Below are positions 1 through 64,000 of a stretch of DNA of 64,000 bases, piece after piece (position 1 is the stretch's first letter; each line of letters starts with the position of its first letter). The translations under genes and the position numbers were made by a program. Below the pieces are notes generated by a model, which did no database searches, was not told the DNA's origin, and worked only from the letters and a program-made list of their open reading frames with translations. The stretch covers positions 1 to 64,000 of the forward strand of contig KZ538169.1 of the NCBI GenBank assembly GCA_000934665.2. The letters are read 5' to 3'. The DNA comes from Catajapyx aquilonaris (taxonomy: Eukaryota).

Positions 1-510
1 GTGCGATGTATCGAATATCGTGATCGTTCGATGTCGGTTTACGATATTTTTCGATGTCGGTTTTTCGATTTTCGATATCGACTTCGATTCGATATTTTTT
101 GAGTACCGAAAGTCGCTATGTAATTTCGGATATTGCACAGCCCTAACCAGGGTAGCCCAGCGACGGTGCATTTAGATTTAGAAGAACCCGGAATGGCTTC
201 AGGTCGGCCACCGTCGCTGGGCGACCCTAGATACTACACCAGCGCCGAAGCGGCAATCCCCCTGGAAGGAGTGGACGAGCTAAGCTCACATGGTTTCCAT
301 AATGCTGTGGTAGGAGTGTCAGGAGGCTGATCTGCACACTACTGACACTCCCAGGGTACCGTGCTGGACATTTATAGTGTCTTACAGGTGGCGCCACGAG
401 CCGTGTTGGCAAAAGAGCGAATTGAAGTGATGTATTAGTTGCTAATTCATCTTGCCAATTCGCTCTTTTGCGTGTAATGGATCGTGGCGCCACCAGCACG
501 ACACCATTAA

Positions 511-665
511 AGCTCATTTGCACGATGACGCTGACGGTCCTAACGGAAGTAGGAATGGTAAGCGAATAAGAATGCTCCACTCTATACTAGAAAGTAGCAG
601 AGGGGAGAATTCTGATTGGCTGGCCGTTCCGACATCCGTTAGGACCGTCGTCGTGTAAATGGGCT
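511..665. mobile_element. MITE family B (PIF/Harbinger-like by TAA/TTA flanks), copy 1
   Basis: Terminal inverted repeats agctcatttgcacgatgacg...cgtcgtcgtgtaaatgggct; homologous copy at 18815-18954. Confidence 0.65.
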
Positions 666-1413
666 TTTAATGTCCCGCAGCTGGCGGATGTCTAACCCCG
701 GACAAAGGCACACCGTAGCCAGTTCTATATTTGGACACCATTATTGTTACTCTGTGCTGATACGGCTTTTTTCCAACTGACAGTGTTGAAGCAACTTAGA
801 TTTAATAAGGTTTGCACTTAATTGTTAACACTTGTGTTTCAGAAGGAGCAGCGCAGGCGCATCGTGAACCCCCGGTTGATTGGATGTTTTGACCGAGGTG
901 GGAGGTGCCAAAATTTCCCGCTCAAAAATAATTCGCCCCGCCCCCTTTTACATTTTTTTTTGGCTTCCTTTCGTTAGTGTACAATACACTTATAGTGACT
1001 TAGATTTTTTTTAGCTCTTTTAGGGTGATTATTGTGTAACTTGGCTGCGATTGGCTCGGGTTCACACTAGATATTCCTCGATGTTTTTTTTTTTGTTAAT
1101 TTAAAAATATATATTTAAATGACATAATGATAACAATTAAAAGCTTGTACATTTGTCCAGTTTATAGGACGCTAGGCAAAGGCGCATCATTCCGATTGGC
1201 CCGATGGGCGATGACGTGTGAACCCGAGTCTGTACCTCGTTTCAGCTCCCCAACCCAACTTTGACGTCACGGGAGTGGTTAGCACACCATACATTAAATT
1301 ACATTGTTAACCTAGACCTGTCTATTTCTACTCTTGATCTCTGATCTAGCCTTAGAGCCACTCATAACCTGTAGTGTGAGTTACCATTTCCCCTCTTCTT
1401 TTTTGTGTTTTAG

Positions 1414-1498
1414 GGGCTTCGGGTTTGTGACGTTCGCCGATCCAGCTAGCGTAGATAAAGTCTTAGCGCACGGCACTCATGAGCTAGACGGTAAAAAG
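1414..1498 (+). CDS. Rbp6: Exon, RRM1 second half ([28 protein letters not shown]), 85 bp, phase 2 to 0
   Basis: Polypyrimidine tract and tttag acceptor at 1412-1413; donor gtagga at 1499; RNP1 motif. Confidence 0.96.
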
Positions 1499-4400
1499 GT
1501 AGGAACAGTAGACTTGTACTTCTGCCTGCCCCTCCAAGCCAAAGAGCGCGCACATTGCCCCCCCCCCCCCCNAAAAATGGCGGACCCAAAATGGCTGCCC
1601 CAAGATGGCTGTGTGCGCTCTCGTTGGTTCAACCTACCCTTCATCCCCCTGTGTATGCGCATGCGTGTGTTATCTGCTGATTTCGCTTTAAGGAAAAGGT
1701 CAATAGTGGCACGGGCATACCTCAATTTGGGCGTGCAAATATGCAGTGTCGGATGGGTCCCGCCCCAAATATGCCTGGGTTTGTGTGTGTGTATGTGCGT
1801 GCGGTTCCTCCGAGGGCCCATTGTTGACTCTGCGGGACCTGGCTCGGGGAGAATTGGTAGGTGGGGGGGAGGGACAAATGAACAATCCCCGGGTCACGCT
1901 CGGCACTAATTGTTGCTCAAATAGGGTGTGCTCGACATACAGCCTTGGCAAGTGCATCTGCAGTGGTCAACAAGGATGATTCCAACCGTATATTCGCCAG
2001 GAATCGTACAAGCAGACATGTGTCGAATCCTTCTCATGCTAAATGACTAATGAAATAATGAAGGACCAAGCGACTAATAATAGCAGCTAATAGTTGTCAT
2101 AGCCTGTTCCGTCACAGCTCGCCCGATGCACGTTCGCTCAACAAAAATTCGCCCAGTAGCAGCTTGTACTGTAATTAACAACAGTGAACATGCATGGGGC
2201 GAACGTGCATCGGGCGAATTGGTGTTATACGGTGAAATCCATTATATGCAGAAAACTGATAATAAAAAACTACTAAATGGACGATTAAATAATAAGCGAA
2301 CAAGTAACTAATATCGGCAGCTCCTTAAATTGCCAGCTAGTGACCAAAGTAACGAAAAAGTGAACAAGTAACCAATATCGGCAGCTAACAGTTGTGATAA
2401 TAGGCAGAATAACTAGCAAAATAAATCTTGCATACATAAAAGGCGAAGTTTGTTGGTGTGGCCCATTTCATACCAATAATATCAATGGTGCCATGATGCC
2501 AACAATGATTTCCTTTTTGTTGATTACGGTGGAAATAGGCCGTGCGAAGAACGGGCTCCTCTGCTAGTACCTAATAAGTACACAAGTAACTAATGCAGCA
2601 GACTCCGGATATAGCCGACTTCAAGGGACTGCAGCGCCATAATCTAAGTGTGTTATAGCCGAGGCTGTTATATCTGGGGTCAACTGCATTAGGAGCTAAT
2701 AGTTGTGATAACAACTGAAATCCTCTGAATAAATAAGAAATAAGCATATAATATTTGTGATAACCTGTTAAAATAAATAACTAATAAGTGAGCAAGTAAC
2801 TTATTTTTGCCTAATAGATCCGATAGCCACTGAGATCGACAGAATAATCTTTCTTCTAATAGGCTTATTCTATCCGTCTGTTTGTCCGACCTGATAGTAT
2901 CACCTGAGGCCTGAGGGTGGCAAGAGTGTGCAGAGGGTGTATGCGCCATCTATGCGCGAAGAACAGTACTGCGTACTGGTAAATCGGCGGGCCATCTCAT
3001 TCAAGTCGTTAAATATCACTGTTAAGCTGATTGTAGGTTTAGCCAAATTTAGGCACTAGTAAAATGAATACATACTAAGTGAGTAACTAATATTGGCACC
3101 AATTATTTGTGATAGCCGCTGAAATGGGTAGAATAAATAATGAGCGAACAAATTATTGTAGCTAATAGTTGTGGTAGCCACTAAAATTTTTTGCCAATAT
3201 TAGTGGCTATCGCAGCTGTTAGCGCCAAAATTAGTTACTGGTTCAATTATTATTTATTATACCGATTTGTGGTTATCACAAGTGTTCAATATTATTATTA
3301 TTGAGGATTGTCAGGATCAAAATGGCCGTGTGTTGTAAAAATTAGCTTTGTAACGCGAACTGTAGTTGCTACAAGTTTAATAATTCGGCTAATATTTTTT
3401 CGATTCGAACTTATGTGAGTCTGTCGTAAACCGCCATGGGACTACACAATGGGTAAGGCTTGGGCCAATGGGGAGTGGTTTTTGCTGAAAAGTTTTTGGC
3501 AAAGTTTCCCATAGTCTCTAGCCACTGCGTGAAAGTAGCTTATTTGTGCTTTTCATAATCCGAACTGAGGTGAGACGAAAGTTTGTTAATTTGGGGGGCG
3601 GCTGGATGCTGCCAAAATCGATTTCTTTGGCCCAATTGGCTGCTAAGAAAAGAAGATTTGCATTTTTTTTTAAAAAAAGAAAAAAAATCGATTTCGGCTG
3701 GCAACCCTGGGTCAAAGTGTGTGACGTCACGAACATGGCGGACCTGGGGTGGGTGGGTGGTTGTCTCATTACTCCTGATAATTACCTTGTGTCAAAATTA
3801 ATGAGGGCGACATGCAGGGTGGGGCTTGCTAATTAATTAATCATTCACGAGCGCCTGCGTAAGTTTTTTTTTTGGCACAGATTTTTTTACAGGAAATTTT
3901 TTTTGCGTGAGAAATTGTCTTGAAGAATGTCAGGGTGCTCTCTGGAGCGTTGAGTCTCCTTTCGCGGAACATTGGGTGGGGGAAAAGGTCAGGCTGTGAC
4001 CTTTTTTTTGCGGGGTCGGATCCGGAACAGTGCTCGGATCACCTTTCCGGGACCGTAGGTGGGATCTGATTGGATGGAATCAGTCGGTGGGGACAAAGAC
4101 TGTGATTGGTCCGAGTGTTCAGAAAAATTACCTTGCAAGTTATAGTAGGAAGTTTACTGTACACACACGACATCCATTAATTTCATTATGTTATTTATTT
4201 TTATTTGTTGGCATTGTAATTGCATCTATTTCATGCAAATGTGTTGCTCTAATAATTATGTTCTAATTATTTTTATTATTATCAAGTTATTATTTTTGGG
4301 AGTTATAATTTATACTGCAGTTTTATACTCTTTAAAATTTAAGTCAAATTATTTATATACAGGGTGTTTTCCAGATTCGTGGGTCACTTTTTGATAACTG

Positions 4401-4632
4401 ATATCGCCCGATAGCAGTTATTTTTTGTAGCTTGTTGTGCCCCTAACCATGTTCTCCATTCTATAGCAGTAGTTATTGAATCAGGAATGAGGCACATGCT
4501 ACAAAAAATAACTGCGATCGGGCGATATCAGTTATCAAAAAGTGACCCACGAATCTGGGAAAACACCCTGTATATTTATATTTTAATAAATAATAAAAAC
4601 AACAACAACAAATAATAATAATAATAATAATA

Positions 4633-4667
<35 letters not shown>

Positions 4668-5658
4668 TGGCGTTATTCCCAATATTTACTGTTTTGCACT
4701 TTTTAGAATTTAAATTAAAACGCAGTCATTAGTTAATTTTGGGCATTAAGCTCGTTTTTAATATTATAGTAAATAACTAACATTAGGCCGAATGTAGTAA
4801 GGTGGCTTACCAGAGATGGTACCCATGTTGACCAGGCATGGAGGGGCTGTAGTTATTACGGGTATAGTTAAATTATGTCCAAATTAATTTTACTGGGTCG
4901 TAATTTGTCTATAATAACGTAAACAAGTTTTTACCACATGATATTTGCAGTGTTACCAGGTTTTCCGATTGACCTGACCGCACTAATTAGCCGGAATTTA
5001 GATTACAAGCAGCTAATATATGACTATCGATAATTAGCTAATATTTTGTTTGAATCGAACGAATCCTAGTTTAATGGCAATTTTTTGCTGTCATTTACAT
5101 ACTTATTGTTGGAAATATTTGTTCCGACATTAATAACTACGGTACTCTTCAGGGCTGCCAAAATTAACTACGTTATGTTAGATATTTAATTTTTATGAAA
5201 TTCAACCCCGCCATGGAGCAATGTTAGGTTAATTGTATGCATCCTTGTTAGACTTTTTCTTATCTAAAAAAAAGTATCATAGAACGGCTCCGTTTGTCTG
5301 TGGACAGGAGCCTAAACCACAGGAGATAGACGGTTTTCGGATTCGGATTCAGCATGACCAAAATAGGTTTCATGGCCAACTTCCGGTTTTCCGGGTTCAC
5401 GCTATCCGCCAAGGTCAAGTCTAGAGGCGGGTGACTTTGGGTTCCTTGGAAACCGGAAATAAGACCGGCTACATTCCATGTCATTGTTGTTCAATTGTAA
5501 TCTCCATGGCAATGAGAAAAGGTCTACTCGAATCACGCTGGCGTGATTTGCCAATGATCTTGACGTTGACCTAACATCCGCTTTGTCCAAATAACTGCTA
5601 CTGTATTAGCATTAATACGTGCACATTGTTACAAACAACATAGATGATGATGATGATG

Positions 5659-5720
<62 letters not shown>

Positions 5721-8700
5721 TTTTGTTGTTTGGTTTCCACATTCGGCTCTTATTAGTTATATATTTGTTTGCCCTTGCAGTTATGCGCCATTGTATTCCT
5801 CCCAAAATGGCGCGGTTCAATTAGTCCTCATTTACATGGTAATTTAACATGTAGCACTCGTAGTTTTGCCTCATTGCGATTCGCCCAACCCCACAACCGG
5901 AAGTTTATATTTAGGCCAACCAGCAACTCATAACAAATTTAAAATCCAATCAGCACGGCCCCTAATTTATTTACCGCATTTTTTCCGCCCGATTATTACC
6001 GCCAACTTTAGGAGCGCGTGCTATGGGCAACAATGCAGCGATTGTTGACATAGCTCGTCTTTGTCGCGGACGTGCGAAAAGGCCGGGCACCCGTGATTTC
6101 AGGGGGAGGTGTGGGTGGTGGGAGGGGTGGTCACGCCAGCTATGCAAATTTCATGAGCTATAAATGTACATGGAGATCGCGTGCTATGATTGCTTTGCCT
6201 CCCCACCTCCCTCCCCCACCGTCCTATTCTCCATATAGCTGACCATGGGGGTGGAAATTAGTGGGGGCATTCGGATGCCCGTCGGCATGTCGGAAAATAG
6301 ACGCGTAATAGATGGTGGGGATAGATAACCAATTTTTGCGCTATTATTGTGCAGAAGTCAAGTGGGCCAGGTCCGGAACGGGCCCAGTTTCGCCCGTGAC
6401 CTACCAGTGTTGTCGCACTTTTATTGAGCAAGGGTGCCAACAGGGCGCTCGAAAACGTGGATACGGTTTTGCATTTGACTCAAGTGCAAAATCGTCTCAT
6501 GTTTTTGAGCGATATAAGTACTTCATTAGGCTAAATTAATTTTAATAAATTCGAGATTGTAATTAACTAAATATTTAACTTCAATCTACTGTTAGTACAT
6601 TTAAATAGAAACATTAAACGTTAGTAATACATAAAATAATAATTGGTAATAAAAACAAGCAGTGCCAAAATAATTTTCTCACCAAACCTTCCAAATAACT
6701 ACACTGTACCCCCGATTATCCGGGCTAATTACTGCAGGGGTGTTGCCGGATAATCGGAACTTAAAAATTAAAGTCCGAAATATTGTGTCGAATTTTCGTC
6801 CCACTGATAGATACTGCTAACTTAGCAGTACCAATGGCACTGCTACTGCTAAGTTAGCAGTATCTGTCAGTGGGACGAAAATTCGACAGAATATTTCGGA
6901 CCTGTATTTTTATTTTTATTTTTGGCGATGCACGGATAATCGGGACACAGTGGAGTACCTGATCGAATAGGTAATTGCATAATAACCATGTAAAAAAGCT
7001 ACATGACCTGGGAATAGCAGAATTATAACCAGATAAAGTAGCTGCTATTCACCAAAACTATTGCGATATTACTACTGTAACTTCTCGAAATTAGTTTTCC
7101 CACCAAAATAACTTACCACATGAAATGGCCGCTAAATTGTTATTCGCCAATAATATCTATAACCACATGAAATAACTGTCAGAGGTGTTGTTCACCAAAA
7201 TAGCTTACCATATAGGAAGTAACTGCTAAATAAGTGACTCATGTTACTACCCTTACCTATATGACTCACTAGGCCTAGTGCTAGGCCTACTTAGGGCCCA
7301 TCACGTGTAGTGTTACCGCAGTTCTGGCTTGTCTTTTGGCAACACTGCGATCCCTCCCCGGCGGGCGTAGGTGGTTTTTGGAAGTGTGGGCTTAGGATCG
7401 ATGTTTCTCCTCGGGCAGCTCTATTGTATCTAGTGTACATAGAAGTAAGAGAGAGAGAAAAAAAAGAATAGACGGGGTGGATGGGAAGCGTCGTTAGGCC
7501 TCCATTTTTGTCTTCCCAGAGGACGTCGTCTTCATCTCCAGCCCTGCATCCAATCTGGTATCGACCTACGAGTTTTGGGACCCACCAGAAAAATAGATAG
7601 GCCGTGGAAACGGGGGGAATAGGAGCCTGAAAGGTATTGTTAGGAAGGAAAAATTTGGCGTTGTTTGTTGCCTCAGGTGATTGCATACCTGAAGTCTACG
7701 GGGGTGAATATTATCAGTGTGTTTTGCTCCGAATCCAAAAGAAATCACATTGTAATCACTGTTAGGTTACATTCCGCCCAGAAAATATTTTCGTCTGGAA
7801 AAGAGCCAGAAATGTCAACAAGCTCAGCTTTTCATTGAAGCGAAAGTTCTGCTTAATTTTTTGTGATTGCAAATTAGCTGTTCGAAAACAACTGCTTGCA
7901 ATAAGCAGCTGAGTGTGTTGAATCGTTAACCGCTAGTTTCACTGGTTAATCTCAAGAAGATTGATACTATTTGGTATTGATAGTCAACATCGTCTTGATA
8001 TTTTAGAGCGATATCGAGACCAAGATGGCGGCCGGAGTTGCCGCCTCGAGACTTTGCCGTCGTGTTGCGGACATACAAATCGTCGTAGAAAAGCGCTAGT
8101 ACGTAATCAGTTAACTCGCGAGGGAACAATACTGAGGATATCAAATATTATCTGACTTCTGCATTAGCGGCGCGGCAAATGATGCATTAACGTAACCAAG
8201 ATGGCGGCGGTCTGGAGCCGGTAGCCACAACGCTCATTCTGGGTCCTACCGCGAGGATGGACATTCAAAGAGTAATTCGGTTTATTGAATCATGCGCAAT
8301 TAACTTCTAATATTTTAATTGGCCCTAAAAGTGACTGCCTAATAAGCAGTTTCGGGCTCTGTATACTGCAGACGTTGAATATGCCAGCCAAGACCTGGCT
8401 GGACGGCAATTGGCGGTACCGTGTGGTGAAATAGATAGATGTCGGCAGAGGGCGAACCTGAGCCAGGCTGAAATTTTGCGCCAATCCGGATGAGCCAAAA
8501 GAAGGCAACAAAACTGCGATCTGAACCTGACACGGATTAAAAGTGCTAGAATTAACAGGCAGCAATATCCGGACATCCTGACATGCTGGGAAGGGTATTA
8601 CGCTGACATTTTCTGGTCGCTGGAGATTACTAATCTGGCGTTTCAAAATAAGTAACGAGGCAATAGAAGGCCTCGACAAACGGTAACGAACTGGTCGCTG

Positions 8701-8750
8701 AATGAAACGGCTTCAGTAGTTTAAAATTTTCTGTAAATGCGAATTAGCAA

Positions 8751-8793
<43 letters not shown>

Positions 8794-11700
8794 CTCTCCC
8801 AATAAACCAAGCGCCAATGTTAATGGGTAGTCTTGCAAATTAGGGTTTTCAGGTTATATTCGCATAGCTTTAGCCAACCAATTAGTAAGTTATTTAGAGC
8901 TGTTACAATATGGTAACGAATAAAGTTATTTCGCCCAGAGCTGCGATTGTTACTGAGCATAACGCCATGGTAGATAACTGGAGATTACCATTAAGCCTGT
9001 TCGATATTTCGAGATATCGCGAAGTATTCCATATTTATTTAGAAAATTGATATAGATCGGAATTTTGTGTTGGGATAACACCGATAAGTATCGAAAGATG
9101 GTTTTGGATCATTTGATTTTCTGATATTATCAGGTACATTGATATATCGATAAACCTACATTTGATATAGGCAGGTATTTCGATATCGCAATATGGTCGA
9201 TGTATCGAAAGAGATCTCGAAATAGGTTTTTATGCCAAGCAGTATTTTCGATATATTATGATATATCGAAAGATTTCTGGAGAATCTGCCGACATTAATT
9301 TTCCTGCTTGTCGATTTGCGATATTCACTCATGATTTTCGATACTATCGATATCTAGACTGTATCAATAATTATTGATATATCGAACCTCAGGCAACAAC
9401 ATACTTTTGACTGCCATTCCCCTGTCTGGTCCTGCCATCTGTAGCCAATCGCTGGAACTCTGACTAGGCGTTGTTGTCAGATGAGGAGTTATGTCCTCTT
9501 GGGGGAAATGGAGGGTCTAATTGGCCCCTTGAGACGCTAAATGAAGACGCGATGGAACTGGAGAAGAGCAAGGCGGGGCTCCTCCCACAAAAATGCGCTC
9601 GTTATAGGGAGTGTGCGGTAAAAGGAGTTGAAACTCCCCCCCCCCCCAAAAAAAAAGCGCGAGAGGAAGAAAAAAAAATTCGCAATATTCAAATCAGAAG
9701 TCGTCCATTTGCATAATTTCCCTTCGCGATCTTCGAAGCGAAGAAAGTTGGCTCCTTTCGCATACTGACGATCTCATTTGCTTCGCATTTTCTGCCCAGG
9801 TCTTATTTCGAGTATTGCTACGTCAGATTTTTTTGGAGGCGAAATTTTCGTTTTGCGGAGTGGCGATTGGCTAGAACAGTTTTTTTTTTTTGCGCTGGAT
9901 TTGCAATATTCATGGGCTTGTTCGGATTGTCGCCCACCACTTTAGCACTGTGGCCTGTTGCATGTTGTGTGATCTGGGGGTATGTAGTGTGCTTTTCACT
10001 ATTGGCAACCCTGCTCTATAGTTAAATAACCAGTTTGCCATTTCTTAAGCAAAAAAAATATTTATTAATAAAATGGTATGTCAGTGCCAGTATTTTCGCA
10101 AAAAAGAACAGTCGGATTTAATTTTTTGGCAATTACTAAATGTCAAGCTTTGCAAATGTACGCATTAATAAAGGCCAAGTGCTTAAATATCCGTTTGGAT
10201 AATTACGCACAGCTGTAAGCTATTATAATTTTTGGCGCTACTTCTTAAAGCGCGTTTCTTTTGCTGATGTCATGTATTTTTGTGCCACCAAATTTTGCAC
10301 GCACACTTAGAATAAGCGGCCATTTTGTGTCCATTTCCGGCTCCGGTTAATTTGGCGCATGTAACCTCGTTTTGCTCCAGGATTTTGGCGAATTTCCGCG
10401 AGTGATGTTGGCTTGTTGGGGACAGCCCCGACATGTCCCTTCGCAATCTGACAACCGCGGGGTGTGCTATTAGATACTTCCTAGTCCTGAGACCCTCGCC
10501 GGTCGTAAAACCCGGTCGCAAACGCCGTCGCAGTCATCATCATAATCAAAGTTGGGGCAGGGTAAGCCCTAATGGCCCTGCAGTCATTTTTTTAAAGGCG
10601 GGAAATGCCAAATATTTCAGCAATATACTGTTTAACAAATTAAAAATTGGGAGGAAATGTAGTGCTTGGATGCAAAATGGCGTCCAACCCAGTCGATTAG
10701 CCCAAACGCTGCATTTACATGTGGGATTAAAAATGGCGTCGACACCTGGAAATGACCCAAAGACAAGGCCAAACACCTGGATGCATAATGGCGTCACCGT
10801 ATAGAACTCGATTTGTGTAATGTAAGTGTGGGATTTAAAATGGCGTCCGTATTAGCTCAAACGCACCTACCTGATGGAAAGGATGCAAAATGGCGTCAAC
10901 TTCAGGTGATTAGCTATACATATGATGTGATGCAAATGTGGGATTCAAAATGGCGTTGCGTGTCGTTATTAGCTCCCACCCGTATATGGAGATGGGGTTT
11001 CCGATTAGGCGCTGGTGTCGCTCCACAGTTCCTAAGCACTTTCGGCGGGTGGGAGCGACTACGCCCACGGGGGGTCTCCATAAGGCTGGGGTAGGAGTGA
11101 CAGGGGGCTGCCTCGGACATTTGCGTTGCCAATGCAGGATTAAAAACGGCCGCCATTGCCCGCACTTCACATTTATGGCATGGAAATAGTAATGGTTGGC
11201 TCTTACGTATGGAAATTTCGGATCCAAAATGGCCGACTCGACCACACTCCAGCGTTTGCGTTATGGAAATTTATAGCACGTGTGCTGTATTTGAAACCGG
11301 TTTTTGAGTACGCCATGGGGGAAGTTTATGACGAGGCCGTATGAGCCCAGGCAAGCCCGGATAAGTATTTCAATTTGCCGTTCCGGATCAATGTTGCCAG
11401 ACTATTTACCATGCACCGATAGTTTTTGTACTCTTTCCCAAGGAGTTGCAGGCTAAACTGCTGGGGTTAGGACCGGTTTTATTGGCACTTGCAACAACAA
11501 AAAACAACAAGCGGGCCGTCCGATAGTTCCAGTCTGGCCTGGGGTAAACAGCGCTCTCAAAAGGCAATTTGTACGGGTTATTGTTGAGCCGAAGAGTACG
11601 GCTTGCTGAATCCTGACGTCTAAGTTTCAAAATAACAGCTATCATATCATATTATGCATATTAAGTTGGATGGTAGCAGCCCGAATTGTGCAGTGAATCA

Positions 11701-14700
11701 TCCATGTTGACCCACATTGTCATCAGACGTTAGCCAGTTAACCAGCAGTTAACAATGTGCCATTCAGGCTAATGTCGTAAGCTGTTTATTTTATAACAGC
11801 TATTTTAAGGGAGACGAAAATATCGTTTTTATCGAGGCAGGGTCCGTTATATAGCCATGTTTCACGGAAGGACTTTCGTAATATGACACCGAATGTGGCG
11901 GAGGTAGGGTCACGCTGCACCAACCTACACCATGACCTAACCTTCCTTCCCGGCGGATACACTCCTATCCTTCAGCAGACGCCTATAGGAAAGTAGGGAA
12001 AAGTGCGGGGTTTCCTATTACGAAAGCGTATAGCCGGTTTCACTAAATATTAGCTAAATTTGCTGTTAGGAAATAACTGCTTAGATAAGCTACGTGGGAT
12101 TGTTGCTCACAGCGATTGGTTCACCGCAAAATGGTTCTTTCACAATCTGGCGAGAATCTGTCGTAGCCAATTGACTTATCGCTCACGCTAAAATGTCTCG
12201 AATTCGCTCGAAAACAATGGTTCTCCCGACACCTTTTAGGTGTATATCTACAAGATAGCGAAAGCGTGAGCGTGGGCCAATTCTAGTAGTGTTCTCAAGC
12301 TCACGAGAAACGGCCTTAGCGAAAGCGTGAACTAACTCCATTAGCCCGTTGTATCCACCACAGACGATTCCACGAGCCAATCGGGTTCGAAATTTGACTT
12401 CTCGTTCTCTCTTACGCTTAGGCCCTTTCTCGCGAGCTTGGGCACACAGCCTAAAAGTGTTTCCCATGTCGCGAGCAAATTCGCTTAGGTTTCTCGCTCA
12501 CGCTTTCGCTGTTACTTATTTTGGCTAACTTGGAAACACAAAGGGATCGTCCAATAACTACACGCTCGCGCTAAGAAGTCTCGAATTCCCTCAAAATCTG
12601 TCGTTCACGAGAGCATGAGAACACATCTGATGATCAGAAGCTAGCGAGAATCGGTGGAGGCAAAAGCGTGAGCGAGAACTCAGTTATCGCACGCTTTTAG
12701 TTTAAAATGTCTCTAATTCGCTCAAAATCTGTTGTTGTCTCCAGCACGGGAACACATCTGGAGAGCGAGAGATGATCAGAAGCTAGCGAGTATCGGTGGA
12801 GGGATAAACGTGAGCCAGAAGCCAATTATCGCACGTTTTTCGTTTAAAATGTCTCGAATTGGCTCAAAATCTGTTGTTCTCGCGAGCATGGGAACACATC
12901 TGGAGAGCGAGAGATGATCGGTGGAGGCAAAAGCCTGAGCGAGAACTCGATTATCGCACGCTTTTCGTTTAAAACGTCTCGAATTCGCTCCACGAGTATG
13001 AAGGCAATGCCAGAAAGATATGGCGGTGTTCGAGTCGACCCGATTGGCTAAGTTAGATCACGTGACCCAGGCAGAATCGACCGGCCCGCCACCTGCTGAC
13101 CACCTGCAATTATGAGACCGCAGAAGTCGGAGGTCCAAGGCAACACTAATTTCAAGAAAAAGTGTTTGCTTCCGCGAGCGAGCTTGCCGCAAAGCCATTA
13201 CAACACGCTGTAATTGCAACCTGGGGGGGCAAAAAAAGCTAATTATGCACGAGTCTTGGAAATACCTGATTTTACCAATTGGTCTAGTGATGCTAATCAA
13301 TGTTTTTTTCTCTATCTAATTTTCAGATTGATCCAAAGGTGGCGTTTCCACGGAGAGCGCATCCAAAGGTAAGCGATTGTTTTGTACTTATGACACCACC
13401 GGTGTTAATTTTTTTGGAAAGTGTGCAAATGTGCTCGGTGCAGCCACCTGGTGGATTCTATGCAGAGAGATAGATCTTGAGAGAGAGAGAAAAATGGCAG
13501 AGGAGCTCCACCCAAAAATTGCGGGTTTGTTGTATCCACACACACGCACACATGTTTTACACCATTGTTGAAGCCCCGGCGCAACAAAAGAGGCTGACTT
13601 AAAACCCACTTCAAAGAGTGGGGTAGACGCGACTGGGATTGAGGGTAATGGAATTCTATTATCTATCCCCCCTCCACCCCCTCTCCGGTACCATTTTCTC
13701 CAAATAAACCGATTTGCATCGATTGGGAAAGCCAGATTGCGGCGAGAGAGAGGGCGAAAAAATCGCTCGCTTTAATCCCCAACCCGCCATTTTGCGCTCG
13801 TCGCCCGGACCTAAATTGTTGCTTTATATTTACCGAGCACACCCTGTAATTGAAAGGGTGTGCTGGCACCAACTGCTGGGATGTGCGAGAATATTTGAGC
13901 GATTTTTTGGTTCTACACGCTGAACGATTGGACGACATTTGGCGATATTATGCAGTTGCTTGTAACGGTTGTCAGATAGCTGCTAGTTTTAGCTTGCTGC
14001 ATTGTTCAGCCTATTAAATATGCATTCGACATAGTATTAGCTACTATAAGCAGCTTAGTACGAATATAGCTAACACTGTGCAGTTCCTTCCGACCTAATC
14101 TACCCCAACTTGACCCCCGGAGTGAGGGACACCATAAATAGGAGATGGACTTGGGGGCTCGCCCTATTTTCCACCTTCTTTCCCCCTCTTACACATTGTA
14201 TCGAATGTACAGGGTGTTCCAAGTTCGTGGGTCACTTTCTTATCACTATTATTGCCCGAAGTGGTTATTTTTTTGTAGCTTCTTGTGCCCCTAATTCCTG
14301 CTACATTACTCCCCCTAAATTCCAGACATTGCATTGGTACAAAGCGAATGGTCTGGTTAGCGACTTTCTACTACTAAGCTGCTTATTGTAACAGTTAAAC
14401 ATTAGGTCGAATGCATGCTTAACTAATGCAATAGGCTCCGAACAAAGTGGACCATTCCTTCAGCTAACTATCAGCAATATTTTTATAACAGCTATAAGTA
14501 ACTACAAAAAGAAGAGAATATCGTGTAGTGAAAGCGAGAATCCAATTCCCAGTTCATCGAAATCGATTCAAAAGTCGTTCTTGCGCGCTTGGGAACGAAG
14601 CTTTGCGCAGTTGAATTGTGCTGTTCGCAAATTTTCGCACCTCGTTGCTTATAGCTCAGTTACTTTAGATGTTAAAAGTAGCTGATAATATTAGTCGAAC

Positions 14701-17700
14701 TGATGCATCCTTAACTAATTCAGTAGGCTGCGAACACCTGAGAAAGCTTCAGTTTGTCTTAAGTTTGGCTAGATTCGTATAGGTGTTCTCAAACGCCGAG
14801 AATCGGTGTAGCTTGAGCGACAGCGACAAGTCGCAAGTGAACTTGTCGCTCACGCGAACAACTCGCGAATTCGCTCGAAGGCTCTTGTCCTCCCGAACAT
14901 GCAGTTTCAGTTGAATTGTCCAGTTAGCGATTTTTCGCAATATGATGCTAATAGCATTATGAGTTAAAAGTAGCTGCTTATATTAGTCGATTGGATGTAC
15001 CCGTAAGGGAATTAGGAGAATGTAGGCACGAACAATTTCGTTAGATAACTGCTACGGTAACAGCTATTTGGTACCTGCTAAAGTTGTCACTTAAAAGTAG
15101 CTAATATAAATGGAATGTCTGCATATTGACTAAATTAGGCTGGTGTAGGCTCCGAACAGTGGGGCTAAAACTGGTAGTTACTTTTGACAAACAGCTAAAG
15201 TAGCAGCTATTTTGGTGCCTGCTAAAGTTATAACGTAGAAGTAGCTAATATAAGTCAAATGGTCGCATTTTAACTAAATTAGAAGGGTGTAGGCTTCGCA
15301 AAAACTGATGGTTACTTTTGTCAACTGATAAAGTAGCAGCTATTTTGGTAACTGCGTAGTGTTAAGCAGCGTGGGGCCTAAAAATCCCTAGCCGTTTCAA
15401 TCAGCATGTAGACAATAAGCAGACATACTTTTGACAACAGCTATTTTGATAATACTTAGTGATAAGCAGCGTATGGACTAAAAATCGCTGACCATTTCAA
15501 TCACAGCGTGTAGACCATAAGCAGACAAGTGCCTAATCGACTCCGTTGGCCGCCATTAGCGATGCCTGGCACATGCGGCCATATTGGAAAACTTTTTTCG
15601 AGGCGCATAATTAGGCCTCGGGTTTTCGCCAAAAGTGAACTCGCAGCACGCGTGCGGAATTGTTCCGGGCTCCGGAGTCGGTTAAACGCACAGGAACAGG
15701 GCAGCGACGATTTACGGGCCCGGAAATCGGGTTGCGAAATCGCGATGCGGTCGAGCGGACGGCCATTTTGGAGCGAAGTGGAGGATCGAACATGGCCGAC
15801 TGAATATATATTTTTTTTAAAGCGGGGGAGGAGCGATAACGAGATGGGCTAATTGCAATTTAGTCGATAAACTGGCGCGGGGAATTATTTGGCCCCAGGA
15901 GCGACGGTAAACTCATCACTTCCCCCCGAACGTTGCTCTGTGACACCGCACGCATTGCGACCAGTTAAGGGTTAATTGGGACTAAACACTGTTGGTGGGC
16001 GCGATATGGGAGGATTAATGAGCGCGCGTCCTAATTATTAAGAAGCGTCGTCCCTTTTTTGTTGTGACGTCACAGGTTTATGCAGTATTTCTAGACCTGC
16101 AGTGGCTGGGGTGGGGGTTGGTGGGAGGAGCGGGAGCCTTTTGCAAGGTTCCTTCCACATTGTGAACTCGCACAAAAGCCTCCTTGACACGCTTCCTCCC
16201 TGGCAGAAGCAGCATCTTTGACAGAGATTCCTCTTTTTCTCGTCTGCGTTGCCGCTGCAGGCGACGCGGAACCGACTATTTGACGTCACTTGTCGCCGCC
16301 CGGAAGCTTCCAATCACGGCGTGCCCTGCAGGTGCCGGGGGGATATTGGTGCGAGTAATGCGAAGCTGCCGCCATCTTGCTGGGAAAATTTAGTCATTTC
16401 AGAAAGGTTCATTTTAGAGGGTGCTTAATTTGCGATTGGGACGTTCTCTGCCGATTTGCGCATGCGCAGCGTCGGCTCAAAGTCGTGAGGTGGGAATGAT
16501 GGCAGCCATCTTGACTAGTCGGTCAAAGGAGTATCTTTCCAGACCAGACCAAGATATTAACCTCGAACAGAAGTGCTGCCTCCTAGGCAGCACCTCTGTT
16601 ACAGGCTTATTTCTTGGTCTGATCTAGAAAGATACTCGTACTGGTGGCGCCACGGTGGTGGGAAAAGAGCAAACCGATACATCTCTTATTGTTAGATTCG
16701 CTCTTTTTCGCTATTAACAAGTGGCGCCACAAGTACGATTTGGCATGAACAATGCTGAAGGACTTTCCCTCTCTATATTCGACCTTGCGCATGCTTATTC
16801 TCACGCCAGTTTTGTAGTCAAGACCCGGCGCGTACAATCTAGAGGCTCCCTGGCTGATTCTGGCATACTATTGCAAAAGTAGAGAAAATGTTATTGCTTC
16901 AGAATAGTTCCACTGTCCTGCTTAACACTTGCGTCCAGACGCGCCTCTGTGGCAGTTAGTACGTCCACAGCCGGCCCGTAAAGTTGCGAGACGGCGGCCA
17001 TCTTGCCCATATCCATGCTGTCGCCTGTATAATAGTAGATAGTAGTGTAAATATTGACGAGATTTTAGTAACTGCAGAATAGTTCGCTGTCCCGCAAAAC
17101 GCTGACGTCCAGATGCGCCCCTGCGGCAGTTAGTACATCCACTGCCGGCCCGTAAAGTTGCGAGGCGGCGGCCATCTTGCCCACATTCATGCCGTCACCG
17201 CTTGAATAGCAGTGAAAATTCAGCGAAATTTTAGTTGCTTCATAATAGTTCGCTCTCTAGCTCAACACGGGCGTTCAGACGCGCCTCTGAGCCAATTTGT
17301 ACGTCCACAGCCGACCCGTAAAGTCTCGAGGCGGAAACCAGGCCGCCATCTTGGCCGCGTTGCCAAGTCTGCGGTCTAATACCGGGAGAGGACCAAGCAA
17401 AATGACAGTTGTCAGGTGACGTCTTCTCCGCTTCTGAATTAGCAATGATCCGGAGGCATTTAGCCGCCTGAATAATACAGGACTCCGGAGTTTGCGGGGG
17501 CAGAGAAAACCGGGCTCAGCTCGATACTGTTTCAAGTGTCCGAAAAACCCGCTGCGACGCTATTAGAAAGTTTTCGGAGACGTTTCGTTGTAGGTGATTT
17601 GCGCACATATCCATTGCAAATGGAGGCTAAATGAGGCTCGGAAGGTCACTTCCGAGGTCGATTTAAGTCTCTCTGCTTTTACTACAATCTTGGACCGAAT

Positions 17701-20700
17701 CGTCCATGTTTTATTCAGTTACGTCTTTTTTTCGTACTTTATGGTCTCGTAATGGGCCATGCATGTAATTCCGGTAATGATAGTGTTTATCGCCCGATAC
17801 GATCGAGTAGTGGCATGGTATCCCCCCACGGAATAACTAATATGAGGAATAGCCAGTAGCCAGACATAGTAACTGAAAAGTGAACATACAGCACTCGAAG
17901 AAAGGTGGGGGTGTGCTTGTACCATTATTTATCTATGTGTGTGTGTGCGTGTGTTTATTTACTTATTTGTATGGAATTTTTTGGGTAGAACTCACTGCCT
18001 TTTATGCTCGCCAGTGTAGCCAACTGTAGTTAGCTGCTAGGCCTCGTGTTTTTTGGTGGGGGTTATGGGGGAAATAACTTATGTTGGTGACCCCAAAGTG
18101 GCAACTCATGACGAGCCTCTTGTGCCCCTCCTGCATGGCGTCACCTTTTGACACCACCGGTGGCCACGTGTGTGTGGGCAAGCTTTTGGTTTTATGTTGT
18201 TTTTTTTTTGGAAAATGCAAAGTCTAGAACCAGCTTTTAGGGATTAGTGTGCTGGTTTTAGACCTTGCGGGATACCCTGTAGTGTGTTTTTAACTAATGG
18301 GGGATTGTTTTTTGTGAAAAACTTACCACGACCTTTGACCTCCCCCCATTTTTGTCGATGTTGTGAGGTTTTTTACTTTTGTGTAGTGACCCGACTACGT
18401 AACGTCACCGAGTTCCACCCTCCTGTTCCTTCAGGTGATGGGCAAATGCCTCCGAACTGTCACGGTGACCTTTGACCCAGATGATCTTCAACTGCAGCAA
18501 TGATTCATTGTGATTTAATCCTGTCAAAATTTAAAAACTTGAAATTGTTGATACAGCTGACGTCTTGATCATGCGGTGTTGGACCCACCAATCAGCGCAA
18601 TGATTGGTGGGTCCAATCCGTAACGACGCCAACGACGCCCATGTGAACGGCCTGATGTAGTCCATGGGTCGTAAGATTGCACTGCCAAAAAAATGTCCTT
18701 GCTCCATCAGCACTCTAGCAAGGTGAAGGTTATGAAAATGACCTTTCACCTTGCGAGAGTGCTGACGGGTTGTGCCAGGGTGTCATCATAGACGTTCCAG
18801 ACATGCAATCTTGAGGCCCATTTACACGATGACGGTCCTAACGGAAGTAGGAACGGTCAGCCAATCAAAATGCTCCACTCTGATAGGAATTGGGAGAATT
18901 CTGTTTGGCTGATCGTCCCTACTTTGGTTAGGACCGGCATCGTGTAAACGGGCATTTAGGATCGGTGGACTAATCGCAGCTTTGCCCAATTCGCTTTATC
19001 TGAATGCCACCCACTCCGGACACCCAAGCTGATAACTGAGGGCGATAAGAGATTCACCAACGTGTCTGTAAGGACGAATGTCGCGTACAGGGTCTGCAAG
19101 GTCCTTACAGATTTTGTAGATGCGGCTTTTTTTGTTTCTCTTGGGACGACAGAAGTGTCCGTAGTGGGTTGCAATTTGACTTGACTCGATTAGTGACAAT
19201 TCCTGGAGAGGCCTGACCCACAACAAAGCACCGTGCCCAGCATCTGATCACCCCTGTTTTGTCTCCTATCTCTGCTGGAACTAACTCAAAAAAAAATGAG
19301 CTTCAAATTCAGCGGATTCAGAAGCACATTGTTGAGAAAGTAGAGCGAGAGAGTGAGTGTGTGTGAATGTGAGGGCCTGTTGAGGTGGAGATATCTGAAG
19401 TTTATTGGGCCTTTTTTTGAACATCAAATATTATTTTTGAACAATATATTATTTTTTATATTCCCCCCCTGTTTCTTTTTTTTTATTTCTTCCAAAATCC
19501 CGCCCACTTTTTTCTATCCCCCGCCTTCCCCCATCTCTTCGTAGGAGGCCCAACAGACTTCAGAGCTCCTCCCCGAAGGCTGGTGCCAGATAGGAGGCGA
19601 AACCTTAGAGGTATGTGTGGCTTTTGCTCCTTGCTCTCTTTTCCTATTTTTTAAAAATATATATTTCTAAATTTTTTAGTCAATTTTTGTGTTATGTAGG
19701 GGATAGTGCGGTTTTTCTATGCATGGCTGTGTGTTTTTTTGGGATTTATGTGTGTAGTGTAGGGCATGTGGGGTTTTTTGTGGCTTTTTTTGTAGGTTGA
19801 GCTGATCAGGGGGATTCTGATTGGCTGAAGAGGTTTGGTAGAATGTGACGGGCGATGTGATTGGGTGAGCCCAGCAATGTTGGAACATCCGTTGCCCAGG
19901 ATCCCGACTGGAAAGTATCGATATGTAGACCGATATATCGATGGATCCAAGAACTTAGCCGTGTTATAACGAACTGATGCCTCCTAGCATATCGATACGC
20001 TGATTTTTCATAAAAGCGAATCGAAATATTGACTGATCTAATAGATAAATATCGAATAGTTGCCTACTAGCATATCAGTACACTGATTTTCCATAAAACG
20101 CATCGAAATATTGGATATTGACCGTTCGACTATTCGATAAATATCGAACTGTTGCCTATTAGCATATCAATACGTTGGTTTTGTTTCTTAAAAATGGATG
20201 TAAATATCGGACATCGACTGATATGAAGTCGATAAATATTAGTTGCCTACTAGCATATCGATACACTGATTTTTAAAAAATAACGAAATATCGGATATTG
20301 ACTGATTGACAAATTGATGAATATCGAACTGTTGCGTAACCACATCGATTACAGGTCGATATATCGAATAACTTGTGAACAGCTGCCTGTTAGCATATAT
20401 CGATGCGTTGGTTTTGTTTCTTAAAAATGTATCGAAATATAGCATATCGAAAGTAACTGTTGCTTACTAGTCAGTATCGGTATGTTGATTTTGAAAATTA
20501 ACAGCAAAATATCTAATATCGACTAATTGACAAATCGATGAATATATAACTGTTACCAAACCATATATCGATTGCAGGCCGATATATCGAGTAACTTGTG
20601 ATGTGATGCTGAACTGTAGTTGCCTATTAGCATCTCGATACATTGGTTTTTCACAAATAGGCATCTAAATATGGATAAGTTACATATCGACAAATCGATG

Positions 20701-23700
20701 AATATTGGACTGTTGCCTACCAGCATATCGATTTTAGGGCAATATATTGAAAATATATTAATCGAAGAACTTGTGATCTGCTGAAGTGTTACCTGGTAGC
20801 ATATTGATACCGTGTTTTTTCTTTCATGAACATGGACCGAAATATCGTAAATCGGCAGATCAAAAAATACCAAACTGTTACCAGCGCCGATTATAGACCG
20901 ATATATCCATTAATTGAAGAACTAGTGATATGTTGAACAGTTGCCTGATAGCATATCGATACGTAAAATTTTCACGTGAGTGGATCGAGATATCAGAAAT
21001 CGGCGTCGAAAAATTTAAAATACCTACCAGCGGCGATATATCGACTGATAGACCTATTAAAGGGTATTCTTTGTCGTGTCTGAATTGTTTCGCAGTAGTC
21101 AGGCCGATTCTCTGCAAGTATCGACTGGGGTTGCCGATGTATCGAAATATATATCCGAGATTTTAAAGGGGGTGATTCAGCTGGTGGCTCCACCTGCGAG
21201 TTGGACCATGAACCAGCCCTGGTTTTTCATGCAACAATATTGATTCGGGCCGCGTCCAACTAACCCTGGGATGACGATTTACAAGTCATATTAGAGAGTG
21301 GGCCATACCCAATGGTGACAAAAGAGTGACATACGATCCGCCATTTTTAGTCCATGCACATATTTTTGTGTGGAGCGAAACTATGCAGGTTTCGTAGACG
21401 TGTTTTGGGGCCGCATAGTCTCGGGGACTTTGCCCGAAGCAGACGCCTTTACAAGTTGCCAAGCGCTAGGAATATTTATAATCTAGCCCCTAGAGTTAGA
21501 GCTAGAAAAAAAATAGGAACCGTGCCAGAATTTTGTGGCTTATGATGGTCTATTACTAGACTCTCAGGTAGATCTATCGCATTTGTCGTCTTTCCCACCC
21601 TTCAAAAAATACTGGTCTTCCGGTGTGTTGGGACGAGAGTTAATGAACGCTGATTACTATTGATCCGGTGTCGGTTTTAATGGGCCAGGTGTCCGGAATG
21701 GGACGGCGGGAGGTTGACATTAATGGGACGATTGGATGGAGGGGAGTGCCTTGCTCATAGATGGCAGCGTGATTGGCTGGGATCAAGGTCACTTGGTCGT
21801 GGGTTGGCCGATATCGCGGATATCAGCGAGAAAAGGACTTCTCGTACGCTTTTTAGTCGCGACTCGCTGCCGGAAAGCGTGGCGAGAAGTTTATTCCAAT
21901 TTTGAGAATATGTACTACTGGTAGCAGTTGTTTAAATTGCTTATGGCGGGTGTCATTTAAATGCTGGTAGCAGTTATTTCGTATTGTTGTTATCAGACGC
22001 GCGGATATCAGCGAGACAAGGTCATTTCGCACGCGTTTTAGGCGCGACTTGCTGCCGAAAAGCGTGGAGAAAAGTTTATTCAAATGTTGAGAATATGTAC
22101 TATTTCGCTCACAAATATGGTAGAGGATTTTGCATTTGGTTTCAATGCAAAATCGTCTTCATCTTTTTGAGCGATATAGTACTGCTGGTAGCAGTTATTT
22201 AAATTGGTTCTGGCGGGTGCTATTTAAATGCTAGTAGCAGGTATCTCGTATTATTGTTATCAGCGAGAACATGTCATTTCGCACGCTTTTTAAGTGCGAC
22301 TCGCTGCCAGAAAGCGTGTCGAGAAATTTAATTTCTGAGAACTTGTTCTACTGGTCGCAGTTATTCAGATGTGCGGATATCAGCGGGAAAAGGTCTCATA
22401 ATTCGCGAGTAGCTGCCAGAAAGCGTGGCGAATTTTATTTTATTTTTGAATTCAATCTACTGGTAGTAGTTATGCCAGTAGCAGTTGTTTAATTCCTTCT
22501 GGCAGTAGTTATTTAAATGCTAGTAGCAGTTATTTCGATTTGTACTGATAGTCGTTATGCCTATGCTATGGCACTAGCAAGGGGGTATCCACTCCCCCAA
22601 AAAGGTGTACACTGGTTCCTGGAACCTGTTGGTTCCACCAGGTTCCATGCCGGTTCCACAGGGACCATGTACACCGGTGCGTCGGGCAGTAGCAGTTATT
22701 TTATTTGGTCTTGGTAGCAGCTATTTAAATGATAGTAGTTATTTTGATTTGCTGTACCGATGGCAGTTATTCAGATCGTCAGATGCTAGCAGGTTATTTA
22801 AATTGGATCAGACAGCTGGTATTTAAATACTAGTAGCAGTTGTTTCTTTTACCGCTAGCAGTTATTGGTAACGGTTATGTTGCGACATTCAGAGCATTTT
22901 TTTATATTTCAGATTACGCGGAATGTTTCGCAAGTGTCTTTTGAAATGTCGCTCGCCTCCGGTTGTCGCTTTTTGAGATGTACGCTGGAGGTGGAGATGA
23001 ATTCCGTTCCCGCATGTTTAATTCCGTCCCCAGGGGTCTCTCATAAGGGGGGCGAAAGCAAGGCCTGGAATAAGCACGGGAAACACGGTGGAAAAATCTG
23101 GGCTTCCGGGGCTGCCATATTCAAATGTGGAGCACGCTTTTTAGTAGCGAGTCGCACCAGAGGCAAGCTAGTTCGTAGCGATTTGTGTCGCTAAGCTGCT
23201 CTGTTCACAACCTCGCGAGAACTAGTTTTGAAGCGAATTCTAGATATTGTAGCGTGAGCGAGAAGTCAGTTGGCGTCTCGCTTACGCTTTCGCTACGACC
23301 GATTGTAGCTAGGGAACACCTGTGAGGGTTGACCTCCTCAGGCGATCCCTCTGACCCCGCAGGGTCGTGGTCCAATAATACGACGGGTATGGATCAACCG
23401 TAGACCGGCCCGTAACCGGACCAAAGCACGACTAAATCAAGTATAGAGCCCACACCCAGGCATGCGAAGGCGCCCTCCTGCCATCTAGTGATGGGTAATA
23501 GGCAGCAGAGATATCGAAAATTAGTTGCAAGTATTAGTTATAATTGGTAATTTTCGAGTGAATCGCCTCGCTCGTTGGCAGCGAGAATGGATTGAATTTG
23601 AGCGTGAGCGACAAGCCAATTCACGCACTAGATTCGCCCGTCGACTTCTCGCTCAAAAAATGTCGCTGCCCAAAAGCGTGTTATAAGGATAGTCCCGTGT

Positions 23701-26700
23701 ACGCAAAAAATGTAAGCGAATCACCCATCGGTGTTAGCAGGCGAATGGGTTGCGATAATTCGCTTCTCGCTCACGCTTTTTGGCAGCTAGTCGCGCCCCA
23801 TTGGCTACAAGTTTATCACTTATAGTTTGATCGTCCGAAATGAGTCCACCATGTTTAGTCCTAATGCTGTACTGCAGGATTTAAAATTATACACGCTGCT
23901 GACGGTTAGCGGTGAACGTTCTCGCTTCTTTTAAAGTCCAACTTGTCCTAATGCTTATGAACGGCCTGTTTGCCAGTGGCAAAATTCCAGGTATGCGCCT
24001 GGAATTTTGCACCACTGGAAATACCGCTCTATGTTACAAATTTTTGGACGCGACAACTCACATGTCAACCTCACCAGCCTGTCATTTGTCATCCAAAATA
24101 ACCGGCCGGGAATTTTACCAAGCGTTAAAATTTTGGGAGACATTTGATTGGATTTGATGGGACCAGTTTTGCACAGATCGTTCCTCATTTCGAGGGTAAT
24201 TGAGGGAATGGAACGGAGTGGAACGAGTGAGCTGGAAGGCGTCCAGACGACTTATGCAATCAAAAGTTACGGGCTTTGATTTTTTTTTTTTTTTTTTGAA
24301 ACAGCGGCACATTGTCCAAGTGCATGTAACCTTGTGTAATAGGCGTAGTAAAACGGCGGTACATTGTCGTTGTTTGTTTTAAACCGGCTGTTATTTTGAC
24401 AGCCCCAGCAGGTGGCGCGTTTTTATTCGGAGCTGTTGGCAACCCTGTTTTCAGCACCCTATTGGTCTGGATTGAACATGGCGGACTGGGCAAATCGACA
24501 CACTTAAAATATTAGGTTCGATTTCATTTAAAATTCGCCATGTTCGGAATTCCTAGAACCGGCTTCATAATCCATATTTCGGTAAACATTTTCCTTATCC
24601 GGAGCCCGGAAAACCAGTTCCCCATTCACGAATCCGGGTTTCCGGGTTTCCGTTTCGAGACTTCGTAGCATGAGCGAGAAGCCGCTTCTCGCTGACGCTA
24701 CGAATTTCGCCGCGCTTGTTGGCTTGACAGCGAGTTGCGCCCTCATTGGCTATAAGCTACAATAAGTCAATAACTTATATTTTTATCGTCCGAAATGTGT
24801 GCGCCATGTTTAGTCCAAATACTGCCGGTTTTCTTTTACGGCAAGAAGTTGCACACTATACATCACTTTATAATTGATATATTTAAGGAGGTTGGCCCAG
24901 CATTGCCTTTCAACCTCCAAGGATAGGGAAGGAAGGAAGCGGCTGTGGCCTATTATACGGAAGCGACCCCGGAATTATCCTAGAAAGACCGTGGAAAACC
25001 ACAGAAAACCACGGTCAAGGTTGCCGGCCCCGGGATTCGAACCCAGGACCTCCCGATTAGCAGTCGGACGCCCTATCCACTATGCCAACCTGCCTCGGTG
25101 GTAATACATCACTGAAGGTTTCCCGGTAATCTGTGTTTCCTAATCCGGACATCGGAAATCCGGTTTTCCAGTCCTGATTTCGGAAACCCTGTTCCTAATC
25201 CCGAACTCGAAATCCGGTGCCCGAATCCGGCCTGTTACAGTTTCCCAATTCCAATGTTGGAAACCCGGTTTCCTATAAAATTCAAAGAGTCCGGAAAATC
25301 GGCTTTCCGATTCTGGAAATCCGGTTTTCCAATCCCAGTTTTGGAAACGTTGTTCCTGATCCCGAATCCGAAAACTGGTGTCCTATTCCGGGGTCCGGGA
25401 ACCGGTTTCCCATTTCCGGAAATCCGTTTTTTCCCGATTCTGATTTCCGAAACCCTGTTTCTAATCCCGAGTCAGAAAACCGCTGCTCTAGTCCGGAGTC
25501 CGGGAACCGGTTTCCCATTTCCGGAAATCCGGTTTTCCAATCCTGAAGGGAGGTTCCCAAGGTGAGGGCGCTCTTAAGTTAAGTAGTCATTTCTCTTAAA
25601 TACCAGACCTTTTCTCTTAGCCCTGGACAGAGAAGGGAGTGCAATTCTGCCCGGACATGTCGGGTGAAAAGCTGAAAATGACCCGACGAAGCGAAGGTGA
25701 CGGGGACGGGATTTGAATCCCTGACCTCCCGCCAGGCTGGCCAGCATAGACCACAATGCCCCCCTTCTGATCCCGAACCCGAAAACCGCTGCCCTATTCC
25801 GGAGTGCGGAAACCGGTTTTCCGATCCCTATTCCGGAAAACCGGGGGCGTTCGTCACCATCTGGGGGAGGAAAGTGATTGACGGCGCAAGCAAAGAGGGC
25901 AGTGTTAACCCAGACAAGAGAGTCCATTGTCGAGGGCGTCGTGGGCGGCAAAATCCACACATTTCTCCGCCGACAAACGCTATAGACGTCGCGACCAATG
26001 ACCGGCCGGATCCCTGGGAATGACAGACGACACTGCGGGACATAATATTGTCAAGTGGCTCACCCTGCGAGCCCTATTAGACTTGGCTTAGTTCTAAAAC
26101 AATGGTTGGGTTTTGTATCGATTGGGGGCGCCAGAGGAGCAGCCCAGGGGTTGCCAGAGTGTGCAAAACCCTCTGGGGATAAATCACAGGGGGAGGTATC
26201 CTGCTGACCACTAATGGCCGCCCAGGAGACAAAATGGCCCCTGGGTTAACCGCCGACAGATGGCTCTGGCTGGCTGCGCTGACGTCACTTCATGGTCTCC
26301 CAATGGGGGGAAAGAGGAGCTGGGAATTTATGGCGGGAGATTACTTTATCATGTTGACCGCAATCCCAAATGTACCGAAAAAAAAAGCGTGGAGTTATCC
26401 GCTCTCCAATAGTGTGTTCAAGTTGGATAACTGCGGATGACAATTGCAGCTGATGCGGATCGTCGTTTAAGCTGGATGGATGGGATCAGCTAGGGTCACG
26501 GGGGTGTCACGCTCGTGTATGACCCGTATGCTGGTCGTGTGACTACTATAGCTACAGTCTTGGGGTATCAAAGAGCTGTCTAGTAGCTGTCTTTACTCTG
26601 ATAACAGCTATTTAATTCTCCACCCCCACCTATTGACCCTTGCAAGTTCCTCCCTAACCCCCTCTAGGGTCCGAGGCCCTAACCTCCACCCCCCAGTCCC

Positions 26701-29700
26701 ACGTGACAGGAGTTATTTCACGGCCAGTAGTAAGTGTGCTAATGGGCTTGATTCTAGTAGCAGTTATTTTACTAGTTGCAGCCATTTAACAGTTTGGACG
26801 CTCGTGGGGTGTACGAAAAGCTGTTTTTTTTTTGCTCCTATAGCAGTTAAGCGTCACTAAGAGCTATTTCATTTCCATTTTGGAGTTATTTCAGTGTCAG
26901 TAGCAACTGTTCATGTGCTTGACTCTAGTAGCAGTTGTTTTACTACCGGTAGTAGTTTAATGTTATATTGATAGAAGTTAAACGTCAGTAGCAGCTATTT
27001 TAATTTCAGTCTGGTAGTTACTTTCATTCCACTCGTAGTTATTTAGACAATAGTAGCAGCTGTTATTTCCGGGTAGTTATGCCAGCGGCAGTGGCGCTAA
27101 TTGTAATATTTTGCTATGTTGGCAGTTAGTTTAATTTGTTCTGATAGTGGTGGTTTAAACGCTAGTGGCGGTTATTTTTAATGTTGATGGATTCCTATTA
27201 GTTTTATTGGGAAGGATCCAAAGCAGTTATGGCTGTGTTCGGCTCTCTGGACATGAGAATGACGTGGATATGAGCCACGTGCGCGGATGAGCCAATGGGA
27301 ATGAGCCTTGCGAGTCTCTTAACCAATCGTGGTTGTTAAATGTGTTTGCTTGGAGCCAGTAGTAGTGCACTGTTTTAATCATTAATGCAACGACAATTGC
27401 AGTTAATTTATTTTACTGGCAGCAGTTATTTAACTGCGAATAGCGGTTATTTCGATTGTTGTACTTGTAAGTTATTGAAATTTGCTTTATCAGTAGTTAT
27501 TTAAATTCAGTAGCACTTATTTTGATTGTTCTACTTGTACGTTATTACAATTTGCTTTAGCAGTTATTTAAATTCAGTAGCAGTTATTTTGATTTTTGTT
27601 ACATAAGTGAATAATTTGTTAGGACAGTAGACGTTTAAATGTTAGTAGCTGTTATTGTGATTGTTTTGCTGTTGGCACCTTACATTTGTTCCGGTAGCTG
27701 TTATTTAAAAGCTAGCAGGAGTAGTTTTGACTCTTCCGGTACGAGTTGTAAAGATGCCGGTATCAGTTATTATCATGTGTTCTTTTCTGATAGCAGTTCT
27801 TTTAACGCCAGTAACGGTTATTTGACTCTGGTACACTTGACTCCGGATATAACAGCCTCGATCATACAGTCCGGTTTATTTTTACTCCTAATATAGCATA
27901 CTCATTTCTACCTCACCTGGGCTATAACATACCCCCCCCCCCCCCTTTTTTTGACAACTCGGCGAGAAAATATGCCGTTTTTGATTATTTAACTTCCTTT
28001 CCCATGCCCAGGAAGGCAAAGAATACTGGATCGGGGGTGATTTTCGCATCTGTCACTGATCTAATAATTGCCGAAAAGGCCCAAGTCATTCTTTTCATGG
28101 TATATTTGGCAACAATGGGATGGCGGAAGAAAATTCCGGATTTTTAGCTAGTTTTGCATTATTGTGGATAGTTTCATTCATCTATTCTATGCAGAAGTTG
28201 GAATTATTGTTTTTAAATCCCCGTGGTAGGGCTCGAAGCCCTCTTAGGGGGGAAGGGGAGATTCCCAAGGGAAGGCGCTGTGCGATAGTCATTTCTGACA
28301 TTTTTTAAAAACACCAGGCCTTTTCTCCTGGCCCTGGGCAGAGTAGGGAGTGCAATTCTGCCCCGGCATGTCGGGTGAAAAGCAGAAAAAGACCCGACCA
28401 AGCAGCAGAAGTTGGCATTATAAGCATATGGAAAGCAAAAGTGGCGATTTGGCTATAACAGACTTCCGCTGTCCCTTGAAGCCTGTTATATCCAGAATCA
28501 ACTGTAGTTTCTTGCCACTAGCCAGGTTGTTAGTAGCACTCGTAGCAGTTATTAGTAGCGGCTATATTGGCACATTTAGAGGTGGATGGCCGATGTGGTC
28601 TTATGTCGACCTAGTATGGTCTGGTCCAAGCACTAACTAGCCCACTCCAGAGTCGGACAAAAGTACAATTAACTACCATTTTCCAACTTTGCCGTGTAAA
28701 TATTTCAAGTAGCCGTTTGGGCCAATAAACGCCCCGTTAGAATGTCAACCGCTAATTTATACCCGCCGTAAAATATTCCGCTCAAAAAAAAACAAAAAAT
28801 GGCGCACCGCAAATACCAAGCTGGTATGGCCTCCCAGGTTTGCGAACTTCTTTCATACAATTGTGGTTCATTCATTGGGCCCGCAGTTTTTGGGGGGGCA
28901 GCGTGAACTGAGGGGTGCCCCGCAGCCGGAAGGTAAACAAGTCCTAAAAGAAGCAATGGGCTTTAATTACTCCGTAGACTTTGTCTGGGGGTATGGCGGG
29001 AATATGAGGGTAGGTGAGCAAAAATAATGCCGGGTATATTTCTGGGGGCCTTGGTGGGGGTTCAATCTGGGGGTATTTTTAGACCCCCGGGCGACCCTGA
29101 GGGCAAAAACGGGGCGGGCTTGCGTCCCCACCCTGAGAGATTTATTGCTGTCCCGGAGCAACAACTCATATCTATAGGGGGGGAAGCGGCAACCCCGCTG
29201 TGACGTCACTCGGATGTGCCGATAGTATCAAGCGATAAGGGACAGAAATAGCGGGGTCAGGCCGGAAGCTAATAGTTTTTAAAAAGAGGCGAGTGAATGG
29301 AGCAGGTCGGGCTTGGCAACTAGGCGCGATTTCGTTGCCTTAGGGAAATTCGCGAAATTAAGTTCGGCGTCAAATTTATATCCGTGCAAGTAAATTCGCG
29401 AAATTAAATTGGACGTAAAATGTTGATTGGCACACGATAGTATAGACTGTCCATTTTCTGAAATGGACGCCTGGCCACGCCTCCTCTCCCTGCCGCCCAA
29501 TAAGCTTCAAGTATCCCTTTCGATCCTGCCTCTGATTGGTGCTTCATGAAACGTCACCATACGTCACGTCTCTATCTGAAAATGGTCAGACTATAATACA
29601 GGGTGTTCCAAGTATTTGATAACTGATATAGCACTTATTTTTTGTAGCCCCTAACCGTGTGATCTATAGCACCTGCTATATTCGACCCCCCTCCCCCCCA

Positions 29701-32700
29701 AGTGGGGAACATGGTTAGGGACACAAGTGACAAAAAATAACTGCTATCGGGCGATATCAGTTATCAAGAAGTGACTCAAATACTTGGCACGCCCTGTATA
29801 TTGCGCGCGGTATCGTTAAATCTGGGGGTAAAGTTTTGATTGGGACACGATAGTATTGATCCTGCAGTAACATTGCGACACTTACATAAATTCGCGAAAT
29901 TGAATTGGACGTAACGTGCTGCTTAGAACACGGTAGTATCGGATGTGTAGCAATATATTTCGCGATATCTTTAAATTCGGCGTAAAGTTTTGATTGTGAC
30001 GTGATGCCACCATACAGTTATTTTGTAATATTCGCCAAGTTAAATTTACCGTAATATTTTCCTTTGTACGTGATCGTGGCGATTGTGCAATGCTAGATTA
30101 GATTTCGTTAAGATCGCAAAATTGAATGTGCCGTGAATTTTGCGATTCGGACACGGTAGAATCGATTGTACATTAATATAGTGTCATTTAGCTAAATATG
30201 CAGATTAAATTTGGCGTCAAAATTTGCGCGGAATGTGATAGTATCGATTGTGCAATAGTATATTAGTATATTAGATTTTGTTAAATTCGCGAAATTGAAT
30301 GTACAGTGAATTTACGAGTCAGGCACGATAGAATCGATTGGGCATTATTATATTGCGCAGTTTTGTTAGATCTGCGAAATTTCATTTGGCGGCAAGTTAT
30401 AGATTTTTGAAACAATGCCGGTTGTGCAATCATATAATGCACGACTCACTACGCTCGGCAGTGGGGCTCCCCCCGTACCCTTGTTGGGCTTCGCCCCCTT
30501 CGCGTGCCTTCGGCGCTTGGTATCCCTGCCCGTTACCATTAGCACTACATTCGGGAGTTGTATCACTGGAGCGAAGGTAGCGACGCCATCCGCAGAAGGG
30601 AGAAGTACAATACTCTTGAAAACAGCGCACTCGAATAAGTTATACTGCTCTTGGCCAGGTGGTGGGGTGCTAGGCCGAAACAGACGAGTGGCGGAGGGGA
30701 GTTGAGTGGGTGGAGCGATCGTGGCGGTCGAAGGTGCAAAATCTTTGCCGTAGCTCGAAAACGGTGGGGAAACTTGCAATTCGGATAATTTTCTTGTTGG
30801 CAATTATTGTCGATGAGAGCTATCCAACGAGCCATCTCCCGACCCGATACGACGTCGGGAAGAGCGAGATATTTTGTATCCCATATCCTCCTCGGGTAGG
30901 GGCTTTATTGATACGTAAAATTAGCGAAGTTCGAGAAATGAAAATGGGCGTGAAATAGCAGGTTATTTCTGAAATTTGCGATTGGGACACGATAGTATCG
31001 GTAGGATAAAAATTGCGCATATTTTCCAGCATTCGTTACGTACTGCATTGCTCGAAAATATGAGACCAAGAATACCGGCGATTTTAATGTTCAATTCCGG
31101 TAGCAGTTATTTTGACTCTTCATTCAGGTACTAGAATTGACTTGAAATCGTTCTACTGTTAGCAGATATTGAAACGGTAAGACCGGTTACTATTATTTCG
31201 TTCCATTCGAGTTAAAAATTTTGGAACATTCGTAGCCGTTATTTGAACAGTACCTGTTGTTGAACACAAGTAGATGTTATTGGAGCATTTATAGCCATTA
31301 TGGGACACTATTAGCCGTTCCTGAAAATGTAGCCGCTATTTGAACACAAGTGGCGGTTATGAGCAAGTTATGTGAATAGTATTAGTCGCTGTTGTTGAAC
31401 ACATGTAGCCGTTATTTCAGCATTCATAGCCGTTGCTTTTTTATTTTTATTTTTAAAATTACCCCGTGATAGGGAGGAGCCCTTTTAGGGGGTAAGGGGA
31501 GGTTCCCGAGGGAGGGCGATGTAATTATAGTCATTTCTGACTTTCTGAAATACACCAGACCTTTTCTCATGGCCCTAGGCAGAGTAGGGAGTGCAATTCT
31601 GCCCCGACATGTCGGGTGAAAAGCTGAAAAAGGACCCCGTCAAGCAGAGGTGACGGGGACGGATTTGAACCCCGACCTCCCGCTTGGCTGGCCAGGGGTG
31701 TAACCACTAGACCACCGTGCCTCCACATTCATAGCCATTACGTGAACACTATTAGCCGTTCCTGAACATGTCGCCGCTATTTGAACACAAGTGGCGGATA
31801 TGCGAATCGTATTAGTCGCTGTTGTTGAACACATGTAGCAGTTATTTGAGCATTCATAGCCGTCATATGAACACCACTAGCCGTTGTTGAAAACAAGTAG
31901 CTGTTATTTAAACATTCATAGCCGTTATGCGAACACTATTAGTAATTCCTGAACATAATGTAGCCGCTATTTGAACACCAGTAGCCGTTATTTGACCACT
32001 ATCAGTTATTTGAAGGTGATTTTCCCTGCGATAGTTATATAATCGCCTTTTGATGCTTGTCACGTGACCGACTGACGTCACGGCCCGCCATTTGCAAATT
32101 TGAGCTGACACGAACCTTTTTCACCTTGCAGCCAGGTCAGGGCTATATACTAGTTTGAGTAGTCTCCTCTCTCTCAGGTCGACTTTGCCAACACGAGTCT
32201 CCTTGGGAAGTGAAAAATCGAAGGGTAAGGGATTTGCAGGCTATCGACGTGTCTATAGGCCTCCCCTCCGTATTGACTTGCTAATGGAGGATGGGGTAAG
32301 AGAGGAAGGGGAGGGGGACTATCGGAGATGATATCGGGTGGAGGAGGGGTGGGGGAGGCCGGGCGGGATTGGTCCAAGTGACTTTTATCTCTCAGACACT
32401 GGTGTCAGAAGACCCTCAGGGCACGCGAAAAGTTTGCGACAAAAGTTGACGCGATTTTTTCGACAATCCATCCCACACTTTTCGGATTCCCTGGGCGAGG
32501 GAAGGGGAGGCAGCAATTCTATACTATGTGACGATAGTATCGCTACACGGTATGGTTTGGCGTCATTATGCTTTTAGAGGTCGCTCAGGTCGTGATTTCC
32601 GCTTATTTACTGGACTTTGCCTCATCCTCTGCTCCATTAAGAGAGGATAGCCTCGTCCCAGGTTCACCACAGCCCACTTATTAGACTAGCCTCATCCTAG

Positions 32701-35700
32701 GCTCAGTTACGACTGGATAGCCTCCTCCCAGGCTCACTACAGATTAATTATTAGACTTAGCCTCAGCCAAGGCTCCCTCAAGATAGGATAGCCTCATCCT
32801 CGGCTTCATTAAGTCAGGATAGCCTCACTCCATGTTCACCACAACCTACTTATTAGACGTAGCATCATCCGAGGCTCCGTTATGACACGATAGCCTCTTC
32901 CCAGGCTCGCCACAGCCTACTTATCAGACCCAGTCTCGGTCAAGGCTCCATTGGGACTGGATAGCCTCCACCGAGGTTCGCCAGAAACTCACGACGCAAC
33001 TATTGGTCGCAGCCACCCGGCGCCTCCTCGTGATTGGCCCCAGCGTTTCATTACCTGATAATTGACCGACGGTTAATTTCGGAACAGATGCCGNNNNNNN
33101 NNNNNNNCCCCCCCAAGTAAATGATGAACCTGCGTTCCAGTGTTGCCAGACCGAAACCGCCGAGCCGCGTACATATTCATTACGGCTGCCAAGCTTTCCC
33201 CGAGCATATTCATAGTCTAATTGCAAGTTTGGGATGGGGGAGAGGAAACTCCGGGGGAAACTCTTCACCGCCACCCACTCCGGACAACCTCTCTTCGGAA
33301 CTAATCAGAGCTGGGAGCTTGGAATGATACAAGAAAGGAAGCGGGCGTGGCCTGGTTGCTTATCGGAAGATGGGCGTAGCCCCACCGTGTCGATAGTCCT
33401 GGCTATTAATTGCGCACTCACGGCTATTCGTTTGGAAAGGTGCAGTAATTTTTGTAGGGTAATAAGGAATTAACGGCCGGTTAACGGGATGGTTTGAGCA
33501 CACGAATGTTGGGTTCTAATAGGTGATAGGGAATTTAGGTAGAAATGGCAACGCCGCAATAACGTTCGTTGGCCTGCGCCGCACACTACGGACAGTAATG
33601 TTGCGCTACACAGCCCACAATAAGAGACCAGCTCGTAAACGCTCGAAATTCATTAAAATTGTCGGGCTAATGGACACGTGCCTGGCAGGTCCAGGAGACG
33701 GACAGAACTGGTGCGGTCACCGATATTCATACATTAACACCAACGTTGCCATTTTTACCGTCCAACAGTGGTCGGTGGTGGCTGAGTTGAGGTGATGACT
33801 TACCCTGTACAACAAGCAATGTCCATGTGACTGAAGTGTCATTAGAAATAGCAGTGAATTGTAATTGTAGAGCTTGGTGCGTCTGCGGGTAATGATTACT
33901 AGAAAAATGGGTATGAAATTTCCTTCCGACGTATCTGCCGCTTTTTCGTCCGAAATTGGATGATTCTCGTCCCCGCAGGTGAGCATCGGCCATATCGCTC
34001 CAGGGGCCGGACTATCGCTCGCATTATCGAGTCTTGTTACCCGGGCGAGAACTCGTCTTTTTTTTTGCGAGAATATTTTGCGGCAAAGTGGGGGTTTCGG
34101 CTTTCTCATAGAGCACCGCAAATAGATCTGCGGTTTTATTTTCGGGGCCGCGGGTTTTAACGCGGCTATTTTGGCAGACGGTATATTTAGAGGTATAACG
34201 GATGGGGACAAGCTCCAGATTTTTTTTTTTGCTTGACATTTTGTGCGAAACTGCATTGCGATATTAGTTATGCCATAGTAGTTATATTGGTTACATCACA
34301 CACACTAGTTATAACCAATATTACTATCATACTACCACAGTTACATTTCTTATATCAGTCATACTAGTTGTAACCAATATAACTCATACTACTGTGGTTA
34401 TATTGGCTATTATGCCTAACAATAACATATAACTACCATAATAACCATATAACAATATAACTCATGTTAGTTGTATAACCAATATAACACAGTTATATTG
34501 TCATACTAGTTTATCGTTTATACAGGATATTCGAAATTTGTGGGTCGTTTTATATAACAGATATTGCCCGATAGTAGTTATTTTTCTGGCTTGTTGTGCC
34601 CCCAATTTACTCCCAAAGGGTCGAATATAGCAGTTGCTATAGAATGGGGCACCTGGTTAGGGGCACAAGAAGCTACAAAAAAATAACTAGTATCTGGCGA
34701 TATCAGGTGTAAAAACGACCCACGAATTTGGAACACCCTGTATATCATACTGGCATACTGGCATATCAGCCATACTAAATACATTAGTTATACGGGGTGT
34801 TCCAAGTTCGTTGGTCACTTATCACTAATATTGCCCGAAGTGGTTATTTTTTTGTAGCTTATTGTGCCCCTAATCAGTTGCCCTATTCTATAGCTAGAAT
34901 AGCAACTGCTATATTCGACCATCTGGGAGTAATGGGGAAACTGATTAGGGGTACAACAAGCTACAGAAAAATAACAACTTCGGGCAACGTTAGTGATAAG
35001 AAAAGTGACCCACGAACTTGGAACACCCTGTATTAGTCATACTAGTTATATTGGTTATATCAGTGATACTAGTTATATTGGTTATATCAGTGATACTAGT
35101 TACATTGGTTATATCAGTGATACTAGTTATATTGGTTATATCAGTGATACTAGTTACATTGGTTATATCAGTGATACTAGTTATATTGGTTATATCAGTG
35201 ATACTAGTTATATTGGTTATATCAGTGATACTAGTTATATTGGTTATATCAGTGATACGAGTTACATTGGTTATATCAGACTGCGAGTTAGTGGTTATAT
35301 CAGGCATACTAGTTATATTAGTTATATTATTGGGATGAGTTGAGTGGGGTCAAAACGGAGCGTTATGGCAGGTCAGTCGCCTGTCGGCCATGTTGAGTGG
35401 GTGGGGAATGAATGGACCAGTTGTTTCCCTGGAGGCTAGACTTATTGAGGAGGGGGGCGGGTGGGAGGCTATTTTTATTTCGGGGGTGTCGTTTTGTAGC
35501 GTTAAAATAGCCGTCCTCGGGCCACTTGCGTCAGGGTGGTGCGCTCGACCCTGCGGATTTGGTCACGGCCACTCACCGTTTGACGCAATTTGGTTACGTG
35601 GAGCGCATGCGCAGGATTCTGTGATAAGTTGCGGGACGCCTGGCTCCAACCGAATGATAGAGCGCTCTATTAATAATAAGGAGACGTGCGTATGTATGCG

Positions 35701-38700
35701 TGCTGTTGGTTGGACACACGTGCAGCTGAACATAGATCAAGCGTGTCTCATTAGCCGGGAAGGAGGCCAAACCAGGCCTTCAGGTAGTGCTGGGCATTAA
35801 TGGCGAACAGCAGCGCCTTAGCGGCAACCCCGCTCCCTATACGGGTGACAGCTGATTAGGGCACGCGATAAGTGTCCAGACCATGGTGCTGGTTAACTCC
35901 TGGTTTATTGTACATGTTGCACCATTCTCCGGAGGTACACTAACCCGTGTTCTTACGTATGATTGCAGATGGTGACGAGGACAAAGAAGATATTCGTCGG
36001 AGGACTCTCAGCGCCTACGACGTTAGAAGATGTCAAAAACTACTTTGAACAGTTTGGACCGGTGAGTACTCGCTTTGGCATACGATCCGCCTGTTTACGC
36101 CCCTCACGTTTTGAGCCTCGGTCGTACGACCAGACACTTTGCGACCGCAAAGCATCGTGCGACCTAGGCTCAAATCGTGAGGGCGTAAACAGGCCAGGAG
36201 AGAGGGTACGTTGTGAAGAGTCGTGAGACAGCCTGGCTCGAGGCTACTTCATGAAATAAACCTGTTATTGTACACTAGATGCCATTGGTTGATCCGAACC
36301 GCAACGACCACCGTGTGAACCCGTCCAAATTAGGCCGTACTAATGACACGCTCTGGTTTTTCAAGGGCGGTGTCATTTCTAGGGCCGGTTCTCATAACAG
36401 ACTCATTAGAGACTTTGCAGAGAGACAGGTTTTAATTTGGAGAGTTTGCTCCACAAAAAAAAAGAGCGAGCGAGAGAGAAGCGAGATGAGAGAGAATCTG
36501 GGTTTTGCGGGTTTGCAATTATTTCAAAACCCGGAGTCGGTTCGGAGCCAGCCAACCAGCGCGCTGGGTGGGATCGATAGTTCGCACCAGTCTCTGCCCT
36601 GCATGCTACCTCCTTTTCCTTTTCCGTTTTCGCCTAGAAAAGCTAGCGAGAGAGAGAAAAGGATATGGCAAAATGGAGTCTCCTGGCTCTTCGACCCTGG
36701 GAACTGCGGCAACCCTGTAGGCTGGCCCGGATCCACCAATGACAACCATGGTTCTAATTGTACCACCAGCTGATTCGAACAGCGAGGGTTTCCACGCTGG
36801 CGAGAATTGGTGGTAGCGTGAGCGAGAAGCCACTGTCTAGCCCATGCTGGAGAGAATCGGTGGTAGCGTGAGCGAGAAGCCCCTGTCTAGCCCATGCTGG
36901 AGAGAATCGGTGGTAGCGTGAGCGAGAAGCCCCTGTCTAGCCCATGCTGGAGAGAATCGTCTGTAGCGTGAGCGATGGTGTAGGGTCTCAGCGGCATGAT
37001 CACCACCATTCTATGACACGTGTAGCGTGAGCGAGAATCCACTGTCTGCCCCACGCTGGCGAGAATCCGCTGCACCATGAACGTGAGCGAGAAGCCACTG
37101 TCTGGCCCACGCTGGAGAAAATAGGCTGCAGCGTGAACGTAAGCGAGAAGTCCCTTACTGGCCCACGCTGGCGAAAATCGTGAGTGTGGGTGAGTGAGTG
37201 AAAATCCTCGTTCTTGTCCACGCTGGCGAGAATCATCATTAACATGAGCGAGATTTCTCTTTCTCGCCCACTTTGGCGAGAATCCGATGCACCTTGAACG
37301 TGAGCTAGAAGCCACTTTATCGCCCCACGCTGACGAGAAACGGCTGTATACTTGAATGTGAACGACAAGCCACTCTCGCCCACGCTGGGAAGAATCGGCT
37401 CTATAGCATGAGGTTGAGCGAGAATCCACTTTCTCGCCCCACGCTGACGAGAATCGGCTGCAGTTTGAATGTGAGTGAGAAGCCACTGTCTGACCCACGC
37501 CGGAGAGAATATGCTATAGCGTGAGCGAGAAGCTGGGCCCGTTTTGTCCGCATTGCAACAATGGCCGGAATGGTCTGAACCGGAAAAATACGGGGATGAT
37601 GTAGTGGCAGTCCTGCGTGCCAATAATGATCCGTGTTGGAAGCTGGGGGGCCCTGGATCTCCTGCCCCGCAGTCCCAGGGCGGCCCCATATCACCAGGGG
37701 CCGCCATAACTCTTCCTCTCCCACCCACCAACTATCGCATCGTCCATCTTCTCCAAAGCCTATATCCCCCCCTTCCAAAGGCAGGCTACAGAGCGCACGA
37801 TATATAGAGGATTTTTATGGCGATAGTCCGATTCCGCTTTCTATGGCTTATAAGTCCGGGTTTGGAGCCGATTCTGGCCAACCGATTACATCCGGATTAC
37901 AACTGGAGGATACCATCGTCGCGTTGCAAATTATAGTCCGCGCAGCCATTAACCGTCGCTGATCTGCGGCGCACAAGACGGACATAATTGTTGGCGGATA
38001 CGAACCCGAACACTCGTAATTAATTAAAAGGAAGGACTTTCGTAATAGGAGACCGTAGTGTCACGCTGCACCAACCTACCCCATGACCTAACCTTCCTTC
38101 CCGGCGGATACACGCCTATACCTCAGCGGATACACACATAGGAAAGTAGGGATAGCTCGACCACTTTCAGAAAGGGAAGTGACGTATGATGGCGTTTCAT
38201 AAAGGACAAATCAGAGGCACGATCCTCTCCCTCCCGCCCAATGAGCTTCAAGTATCCCATCTGATCGTGCCTCTGATTGGTGCTTTATGAAACGCCATCA
38301 TACGTCACGGCCGTTTCTGAAAGTGGTTGGAGCTGTAAAAGTGTTAACGAAAGTGTGGCCAATTAAAATTATCGAGCAATTGCGATGTACCGTGCCTGGC
38401 AGGGCCAGGAGACGGACAGTACTGGGTGCGGTCACCCAAAAGCTATACAGACAACACCAACCCGATTTTAGCTGATAATTCATGAGAGGCTGATTGGTGG
38501 ACCCCAACCGACATCGACATCGTGTGAACCCCATCAGACAAATCAGAGCCGACGGGATCCCCAGGGGGGAGAAAAAAAACCGACACTACATAACTCTCCT
38601 TCCAACCATATAGTTGTTTTACAGCCTACAAAAAGTTTTTTACGGCCTAATCATGATGAACATTGAGGGGGGGGGGGGGGTCCGGGTGGCATCGATTTTT

Positions 38701-41700
38701 GGACCGGAAAAGTTTTGTCTTTCTTTTTTTTCCTTCCGCCGGTTTGAAATAAGGAAATAAGTGGATGGGAATCGGGTTAAATGGCGATTAACTCGAGTGG
38801 GGCGGGGGCAAATTTCAGTGATTGCAAAATGGGGAGTGCGAGTCTTGTATTGTGAACTACTGATGCAAATCCTAGCCTCCTCCCAGGTGCACCCCCGGCC
38901 ATTTTTGTCAGACGCCATGTTTGGTCCGGATTGTTACATTTTTAGTCAAGTGTGGACGAGCAGTAGCCACTATTGGTCCATCGAATTATTACAAGCATGT
39001 GTAGGACGCCATTTTTAGTCCATAGCAGTAGCTGCCATTATTGGTCCACCAGTGGGTTGTAAATCCGGAGAATGTTCATATCTTAGCGTCGGGTGTAGTA
39101 CAGATGTAGTAGTTGATGTCCGGGGCGATTCCAGAATTCCTTTGGATCCGGAGTGGGTGGCAAAGGGACGGCCACGAATGGAACCCTCCCCCCTCGAACC
39201 GGATCGAAGCCTCAATTCATCGGGACTCGTTTGAAAGGAAGCTCCGGCTTTTCCCCGCTCCCCCCCCTCCCCACCCTCCATTTTTGAAGAGTCGGCCCAT
39301 TGTTGGCAGCCATTGTTGTTCCGGGGTGGGATATGGGCGGCTGCCCGGAAGCTCTTGTGCTCCGGATTATATATGGCGTCGACCTAGATCGGCCACATAA
39401 CGGTTCCAACTCTACCGGAATGACGTCACCGGGCCATAACGCTGCCGAGTTATTCTTCTCTTTACGTTTATGGCCACGGNGGGGGGAATGGGCCCCCATT
39501 TTGTATCCAGCACTAGTGATAGCCCAAATGTAATGGCTTTTCTCTCTCTAAACGTATGGAGGCGTAACTGAGGCGTGTTACGGGGGTTATACTGGGCCGC
39601 CATTTTTGGTCCAGATGCATATGCAGGTCTGGAAACTCCCTCTTATCGCTTGTCGTTCGTAGGGAGAGGGGTTTCCGCTTCGGCGCTGGCGTAGTTCCCA
39701 ACCATGTGGCGATCCTGGCGGCGGACGTAGCCTCCAAAACCGTTACACGGTAGTCCCAAATCGCAAAGAGGTGCCCCAAAGTCAGAAATTCATTATTTGG
39801 CGGTTTTCATGGTCGGTAATTTCAAATCTGTTGCTAAAAATTCTCAATTATTCTAAATGGCAGATTCAATATGTCTCCATAAGTATGGGGTAGGAGTATC
39901 GGGGCTGTACGAGCGTTATGTTGTCTCTGCCGCCATATTTGGTCCAATTTCAAATCGCTTCTAAGGTTAGAGTGGGTAAGTTTTGCAAGTTGATCTAACT
40001 TCTATCGTTCGGTTTGTCTTAACTTCTCCCTCCATCTTGCTTTTGGCGAATTCTCCTTTAAGGAACTGTTGACGTGGCGCTAAAGTTTCTAGAGGTGGCT
40101 TAGCCTCCCATCTAGGCCCGGTTCCAACTATGTGTCCTCCCCCCCTCTAGGGCCATCCATTTGAGGGAAGCCAAGTTTGGAGGGCAATTCCTCATAAAGG
40201 GAATTGTAGTTTGGGAGGTGGGGAGGTGGGGGTAAGGAGGACCGAGTTTCTCCCTAATTCGCCTGCAAAAAGACGGGGGGAGGGAAGGAGGGGGGCGAAG
40301 TTGGGCCAATCCTTTTGTCTCTGACGGCGGGAAAATTGGGGCCAACTCGGTGACGTATTCGGGAATCTTGCCAAAATGGACAGTTTCAAAGTTGGGACAG
40401 GGGGAGGGAGCGGGACACTCGCGAATCATGAGCTAACTGCAAGTCGCCCTGTGGATTCAAAATGGCGGCATAGGCAGTACTATAACACTCAGGCCGTGCC
40501 AGGGGTAGTGGTACTGTACTATCAACATGGACATTTAAATGCTTTAAAGAGAAATGAACAAAATGGAGCCAAAATGGTAACTATGGACGGAAGGATCCAA
40601 AATGGAAGGGAAAAGATGGTGGAACGGAAATTTCGATATTTTCGAAGTTCCTTTTTGGGGGTGGGGGTTGGGGGGGGGGGGGGNGGGGGGAATGAAAAAT
40701 GCCGTCGCGTGCTGCAGGTTCACGTAAAAGTTTGAAGAGAACAAGTCGACTTTTTTGCGATATTATCAGGGAGGTTTGCGAAAAAAACGGCGAAAGAAGG
40801 TTGGCCTCGTTCCATACGGAGAGAAATGTACAGGCACATTTTGTGTGTAAGTGACTTGAGATATTTCATTACGGCAGTAAATTTTTTGACTCAAAAAACT
40901 CCGATTTTTTAAAGCATATGCTGATGTACTAGATGGCTCAACAAGATGGAGAAATGTCAGGCTTGCGTAGCTCGAGCGAGAGCATCCGTAGACTTCTCGC
41001 TGACAATATAACGACTCCCGCTCCAAAATTCTCGTGCACTTGTTAACACAACTAACTAATAAAATTGTAATGAAGACTGTTTTAAAATGTGTCCCATAAG
41101 AATGAAACGCCATTTTGGATATATAAAGTAAAAATGTCCCGAGCATGTCGCTAAAGCTCGCGAGGGCGAGAATTTCGAAGTGAATTTGAATTTGAGCGTG
41201 AATGCACGGACCAATGTGGTTAGACAATTTAGCTGCTCGCTAACTCTACCTATTCTCGCTAGCTTGTGTACACAAGCAGAAATGGAGATTATTTGCAAAA
41301 CTAAGTTCCATAAGTATATGTTCCATTCTGTTCCTAAGCTCGCGAGTATACTATGTAGCCGAAATGTGAGCGAGAATTGACCAACGCGGTTCAAGAATTG
41401 GTGTCACTCTCACGCTGACCCTTCGGCCGATACTCGCCAGCTTGTGAACACCTAGAATTGCAATGAAAATTATTTTTAAATATTTATGTCCCATAAAGGT
41501 CTGTTCCCAAGCTGACGAGAATACCACTACGCGGAAAAACGAGAGCGAGAGGCCAATACTGGAATAGAGTTCGACAAATGACCCCAAAAGGTGCCGAATT
41601 CGCTCAAAAAGCTTTCGAAACCGTGAGCGTTAGCGAGAAAACCATACTGGAACTCCATTCGACAGTTGACGCTTTTACAAATGTCGAATTTGCTCAAAAA

Positions 41701-44700
41701 TGGTCCTACTCGCGAGCTGTAAACGTGTGCTCCAAGCTTTCCAAAGCGTGAGCGTGAGCGAGCAGCCCATACTTGAACCAAATTCGACAGTTGACGCTAA
41801 AAGGTCTAGAATTTTCTCGGAAAATATTGTTCTCTGGAGCTTCAATGTCTTCCAAACTTTCAGAGGCGTGAGCCGAGAAGGCAATACTGGAACATCATTC
41901 GACAGTTGACGCTTTTAAAATGCCGAATTCGCTCAATATTAGTCCTACTCACGCATGTTCCAAGCTTTCGAAAGCTCAAGCGTGAGGGAGAAGCCCATTA
42001 CTTGAACCCCATTCGACAATTCACGCAAAAGTGTCGAAATTCGCTCGGAAAATATTGTTCTCGCGAGATTTAATGTTTTACAAGCTTTCAAAGTCGTGAG
42101 CGAGAAGGCAATACTGGAACCCCATTCGACAGTTATTGACGCTGAAATTCGCTCACAAATTGTCGTTCTCGCTAAGTACGGGTCTGCTTCGGGCGAGGGG
42201 TTATTCACTAAGGGTAGTCCGTGTACACCTTCGTGGGTAGTCCGGGGGCAGTCCGAGTAGTCCGGTAGTCCGTATACGCAAAATAATAATAATAAAAAAA
42301 TGTACGTGAAAACTCCTCAGTTGCGGGGTTTCGAAAACGTGAGCGTGAGCGAGAACCCCACATTGGAATCCAATTCCACAACTGGCGGTAAAAGGTGGCG
42401 AATTCGCTCGAAAATCTCGCAAGCGTGGAAACACATCCTGATTGCAAAATGCCATTTTGAAATTGAAAATGTCGAGCATAAAAGCCGTAAGTGCTGCCGT
42501 GTTTTCAACGCTCGTTTCATGCAACAAGCCAGCTTATGAACAAGCACCAGTATAATTATGCCGACGTACCCATTTGGTATGTACGCCGGGAGGCATACTC
42601 TTCCCGCAAACCACGCGCAATTCAAGGCCATAGGCGAATATACTTTTTTTTATAAATATCATCCGCTCCCCCGTTAAAATGGCGCCCAACGTGTACCAAC
42701 CGAAAGTAATTACATGCTTAGTAAGCCATAAATCGAGAGGACAAGAGCGTGACAGGTGTCGCTGCAAATTCGTCCATTAAAGCGGCCCTCGCAATTTGCG
42801 AAGAAGGACATAAATCCCATCCCTGGAGTATTCCCAGCGTAAATCTCTGGAATCCGGCAGAATGCTGGCGGGATTGGCCCGTTGCACCGATGGCCGATAG
42901 TCGTGTCGATACCGCACTGGAATTTTTGGAAGTGGTCCACATCTCCTTTTCCAGGGATTTATAGAGCCTTGTTTCCGACCAATAAGCTGGCTGGGTTCTG
43001 ACGTCACTGTGAAAAAAATGTGAGGGACTTCCCCGGACCCCCGAATTTGCATGGAGAGTGCTTAGGTTTGGGTTTTGGGAGGCCGAAGCGACGTGTATTT
43101 TGATTCAATTTGCATAGGACCGGGTCTGCCTCTAGCACTTGCCAAATGTGGCTAAATTTATCAACAGTTACAATAGTGTGTCCAGATTCATGCTAATGCT
43201 TGCACAATTATTTATTTTTTTACTACGTGTTGGCTGAGGTGATGACTTGCTCCGGACAGACTGCCGATTAGCATGTTTCACAGGAATTTCGGTATGGATG
43301 CCCATTGCAAGGCCACAATAACGTTCATTCGGCTTGTGTCACGCCTATGATGATTGACAGTCCGTATGCGGAAAGCAGGTGCTGATACGAAAGAGCCGTT
43401 ATTATTGGCCTATGAGGTCGCGAATGGAGTGAAAAGATGAATAGTTCATAGTGCAGATTGCGCCAGAGTCTATATTGAAGGGCGATGTTCCGGGTGATAG
43501 AGCCGCATTTCCCTTCCCCCCCGTTTTTCCATCATTTTGATACCGAGGAGACACAGGGGGGACAGGTGAAGTGACAGAGACGAGATTCCGATAACGTCGT
43601 CGGAGGCGCCATCTGGGGACTCCCTTCCAAATAACTCCCAATCTCGCTCCTGTCCCCGCCGCCACCCTGATTCCCACCCTCCTGACGAAATGAAGCTTGA
43701 GGTAAACAGTTGTCCGGGGCGAGTCATCACTTGAAGTTCGCCAGCTATGCGAGGGGTGGTGGTACTACCTAACAATAATTTTTTGTCGAAATGGAAAAGC
43801 TCACGCTTTTGGCTCCATTCCAGGTCGCAATTTCGCTCCTCCCCCTTTTCCGCTTTGCATGAGAATAGACCTCCCCACCCCCTCCTTCCCCCTCAATCTC
43901 CAGGCACCCGCTCGGAATGGTTTTCCTACAGATTGGTGGCGTAATCAGCGTTTGAAATGGCCTCCGGAAACATCCGGAGCGTCTGCGAGGGGTTAAGGGG
44001 GAGGGGGGGGGGGAAGGCGGGGAGGGAGGGAAGGAGGGCAAATTGAAAAGCTGGAGGGGGTGAGGTGGGGAGGGTCTGATGGGATTTACATTGCTATTTC
44101 AGGAAAAGGAATGGGGGAATGTAGGTGGTGGGAAATATCGGCATGTATTTGTAAACTGTAGTACCATATCCTCACTTAGATGACTCGCTGCACACTATAC
44201 GGTATTAAGGGCTGTTTACAGTGCTGGCCATATATCGAGGCAACCGCCAGCGACATTTTTCCGAAGCGGCAGAAGAAGTAATCGAAGATAAGCATGCTAC
44301 AAGCAGGGCGAGCAAGATTCCTTCTTCTGCCGCTTCGGAAAAATGTCGCTGGCGGTTGCCTCGATATATGGCCAGCACTGTACAAGCTCACGATATGAGA
44401 CTCGGTCGCACTACCGGACGTTTTGCGACCGACAGAAATCTGAAGTGAGTTAGGTATCCCGGACAAACATACATAGATACCAACAAACTTTCCCCGTTTA
44501 TAAGTACAGAGTTTGCTGAGAGGTCATTGTTGTGAACAGGTGGTCTGACCAGTTTTCTTGTTTCCAGATCGAGGATGCCATGTTGATGTTTGACAAGCAG
44601 ACGAACCGACATCGAGGTGAGTACTCTGAACAGTCTTCAGGTCTGCTACCTTACTCCTTTGACTGTACCCTTCCCGTATCCCAAAAGAACAAAATGGCGA

Positions 44701-47700
44701 GCAGAAGGTTCTGAGTACAATAGAAAAGCGTTTTCTTTATTGGAGACATAAATAGGGATTGTGATGGGTTTCCGATTTCCTCCAGGCCTGCTGGTGTGGC
44801 CCTCTAGGATCGATCCGCCATTTTTTTTTTTTTTTTTACCCCCTCTGGTGCAGGGTGACCCCCACAAAGTCGGGCTCCTGGCCAGCTCCTCTTGCTTACA
44901 AAAGTCTGATCCTAGACTCTAATCACTTGATCCTCACTTGCTATCAACAAATCAATCATTTTTGGGGGGAAGACATTCAGGCTGGCCCGGTGGAAATAGC
45001 GCCTTTTTGGGAGTTAGCTGCTTGTTGTAGCAGTTATAAATAGTACATTCTATTACGGAAGTTGCTTCAGTTAAAGCAGTTATCAAATGTGGTTTGTGGA
45101 AGTAAACTGCTTATTTTGAGCGGTTGTAATGCATTAGTTGCTACTTTGAGGCAGTAAACTGCTTATTTTGAGCGGCTATAAATCCTCAGTTGATACTTTG
45201 AGGAAGCTGCTTATTTTTGAGCGGTTGTAAGGCATTAGTTACTGCTTTTAGAAAGTAAGTTGTTTAATTTCACTAGTTATGGAATATTGATTCGTATGTA
45301 TGGAAGTAACCTGATTATTTTTAAGAGTAATAAAATAATAGTCGTTGGGTAAGCAGCTTGACTCTAAACAGTTACAAGATATTAGTTACTTTCTGGAGCA
45401 AGTTCTTAATTTCCATTAGTTATGAAACACCGGTCTATGCTTGTAAGTAGCCTGATTATTTTAAAGCAGTAATGAAATAATAGTTGCTGCGGGATAGGAT
45501 GCTTAACTTTAAACGGTTATAAGGTTACTCTTAGGGAGCCAGCTATTAATTTCCAATAGTTATAAAATATTTGTTGATACACTTACAAGTAACGTGATTA
45601 TTTTTAATAAGTAATAAAATGTCGCTCTTGAGGATGAGCTGCTTAACTTTGAACGGTTAAATGACGTTAGTTCCTACTATTGGACTCTTGGAGATAAGTT
45701 GCTTCACTTTCAGGAGTTATAAATATTAGTTATTCTAAGGAGTTAAAAGTTATGAAATATTCCTGCTTTTTGGGAGTAGCTTCATTTTCAGTAAAAATAT
45801 TTGTTAGGAAGTAACCTGCTTATTTTAAGCTGTTATAAATATTAGTTGCTGCTTTCAGGGACTTGATCAATTATGAAATATTGCTGCCTTTTGGAAGTAA
45901 CTTAATATTCAGGAGTGATAAAATATTGATGCATTGGATGTAACCTGATTTTAAGCAGTTATAAATATTAGTTCCCACTTTCAGGGAGTTTAGCTGTAAT
46001 GAAATATTGGTTCTTTTTGGAAGTTACTTAATTCTCAGTGGTTAAAAATATTTGTTGGTAAATTGGAGATAACCGTATTGTTTTAAGCGATTATAAATAT
46101 TTGTTGGTAAAATAATACTGTTATCTCAAATATACCAACAAACATTTTTAATCACTGAGAATTAAGTTTTTTTATTTATTTTTTTATTATTATGTACCCC
46201 GTTGTGGGCCTAAGCCCTATAGGGGGATGGCTCACCACCATCAGTTTTCTATGTGTATTACACTTTTCGTCATACACCGGTGCAAGGAGTCAAGGATGTC
46301 GGGTAAGGGAAGGGATTTTTGGGGAGGGAACGTAGGTGCAAGTGCAATGTCTACAACTGGGTCATGTGCTGTCCCCCAGGAGGTTAGGTTGCCAGACACC
46401 TCCTTGGTGCAGGTCAGAGACCCTCCTGACGCAGGCGAAAGGAAAGTTCCCCAGGCGCTCAGCAAGCCGTGACGTTACCATCACGGCCACCACACCTCCC
46501 CCACTGAGAATTAAGTTACTTATATGTTGGAGGTAACCGGATTATTTTAAGGGGTTATAAATTAGTTGCTACTTTTTGGAAGTTAATGCTTAGTTATAAA
46601 ATACAGTAAAATTGGCGGTAGGGGCGCACTATTGTCCAAAAAAATGCCCTGGCGCAATCTCACCCCACTTGACGGCATTTGTTGAAATGTATGGAAGTAA
46701 ACTGCTTATGTTAAGCAGTTATAAAATAGTAGTTACTAATATTTTAGACCCATGATCAGATCCCGGACCATGTTTTCAATCAGCTAACGAGCCCATTGTG
46801 GTGTCGAGTTTCAACCCGTAAGGTCCGCCATTTTGGCTCCATTTTTTGGGGCCCGACTTCTTAATTCTGTTCCGGGGGAGGATATCCGAAGAAGGGGGCG
46901 TAACTGACGTGATCCTTTTGAAGGCAAGTACAGGATCAAACCTTTTGAGGCTTTGGAGCCATTACCTAATGAGACGAAGGGGGGTGGCCCCAAGGGGGGG
47001 CTTAATTGGATGGTTCCAACGGGGCCCCTGCCCCCCTCCGATTCCATTTGATCAGAGATGAAAGAGCGTGGCGTTCATCCTGCGGACGGCAGGTGGCGGC
47101 AGTGGATGATTAGAATAAATAGCATTTTATAAATATGCGAGAGGTCAGGCCAAGCTCCTTGTCCTGGTCTTCGTCTAAGATTGTCCTCACTGACAGGACA
47201 CGTGTCCCGTGGCAATCTCGGGACTAATTTTAACCCCGGAGCAGCTGCTGTTTTTTATGGACATATGCGCCATAGTCCTGGCGGTGTTGATAGATGGCAC
47301 GACCCACTTTGGCTCAAAACGGGCCAGATTTATTTAATATAGGGTTTAACTATTTGCAAATTAAAAACCGCCACAGTCCTAACGAATTACTAGCTCGACA
47401 GTCCGTTAAACAAAAGAACGATCTGACGTCATGTTCAGCCCCGCCTCCACCTGTGTCTCCTATCATATCTCCGAATTGCTCTGCAAGACGGATACACGCC
47501 TGTAGGTAAAAGTGAGGGTCCTCCCGATAAGAAAGGGTAGCCCCAAGTGGCTGACACTACTGTGTCAGAGTTACGACAACCAGACCACGAAGGCCCTGGA
47601 CCCATCTCATCATCCACAATATTATACAATAGCTAACACTATTAGAGTAACAGCTAGTCGAGCGTACAGAAATAAAATAACCACTACTGGATTTCTGCGA

Positions 47701-50700
47701 AATAACTTTTATTCAAGTACAACCAAGTAAAATAACAGCTAGTCGAGCACGAATAAAATAGCCGCTACTGGAGTTCTGCCAAAAATAGTTTTTACTCAAG
47801 TACAACCAAGTGAAATAGCTTCTACTCGAGTACTGCCAAGTAAAATAACTTATATTTGAATACAACTGAAGTAGCTATAATATGGGGGCATGGTGGTCTA
47901 GTGGCTATGCTACGAGCCAGCCAAGCGGGACGTCCGGGGTCAAATCCCGTCCCCGTCACCTCTGCTTGGTCGGGTCTTTTTCCGCCTTTCACCCGACATG
48001 TCCGGGCAGAATTGCAATCCCTTCTCTGCCCATGGCCAAGATAAAATGCCTGGTGGTTAAGAGGGTCAGGAATGACTAGAAACTAATGGCGCCCTCCCTT
48101 GGGAACCCCCCCCCCCTCTTAAAGGGATCCAAGCCCTATCACGGGGCATCAAAACAAACTAAAGTAGCTATTGCTGAAATACTACCAGGTAATAGGCCCT
48201 ACGTGGGGCCCGGGGTTTAGGGACCTACATGGTCTGGAATAACCCCGTTAATATCTGACTAAGGTAAACCAGCTGCTACTTAGGTTGAATACACCCAGGT
48301 AACATGACGTTACATTACAAACCATGTAAAATAGCTGGTATATGACAGCGACTGAACTGCTACGTGAAGGAGTAACTAAATAACACGATTGAAGTAACTT
48401 CCCCTTCTCGTACAGAGGAGCAGTGTAGCGTGGAATGGTCGCGTCCAAAAAGCGCGAACAAAACGGTGCGAGATAGCCAGCGAATCGATACTACCGGTCG
48501 GGGGTAGGATTGGGCCTAAAAGAGAGTTGGAGGGTTGAGGGTTGAAAAGGTGGGTGGTGTAGGTGGAAAATCATAGGGGGGGTGTCCGCTGCCCTGACGT
48601 GGTCATTAAAGGGAGGAACGTGGCCGTCAGATCCAAATGATGATGGATGGAGCTGGCCAAAAAGCCAGGGTTACCAGGGAACTGCTACTCTCAAAAAAAG
48701 AAGAAAAAAAACCTACTTTTTCGGATCCAATCAGGGTCCCGAAAGAGTTCGGTCCACACCGGGGGGTTGGGCTTTAAAAAAACTAGAGCTAGTTTTGGAA
48801 AAGTTTTGTGACGTCACGGCTTCGAAGATGTAACGGTTCCGTTTTGTGAGAGGTCAATTGAATCGGAAGTTTACCTGTCCTAACCTAACCTTGGGGAATA
48901 GCGCTTATACTTTGAGCGGGAGTTAAGCGTTATTATTGCTTCTAATGCAGTTAGGTCGCAGGTATTGTTATTGTGACGTCGGCACCATTCTGTCAGAAGA
49001 AATCATAGGAGTGGGAGTTGCAGTGTTATTTAAGTTATTTGTTTATTGAGGATCATAATATAGCATTTCTTGAGTCTTAGCATCCAACAGTCCAGTAGCA
49101 GTTATTTTCTAAAAGGTTACTGGCAGCAATTATCTGATGATTCACTAATAGCCGTTACTTTATCTGGGGGTTCACTAACAGAAGTTACTTTATATGGAAG
49201 CCCTCCATAGCCGTTATTTTTGCTTGGATGTTTGCTATAGCAGTTTTTTTGAAGATTCCATAGCAGTTGCTTTACTTGGAAATCCACCAGTAGCCTTTAT
49301 TTTACCTGAACATCCATTGGTGTCAGTTATACCTGGAGGTGTACTGGTGGAAGTTATCTGGAGGTTCACTAATAGCAGTTATTTTATCTGAAAATGGATA
49401 AATTCGTAGCTCTTTACCTGGAGGTCCACCAGCAGCCGTTATTTTACCTGAAAATTCATTAGTAGCAGTTATTTTATCTGAAAGTTTACTGTTAACAGTT
49501 ATTTGGAGGTTCACTAGCAGCAGTCACTTTTTCTGGAAGGGCTCCAGTAGCAGTTATTTTGCCTGGAAGTTTGCTATGATAATTGTCTGGAGTTTCATTA
49601 ATAGCAGTTACTTACTTGAAGTCCACCAGTAGTCATTATTTTATCTGGAAGTTTACTGTTAGCAGTTACCTGGAAATTCACTAACAGCAGTTACTTTATG
49701 TGGAAGGCCTCCTTTGCCTGGAGGTATGCGATAGTTGTCTGGAGGTTCATTATTAGCAGTTATTTACGTGACGTCCACAGTTAGCCGTTATTTTAAGTGG
49801 AAGTTCACTGGTAGCAGCTATTTTCGTAGCGTTCATGCCGCGTTACTTGCAACATTGCCAGGTTGTAACGAACAGTACTGGTTACTTCTATCAACACTGC
49901 GCTCTCGTAATACTGTGGATAGCCCAACAATCCGCCACTTTTTGACCCACATATGACCTGAGTAATGAATGTTGATATTGCAAATTGGAGCCAACAGATG
50001 CCGCCGAGAGCTTTCAGCATGAATTATTTTGCCTGTACATTTCCGTGATGGTTGATCAGGCCGTGTATGGCGCATTGTTTGTTGCGATGCCCGGTAATTG
50101 TTGGACGATGATGGCGAGTGTTGATTTGCGGATCACAAAACAAACGGAAAGCAATTAAACACGGCCAGTATGAAAATTCCGGACGAATATTCGCAAATGT
50201 GTAGATACGGCTTTTTTGCGGGGAGAGAGACAGAATAGTTGGTACGCCCTCCAGCCTGTTAGACCTGGTTGTTTATACCCCCTAGGGCTGGTAGAAAGTG
50301 CGCATAACTCTGGGCAAGTTGCCTAAGAGAGGGGCGGGGCAAAGTTGCGGAAGAAGCAGAAATGCGAGAGGGTGATAAAGCGGCCATCTGGCGGTGGCGT
50401 CTGCATCTCGAGAGTTAGTTCTGAAGAGCCAGCCTCCCCTCACAGTATTACCAATCCAAAATACAGACACTCCGTAATCTGGATGGGGTTGGAGGACTCC
50501 AGGGTGTCACAAGTGGGATCATTGCATATTCCTGTAGGTACTTCAGAAACCGCGCAGTCATTCCATTGGGAGAATTCGGGTATTACCCCAGGGTTGGCTA
50601 CACTGACAGGGAACACAAGTTGACAGACAGTCGTGAAATTTCACTCATGCCGGTATAAATCGAGGTCGAAGGGTTGGTGTCATGTGTATGGCTTTTGGGT

Positions 50701-53700
50701 GACCGCACCTGGTGGCCATGCCAGGCACAGTACAGTGTTGGTCATACACTATATCGAGGCAACTGCCAGCGACATATTCCGAAGCGGCAGAAGAAGGAAT
50801 CGAAGATAAGCATACTTACAAGCCGGGCGAGCAAGATTCCTTCTTCTGCCGCTTCGGAAAATGTCGCTGGCGGTTGCCTCGATATATGACCAACACTGTA
50901 CGTCCCATTCGCCTGAAGCGAGCGTTTAATATATATGTGTGTATGCTCATACTGTCCGTCTTGTGCGCCGCAACAAACGTTATTGTGGCGTTCCTATTTT
51001 TACCTAAATTCCTGCCGGACAGTACAAATACCAGGCCTGCGTTGAATAATTTCCTGCACTGTCATGTCACCGGTATTATTGTCTTCCCGATTAAGAATTA
51101 AAAGTGACACCTGAACCGGACACATGACATCTGCTATTAAGGCAACGACGCAATTGCAGCCGTTTTAATTATGAAGTGTCCACTCCTGACCTTTTCACCC
51201 GAGCCGTGATTGGCTAGTGTCACAGACCTTAAAACACATCTCTTATCTCCCAACAGGGTTTGGCTTCGTGACGTTCCAGAGCGAGGATGTGGTGGACAAG
51301 GTGTGCGAAATCCACTTCCACGAGATCAACAATAAAATGGTGAGTTTGAACGACGGAATATGTGACGACGCCATTTTTGGCCCTGCATTTATGTGTATAA
51401 AGGACGAAGTTTTGTCGGGCCCAGTCCCCTGCAACTTATGGTGGCGATAGCGTACTTAGAGAGTCTCCGCTGGCGCCTGCGTCACTCACTGGGATCTGCA
51501 GGTTGCCAGGCGCACTCGGGCGGACGCCTTCTGAACCAAACCGCAGTACAGAACCCTCAACCCCCGTCCGCAGATTCAGCCAGCAGCCACCTGAATGCGC
51601 CTGGCAACCCGCTGGGGACAGTGAGCGACGCCAGCGCCAAATTCCAGGCTGGCGAAGACTTGCAAAGTGACTTACCGTATCGTAGGAGTTGCGAGGGACC
51701 TTGTCGGGGCTACCTAAGCCACTTTCAGACTACTGAGAGTTCTGTAACTTGGCACACTGACAGCAGTCCGGACCTTGATTGTGTGAAACGTCCCAAATTC
51801 CACAGTGGTTGGTAATAAGACGAGTTATGGACGAATCTATGTTGCATAAGGCAAAGTTTGTATGTATATGCGGGCTACAAACCCACTTCCTGACTACCGA
51901 AAGTGCTGAAACTTGGCACACTGATAGCAGTCCGGACCTTGATTGAAGGAACGGTCCCAAAATCCACAGGGGTTGGTAATAAAGCGAGTTAGGGACGAAT
52001 TTTCACACTTCCGTGGCAATACGGCAATGCCGCACATGAGAGCCGCCATTTTTGGTCCAGCCCCTTTTGTTCGACCCGAGTCAACAATCCGAGTGGCTGA
52101 AACAGGGCTAACTCATCTCCAAGTCATGTCCACTAGGCGAGGGGGCGTCATTAGGGCGCTCACGGAACCGGAAGTAGGCCCCGCCGAATTAAACGCTCCG
52201 GATGAGGGCCCCCCCTTGAAATTCATCTGCAGGTGTGATGGTTGCACGTGGCAGCATCCGTCTCTCTCACGGCCGCCCGAAATTATTTCGGTGACTGCCC
52301 CGAAATTCATTACAGGCCCGGAGCCCTGCATTGATCATATCCGGCCTAAAAACTGCCTTACTTCAGGGCCCGACCTGGTTTTTTAAAAAAATCGCAATTA
52401 GTGCATGCCCATTAAAGCTGTCTCGCACGTCTTCATTTACGATCATAACCAACTGGCATTGGGTTACCGGGCCTAATGAGGTACAACTCGGGTTTTTGGA
52501 CCGGTTCTAATGAGAGGAATGGGCGGCTGTTGGTTAGCGTCTGAGTGGGCCCCATTTAGCATCTGAACGCGTGCAGTTGGTGGGACGCATCAGCGGGACG
52601 ACGGATTTAGTCGAGCGAGTATATTATCGCTAATGTGCTACTAGATGGCGGACCTGAGCTTGTATCGAGTCGTGAAGCAGCCTTGTGCGAGGCTGCTTCC
52701 AAACTGTTATTGAAACTCGAGCACGACTGCTGAGTCAGGAGAGACGACTTCAGGAAGTCAGGTCTCACAAAGTGTTGCAAGCTTGCGAGAATCGGTCCAG
52801 CGTGAGCGAGAAGCGAACAGTGGAACCCCATTGGACAGTTGACGCTAAGAATAGTTTAATTCGGTGGAAAAGTCGTGCTCACGAGCTTTGAAAGATGTGT
52901 TCCAAGCCATCGACAGTTTGAGATTAAGCGAGAAGCGAAAGCTGGACCACCGTTAACGCTAAAAGGCCTATTTAGAAACTGTGAGCTTGAGCGTTGAAGC
53001 TAATACTGGAGCCCCATTCGACAGTTGACCCTTAAAAGTGTCGTCTTTGCTCGAAATATCTCGTTCTCGCTATAACTAGGTGTGTTCCAAGTCATTGAAA
53101 GCGTGAGCGTGAGCGAGAAGCGAACAGTAGACCCCCGTTAAGCAGGTAACGCATAAAAAGTATCGTTCTTGCGAGCTTTAAATGTGTTTCAAGCCTTCGA
53201 AACAGCGTTGAAGCAAATACTGGAACCTAATTGGACAGTAGAGGCTAAGAGGGGTCTAATTCGTTCGTAAATTTTCGTTCTGGCGAACTTCAAATGTTTG
53301 CTTGAGCGAGAAGCTAATATTGGAACCCTGTTCAACAGTTAACGCTAGAAAGTCTCGTTCTCGCGAGCTTTAAATGAGCGTTTCAAGAATTCAAGCTATA
53401 GAAAGCGTGAGCGTGAGCTAATGCTGGAACCCCATTGGACAGTAGACGCTAATTCGTTCGTAAATTTTTGTTCTCGCTAGCATTACATGTATGTTCCAAG
53501 CTTTCGAAAGCGTGAGCGATAAGCTAATACTGGAACCCAACTCGACAGTTGACGCTAAGAATTATATAATTCGGTGGAAAAGTCTCGTTCCGGCAAGCTT
53601 TAATGACGTGCTCCTAAGCTAGCTCGATTTTTCGAGCGAATTTCTCACTTTTGAGCGTCAGCTGTCGAACAGGCTTGCAATATTGGCTTCTCGCCCACGC

Positions 53701-56700
53701 TGCGTCAGTTCTCGCAAGCTTTGGAACACACCGAGGGTGTTTTAATGTGTCAATGCTGACTGGCTTACTGACGTCATCATACTTCTGGTAAGAGCTTGTC
53801 ATGCCTGCAAGTAACTGCGTTCATAAGCTGGCGAGAATCACTCGGATCGTAAGCCCTCTTTGTCAGCCGCTTCTCGCTGAAGCTAAAATGCCTCGTATTC
53901 ACTCCAAAATTCGCCCTCGCAAGCCCGCACCAATCAATCGTAGCGAGAGCCAATTCTCGCCCACACTAAAATGTCACGAATTCGCTGGAATACGCCGGAT
54001 CTCTTGAGCATTTCAACTGGGTTGCCCATTTGCGAGAAACCCCTCCTCACCACGCATTTTCGAATGAGGGTGCACCTATTGGTTCGCTCCACGAGCTTAC
54101 AAGCGGCAGAGTGTGACTCGCTGCCCAAAAGCGGGGATAGCGAGCGTGAAAAATTCTCGCCGCCCATTCCGAATTCGTTCGCGTCAGATCTTGTGAGAAC
54201 AGACTTCTCGCTCTTGCTACGACCGATAAGGTGCGAATACCGGTGTTTTCTAGCAAATTTGAAACTTTTTAGCGTGAGCGAGAACTTTTCTCGCTCTGGC
54301 TCTACTTCAAGAGATATGCGAATTGCATTGAGTTAGCTTATTGTGTCTCTTGTGAATGGTCCTGAAGCGGGCTCATTTGGCGAGATGGGTCAAGTTGTCC
54401 TGACGGGACACCTTTTGTCCCGCCCCCTTTTCGAAAGCCTAATGGATTGGATACGCGTCCGCCACTCTTGCCTATTTATTTATTCATCCGGAGTAAATAG
54501 CGGTCCATCATGTGCACATCATTTGCATAAGTGTGGCCAGTCGCATTAAGGCTGAGGACCCACTTTTTGTGAACGGCCTTGATGAATTATTGTCGCTACA
54601 TTTAGCATATTAGTGTGGAGATTTATTGTGGACAGTTGTTGAGTGTGCGTTTCTTCCTATAGGTGGAGTGCAAGAAGGCGCAGCCTAAGGAGGTGATGCT
54701 GCCGGCCAACTTGGCTAAGAGCCGGGCGGCGGGAAGAGGGGCCTACGGTGAGTTGCTCTCGTCGATCGGGCTGGCCCTGGGGCTGGGGGCGGGCGGGGGC
54801 GGGGGCGGCCAGGGCGGGCATGGGGCGACCACCGGGGGCGGCACCTCGGGGGTTACCTACCGGTACGCTCCGTACTCTGTCCCCGTGGCGCTGGCTCCGG
54901 GTCTGGGCCTGTTGGGGGTTGGCCCCGCGGCCGCCCCCGGGCCGGCCCCCGGTACCGCCCCTGCCTCCGCCACGCCCCTACTGTACGGCCTGTACGGCCT
55001 GGAAGCCGCCGCCACCTGCAAACGAGTACTGGCCGCCCTGGCCTCCTCCTCGTCCTCGTCCGCCGCCCGGGGCGGCCCGGGGGCGGCCCCGACGCTCACC
55101 TACCCGGTGACAGACCTGGCCGCCCTCCAGGGCCTCAACCTGGCCATGTATCCCATCCCCGTCGGGCTCTAACTTCCCCTCGATTGTTGACCACCATTTA
55201 TTTCTGTTTATGGTTTTTTGGATTGTAGCACCATGTACGCTTTAATTGTTGGGGGTCATGTGGACCAATCGTCACGCTTTTTCGGACGCGCTCCGGCCAT
55301 CTTTTTTGCTGTTGTTGATTGTGGCACTGTAGACCCACCACCCCCCCCTATCGGCCCACCAGACAAACAAAAAGTTGGAAGTGAAATGGCATGTATTATG
55401 ATTGCGTTGCATTTTTTGCACTCAAAAGTGGGTCGAAAGTACAGTTCACTTGTTTTAGTACAACGCTTAATTGTTGGCGGGGGTTTGGACGCAGCCCACA
55501 CACACACACACAAAAGTTTTATTGCGAAATGATGTAGTTCCAACCCTGGCTCGTTCCTTCTGGTGAACCGCGACCTTGAAAGCGTTCCGGTCCGATGGGC
55601 TGCGTTCAAATTCGCGCTATTTTGCACGTCATTGTAACGCCCTCTTATTACACACGTTCGGGGCGCCTCTAGTCCGCTACAATACATATCTATTTCAACT
55701 AATTATCTATGATGGGGGAATAGCTCAAAAGCCGGAAACTAAGGAGGAGTGGGGAAGTAGCAGTTAAGTCGGAGGCTATTCTTTAAAAAAATATATAGAT
55801 CGTCCAATTTTTAACAGCCAGTCTGTGATGATGACGATGATGAACGAGGCCACTCAGGCCATATTTATAGTCTCAGTTCCGTTCAATTTTTTCCATCCAA
55901 AATTTGTGGACGTATCGAACCAAATGTCCCTTTAATTTTTGTGAAAACATGAACCGAAAAAAAGAGGCCAAGTACAACCGTTATTTTTGTAGAGAAAGGT
56001 GTGGAGGTGACGTCACTTCCGGCCACAGTATTAAGCGAATTTTTTAGAATATATATTTAACAAATGGCTATTTGTATAGATAGGGGCTTTTTTGATTGGG
56101 GGTGTGAAGTATTGTTAGATTAGGAAAGGCGAAAGGTTAGTTCAAAACGCTGGTCATTTGGAAAAAAAGCAGTGTCTGCACATGTGCAGATACGGTTTTT
56201 TTTTTTCCAAATAGTTTGTACTGTGTGTGCGTTTTCGAATTAACCTGGTTACGCCGCAGTGAGTCCTGGTGGTCTATGAATTCATACATTTAAGAAAATG
56301 CAAACAGCGAAACGGATTTTCTTCCTTAATATTTAATGTTGTAAATCCGATAGACTTGTTTAGGCCAGTACTTAGCTGTTCAGAAGGCGTCCGTTTCGCT
56401 GCGTAATGACTTGTTTATTTATTTGTTGTATGTCATCATCGCAATCGTCATGTGACGTCACGCTACTTGCATTTGTGTCGCTTTTTAAATGGGCTTGGAA
56501 AATGATTTTTTTCTGAGCAGATATGACGTTATGTGTTGGTTCCGAGTCACGTATATTTAATAATATTTAAAAAAATCGTATTTATTTCACAGTATAACTA
56601 TCGGTGTTAATTATACCAACTAATTAGCTATATTAACCACCAGGAAAAAAACGTAAGGGGGATGTGCCAAAAAATTTTGAGAATGAAGAAGACTGTTTTT

Positions 56701-59700
56701 TCTTCTGTAGTCTATAGAGAGAACTTATTTTGAGATTTAGAATATAGAAGAAAATTTTTAAAGAGGAGTTAGTCCATGTAGCTAATACTCAGGTGGTTAG
56801 TGAGTTACTACTACTACTACTAGCATTAATAGCCAGTTTGGTTTTTGGTCCTAAAGACATAGTATTTTGGATTATGTAAGGAAAAGGATCTATGCAAATT
56901 GAGTCTTCCTAGAAAATAGTCATTTCGCTTGAGTTGTGTTCTTTGTTAACTTACATAGTGATAGTTACAGTATAGTTTTTGATACTTTTCTACACGTACT
57001 AGTTCCAGAATATTTTTGTCTTCTTCGATAAAAAAAACAACAACCCATAACGGACTGGGGTATCTTGAAAATACATCCAAAAAAAAAGCATATCACTACG
57101 GTGGTGTTTTACTATTTATTCCTCGTAGATCTTCCAACTGTTGTAACCTCCTAGTCGTAACTAATCTCAAACTATTATACGTCTATATCTACAATTTTTT
57201 TTGGACTGAGTACTGTAGTTACTATGCAGAAAAAAAGTTTTTTGGATCCCTGTAACAAGACATTGGTTATAGAATAAACACTGTTTGGACCGCACTCCGC
57301 TTGTTGTCTTTATGACGTAGTAAAAAGTAGCTGGTTAGTTAGTTAGCTAGTAGTAGTAGTAGTAGTCGTCATAGCCACATAGTTTTAGCTCTAGTTTTCC
57401 TGATCCCCACCCCACCTAATTTTTTTACTAGCACTATTTTTGGGATGTGATTAACCCTTCAAGTGCTTACATAGGACATTCAATTTTTTTTCAAAAGATT
57501 TTCACTTTAAGGGTTAAATTTTTGGTTGGTTTTATTTTCTAGTAGGGTGGAAAACCGTTCTTACGCTGTGTTTTTTCTCTCTTCCGGATTTACAGACTTT
57601 ATGTGGTCCCTGGGAGCACTACCGGACGGTAGGTATCTTCACCTTTTATATTGTTGAGTATGGACTTACGCTGTTTTTCTCTTCCGATACGTGTGTTAGG
57701 TTTCCCAGCAGCGGCGTACGCAGCATACGCAGCAGGCAGAAGCTACTCGGGCTACCCAGGCTTCGGGCTGCCATACCCCGCAGGTAACTTGGCTGCCCAG
57801 GTGCCGCCCATGTGCTCCTCCGCCCCTACTCCGCACCTCCTCATCCCTCTCCCGGTCCACCATTTTGCCATGAACTTGTGATGCGGCGGCAGAGGGCAAA
57901 TTTAAGGTCATTGGTGACCTCTATTGTGCAAAAAAAAAATCCCCCCTTACCCGGGGTCCAAAAAGCGCACTCAGGAAATCGGACGGAAATGGCGGCCAGT
58001 CCAAGATTGTGGCGCTCAGTTTTTTTAATGCGCTAGTTCACATGTTCTTAAATTTCTTTGGGCTTAATTTTTACACTAACGGATATGCTCACTATGGGCC
58101 TTTCTGTTGGTACCGAACTTAGAACCAGATGGATCGTGGATGGTCGGAAATTTGGTGTCAAACTTTCGAGGCGGTGAGCGCCAAGATGGCCGCGTTTCCG
58201 TCCGGCCGTTTTTTTTACACAGTATTAGGAGCTCGGCGTCTGCTCCACGGTTCCTATGTATGCGGGGGCGACCCGGGAAGGGCGATCAAATCCCGCCCCG
58301 ACACAATCGCATGGCCAAATTTTTTTTTTATGTTCACCGCTTTCCCTACAAAAAAACACCGCCATGGAATATTTTGTATGAGTCCCTCTGTACAACCAAA
58401 CAATACCCCCCCTATGTCTTTTTTCATCAAATTGTATGCTTACTGTTAGAGAAGAGCGCTAACAAAAGCGCTTCCGTCCTAGACTTTATATTGCTGTAAA
58501 GGGGCCCCCTCGGAGAAGAGCGACTTGGAAGCGAAAGCGAGCGAGCGAGAGAGACCGAGACTCATCGACGCGACGTCGCCGCCATTTTTGTACAGTGTCA
58601 GAAACATGTATATATCACGGTATCTCCGCCCCTCCCCCTCCCAACTGTTAAAAAACGCGCTCATTGTTGTTGTGCTTTTAAAAAAAATATCGACGCTTTT
58701 AATGTTTATATAAAAATATTGGGGTGGGTGTGGACAACGGACAAAGTGCGGCCATTTTTTTAACGCTTAGAATTAGGTGGAAACATAAACTGGACCAGTG
58801 TTGGAAATATCCTTCCCGCTAACCAATGTGAAGTATTAACAACCCTAGGGAGGGGGTGTGATCTCAGAAACGAGATTTTGTTTGTTTTTAAACATTGTTC
58901 CCCTTTTGCCAAAAAAAACTATTAATAGTGCCAACTTTCCAGCTTGAACTAACTCGTGTGAATCTAGGACTGTGAAAAACTCCCTATCCCGGCTCTCCAC
59001 GACTAGTTAATATTACCCAACTAATAGTAGTTTTAGGTCCAGAAAGTAGATTAATATCCGGATACACCCCCATACCACCACCCTATGAGAATACAATAGA
59101 TATAGTGAGAAGCGAGTCCCCAAAATGGCGGGCGGTGGAACTAATGGCGCCGCCAAGCGAGACGCTCCTGAAGCTGCTTGTGCGTCTCGACCGGAAGCCC
59201 CACCCGACACCAAGTGGTAGTGTGGACGATTCATTTTACGTTTTTTACTATTTACCTATTGTTTTGGTTTTTTTATTGGACGCCCATTGTTGAGAGACAG
59301 TAGAAGTTTTTTTTTATAAATTTTTTTGATTGGCGCGATGCGTCATCCTTAATTTTTTTGACCAATCCCCAGTTGGCGCTAGAGCATTAGGCTTTAGACT
59401 AGACCAGATGGAATAAGGTCTATTTTAGATATTATCGAGCCCATTACTAACTCGGACGCTCCCGCCATACCACCACCATACCCCCCTTGACCTGACCTTT
59501 TGACCCCCCGCCCGCGCCCCGCCCCGGTCATGCAAAAGGGTCGTGAGGTCATGGTGTGACAGTCACTTTCAGGACTACCTCACGCGTAGTTAGTGTTTAC
59601 TTTTTATTGAAAACCCAAAAAAAGCAAGCATTGACTGCTTCCAATCAGTCTAGACCTGGCCTGGTGCCCTGTCACACACCATCTTAAAGTGTGACCTGGG

Positions 59701-62477
59701 ATGACCCTGTTTTGCTGCTCCGGGGAGAAAAAGGGTGTGGTGACCTTAGCTGGAAATTGGGTGCACTTTTTGACCCTTAAATTTTTTCGTGAAATTTCTG
59801 CCGCCATGTCTCGTTCCTGGGGATTTCAAATAGTTAAAAAATGACCTTTGACCTTTGACCTCACCTTTTGACCCTTTTGAAAATTTACCGCAAAAATATG
59901 GGGAGGGGGCAGGCGTTTGTGTGGCCGGAGCGGAGGAAAAACTACTACTTAGAGCTTTAGGAAACTATTTTCTAATCCTCCTATAGTTGGAATGGTGTGT
60001 GATGGCAGCCCATTTTGGATCTAATAATTCAAAGAACTCTCTTAATCGCAACAATGCAGGATTGCTAATTTAATCATTTGCCGATAGGACTAGATTGATT
60101 GGATCGTTTTTCTTAGATATCCAGCGTGTGTTCGTCTGTGTTTACTTGTTTGTTTCTTTATTGTGGTGTTTTTACTTAGGAAAAAGCAAGAGACGCAGTT
60201 CACCATAGATGGCGTCTTTGGCACTAGCTCGACGCCATCTTGGCTTAGGAGGGGGATAGCCTCTCAGTAGGCCTCTAGGGCCCTCCTAGGTTCTAATACT
60301 ATACGCTATAGCTATAGTCTAGCTAACCGCCATTTGATAGTCGCATGATTTTTGCTTGACTAATGCGGTCATGGAAGGCCCTTCCATTGCTCGACGAGGA
60401 AACGCATGCCAGTAGTGGAGTCGATACCTGTTCGGATAACACGGATACTATCGATACTTATAAGCATATTGGTACGGAAATGTTGATTCAGTCCCCTGTA
60501 ACTCCCACCCTAGCCTTATGGTGACAGTGTACTTAGAGTCTCCGCCAGCCCGGATTTGGCGCTGGCGTAGCTCACTGGGGCCGGTTGCCAGACGCACTCG
60601 GGACGCCTTCTGAACCAGCCAAACCCAAACCGTCAGAACCCTATGTCCCCGTCCGCATATTCGGCCGCTAGTGCGCCTGGCAACCCACTGAATGCCCAAT
60701 TCTGCTTGCGGAGACTCTAAGTACCCTCCCGTATCAGAGGAGTTGCTGGGAGGCTGATTTTATTCAAACGATACTATCGATGGACCTATGCGGATGGCTA
60801 GAATGGCATCTCTCCGGGTCGAGCAATGGCGGGCTTTGCAGGTGTCTTGTGCCCCATTTGTTTGTGTTTTTTTGACTGTGTTTTTTGATGCTTTGAACGA
60901 AATGCGAGACAAAAACACGCTGGGTGTGTGCCGCAGGGTTCCCGGGTTACGGCTACTTCCCGGCTCCGTCGGCGGCGGCAGCGGCGTCTGCGGCTGCTGC
61001 TGCGGCCGCCGCGGCCAATCCGGCGGAACGGGGCGGCAATCCGGCGGCTGCCGCAGCGGCCGCGGCCACCTACTACGACTACGCCTCGGCCGCAGCGGCA
61101 GCTGCGGCGGCGGCGGCGGCTGTGGCGCAGGTGTCGGTGGCGCCGTCGTCGTCTCGCAACGAGCAGAACCCCGGTGTCAACTCCTCGCCAATGCATCGCG
61201 ACTCCGTGGCCGCCGCATACGCAGCGCAGAGCCGGACGCAGGGAGGACAGCGTGAGCACCTTATCTTTACCCGAAACGCCCCTCTTGCTCCGCTCCGCAC
61301 CAACAAACCCTCTTCCGACGAAACCGTACACTTAAAACACCCACTCGATCAAGGTCTGTTCACAAGTTCACGAGAATTTACTTCTTGCTCACGCTCTAAA
61401 AAAAATAATGGCTCATTGCGACCACCTAATTCCCACCCTGGCCTTATGGGGACATTCGTGCTCTTAACAAGTCCTGTCACCCAAGGTTTGGCGCTGCAGT
61501 CGGGCACTACCAAATCGTATTCGGGCGAACGACTTATGAACTGTTCCGAACCCCCTTTCGCAGATTCGCCCACCAACTGCCCGAGTGCGCGTTGTTGCAA
61601 AATGTTTTATTCCAAATCGCATTCGGGCGGTTGGTGGGCGAATCTTCGGAAGGGGGCTGAATGGGAATATTGATGTACGTCCGAATACGATTTGGTACAG
61701 TGCGCCACATCCGGGGATGCGGAGACTCGTTAAGCGCATGCAAAAGAAGAGGGTGTTGAGAGGGGTGCGACCAATCAACACGCTTACGTTGAGCGAGAAG
61801 CCAATTCTCGGTCACGCAGTCACGCTAAAAATTGCGAGAATGACTTTTCGCGAGCTTGTGAACACGCCTGTAAGGGAGCAGACGCCACAATTTGCCCGCC
61901 ATTTTCGGTACATTTCGCGACAAAATTTGTAAGTGCCATTTCCACTTGGTTTCAGCTCCAGGCGAGTCTAGTCTCGATAGTTTGTGTTGCTAACTCCAAT
62001 CACTAATCGCATTTTGGCTGTCTTGTCGCTAGCATGCAGGCGGACTGGAGCGGGTAGATATCCGTTCTAATTGCCTGTTTACGCTCTGACGATTTGAGCC
62101 TCGGTCGCACGACCAGACGCCAGTCTGGTTGTGCGACCGAGGCTCAACTCGTGGCTTAATCAGGTTCACGCCCACTTTTACCCGCAGCTAGAACTCCCCA
62201 GAGATACTATCGACAGCCGATGCCGAATGGAAGTGTCACTTACTCGCATAATCATCGCAAGTTCATGCATTGACCTCGTGGCTTTTGCTATTTGGTTTTT
62301 GGCGAACCTGTCCCATCCTTGTCCGAACCTGCTCTAACTAATGTTGATCTGGGTGTATGTGTGGCCATGAGGACAAGCCCCTCACTCAAGTAGTCCTCCT
62401 TTCCTTCCCAGTGGACCTCCCGAATGGACAGCTCACTCCCAACAACAACACGCCGCTTCTGACGCAGGCGCTGTCGG
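1414..62477 (+). CDS. Rbp6: Musashi-family RNA-binding protein (Rbp6/MSI-like), multi-exon, 5' and 3' partial in this window
   Basis: Ten exons with canonical AG/GT ends splice in frame. They contain two RNP1 motifs (RGFGFVTF), RNP2 of RRM2 (IFVGGL), the Musashi linker [21 protein letters not shown], and [12 protein letters not shown] at the end of RRM2. The Rbp6 symbol comes from recognising the arthropod sequence, not from a search. Confidence 0.95.
4360..4570. mobile_element. MITE family A (Tc1/mariner-like, TA-flanked), copy 1
   Basis: About 70-bp near-perfect TIRs cagggtgttttccagattcgtgggtcac...gtgacccacgaatctgggaaaacaccctg, with TA on both sides. Confidence 0.8.
4612..4668. repeat. (AAT)n microsatellite, imperfect
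   Basis: Direct inspection. Confidence 0.95.
5643..5720. repeat. (GAT)n(AAT)n compound microsatellite
   Basis: Direct inspection. Confidence 0.95.
6773..6901. mobile_element. Fold-back MITE (about 58-bp arms) nested in an older TIR element (about 6703-6950)
   Basis: gtccgaaatattgtgtcgaattttcgtcccactgatagatactgctaacttagcagta / tactgctaagttagcagtatctgtcagtgggacgaaaattcgacagaatatttcggac; outer ends cactgtacccccgattatccg / cggataatcgggacacagtg. Confidence 0.7.
8748..8792. repeat. (CAG)n microsatellite, intronic
   Basis: caacaa followed by about 13 cag units. Confidence 0.95.
11868..12030. mobile_element. Dispersed repeat / MITE family F; second copy at about 38032-38151
   Basis: Shared aaggactttcgtaata...cacgctgcaccaacctac.ccatgacctaaccttccttcccggcggatacac; ends ctttcgtaata / tattacgaaag. 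Confidence 0.6.
13327..13368 (+). CDS. Rbp6: Exon, end of RRM1 and linker ([14 protein letters not shown]), 42 bp, phase 0-0; absent from the ORF track
   Basis: ctaattttcag acceptor, gtaagc donor; hallmark Musashi peptide. Confidence 0.96.
14210..14297. mobile_element. MITE family A, single-TIR remnant
   Basis: ta|cagggtgttccaagttcgtgggtcactttcttatcact... matches the TIR of 34793-35030. Confidence 0.65.
16895..17362. repeat. Three tandem copies of a unit of about 170 bp
   Basis: aatagttc...gtccagacgcgcctctg.ggcagttagtacgtccacagccggcccgtaaagttgcgag.cggcggccatcttg occurs three times. Confidence 0.8.
18815..18954. mobile_element. MITE family B, copy 2
   Basis: ggcccatttacacgatgacggtcctaac...gttaggaccggcatcgtgtaaacgggc; long inverted arms; shares interior with 511-665. 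Confidence 0.65.
19545..19610 (+). CDS. Candidate cassette exon ([22 protein letters not shown]), 66 bp, phase 0-0, in the inter-RRM linker intron
   Basis: Very long pyrimidine tract plus cgtag acceptor, GAG|gtatgt donor, 22 codons without a stop in the required frame. Confidence 0.5.
19915..21160. repeat. Degenerate ATATCGA-rich tandem repeat; also at 1-110 and about 9000-9385
   Basis: Recurring aatatcgaa.tgttgcctactagcatatcgatac.ctgatttt. Confidence 0.75.
24868..25103 (-). mobile_element. tRNA-derived SINE family 2
   Basis: Minus strand: A box tggcatagtgg, anticodon-like stem-loop tccga-ctgctaa-tcggg, B box ggttcgaatcc; TSD atacatcact at 24858-24867 and 25104-25113. Confidence 0.82.
25120..25845. 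repeat. Degenerate ggaaaccggttttcc/ggaaatccgg satellite, interrupted by a SINE
   Basis: Recurring motif with a duplicated unit ccgggaaccggtttcccatttccggaaatcc. Confidence 0.75.
25545..25764 (-). mobile_element. tRNA-derived SINE family 1, 3'-eroded
   Basis: Same body (gggagtgcaattctgcccggacatgtcgggtgaaaagc on the + strand) with B box. Confidence 0.75.
27834..28504. mobile_element. Non-autonomous TA-flanked DNA transposon (pogo/Tigger-like ends) carrying a SINE insertion; related short copy at about 2595-2688
   Basis: ta|cacttgactccggatataacagcc ... gcctgttatatccagaatcaactg|ta. Confidence 0.6.
28208..28404 (-). mobile_element. SINE family 1, 5'-truncated
   Basis: Same body; 17-bp TSD gcagaagttgg(a/c)attat at 28191 and 28405. 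Confidence 0.78.
29599..29796. mobile_element. MITE family A copy
   Basis: ta|cagggtgttccaagtatttga...tcaaatacttggcacgccctg|ta. Confidence 0.7.
31437..31724 (-). mobile_element. tRNA-derived SINE family 1, full-length
   Basis: On the minus strand: A box tggtctagtgg, B box ggttcaaatcc, same body, (taaaaa)n tail. Confidence 0.82.
32620..32985. repeat. Degenerate tandem repeat (ggatagcctc.tcccaggctc)
   Basis: tagcctc motif repeated about 10 times. Confidence 0.75.
33094..33107. other. Assembly gap (14 N); single Ns also at 1572, 39480 and 40684
   Basis: N characters adjacent to G/C homopolymers. Confidence 0.98.
34523..34740. mobile_element. MITE family A copy
   Basis: ta|caggatattcgaaatttgtgggtc...gacccacgaatttggaacaccctg|ta. 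Confidence 0.72.
34793..35030. mobile_element. MITE family A copy
   Basis: ta|cggggtgttccaagttcg...cgaacttggaacaccctg|ta. Confidence 0.75.
35039..35279. repeat. 27-bp minisatellite, about 9 near-identical copies
   Basis: Unit atactagttatattggttatatcagtg; degenerate relatives in both orientations at 34265-34520. Confidence 0.95.
35969..36061 (+). CDS. Rbp6: Exon, RRM2 start ([31 protein letters not shown]), 93 bp, phase 0-0
   Basis: ttgcag acceptor, gtgagt donor, RNP2 IFVGGL. Confidence 0.97.
36089..36194. mobile_element. Fold-back MITE family D; second copy at about 62073-62155
   Basis: gcctgtttacgcccctcacgttttgagcctcggtcg ... cgacctaggctcaaatcgtgagggcgtaaacaggc. Confidence 0.65.
36791..37535. 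repeat. About 50-bp tandem array of the GCGTGAGCGAGAA family
   Basis: Unit cccatgctggagagaatcggtggtagcgtgagcgagaagcccctgtctag; near-perfect at the left end, degenerating to the right. Confidence 0.9.
38152..38336. mobile_element. MITE family E; related copy at about 29441-29594
   Basis: Inverted arms accactttcagaaa...gtgacgtatgatggcgtttcataaag / ctttatgaaacgccatcatacgtcac...tttctgaaagtggt; shared core tcctctccct..cgcccaat.agcttcaagtatccc. Confidence 0.6.
44219..44380. mobile_element. MITE family C (TA-flanked, about 60-bp TIR), copy 1
   Basis: cagtgctggccatatatcgaggcaaccgccagcgacatttttccgaagcggcagaagaa and its reverse complement at the right end. Confidence 0.8.
44568..44616 (+). CDS. Rbp6: Exon, RRM2 ([17 protein letters not shown]), 49 bp, phase 0 to 1
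   Basis: ttttcttgtttccag acceptor, gtgagt donor; Musashi-type peptide. Confidence 0.96.
45010..46745. repeat. AT-rich degenerate (ta)gcagttat repeat; similar tracts at about 21920-22870, 26740-27830, 31080-32010, 47640-47880 (inverted) and 49090-49830
   Basis: Recurring aagcagttataaatattagtt / tagcagttattt motifs. Confidence 0.7.
46169..46501 (-). mobile_element. Retroposon (SINE family 3) with perfect 16-bp TSD
   Basis: TSD cactgagaattaagtt at 46153-46168 and 46502-46517; A-rich tail and A-box-like tggccgtgatgg head on the minus strand. Confidence 0.75.
47884..48158 (+). mobile_element. tRNA-derived SINE family 1, full-length
   Basis: A box tggtctagtgg, B box ggtcaaatcc, shared body cacccgacatgtccgggcagaattgca, A-rich tail, imperfect TSD aagtagctat. 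Confidence 0.8.
50733..50898. mobile_element. MITE family C, copy 2
   Basis: Same interior and TIR as 44219-44380; TA flanks. Confidence 0.8.
51257..51339 (+). CDS. Rbp6: Exon, RRM2 ([28 protein letters not shown]), 83 bp, phase 1 to 0
   Basis: tctcccaacag acceptor, gtgagt donor, RNP1. Confidence 0.97.
51706..52001. repeat. Tandem duplication of about 125 bp with period of about 165 bp
   Basis: aacttggcacactga.agcagtccggaccttgattg...ccacag.ggttggtaataa occurs twice. Confidence 0.8.
52790..53620. repeat. About 100-110-bp degenerate tandem array of the GCGTGAGCGAGAA family; similar array at about 41540-42170
   Basis: Recurring gcgtgagcgagaagc..atactggaacccattcgacagttgacgctaa. Confidence 0.8.
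54663..54747 (+). CDS. Rbp6: Exon, end of RRM2 ([28 protein letters not shown]), 85 bp when the donor at 54748 is used
   Basis: tttcttcctatag acceptor; G|gtgagt donor at 54748; phase 1 matches the downstream exons. Confidence 0.93.
54748..55172 (+). CDS. Rbp6: Alternative read-through terminal coding extension ([12 protein letters not shown]...YRYAPYSVP...MYPIPVGL*)
   Basis: Open frame of about 141 codons past the donor; very GC-rich with G/C-ending codons, dropping abruptly to AT-rich sequence after TAA at 55170-55172; Ala/Gly/Pro/Tyr composition typical of Musashi C-tails. Confidence 0.75.
57273..57278 (+). promoter_or_regulatory. Candidate polyadenylation signal for the read-through isoform
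   Basis: AATAAA followed about 20 nt later by GT/T-rich ttgttgtctttatg; the first canonical AATAAA I could find after the 55172 stop. Confidence 0.45.
57596..57628 (+). CDS. Rbp6: 33-nt microexon ([12 protein letters not shown]), phase 1-1; absent from the ORF track
   Basis: Strong polypyrimidine tract plus tacag acceptor, G|gtaggt donor, frame-preserving, no stop. Confidence 0.8.
57700..57783 (+). CDS. Rbp6: Exon ([29 protein letters not shown]), 84 bp, phase 1-1
   Basis: gttag acceptor, CAG|gtaact donor; Y/G/P/A-rich Musashi-like C-terminal segment. Confidence 0.88.
60490..60752. mobile_element. MITE family G; second copy at about 51423-51700
   Basis: Internal inverted repeat gtacttagagtctccgc / gcggagactctaagtac; shared ggttgccag.cgcactcgg..ggacgccttctgaacca...cagaaccct...ccccgtccgca.attc.gcc. 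Confidence 0.6.
60937..61251 (+). CDS. Rbp6: Poly-alanine-rich exon ([17 protein letters not shown]...SRTQGGQ), 315 bp, phase 1-1; 3' boundary less certain
   Basis: ccgcag acceptor; GC-rich coding-like sequence that ends at C|gtgagc (61252); begins FPGYGY as in Musashi tails. Confidence 0.75.
62412..62477 (+). CDS. Rbp6: Probable exon ([23 protein letters not shown]), 66 bp, phase 1-1
   Basis: tcctcctttccttcccag acceptor, G|gtaagc donor, open frame, symmetric phase. Confidence 0.68.
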
Positions 62478-63044
62478 GTAAGCACTCCTTCCGTACTAAC
62501 ATGTTGGCACACCCTGTACCAATCCTGCTTTTGGATGGCATGTAGCAAATAACCCTTTCTACTCGGGACACGGTTTGGGTCACAGCGAACGGGGCTGGAT
62601 AGGGGATCACATGCTCGAGCGAGAATTGGCTTCTCGCTCACGCTTTCGCTCGCGAGCTTGGGAATTCATCTTGAAGGTGTATTCACACGGTTTTCTAAGT
62701 CCGCTTCTCGCGAGCGTAAAGGTGTACTCACACGCTCGCGAGAAGCGAGTTCCCGACGTTCTAGCGTGGGCGAGAGACCGACGGACGAGGGGTGCGAGAA
62801 TTGCCATCTCTTCAAGCTCACGCGTTCGCTAAGTTAGTTTCTCGCCAGCTTGGGAAGCGAGTTCGTGACATTTTAGCGTGGGAGAGAATTGGCTTCTCGC
62901 TCTCGCTACTACGGATTCTTGCGAGCATGTGAACGCGCCTTTAAGGTGGCGGCAGGAAGCGACTTCAGGCCACGCTTTTTGGCAGCGACCAAAAGCGTGG
63001 CGAGTTGTTGCTCGCGAGCTTGTGAACACACCTATCGCTCATAA

Positions 63045-63177
63045 AGCTGTGTCTACATGCGAGCGATTTGATCGGCGATGTTGCATTGAGCGAAAGTAAC
63101 AATATGTTTTCACCCCCAGACAATTGGATCTCATCGCTGCAACATCGCTGATCAAATCGCTCGCATGTAAACGAGGT
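63045..63177. mobile_element. Fold-back MITE
   Basis: tacatgcgagcgatttgatcggcgatgttgca / tgcaacatcgctgatcaaatcgctcgcatgta inverted arms. Confidence 0.6.
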
Positions 63178-64000
63178 CGGATTGAAACCATGGAATCTTC
63201 TGATTGGATAGATCCAATTCCAATCTCCCTATGGGTCCTGTCTTGGGTTGTTTTTTTTTACCGAGCTGCCTACTCCCTGTGCTGGGTTGACGCGCATTGA
63301 ACGTATGGGCCATTCACTCGTGATAGGACCAGAGAGCCTCGAGTGAGAGAGTCGCCAACTTGTGACGTGCCGTCGGTGGCTAGAGTAGTTATGGACTGTT
63401 TGCGTGTCCTATGGAGTTGCCATCTTGCTTTGCAATGGAAAAGTGGCCGGCTCTGACGTCACGGTCGACTCCGATTGGATACAGCCAATCAGAGGCGGTG
63501 TGACGTAAGAGGTTGGCGGCTCTCTTTCTAGAGCCTCTCTAGATAGGATTGAGAAATACAAGGTGTATTAGCTATTTCGGCACTAAGCTACTTATTTTAA
63601 GCAGTTACATTAGTGGTTGTGATTAGCTGTTGATATTAGTATGAGAGGAAATTTGTCCAAAAGCTGTTAAACTTGTCATAGCCGCTTAAACTGATTAAAT
63701 AGCCAGCTTAGTGCCTCACGTGAGCAGCAGGCGTGCCTAGTGGAGTAGATCAGCTGTCAGGGGCAGTCGATACCATCGTCCACTGATGATAGCAAGTCGG
63801 CCCCTAGACGTTGATGAATTTTGGGAACTTTAGGTCGGGTCTAATTTGGCACCGATTCTTCTCCTAACCCCCCCTCCCCCCCTGTGAGATGAATCCGGCA
63901 ACGTGAGGGGTGCACCCCCTCCCTCCCCACCCTTCTCCTCAATGGCTGTTAGCAGCGGATGAGAGTCGTTAACGCTTAATGCAGAGCCGGTTCTTAATTG

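Follow-up and report, generated by a model that had tools for sequence, protein, structure and literature searches.

A Musashi/Rbp6 gene of Catajapyx aquilonaris probably carries a composite terminal exon, in which the same read-through/splice alternative as in other arthropods, together with intronic polyadenylation, would yield two mutually exclusive C-terminal tails. The gene lies in the window, i.e., the whole 64,000-nucleotide stretch of contig KZ538169.1 analyzed here, whose + strand, to judge from its sequence, contains the greater part of an arthropod Musashi/Rbp6 orthologue. On comparative evidence, the read-through tail is real, conserved coding sequence under purifying selection, orthologous to one that is conserved from Daphnia to flies. 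The isoform itself is not new: existing annotation includes it for flies, wasps, and water fleas (fly isoform B and RefSeq X-isoforms).

Motif search and tblastn recovered exon pieces of two tandem RRMs with Musashi-type RNP motifs; the first half of RRM1 falls outside the window, as does the 3' end of the canonical tail. The following features were assigned (basis in parentheses):

1412-1501, ~13324-13371, ~35969-36061, ~44568-44618, and ~51256-51339 (the next entry): RRM exon pieces (motif search and tblastn)
51256..51339, boundaries approximate, + strand: upstream RRM2 exon, 28 residues (six-frame motif search; tblastn with Cryptotermes and Vespa Rbp6; blastn to spliced transcript loci)
54663..54747, + strand: 85-nt exon common to both isoforms, 28 residues plus the first base of the next codon (sequence, translation, alignment to spliced transcripts)
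54748..54753, + strand: 5' splice site GTGAGT, which if unspliced encodes part of the Gly-Glu-Leu that opens the alternative tail (sequence)
54748..55169, + strand: read-through coding extension of ~140 codons, ELLSSIG...YRYAPYSVP...CKRVLAAL... (foreign-tail HMM, Vespa X6 alignment, GC3, tail alignments)
55170..55172, + strand: TAA stop of the alternative isoform, right after the conserved C-terminal Gly-Leu (sequence, translation)
55173..57295, + strand: putative 3'UTR of the alternative isoform, ~2.1 kb, 38% GC, extent predicted (composition, no repeat elsewhere in the window, contigs of relatives)
57273..57278, + strand: AATAAA, the sole AATAAA/ATTAAA in 55173-57589, before the 57596 exon (sequence)
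57596..57628, + strand: 33-nt microexon of the canonical isoform, with which the mutually exclusive tail begins (motif search, tblastn)
57700..57783, + strand: 84-nt canonical exon (motif search, blastn to spliced transcript loci, tblastn)
62411..62479, + strand: further canonical-tail exon, 23 residues (tblastn with Cryptotermes Rbp6 X2, 22/23 residues identical)

The splice sites were read from the sequence. The acceptor AG (54661-54662) directly precedes the exon start at 54663, and the donor is G (54747)/GTGAGT (54748-54753), in the context TACG/GTGAGTTGCTC, where the slash marks the exon-intron boundary. The sequence-only reading had placed a strong donor within a frame open to a TAA at 55172, and both elements are indeed there: the frame runs open for 169 codons from 54663 to the TAA at 55170-55172. 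Downstream, the exons at 57596-57628, 57700-57783, and 62411-62479 match the canonical Rbp6/MSI-type tail of Cryptotermes Rbp6 X2 by tblastn, and the spliced canonical forms P0059 and P0089 support the reading of 57596..57628 as a microexon.

In the mechanism we favor, the exon at 54663-54747 would serve as the shared front of the composite terminal exon. If the G/GTGAGT donor is used, the mRNA would be joined to the microexon at 57596-57628 and the canonical Musashi tail (DFMWSLG/GFPAAAY...). If the donor is left unused, the ribosome would read through it, the donor bases themselves encoding Gly-Glu-Leu, and translation would continue for ~140 codons to the TAA at 55170-55172, giving a different tail that is predicted to be disordered. 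The read-through transcript would be cleaved and polyadenylated within the intron, most likely ~20 nt past the AATAAA at 57273, and the ratio of isoforms would be set by competition between splicing and polyadenylation.

The homology that the sequence-only reading had proposed to look for in other species was found. A phmmer search against 1.84 billion representatives returned 77 matches at E<=1e-3 and 11 at E<=1e-10, many of which span query residues 1-169 and stop at the C-terminus of the protein; among the retrieved matches, 17/18 go on with Gly-Glu past the exon and one is the spliced canonical form. A profile search identified 793 proteins at E<=1e-8 among 8000 scored. All named matches are arthropods, and the tail matched no Pfam family. 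The tail is joined to both RRMs in full-length forms such as Vespa velutina Rbp6 isoform X6 (378 aa), the X1 isoforms of Drosophila teissieri, bipectinata, and sulfurigaster (495-518 aa), and Daphnia magna X2 (551 aa), which has the C-terminal sequence FYPVPVGL. Most of the tail-bearing "proteins" in databases are ORF calls from genomic contigs and start in the intron (e.g., ...LQVECKK); such ORFs speak for conservation, not for expression. The G/GTGAGT donor is present in 19/19 read-through sequences examined (18 loci and the window). The dN/dS comparison put forward for the extension also came out as expected for a constrained protein sequence. Five pairs of related loci gave tail values of 0.143, 0.04, 0.221, 0.16, and 0.126; for the pair L021/L014, pS was 0.284 vs a pN of 0.055 over 179 codons.

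The window tail carries the motifs RYxPYxxP, CKRxxAA, TLTYxxxDLxxLQGL, and a C-terminal Y..P.GL. Across 154 aligned tails, the conserved motifs come in a fixed order: RYxPY (R 97%, P 99%, Y 99%), the KR columns (K 89%, R 90%), DLL (67/97/91%), Q (92%), and the final GL (84/88%). Among 163 foreign tails, RYxPY was counted in 159, KR in 124, [TS]LxYxxx[DE]L in 107, and QGL in 138; with these patterns applied strictly, the first three motifs appear in this order in 89. An end pattern of [GSH][LIV] occurs in 143/163, the C-terminal residues being GL in 117, GI in 13, and GV in 3. The window has RYxPY, KR, [TS]LxYxxx[DE]L, and QGL in order, then VGL and the stop. The tail is predicted to be disordered (mean pLDDT 51), with no structure predicted around R-Y-A-P-Y. 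Our best guess is that these motifs recruit partners, or a transport receptor, different from the ones that the canonical tail has.

The window shares its gene family, and the exon in use, with Drosophila Rbp6 isoform B and with the RefSeq X-isoforms from Drosophila spp., Vespa velutina, and Daphnia magna. In all of them, read-through of G/GTGAGT yields Gly-Glu-Leu (Gly-Glu-Leu/Phe in the tail type), and the X-isoforms and the window share the motif order RYxPYPxP ... KRxxAA ... Y.L.[DE]LL..[QP]G ... Y..PG[LI]-end. Table 1 of one published study lists D. melanogaster Rbp6 exons of 85/36/84 bp, with exon 10 at 85 and exon 12 at 84 bp (PMC3507872); the window exons measure 85/33/84 nt, and the introns 2848 and 71 nt compared with 3233 and 76 bp in the fly (PMC3507872). 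According to the same source, the C-terminal antigen used for isoform A has only 10 residues in common with isoform B (PMC3507872). The link to D. melanogaster isoform B runs through the passages of that source bearing on the exons and the antigen, along with the proteins of sibling species. By its sequence, the window tail is of the Drosophila Rbp6 isoform-B type, although it is short (140 residues), Gly/Ala/Pro-rich, and encoded at 77% GC, whereas the Drosophila tails are ~280 residues long, with long Gln/His/Ala runs and an LPGI end. In the literature, a single paper was found to mention the read-through isoform, and the relevant part of its text says only that its antibody cannot see that isoform.

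Spliced transcripts of relatives display both outcomes. In one relative, the spliced contig L020 encodes both RRMs and the alternative tail in an ORF of 360 codons, after which 2743 nt follow. Over 770 nt, L028 matches L020 at 99.09% identity, and it then continues with the canonical tail and 2012 nt. The two contigs, which evidently derive from one gene, part company exactly at G/GTGAGT, and the 2743 nt after the L020 stop have no match to the canonical exons of L028, with blastn recovering only the shared 770 nt. A second lineage shows the same split (L021 and L014 vs L022-L025). The proposal of two mutually exclusive C-termini is thereby upheld: both tails are encoded in the window, homologous tails are conserved, and L020 and L028 separate at the donor. 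The further suggestion that tail identity is coupled to 3'UTR choice stands in part. Since L020 and L028 split at the donor and then carry different sequences of at least 2 kb, a relative shows tail and 3'UTR identity to be coupled; for the window, the poly(A) site is predicted from motifs.

How far composition argues for coding bears on an alternative in which the tail is a GC-rich intronic island with an accidental open frame, or a decayed relic out of use in C. aquilonaris. The island (77% GC) is stop-free in all six frames. At the composition of the extension, 140 stop-free codons have an expected probability of 0.23, and 1071/5000 composition-matched shuffles lacked a stop, so the open frame by itself is within chance (about 1 in 4 or 5) and, given the six open frames, means little alone. 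Such a history would also suit the several semi-conserved positions at which the window departs from consensus (PYSVP for PYPLP, DLAAL for DLLGV, QGLN for QGLD). The window tail is only 33-52% identical to the 16 tails of alignment A1. The homology, however, is frame-specific and exceeds chance. When an HMM was built from 154 foreign tails, starting at Gly-Glu so that the shared exon was excluded, it matched the ORF at 54663-55169 with E=8.2e-20 (68 bits); the overlapping frames gave no score, and the runner-up among 1358 window ORF segments reached E=2.4. By tblastn, residues 215-378 of Vespa velutina Rbp6 isoform X6 align to 54663-55169, to the very end (E=3.4e-24). The extension has no frameshift, its stop sits at the conserved position after GL, and every column invariant in 63 sequences is kept (R66, P69, Y70, P73, K119, R120, Y146, L151). 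The coding-like GC bias described earlier is likewise real: the extension has 76.7% GC, with GC by codon position of 0.74/0.67/0.89, so that GC3 exceeds GC1 and GC2, and in 100-nt bins GC drops at the stop, from 0.78 (55000) to 0.47 (55200). An accidental frame or relic is therefore strongly disfavored by the frame-specific homology, the kept invariant columns, and the conserved stop position, and we regard it as highly improbable.

Where the read-through transcript ends is less firmly placed. The sequence after the stop agrees with the earlier description of ~2.1 kb of AT-rich DNA free of recognizable repeats: the rest of the intron has 37.9% GC, and a comparison of 54663-57589 with the rest of the window gave no match except a short internal palindrome. 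The AATAAA and GU-rich element that had been named are also present. TGTA motifs lie upstream of the AATAAA at 57214 and 57251, and TGTTTGG (57282-57288), a CA (57293-57294), and the GU-rich TTGTTGTCTTT (57301-57311) downstream. These motifs predict cleavage at ~57295 and a 3'UTR of ~2.1 kb at roughly even odds; the UTR length rests on motifs because the poly(A) site does. With one AATAAA in 2417 nt against a shuffle mean of 1.3, the hexamer occurs at chance level, but the combination of at least two upstream TGTA motifs with a strongly G/T-rich downstream 12-mer is found at 1/83 AATAAA sites on both strands of the window, namely that at 57273, by a combined score picked after the site had been seen. 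Within the favored reading there is some possibility, well short of even, that the real read-through isoform ends at an earlier, non-canonical signal, with a 3'UTR much shorter than 2.1 kb. Variant hexamers are available (AATACA at 55681 and 57070; AATATA at 55790, 56048, and 56741), and in relatives the distance from the stop to the first canonical hexamer varies widely (~58 nt in L006, ~518 nt in L001). Against such an early end, the relatives' alternative-tail contigs (L014, L020, and L021) reach at least 1.6, 1.7, and 2.7 kb past the stop, lengths that apply to the three as a set. None of these contigs ends in a poly(A) run, so the 3' ends of the relatives are not defined. This agrees as well with a quite unlikely alternative to intronic polyadenylation, in which the tail is translated from a retained-intron transcript, perhaps nuclear-detained or decay-prone, whose RNA runs through the microexon and downstream exons to a distal 3' end and which has no separate 2.1 kb 3'UTR. 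The chance-level number of AATAAA would fit, as would the strong consensus donor kept in 19/19 sequences, as expected if splicing were the default and read-through a regulated retention. The unmatched sequence downstream of the L020 stop speaks against retention but does not decide the matter, because it is compatible both with a transcript end of its own and with a long intron. A productive protein isoform is favored by the conserved stop and by the strong purifying selection, and of the 83 sites, that at 57273 has the best poly(A) context.

The composite terminal exon thus remains the preferred reading, and its textbook counterpart, a case of intronic polyadenylation, is the switch between secreted and membrane immunoglobulin mu. 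In a switch of this type, an exon-internal 5' splice site competes with a downstream intronic poly(A) site, giving different C-termini and 3'UTRs. The window shows two features of such an exon, an internal 5' splice site and then an in-frame stop in the intron; it differs in that its poly(A) site is predicted only and its putative UTR is long (~2.1 kb). In vertebrate MSI1/MSI2, the C-terminal region is of low complexity and contains PABP- and GLD2-interacting parts; the tail follows the same RRM2 end and is thought to hold partner contacts. The canonical tail of the window (DFMWSLG, GFPAAAY) is its counterpart, and a role for PABP/GLD-2-type cofactor contacts in the present gene would be an analogy. 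Between the read-through and canonical tails no similarity was detectable, and no vertebrate counterpart of the read-through tail was seen in searches not designed to exclude one.

The nearly invariant R-Y-x-P-Y also invites comparison with the PY-NLS, the M9-type signal of hnRNP A1 and FUS that is bound by transportin/karyopherin-beta2 and has the consensus R/K/H-X2-5-P-Y. The R-Y-A-P-Y of the window would fit R-X2-P-Y, and it lies in a predicted disordered region of an hnRNP-like RNA-binding protein; however, its spacing to the basic exon varies from ~13 to >100 residues among species. The portion of PMC11288931 bearing on this point names the PY-NLS signal only. It is conceivable, though improbable, that R-Y-x-P-Y acts as a PY-type nuclear import signal and that the tail is an ancient pancrustacean localization switch of Musashi. 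Donor use would then give a cytoplasmic translational regulator with the canonical tail, and intronic polyadenylation a nuclear form, each Rbp6 form having a long 3'UTR to itself. By also encoding the invariant Gly-Glu-Leu at the start of the tail, the donor would have locked both outcomes together for several hundred million years.

Musashi proteins control translation in stem cells and the nervous system, and partner proteins bind at their tails. For the window, the present results mostly confirm that the gene structure was called correctly; a structure of this kind is ordinary and already annotated. For the family, they show that arthropod Rbp6 genes retain, from water fleas to flies, an additional tail that excludes the canonical one and arises when a splice donor goes unused and its bases are translated as the beginning of the tail. 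The conserved motifs of this tail offer handles for isoform-specific experiments.

Most of a Musashi/Rbp6-type gene lies within the window on the forward strand, where motif search, together with tblastn using Rbp6 proteins of insects, located the following pieces:

~1412-1501, forward strand, RRM exon piece
~13324-13371, forward strand, RRM exon piece
~35969-36061, forward strand, RRM exon piece
~44568-44618, forward strand, RRM exon piece
~51256-51339, forward strand, RRM exon piece
54663-54747, forward strand, exon common to both tails; acceptor AG at 54661-54662, donor G(54747)/GTGAGT(54748-54753)
57596-57628, forward strand, canonical microexon, 33 nt
57700-57783, forward strand, canonical exon, 84 nt
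~60.9 kb, forward strand, further canonical exon
62411-62479, forward strand, further canonical exon

These sizes are near those of D. melanogaster Rbp6: the last shared exon and the two that follow measure 85/33/84 nt with introns of 2848 and 71 nt, as against 85/36/84 bp and introns of 3233 and 76 bp in Table 1 of PMC3507872. The 17 N bases in the window (at 1572, 33094-33107, 39480, and 40684) leave the read-through region unaffected. Inside a large Musashi intron sits either a tRNA-Ser(GCT) gene or an element derived from a tRNA (25022-25093, reverse strand; Rfam 38.4 bits; ARAGORN); it is the sole Rfam match over the whole window, with none at 54.6-57.6 kb. In addition, a palindromic (foldback) element of ~167 nt occurs at 44217-44383 and 50731-50901, intronic both times, with 87% self-complementarity and 90% identity between copies 6.5 kb apart. 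An identical peptide is read from either of its strands in the ORF list, and it probably represents a small mobile element.

The sequence-only reading had placed a strong donor inside a coding-like open frame, followed by ~2.1 kb of AT-rich sequence ending in AATAAA, and all of its sequence statements proved correct. The first intron base is 54748, and the frame runs for 169 codons from 54663 to the TAA at 55170-55172. The extension has 76.7% GC (0.74/0.67/0.89 by codon position, third positions being just 4% A and 7% T), and GC falls from 0.78 to 0.47 in 100-nt bins right at the stop. The remainder of the intron, with 38% GC, contains one AATAAA (57273) and no ATTAAA, so 57273 is the sole canonical hexamer ahead of the microexon; the ~2.1 kb stretch, described as holding no recognisable repeats, has no further copy within the window. 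The two other forward frames and the reverse frames are open across the GC-rich island as well, 140 stop-free codons have a probability of 0.23 from composition, and 1071 of 5000 shuffles were stop-free. The open frame alone is no more than chance. Shuffles likewise gave a mean of 1.3 AATAAA per 2.4 kb, against the one observed; since both features are at chance level, homology had to decide.

Searched by phmmer against 1.84 billion representative proteins, the 169-residue ORF had 77 matches at E<=1e-3 (11 at E<=1e-10), many of which span the full query and stop at their own C-terminus. Among 18 retrieved matches, whose named species are Timema shepardi and Glossina pallidipes, Gly-Glu directly follows the common exon in 17; the other, P0059, is the spliced canonical form. 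A profile from a 17-sequence alignment that includes the window tail matched, at E<=1e-5, 12 proteins that are 479 aa or longer and, at E<=1e-8, 793 of 75-478 aa (8000 scored in each case). When the tail alone (residues 28-169) was searched by word index against proteins of 297-2000 aa, nothing matched at E<=1e-3, probably because relatives were crowded out by low-complexity words, as the later profile searches found many. Both RRMs and the tail are joined in Vespa velutina 'RNA-binding protein Musashi homolog Rbp6 isoform X6' (378 aa), in forms of 495-518 aa from Drosophila teissieri, D. bipectinata ('Rbp6 isoform X1'), and D. sulfurigaster (X1), and in Daphnia magna X2 (551 aa). The window tail resembles the crustacean forms at its C-terminal end (MYPIPVGL, compared with FYPVPVGL in Daphnia). 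The tail was also present in viewed sequences of Timema monikensis, T. podura, Bemisia tabaci, Polyplax serrata, Polypedilum vanderplanki, Lamprigera yunnana, and Tenebrio molitor, and the profile matches listed include, by name, T. californicum, Brassicogethes, Culicoides, Dendroctonus, and Microctonus. The named relatives carrying it are insects or Daphnia throughout. Most matches other than the named carriers open with translated intron (e.g., ...LQVECKK); these are ORFs called on genomic contigs and are therefore evidence of conservation, not of expression.

Some predicted proteins depart from this pattern. In P0080 (Lamprigera) and P0081 (Tenebrio), the tail does not end at GL and runs on into the canonical GFPAAAY exons; these joined models are probably ab initio mis-predictions rather than a third isoform. 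Predicted proteins from three Timema species (P0092, P0094, and P0003) contain several tandem copies of one segment resembling the translated intron end plus the start of the common exon, which suggests a tandem duplication of that exon's acceptor region in stick insects.

The frame itself was examined with an HMM built from 154 aligned tails of <=260 residues, taken from 163 tails cut at Gly-Glu from 199 collected proteins, with the common exon excluded. Searched against the 1358 stop-to-stop segments of >=30 codons in six frames of the window, it scored only the ORF at 54663-55169 (E=8.2e-20, 68 bits); overlapping frames gave no score, and the runner-up segment reached E=2.4. By column frequencies, the consensus begins GEL..L ... 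RY[AT]PYP[LI]P ... QY ... LYD and continues [YC]KR[LA][LF]AA..AAALR ... TLTY[PS][LM].DLLGVQGLD...LY..P...GL-end, with R at 97%, P 99%, Y 99%, K 89%, R 90%, Q 92%, and the final L 88%. The 163 tails end in GL (117), GI (13), or GV (3). The window retains every column invariant in a 63-row alignment (R66, P69, Y70, P73, K119, R120, Y146, and L151). Three related loci, L012, L013, and L015, carry a shorter variant (GEFILIPA...IRYTPYAIP..., 127-131 codons in all) that keeps RYTPY and lacks the KR and DLL..QGL motifs; dN/dS for L012/L015 is still low.

A scan of a metagenome collection yielded 32 loci with DNA, which by pattern comprised 17 with the read-through ORF, 12 with the spliced canonical form, and three in which the anchor pattern was unmatched; one of these three, L027, shows Gly-Glu read-through under a looser pattern. 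Every one of the 19 sequences with read-through, the window and 18 loci, has the junction G/GTGAGT, and the next base is T in 18 of them. Distant loci resemble the window at the nucleotide level until ~10 nt past the exon end. The invariant Gly-Glu and 90% Leu that open the tail are therefore the translated 5' splice-site consensus, one set of bases serving both splicing and read-through. The dN/dS of the tail alone was calculated by the Nei-Gojobori method for pairs of related loci and not for the window sequence, as the window had no close relative in the searches:

L001/L003, dN/dS 0.143
L001/L002, dN/dS 0.04
L002/L003, dN/dS 0.221
L021/L014, dN/dS 0.16 (sd 36.5 of S 128; nd 22.5 of N 409)
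L012/L015, dN/dS 0.126

Synonymous sites were saturated in two deeper pairs. The range of 0.04-0.221, from the dN/dS check that the sequence-only reading had proposed, supports coding, and orthologous tails match this frame specifically; the extension was rightly taken as coding from the sequence, and the read-through tail is almost certainly real coding sequence.

Transcripts of relatives show the same choice of ends. L020 (3963 nt) carries a single 360-codon ORF running from both RRMs into the read-through tail; it is a spliced RNA copy, since exons separated in the window by tens of kb adjoin there, and 2743 nt more (31% GC) follow its stop. L028 (3335 nt) shares 770 nt with L020 at 99.09% identity (7 mismatches), then has the canonical tail and 2012 nt unlike L020, the two splitting exactly at ...CTCG/GTGAGT and ...CTCG/GATTTCC. 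A second lineage repeats the pattern, with read-through in L021 and L014 (at least 1625 and 1740 nt past the stop) and the canonical tail in L022-L025. Two mutually exclusive tails, as proposed for the window, each with long trailing sequence, are therefore seen as RNA in relatives. The canonical spliced transcripts of one group (L022-L032) lack the DFMWSLG microexon (...ARGLGFPAAAAY...), which L016-L017 have; from these sequences, it is either lineage-specific or itself alternative. No downstream microexon was found within the flanks of the genomic loci L003, L009, L012, and L015, up to ~5 kb past the match.

Where the read-through isoform would end is less firmly indicated. The elements around the hexamer are as follows:

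57214 and 57251, forward strand, TGTA motifs upstream of AATAAA 57273
57293-57294, forward strand, CA downstream of AATAAA 57273
57301-57311, forward strand, TTGTTGTCTTT downstream of AATAAA 57273

Cleavage near this predicted poly(A) signal would give a 3'UTR of ~2.12 kb. By a score picked after the site had been seen, 57273 is the one among 83 AATAAA sites on both window strands with at least two upstream TGTA motifs and a strongly G/T-rich downstream 12-mer. The chances that exactly this site is in use seem evenly balanced. Alternatively, the isoform may end earlier, at variant hexamers within the intron, or the intron may simply be retained without intronic polyadenylation. A terminal poly(A) run was absent from the L020, L028, L021, L014, and L022-L025 contigs, and the putative 3'UTR showed no nucleotide conservation with the 32 related loci. 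Auto-regulation by Musashi through this 3'UTR was also considered and dropped, as Musashi-binding-like motifs (consensus [GA]U1-3AGU) are not enriched: the 13 present, against 8.3 +/- 2.7 in dinucleotide shuffles, were reached by 64 of 1000 shuffles and 14 of 124 window tiles, and the minus strand has 12.

The same region contains a 17-nt direct repeat, AGGTGGTTAGTGAGTTA / AGCTGGTTAGTTAGTTA, at 56791-56824 and 57329-57369, flanking the AATAAA on both sides. Each copy is followed by a trinucleotide run, (TAC)n and then (TAG)n, which are reverse complements (19 nt, 100% complementary). The pair may be the trace of a local rearrangement, or of a small insertion carrying the poly(A) signal in. A perfect-centred palindrome (56162-56203; 21+21 nt, 86% complementary), with an A run on one side and a T run on the other, also lies in the putative 3'UTR.

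Pfam assigned the tail to no family, whether in the window ORF, P0001, or P0012, and full-length forms match RRM families only. AlphaFold2 with the 63-row alignment returned a mean pLDDT of 51 and pTM of 0.16, with two short low-confidence helices (112-127 and 148-154) over CKRVLAAL and TDLAALQ; the tail is accordingly modelled as disordered, with short conserved motifs. The tail's R-Y-x-P-Y fits R/K/H-X2-5-P-Y, the core of the PY-type signals that direct nuclear import of hnRNP-like proteins, making it a candidate, albeit an improbable one, for such a signal. In Siddall et al. (PMC3507872), the Rbp6 signal visible to the antibody is described as cytoplasmic; since that antibody is said to be unlikely to detect isoform B, this leaves room for such a function. 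Judged by titles and abstract openings, no paper among those listed links Musashi with a PY-NLS. PABP/GLD-2-like contacts of the tail would be an analogy.

The isoform is already annotated, as fly isoform B and as RefSeq X-isoforms, and isoform B is mentioned in one paper, PMC3507872. In the literature searched, no study of the isoform B tail, its conservation, or its 3' end was found; searches for Rbp6 with alternative last exon returned none, and those for Rbp6 with polyadenylation in Drosophila returned none on isoform B by title and abstract opening. The structural reading of two alternative tails arising from a donor inside an open frame was right, the putative poly(A) site aside, being supported by homology and by the transcripts of relatives, and the window copy is probably a genuine read-through tail of the Rbp6-B type, produced by a composite terminal exon.
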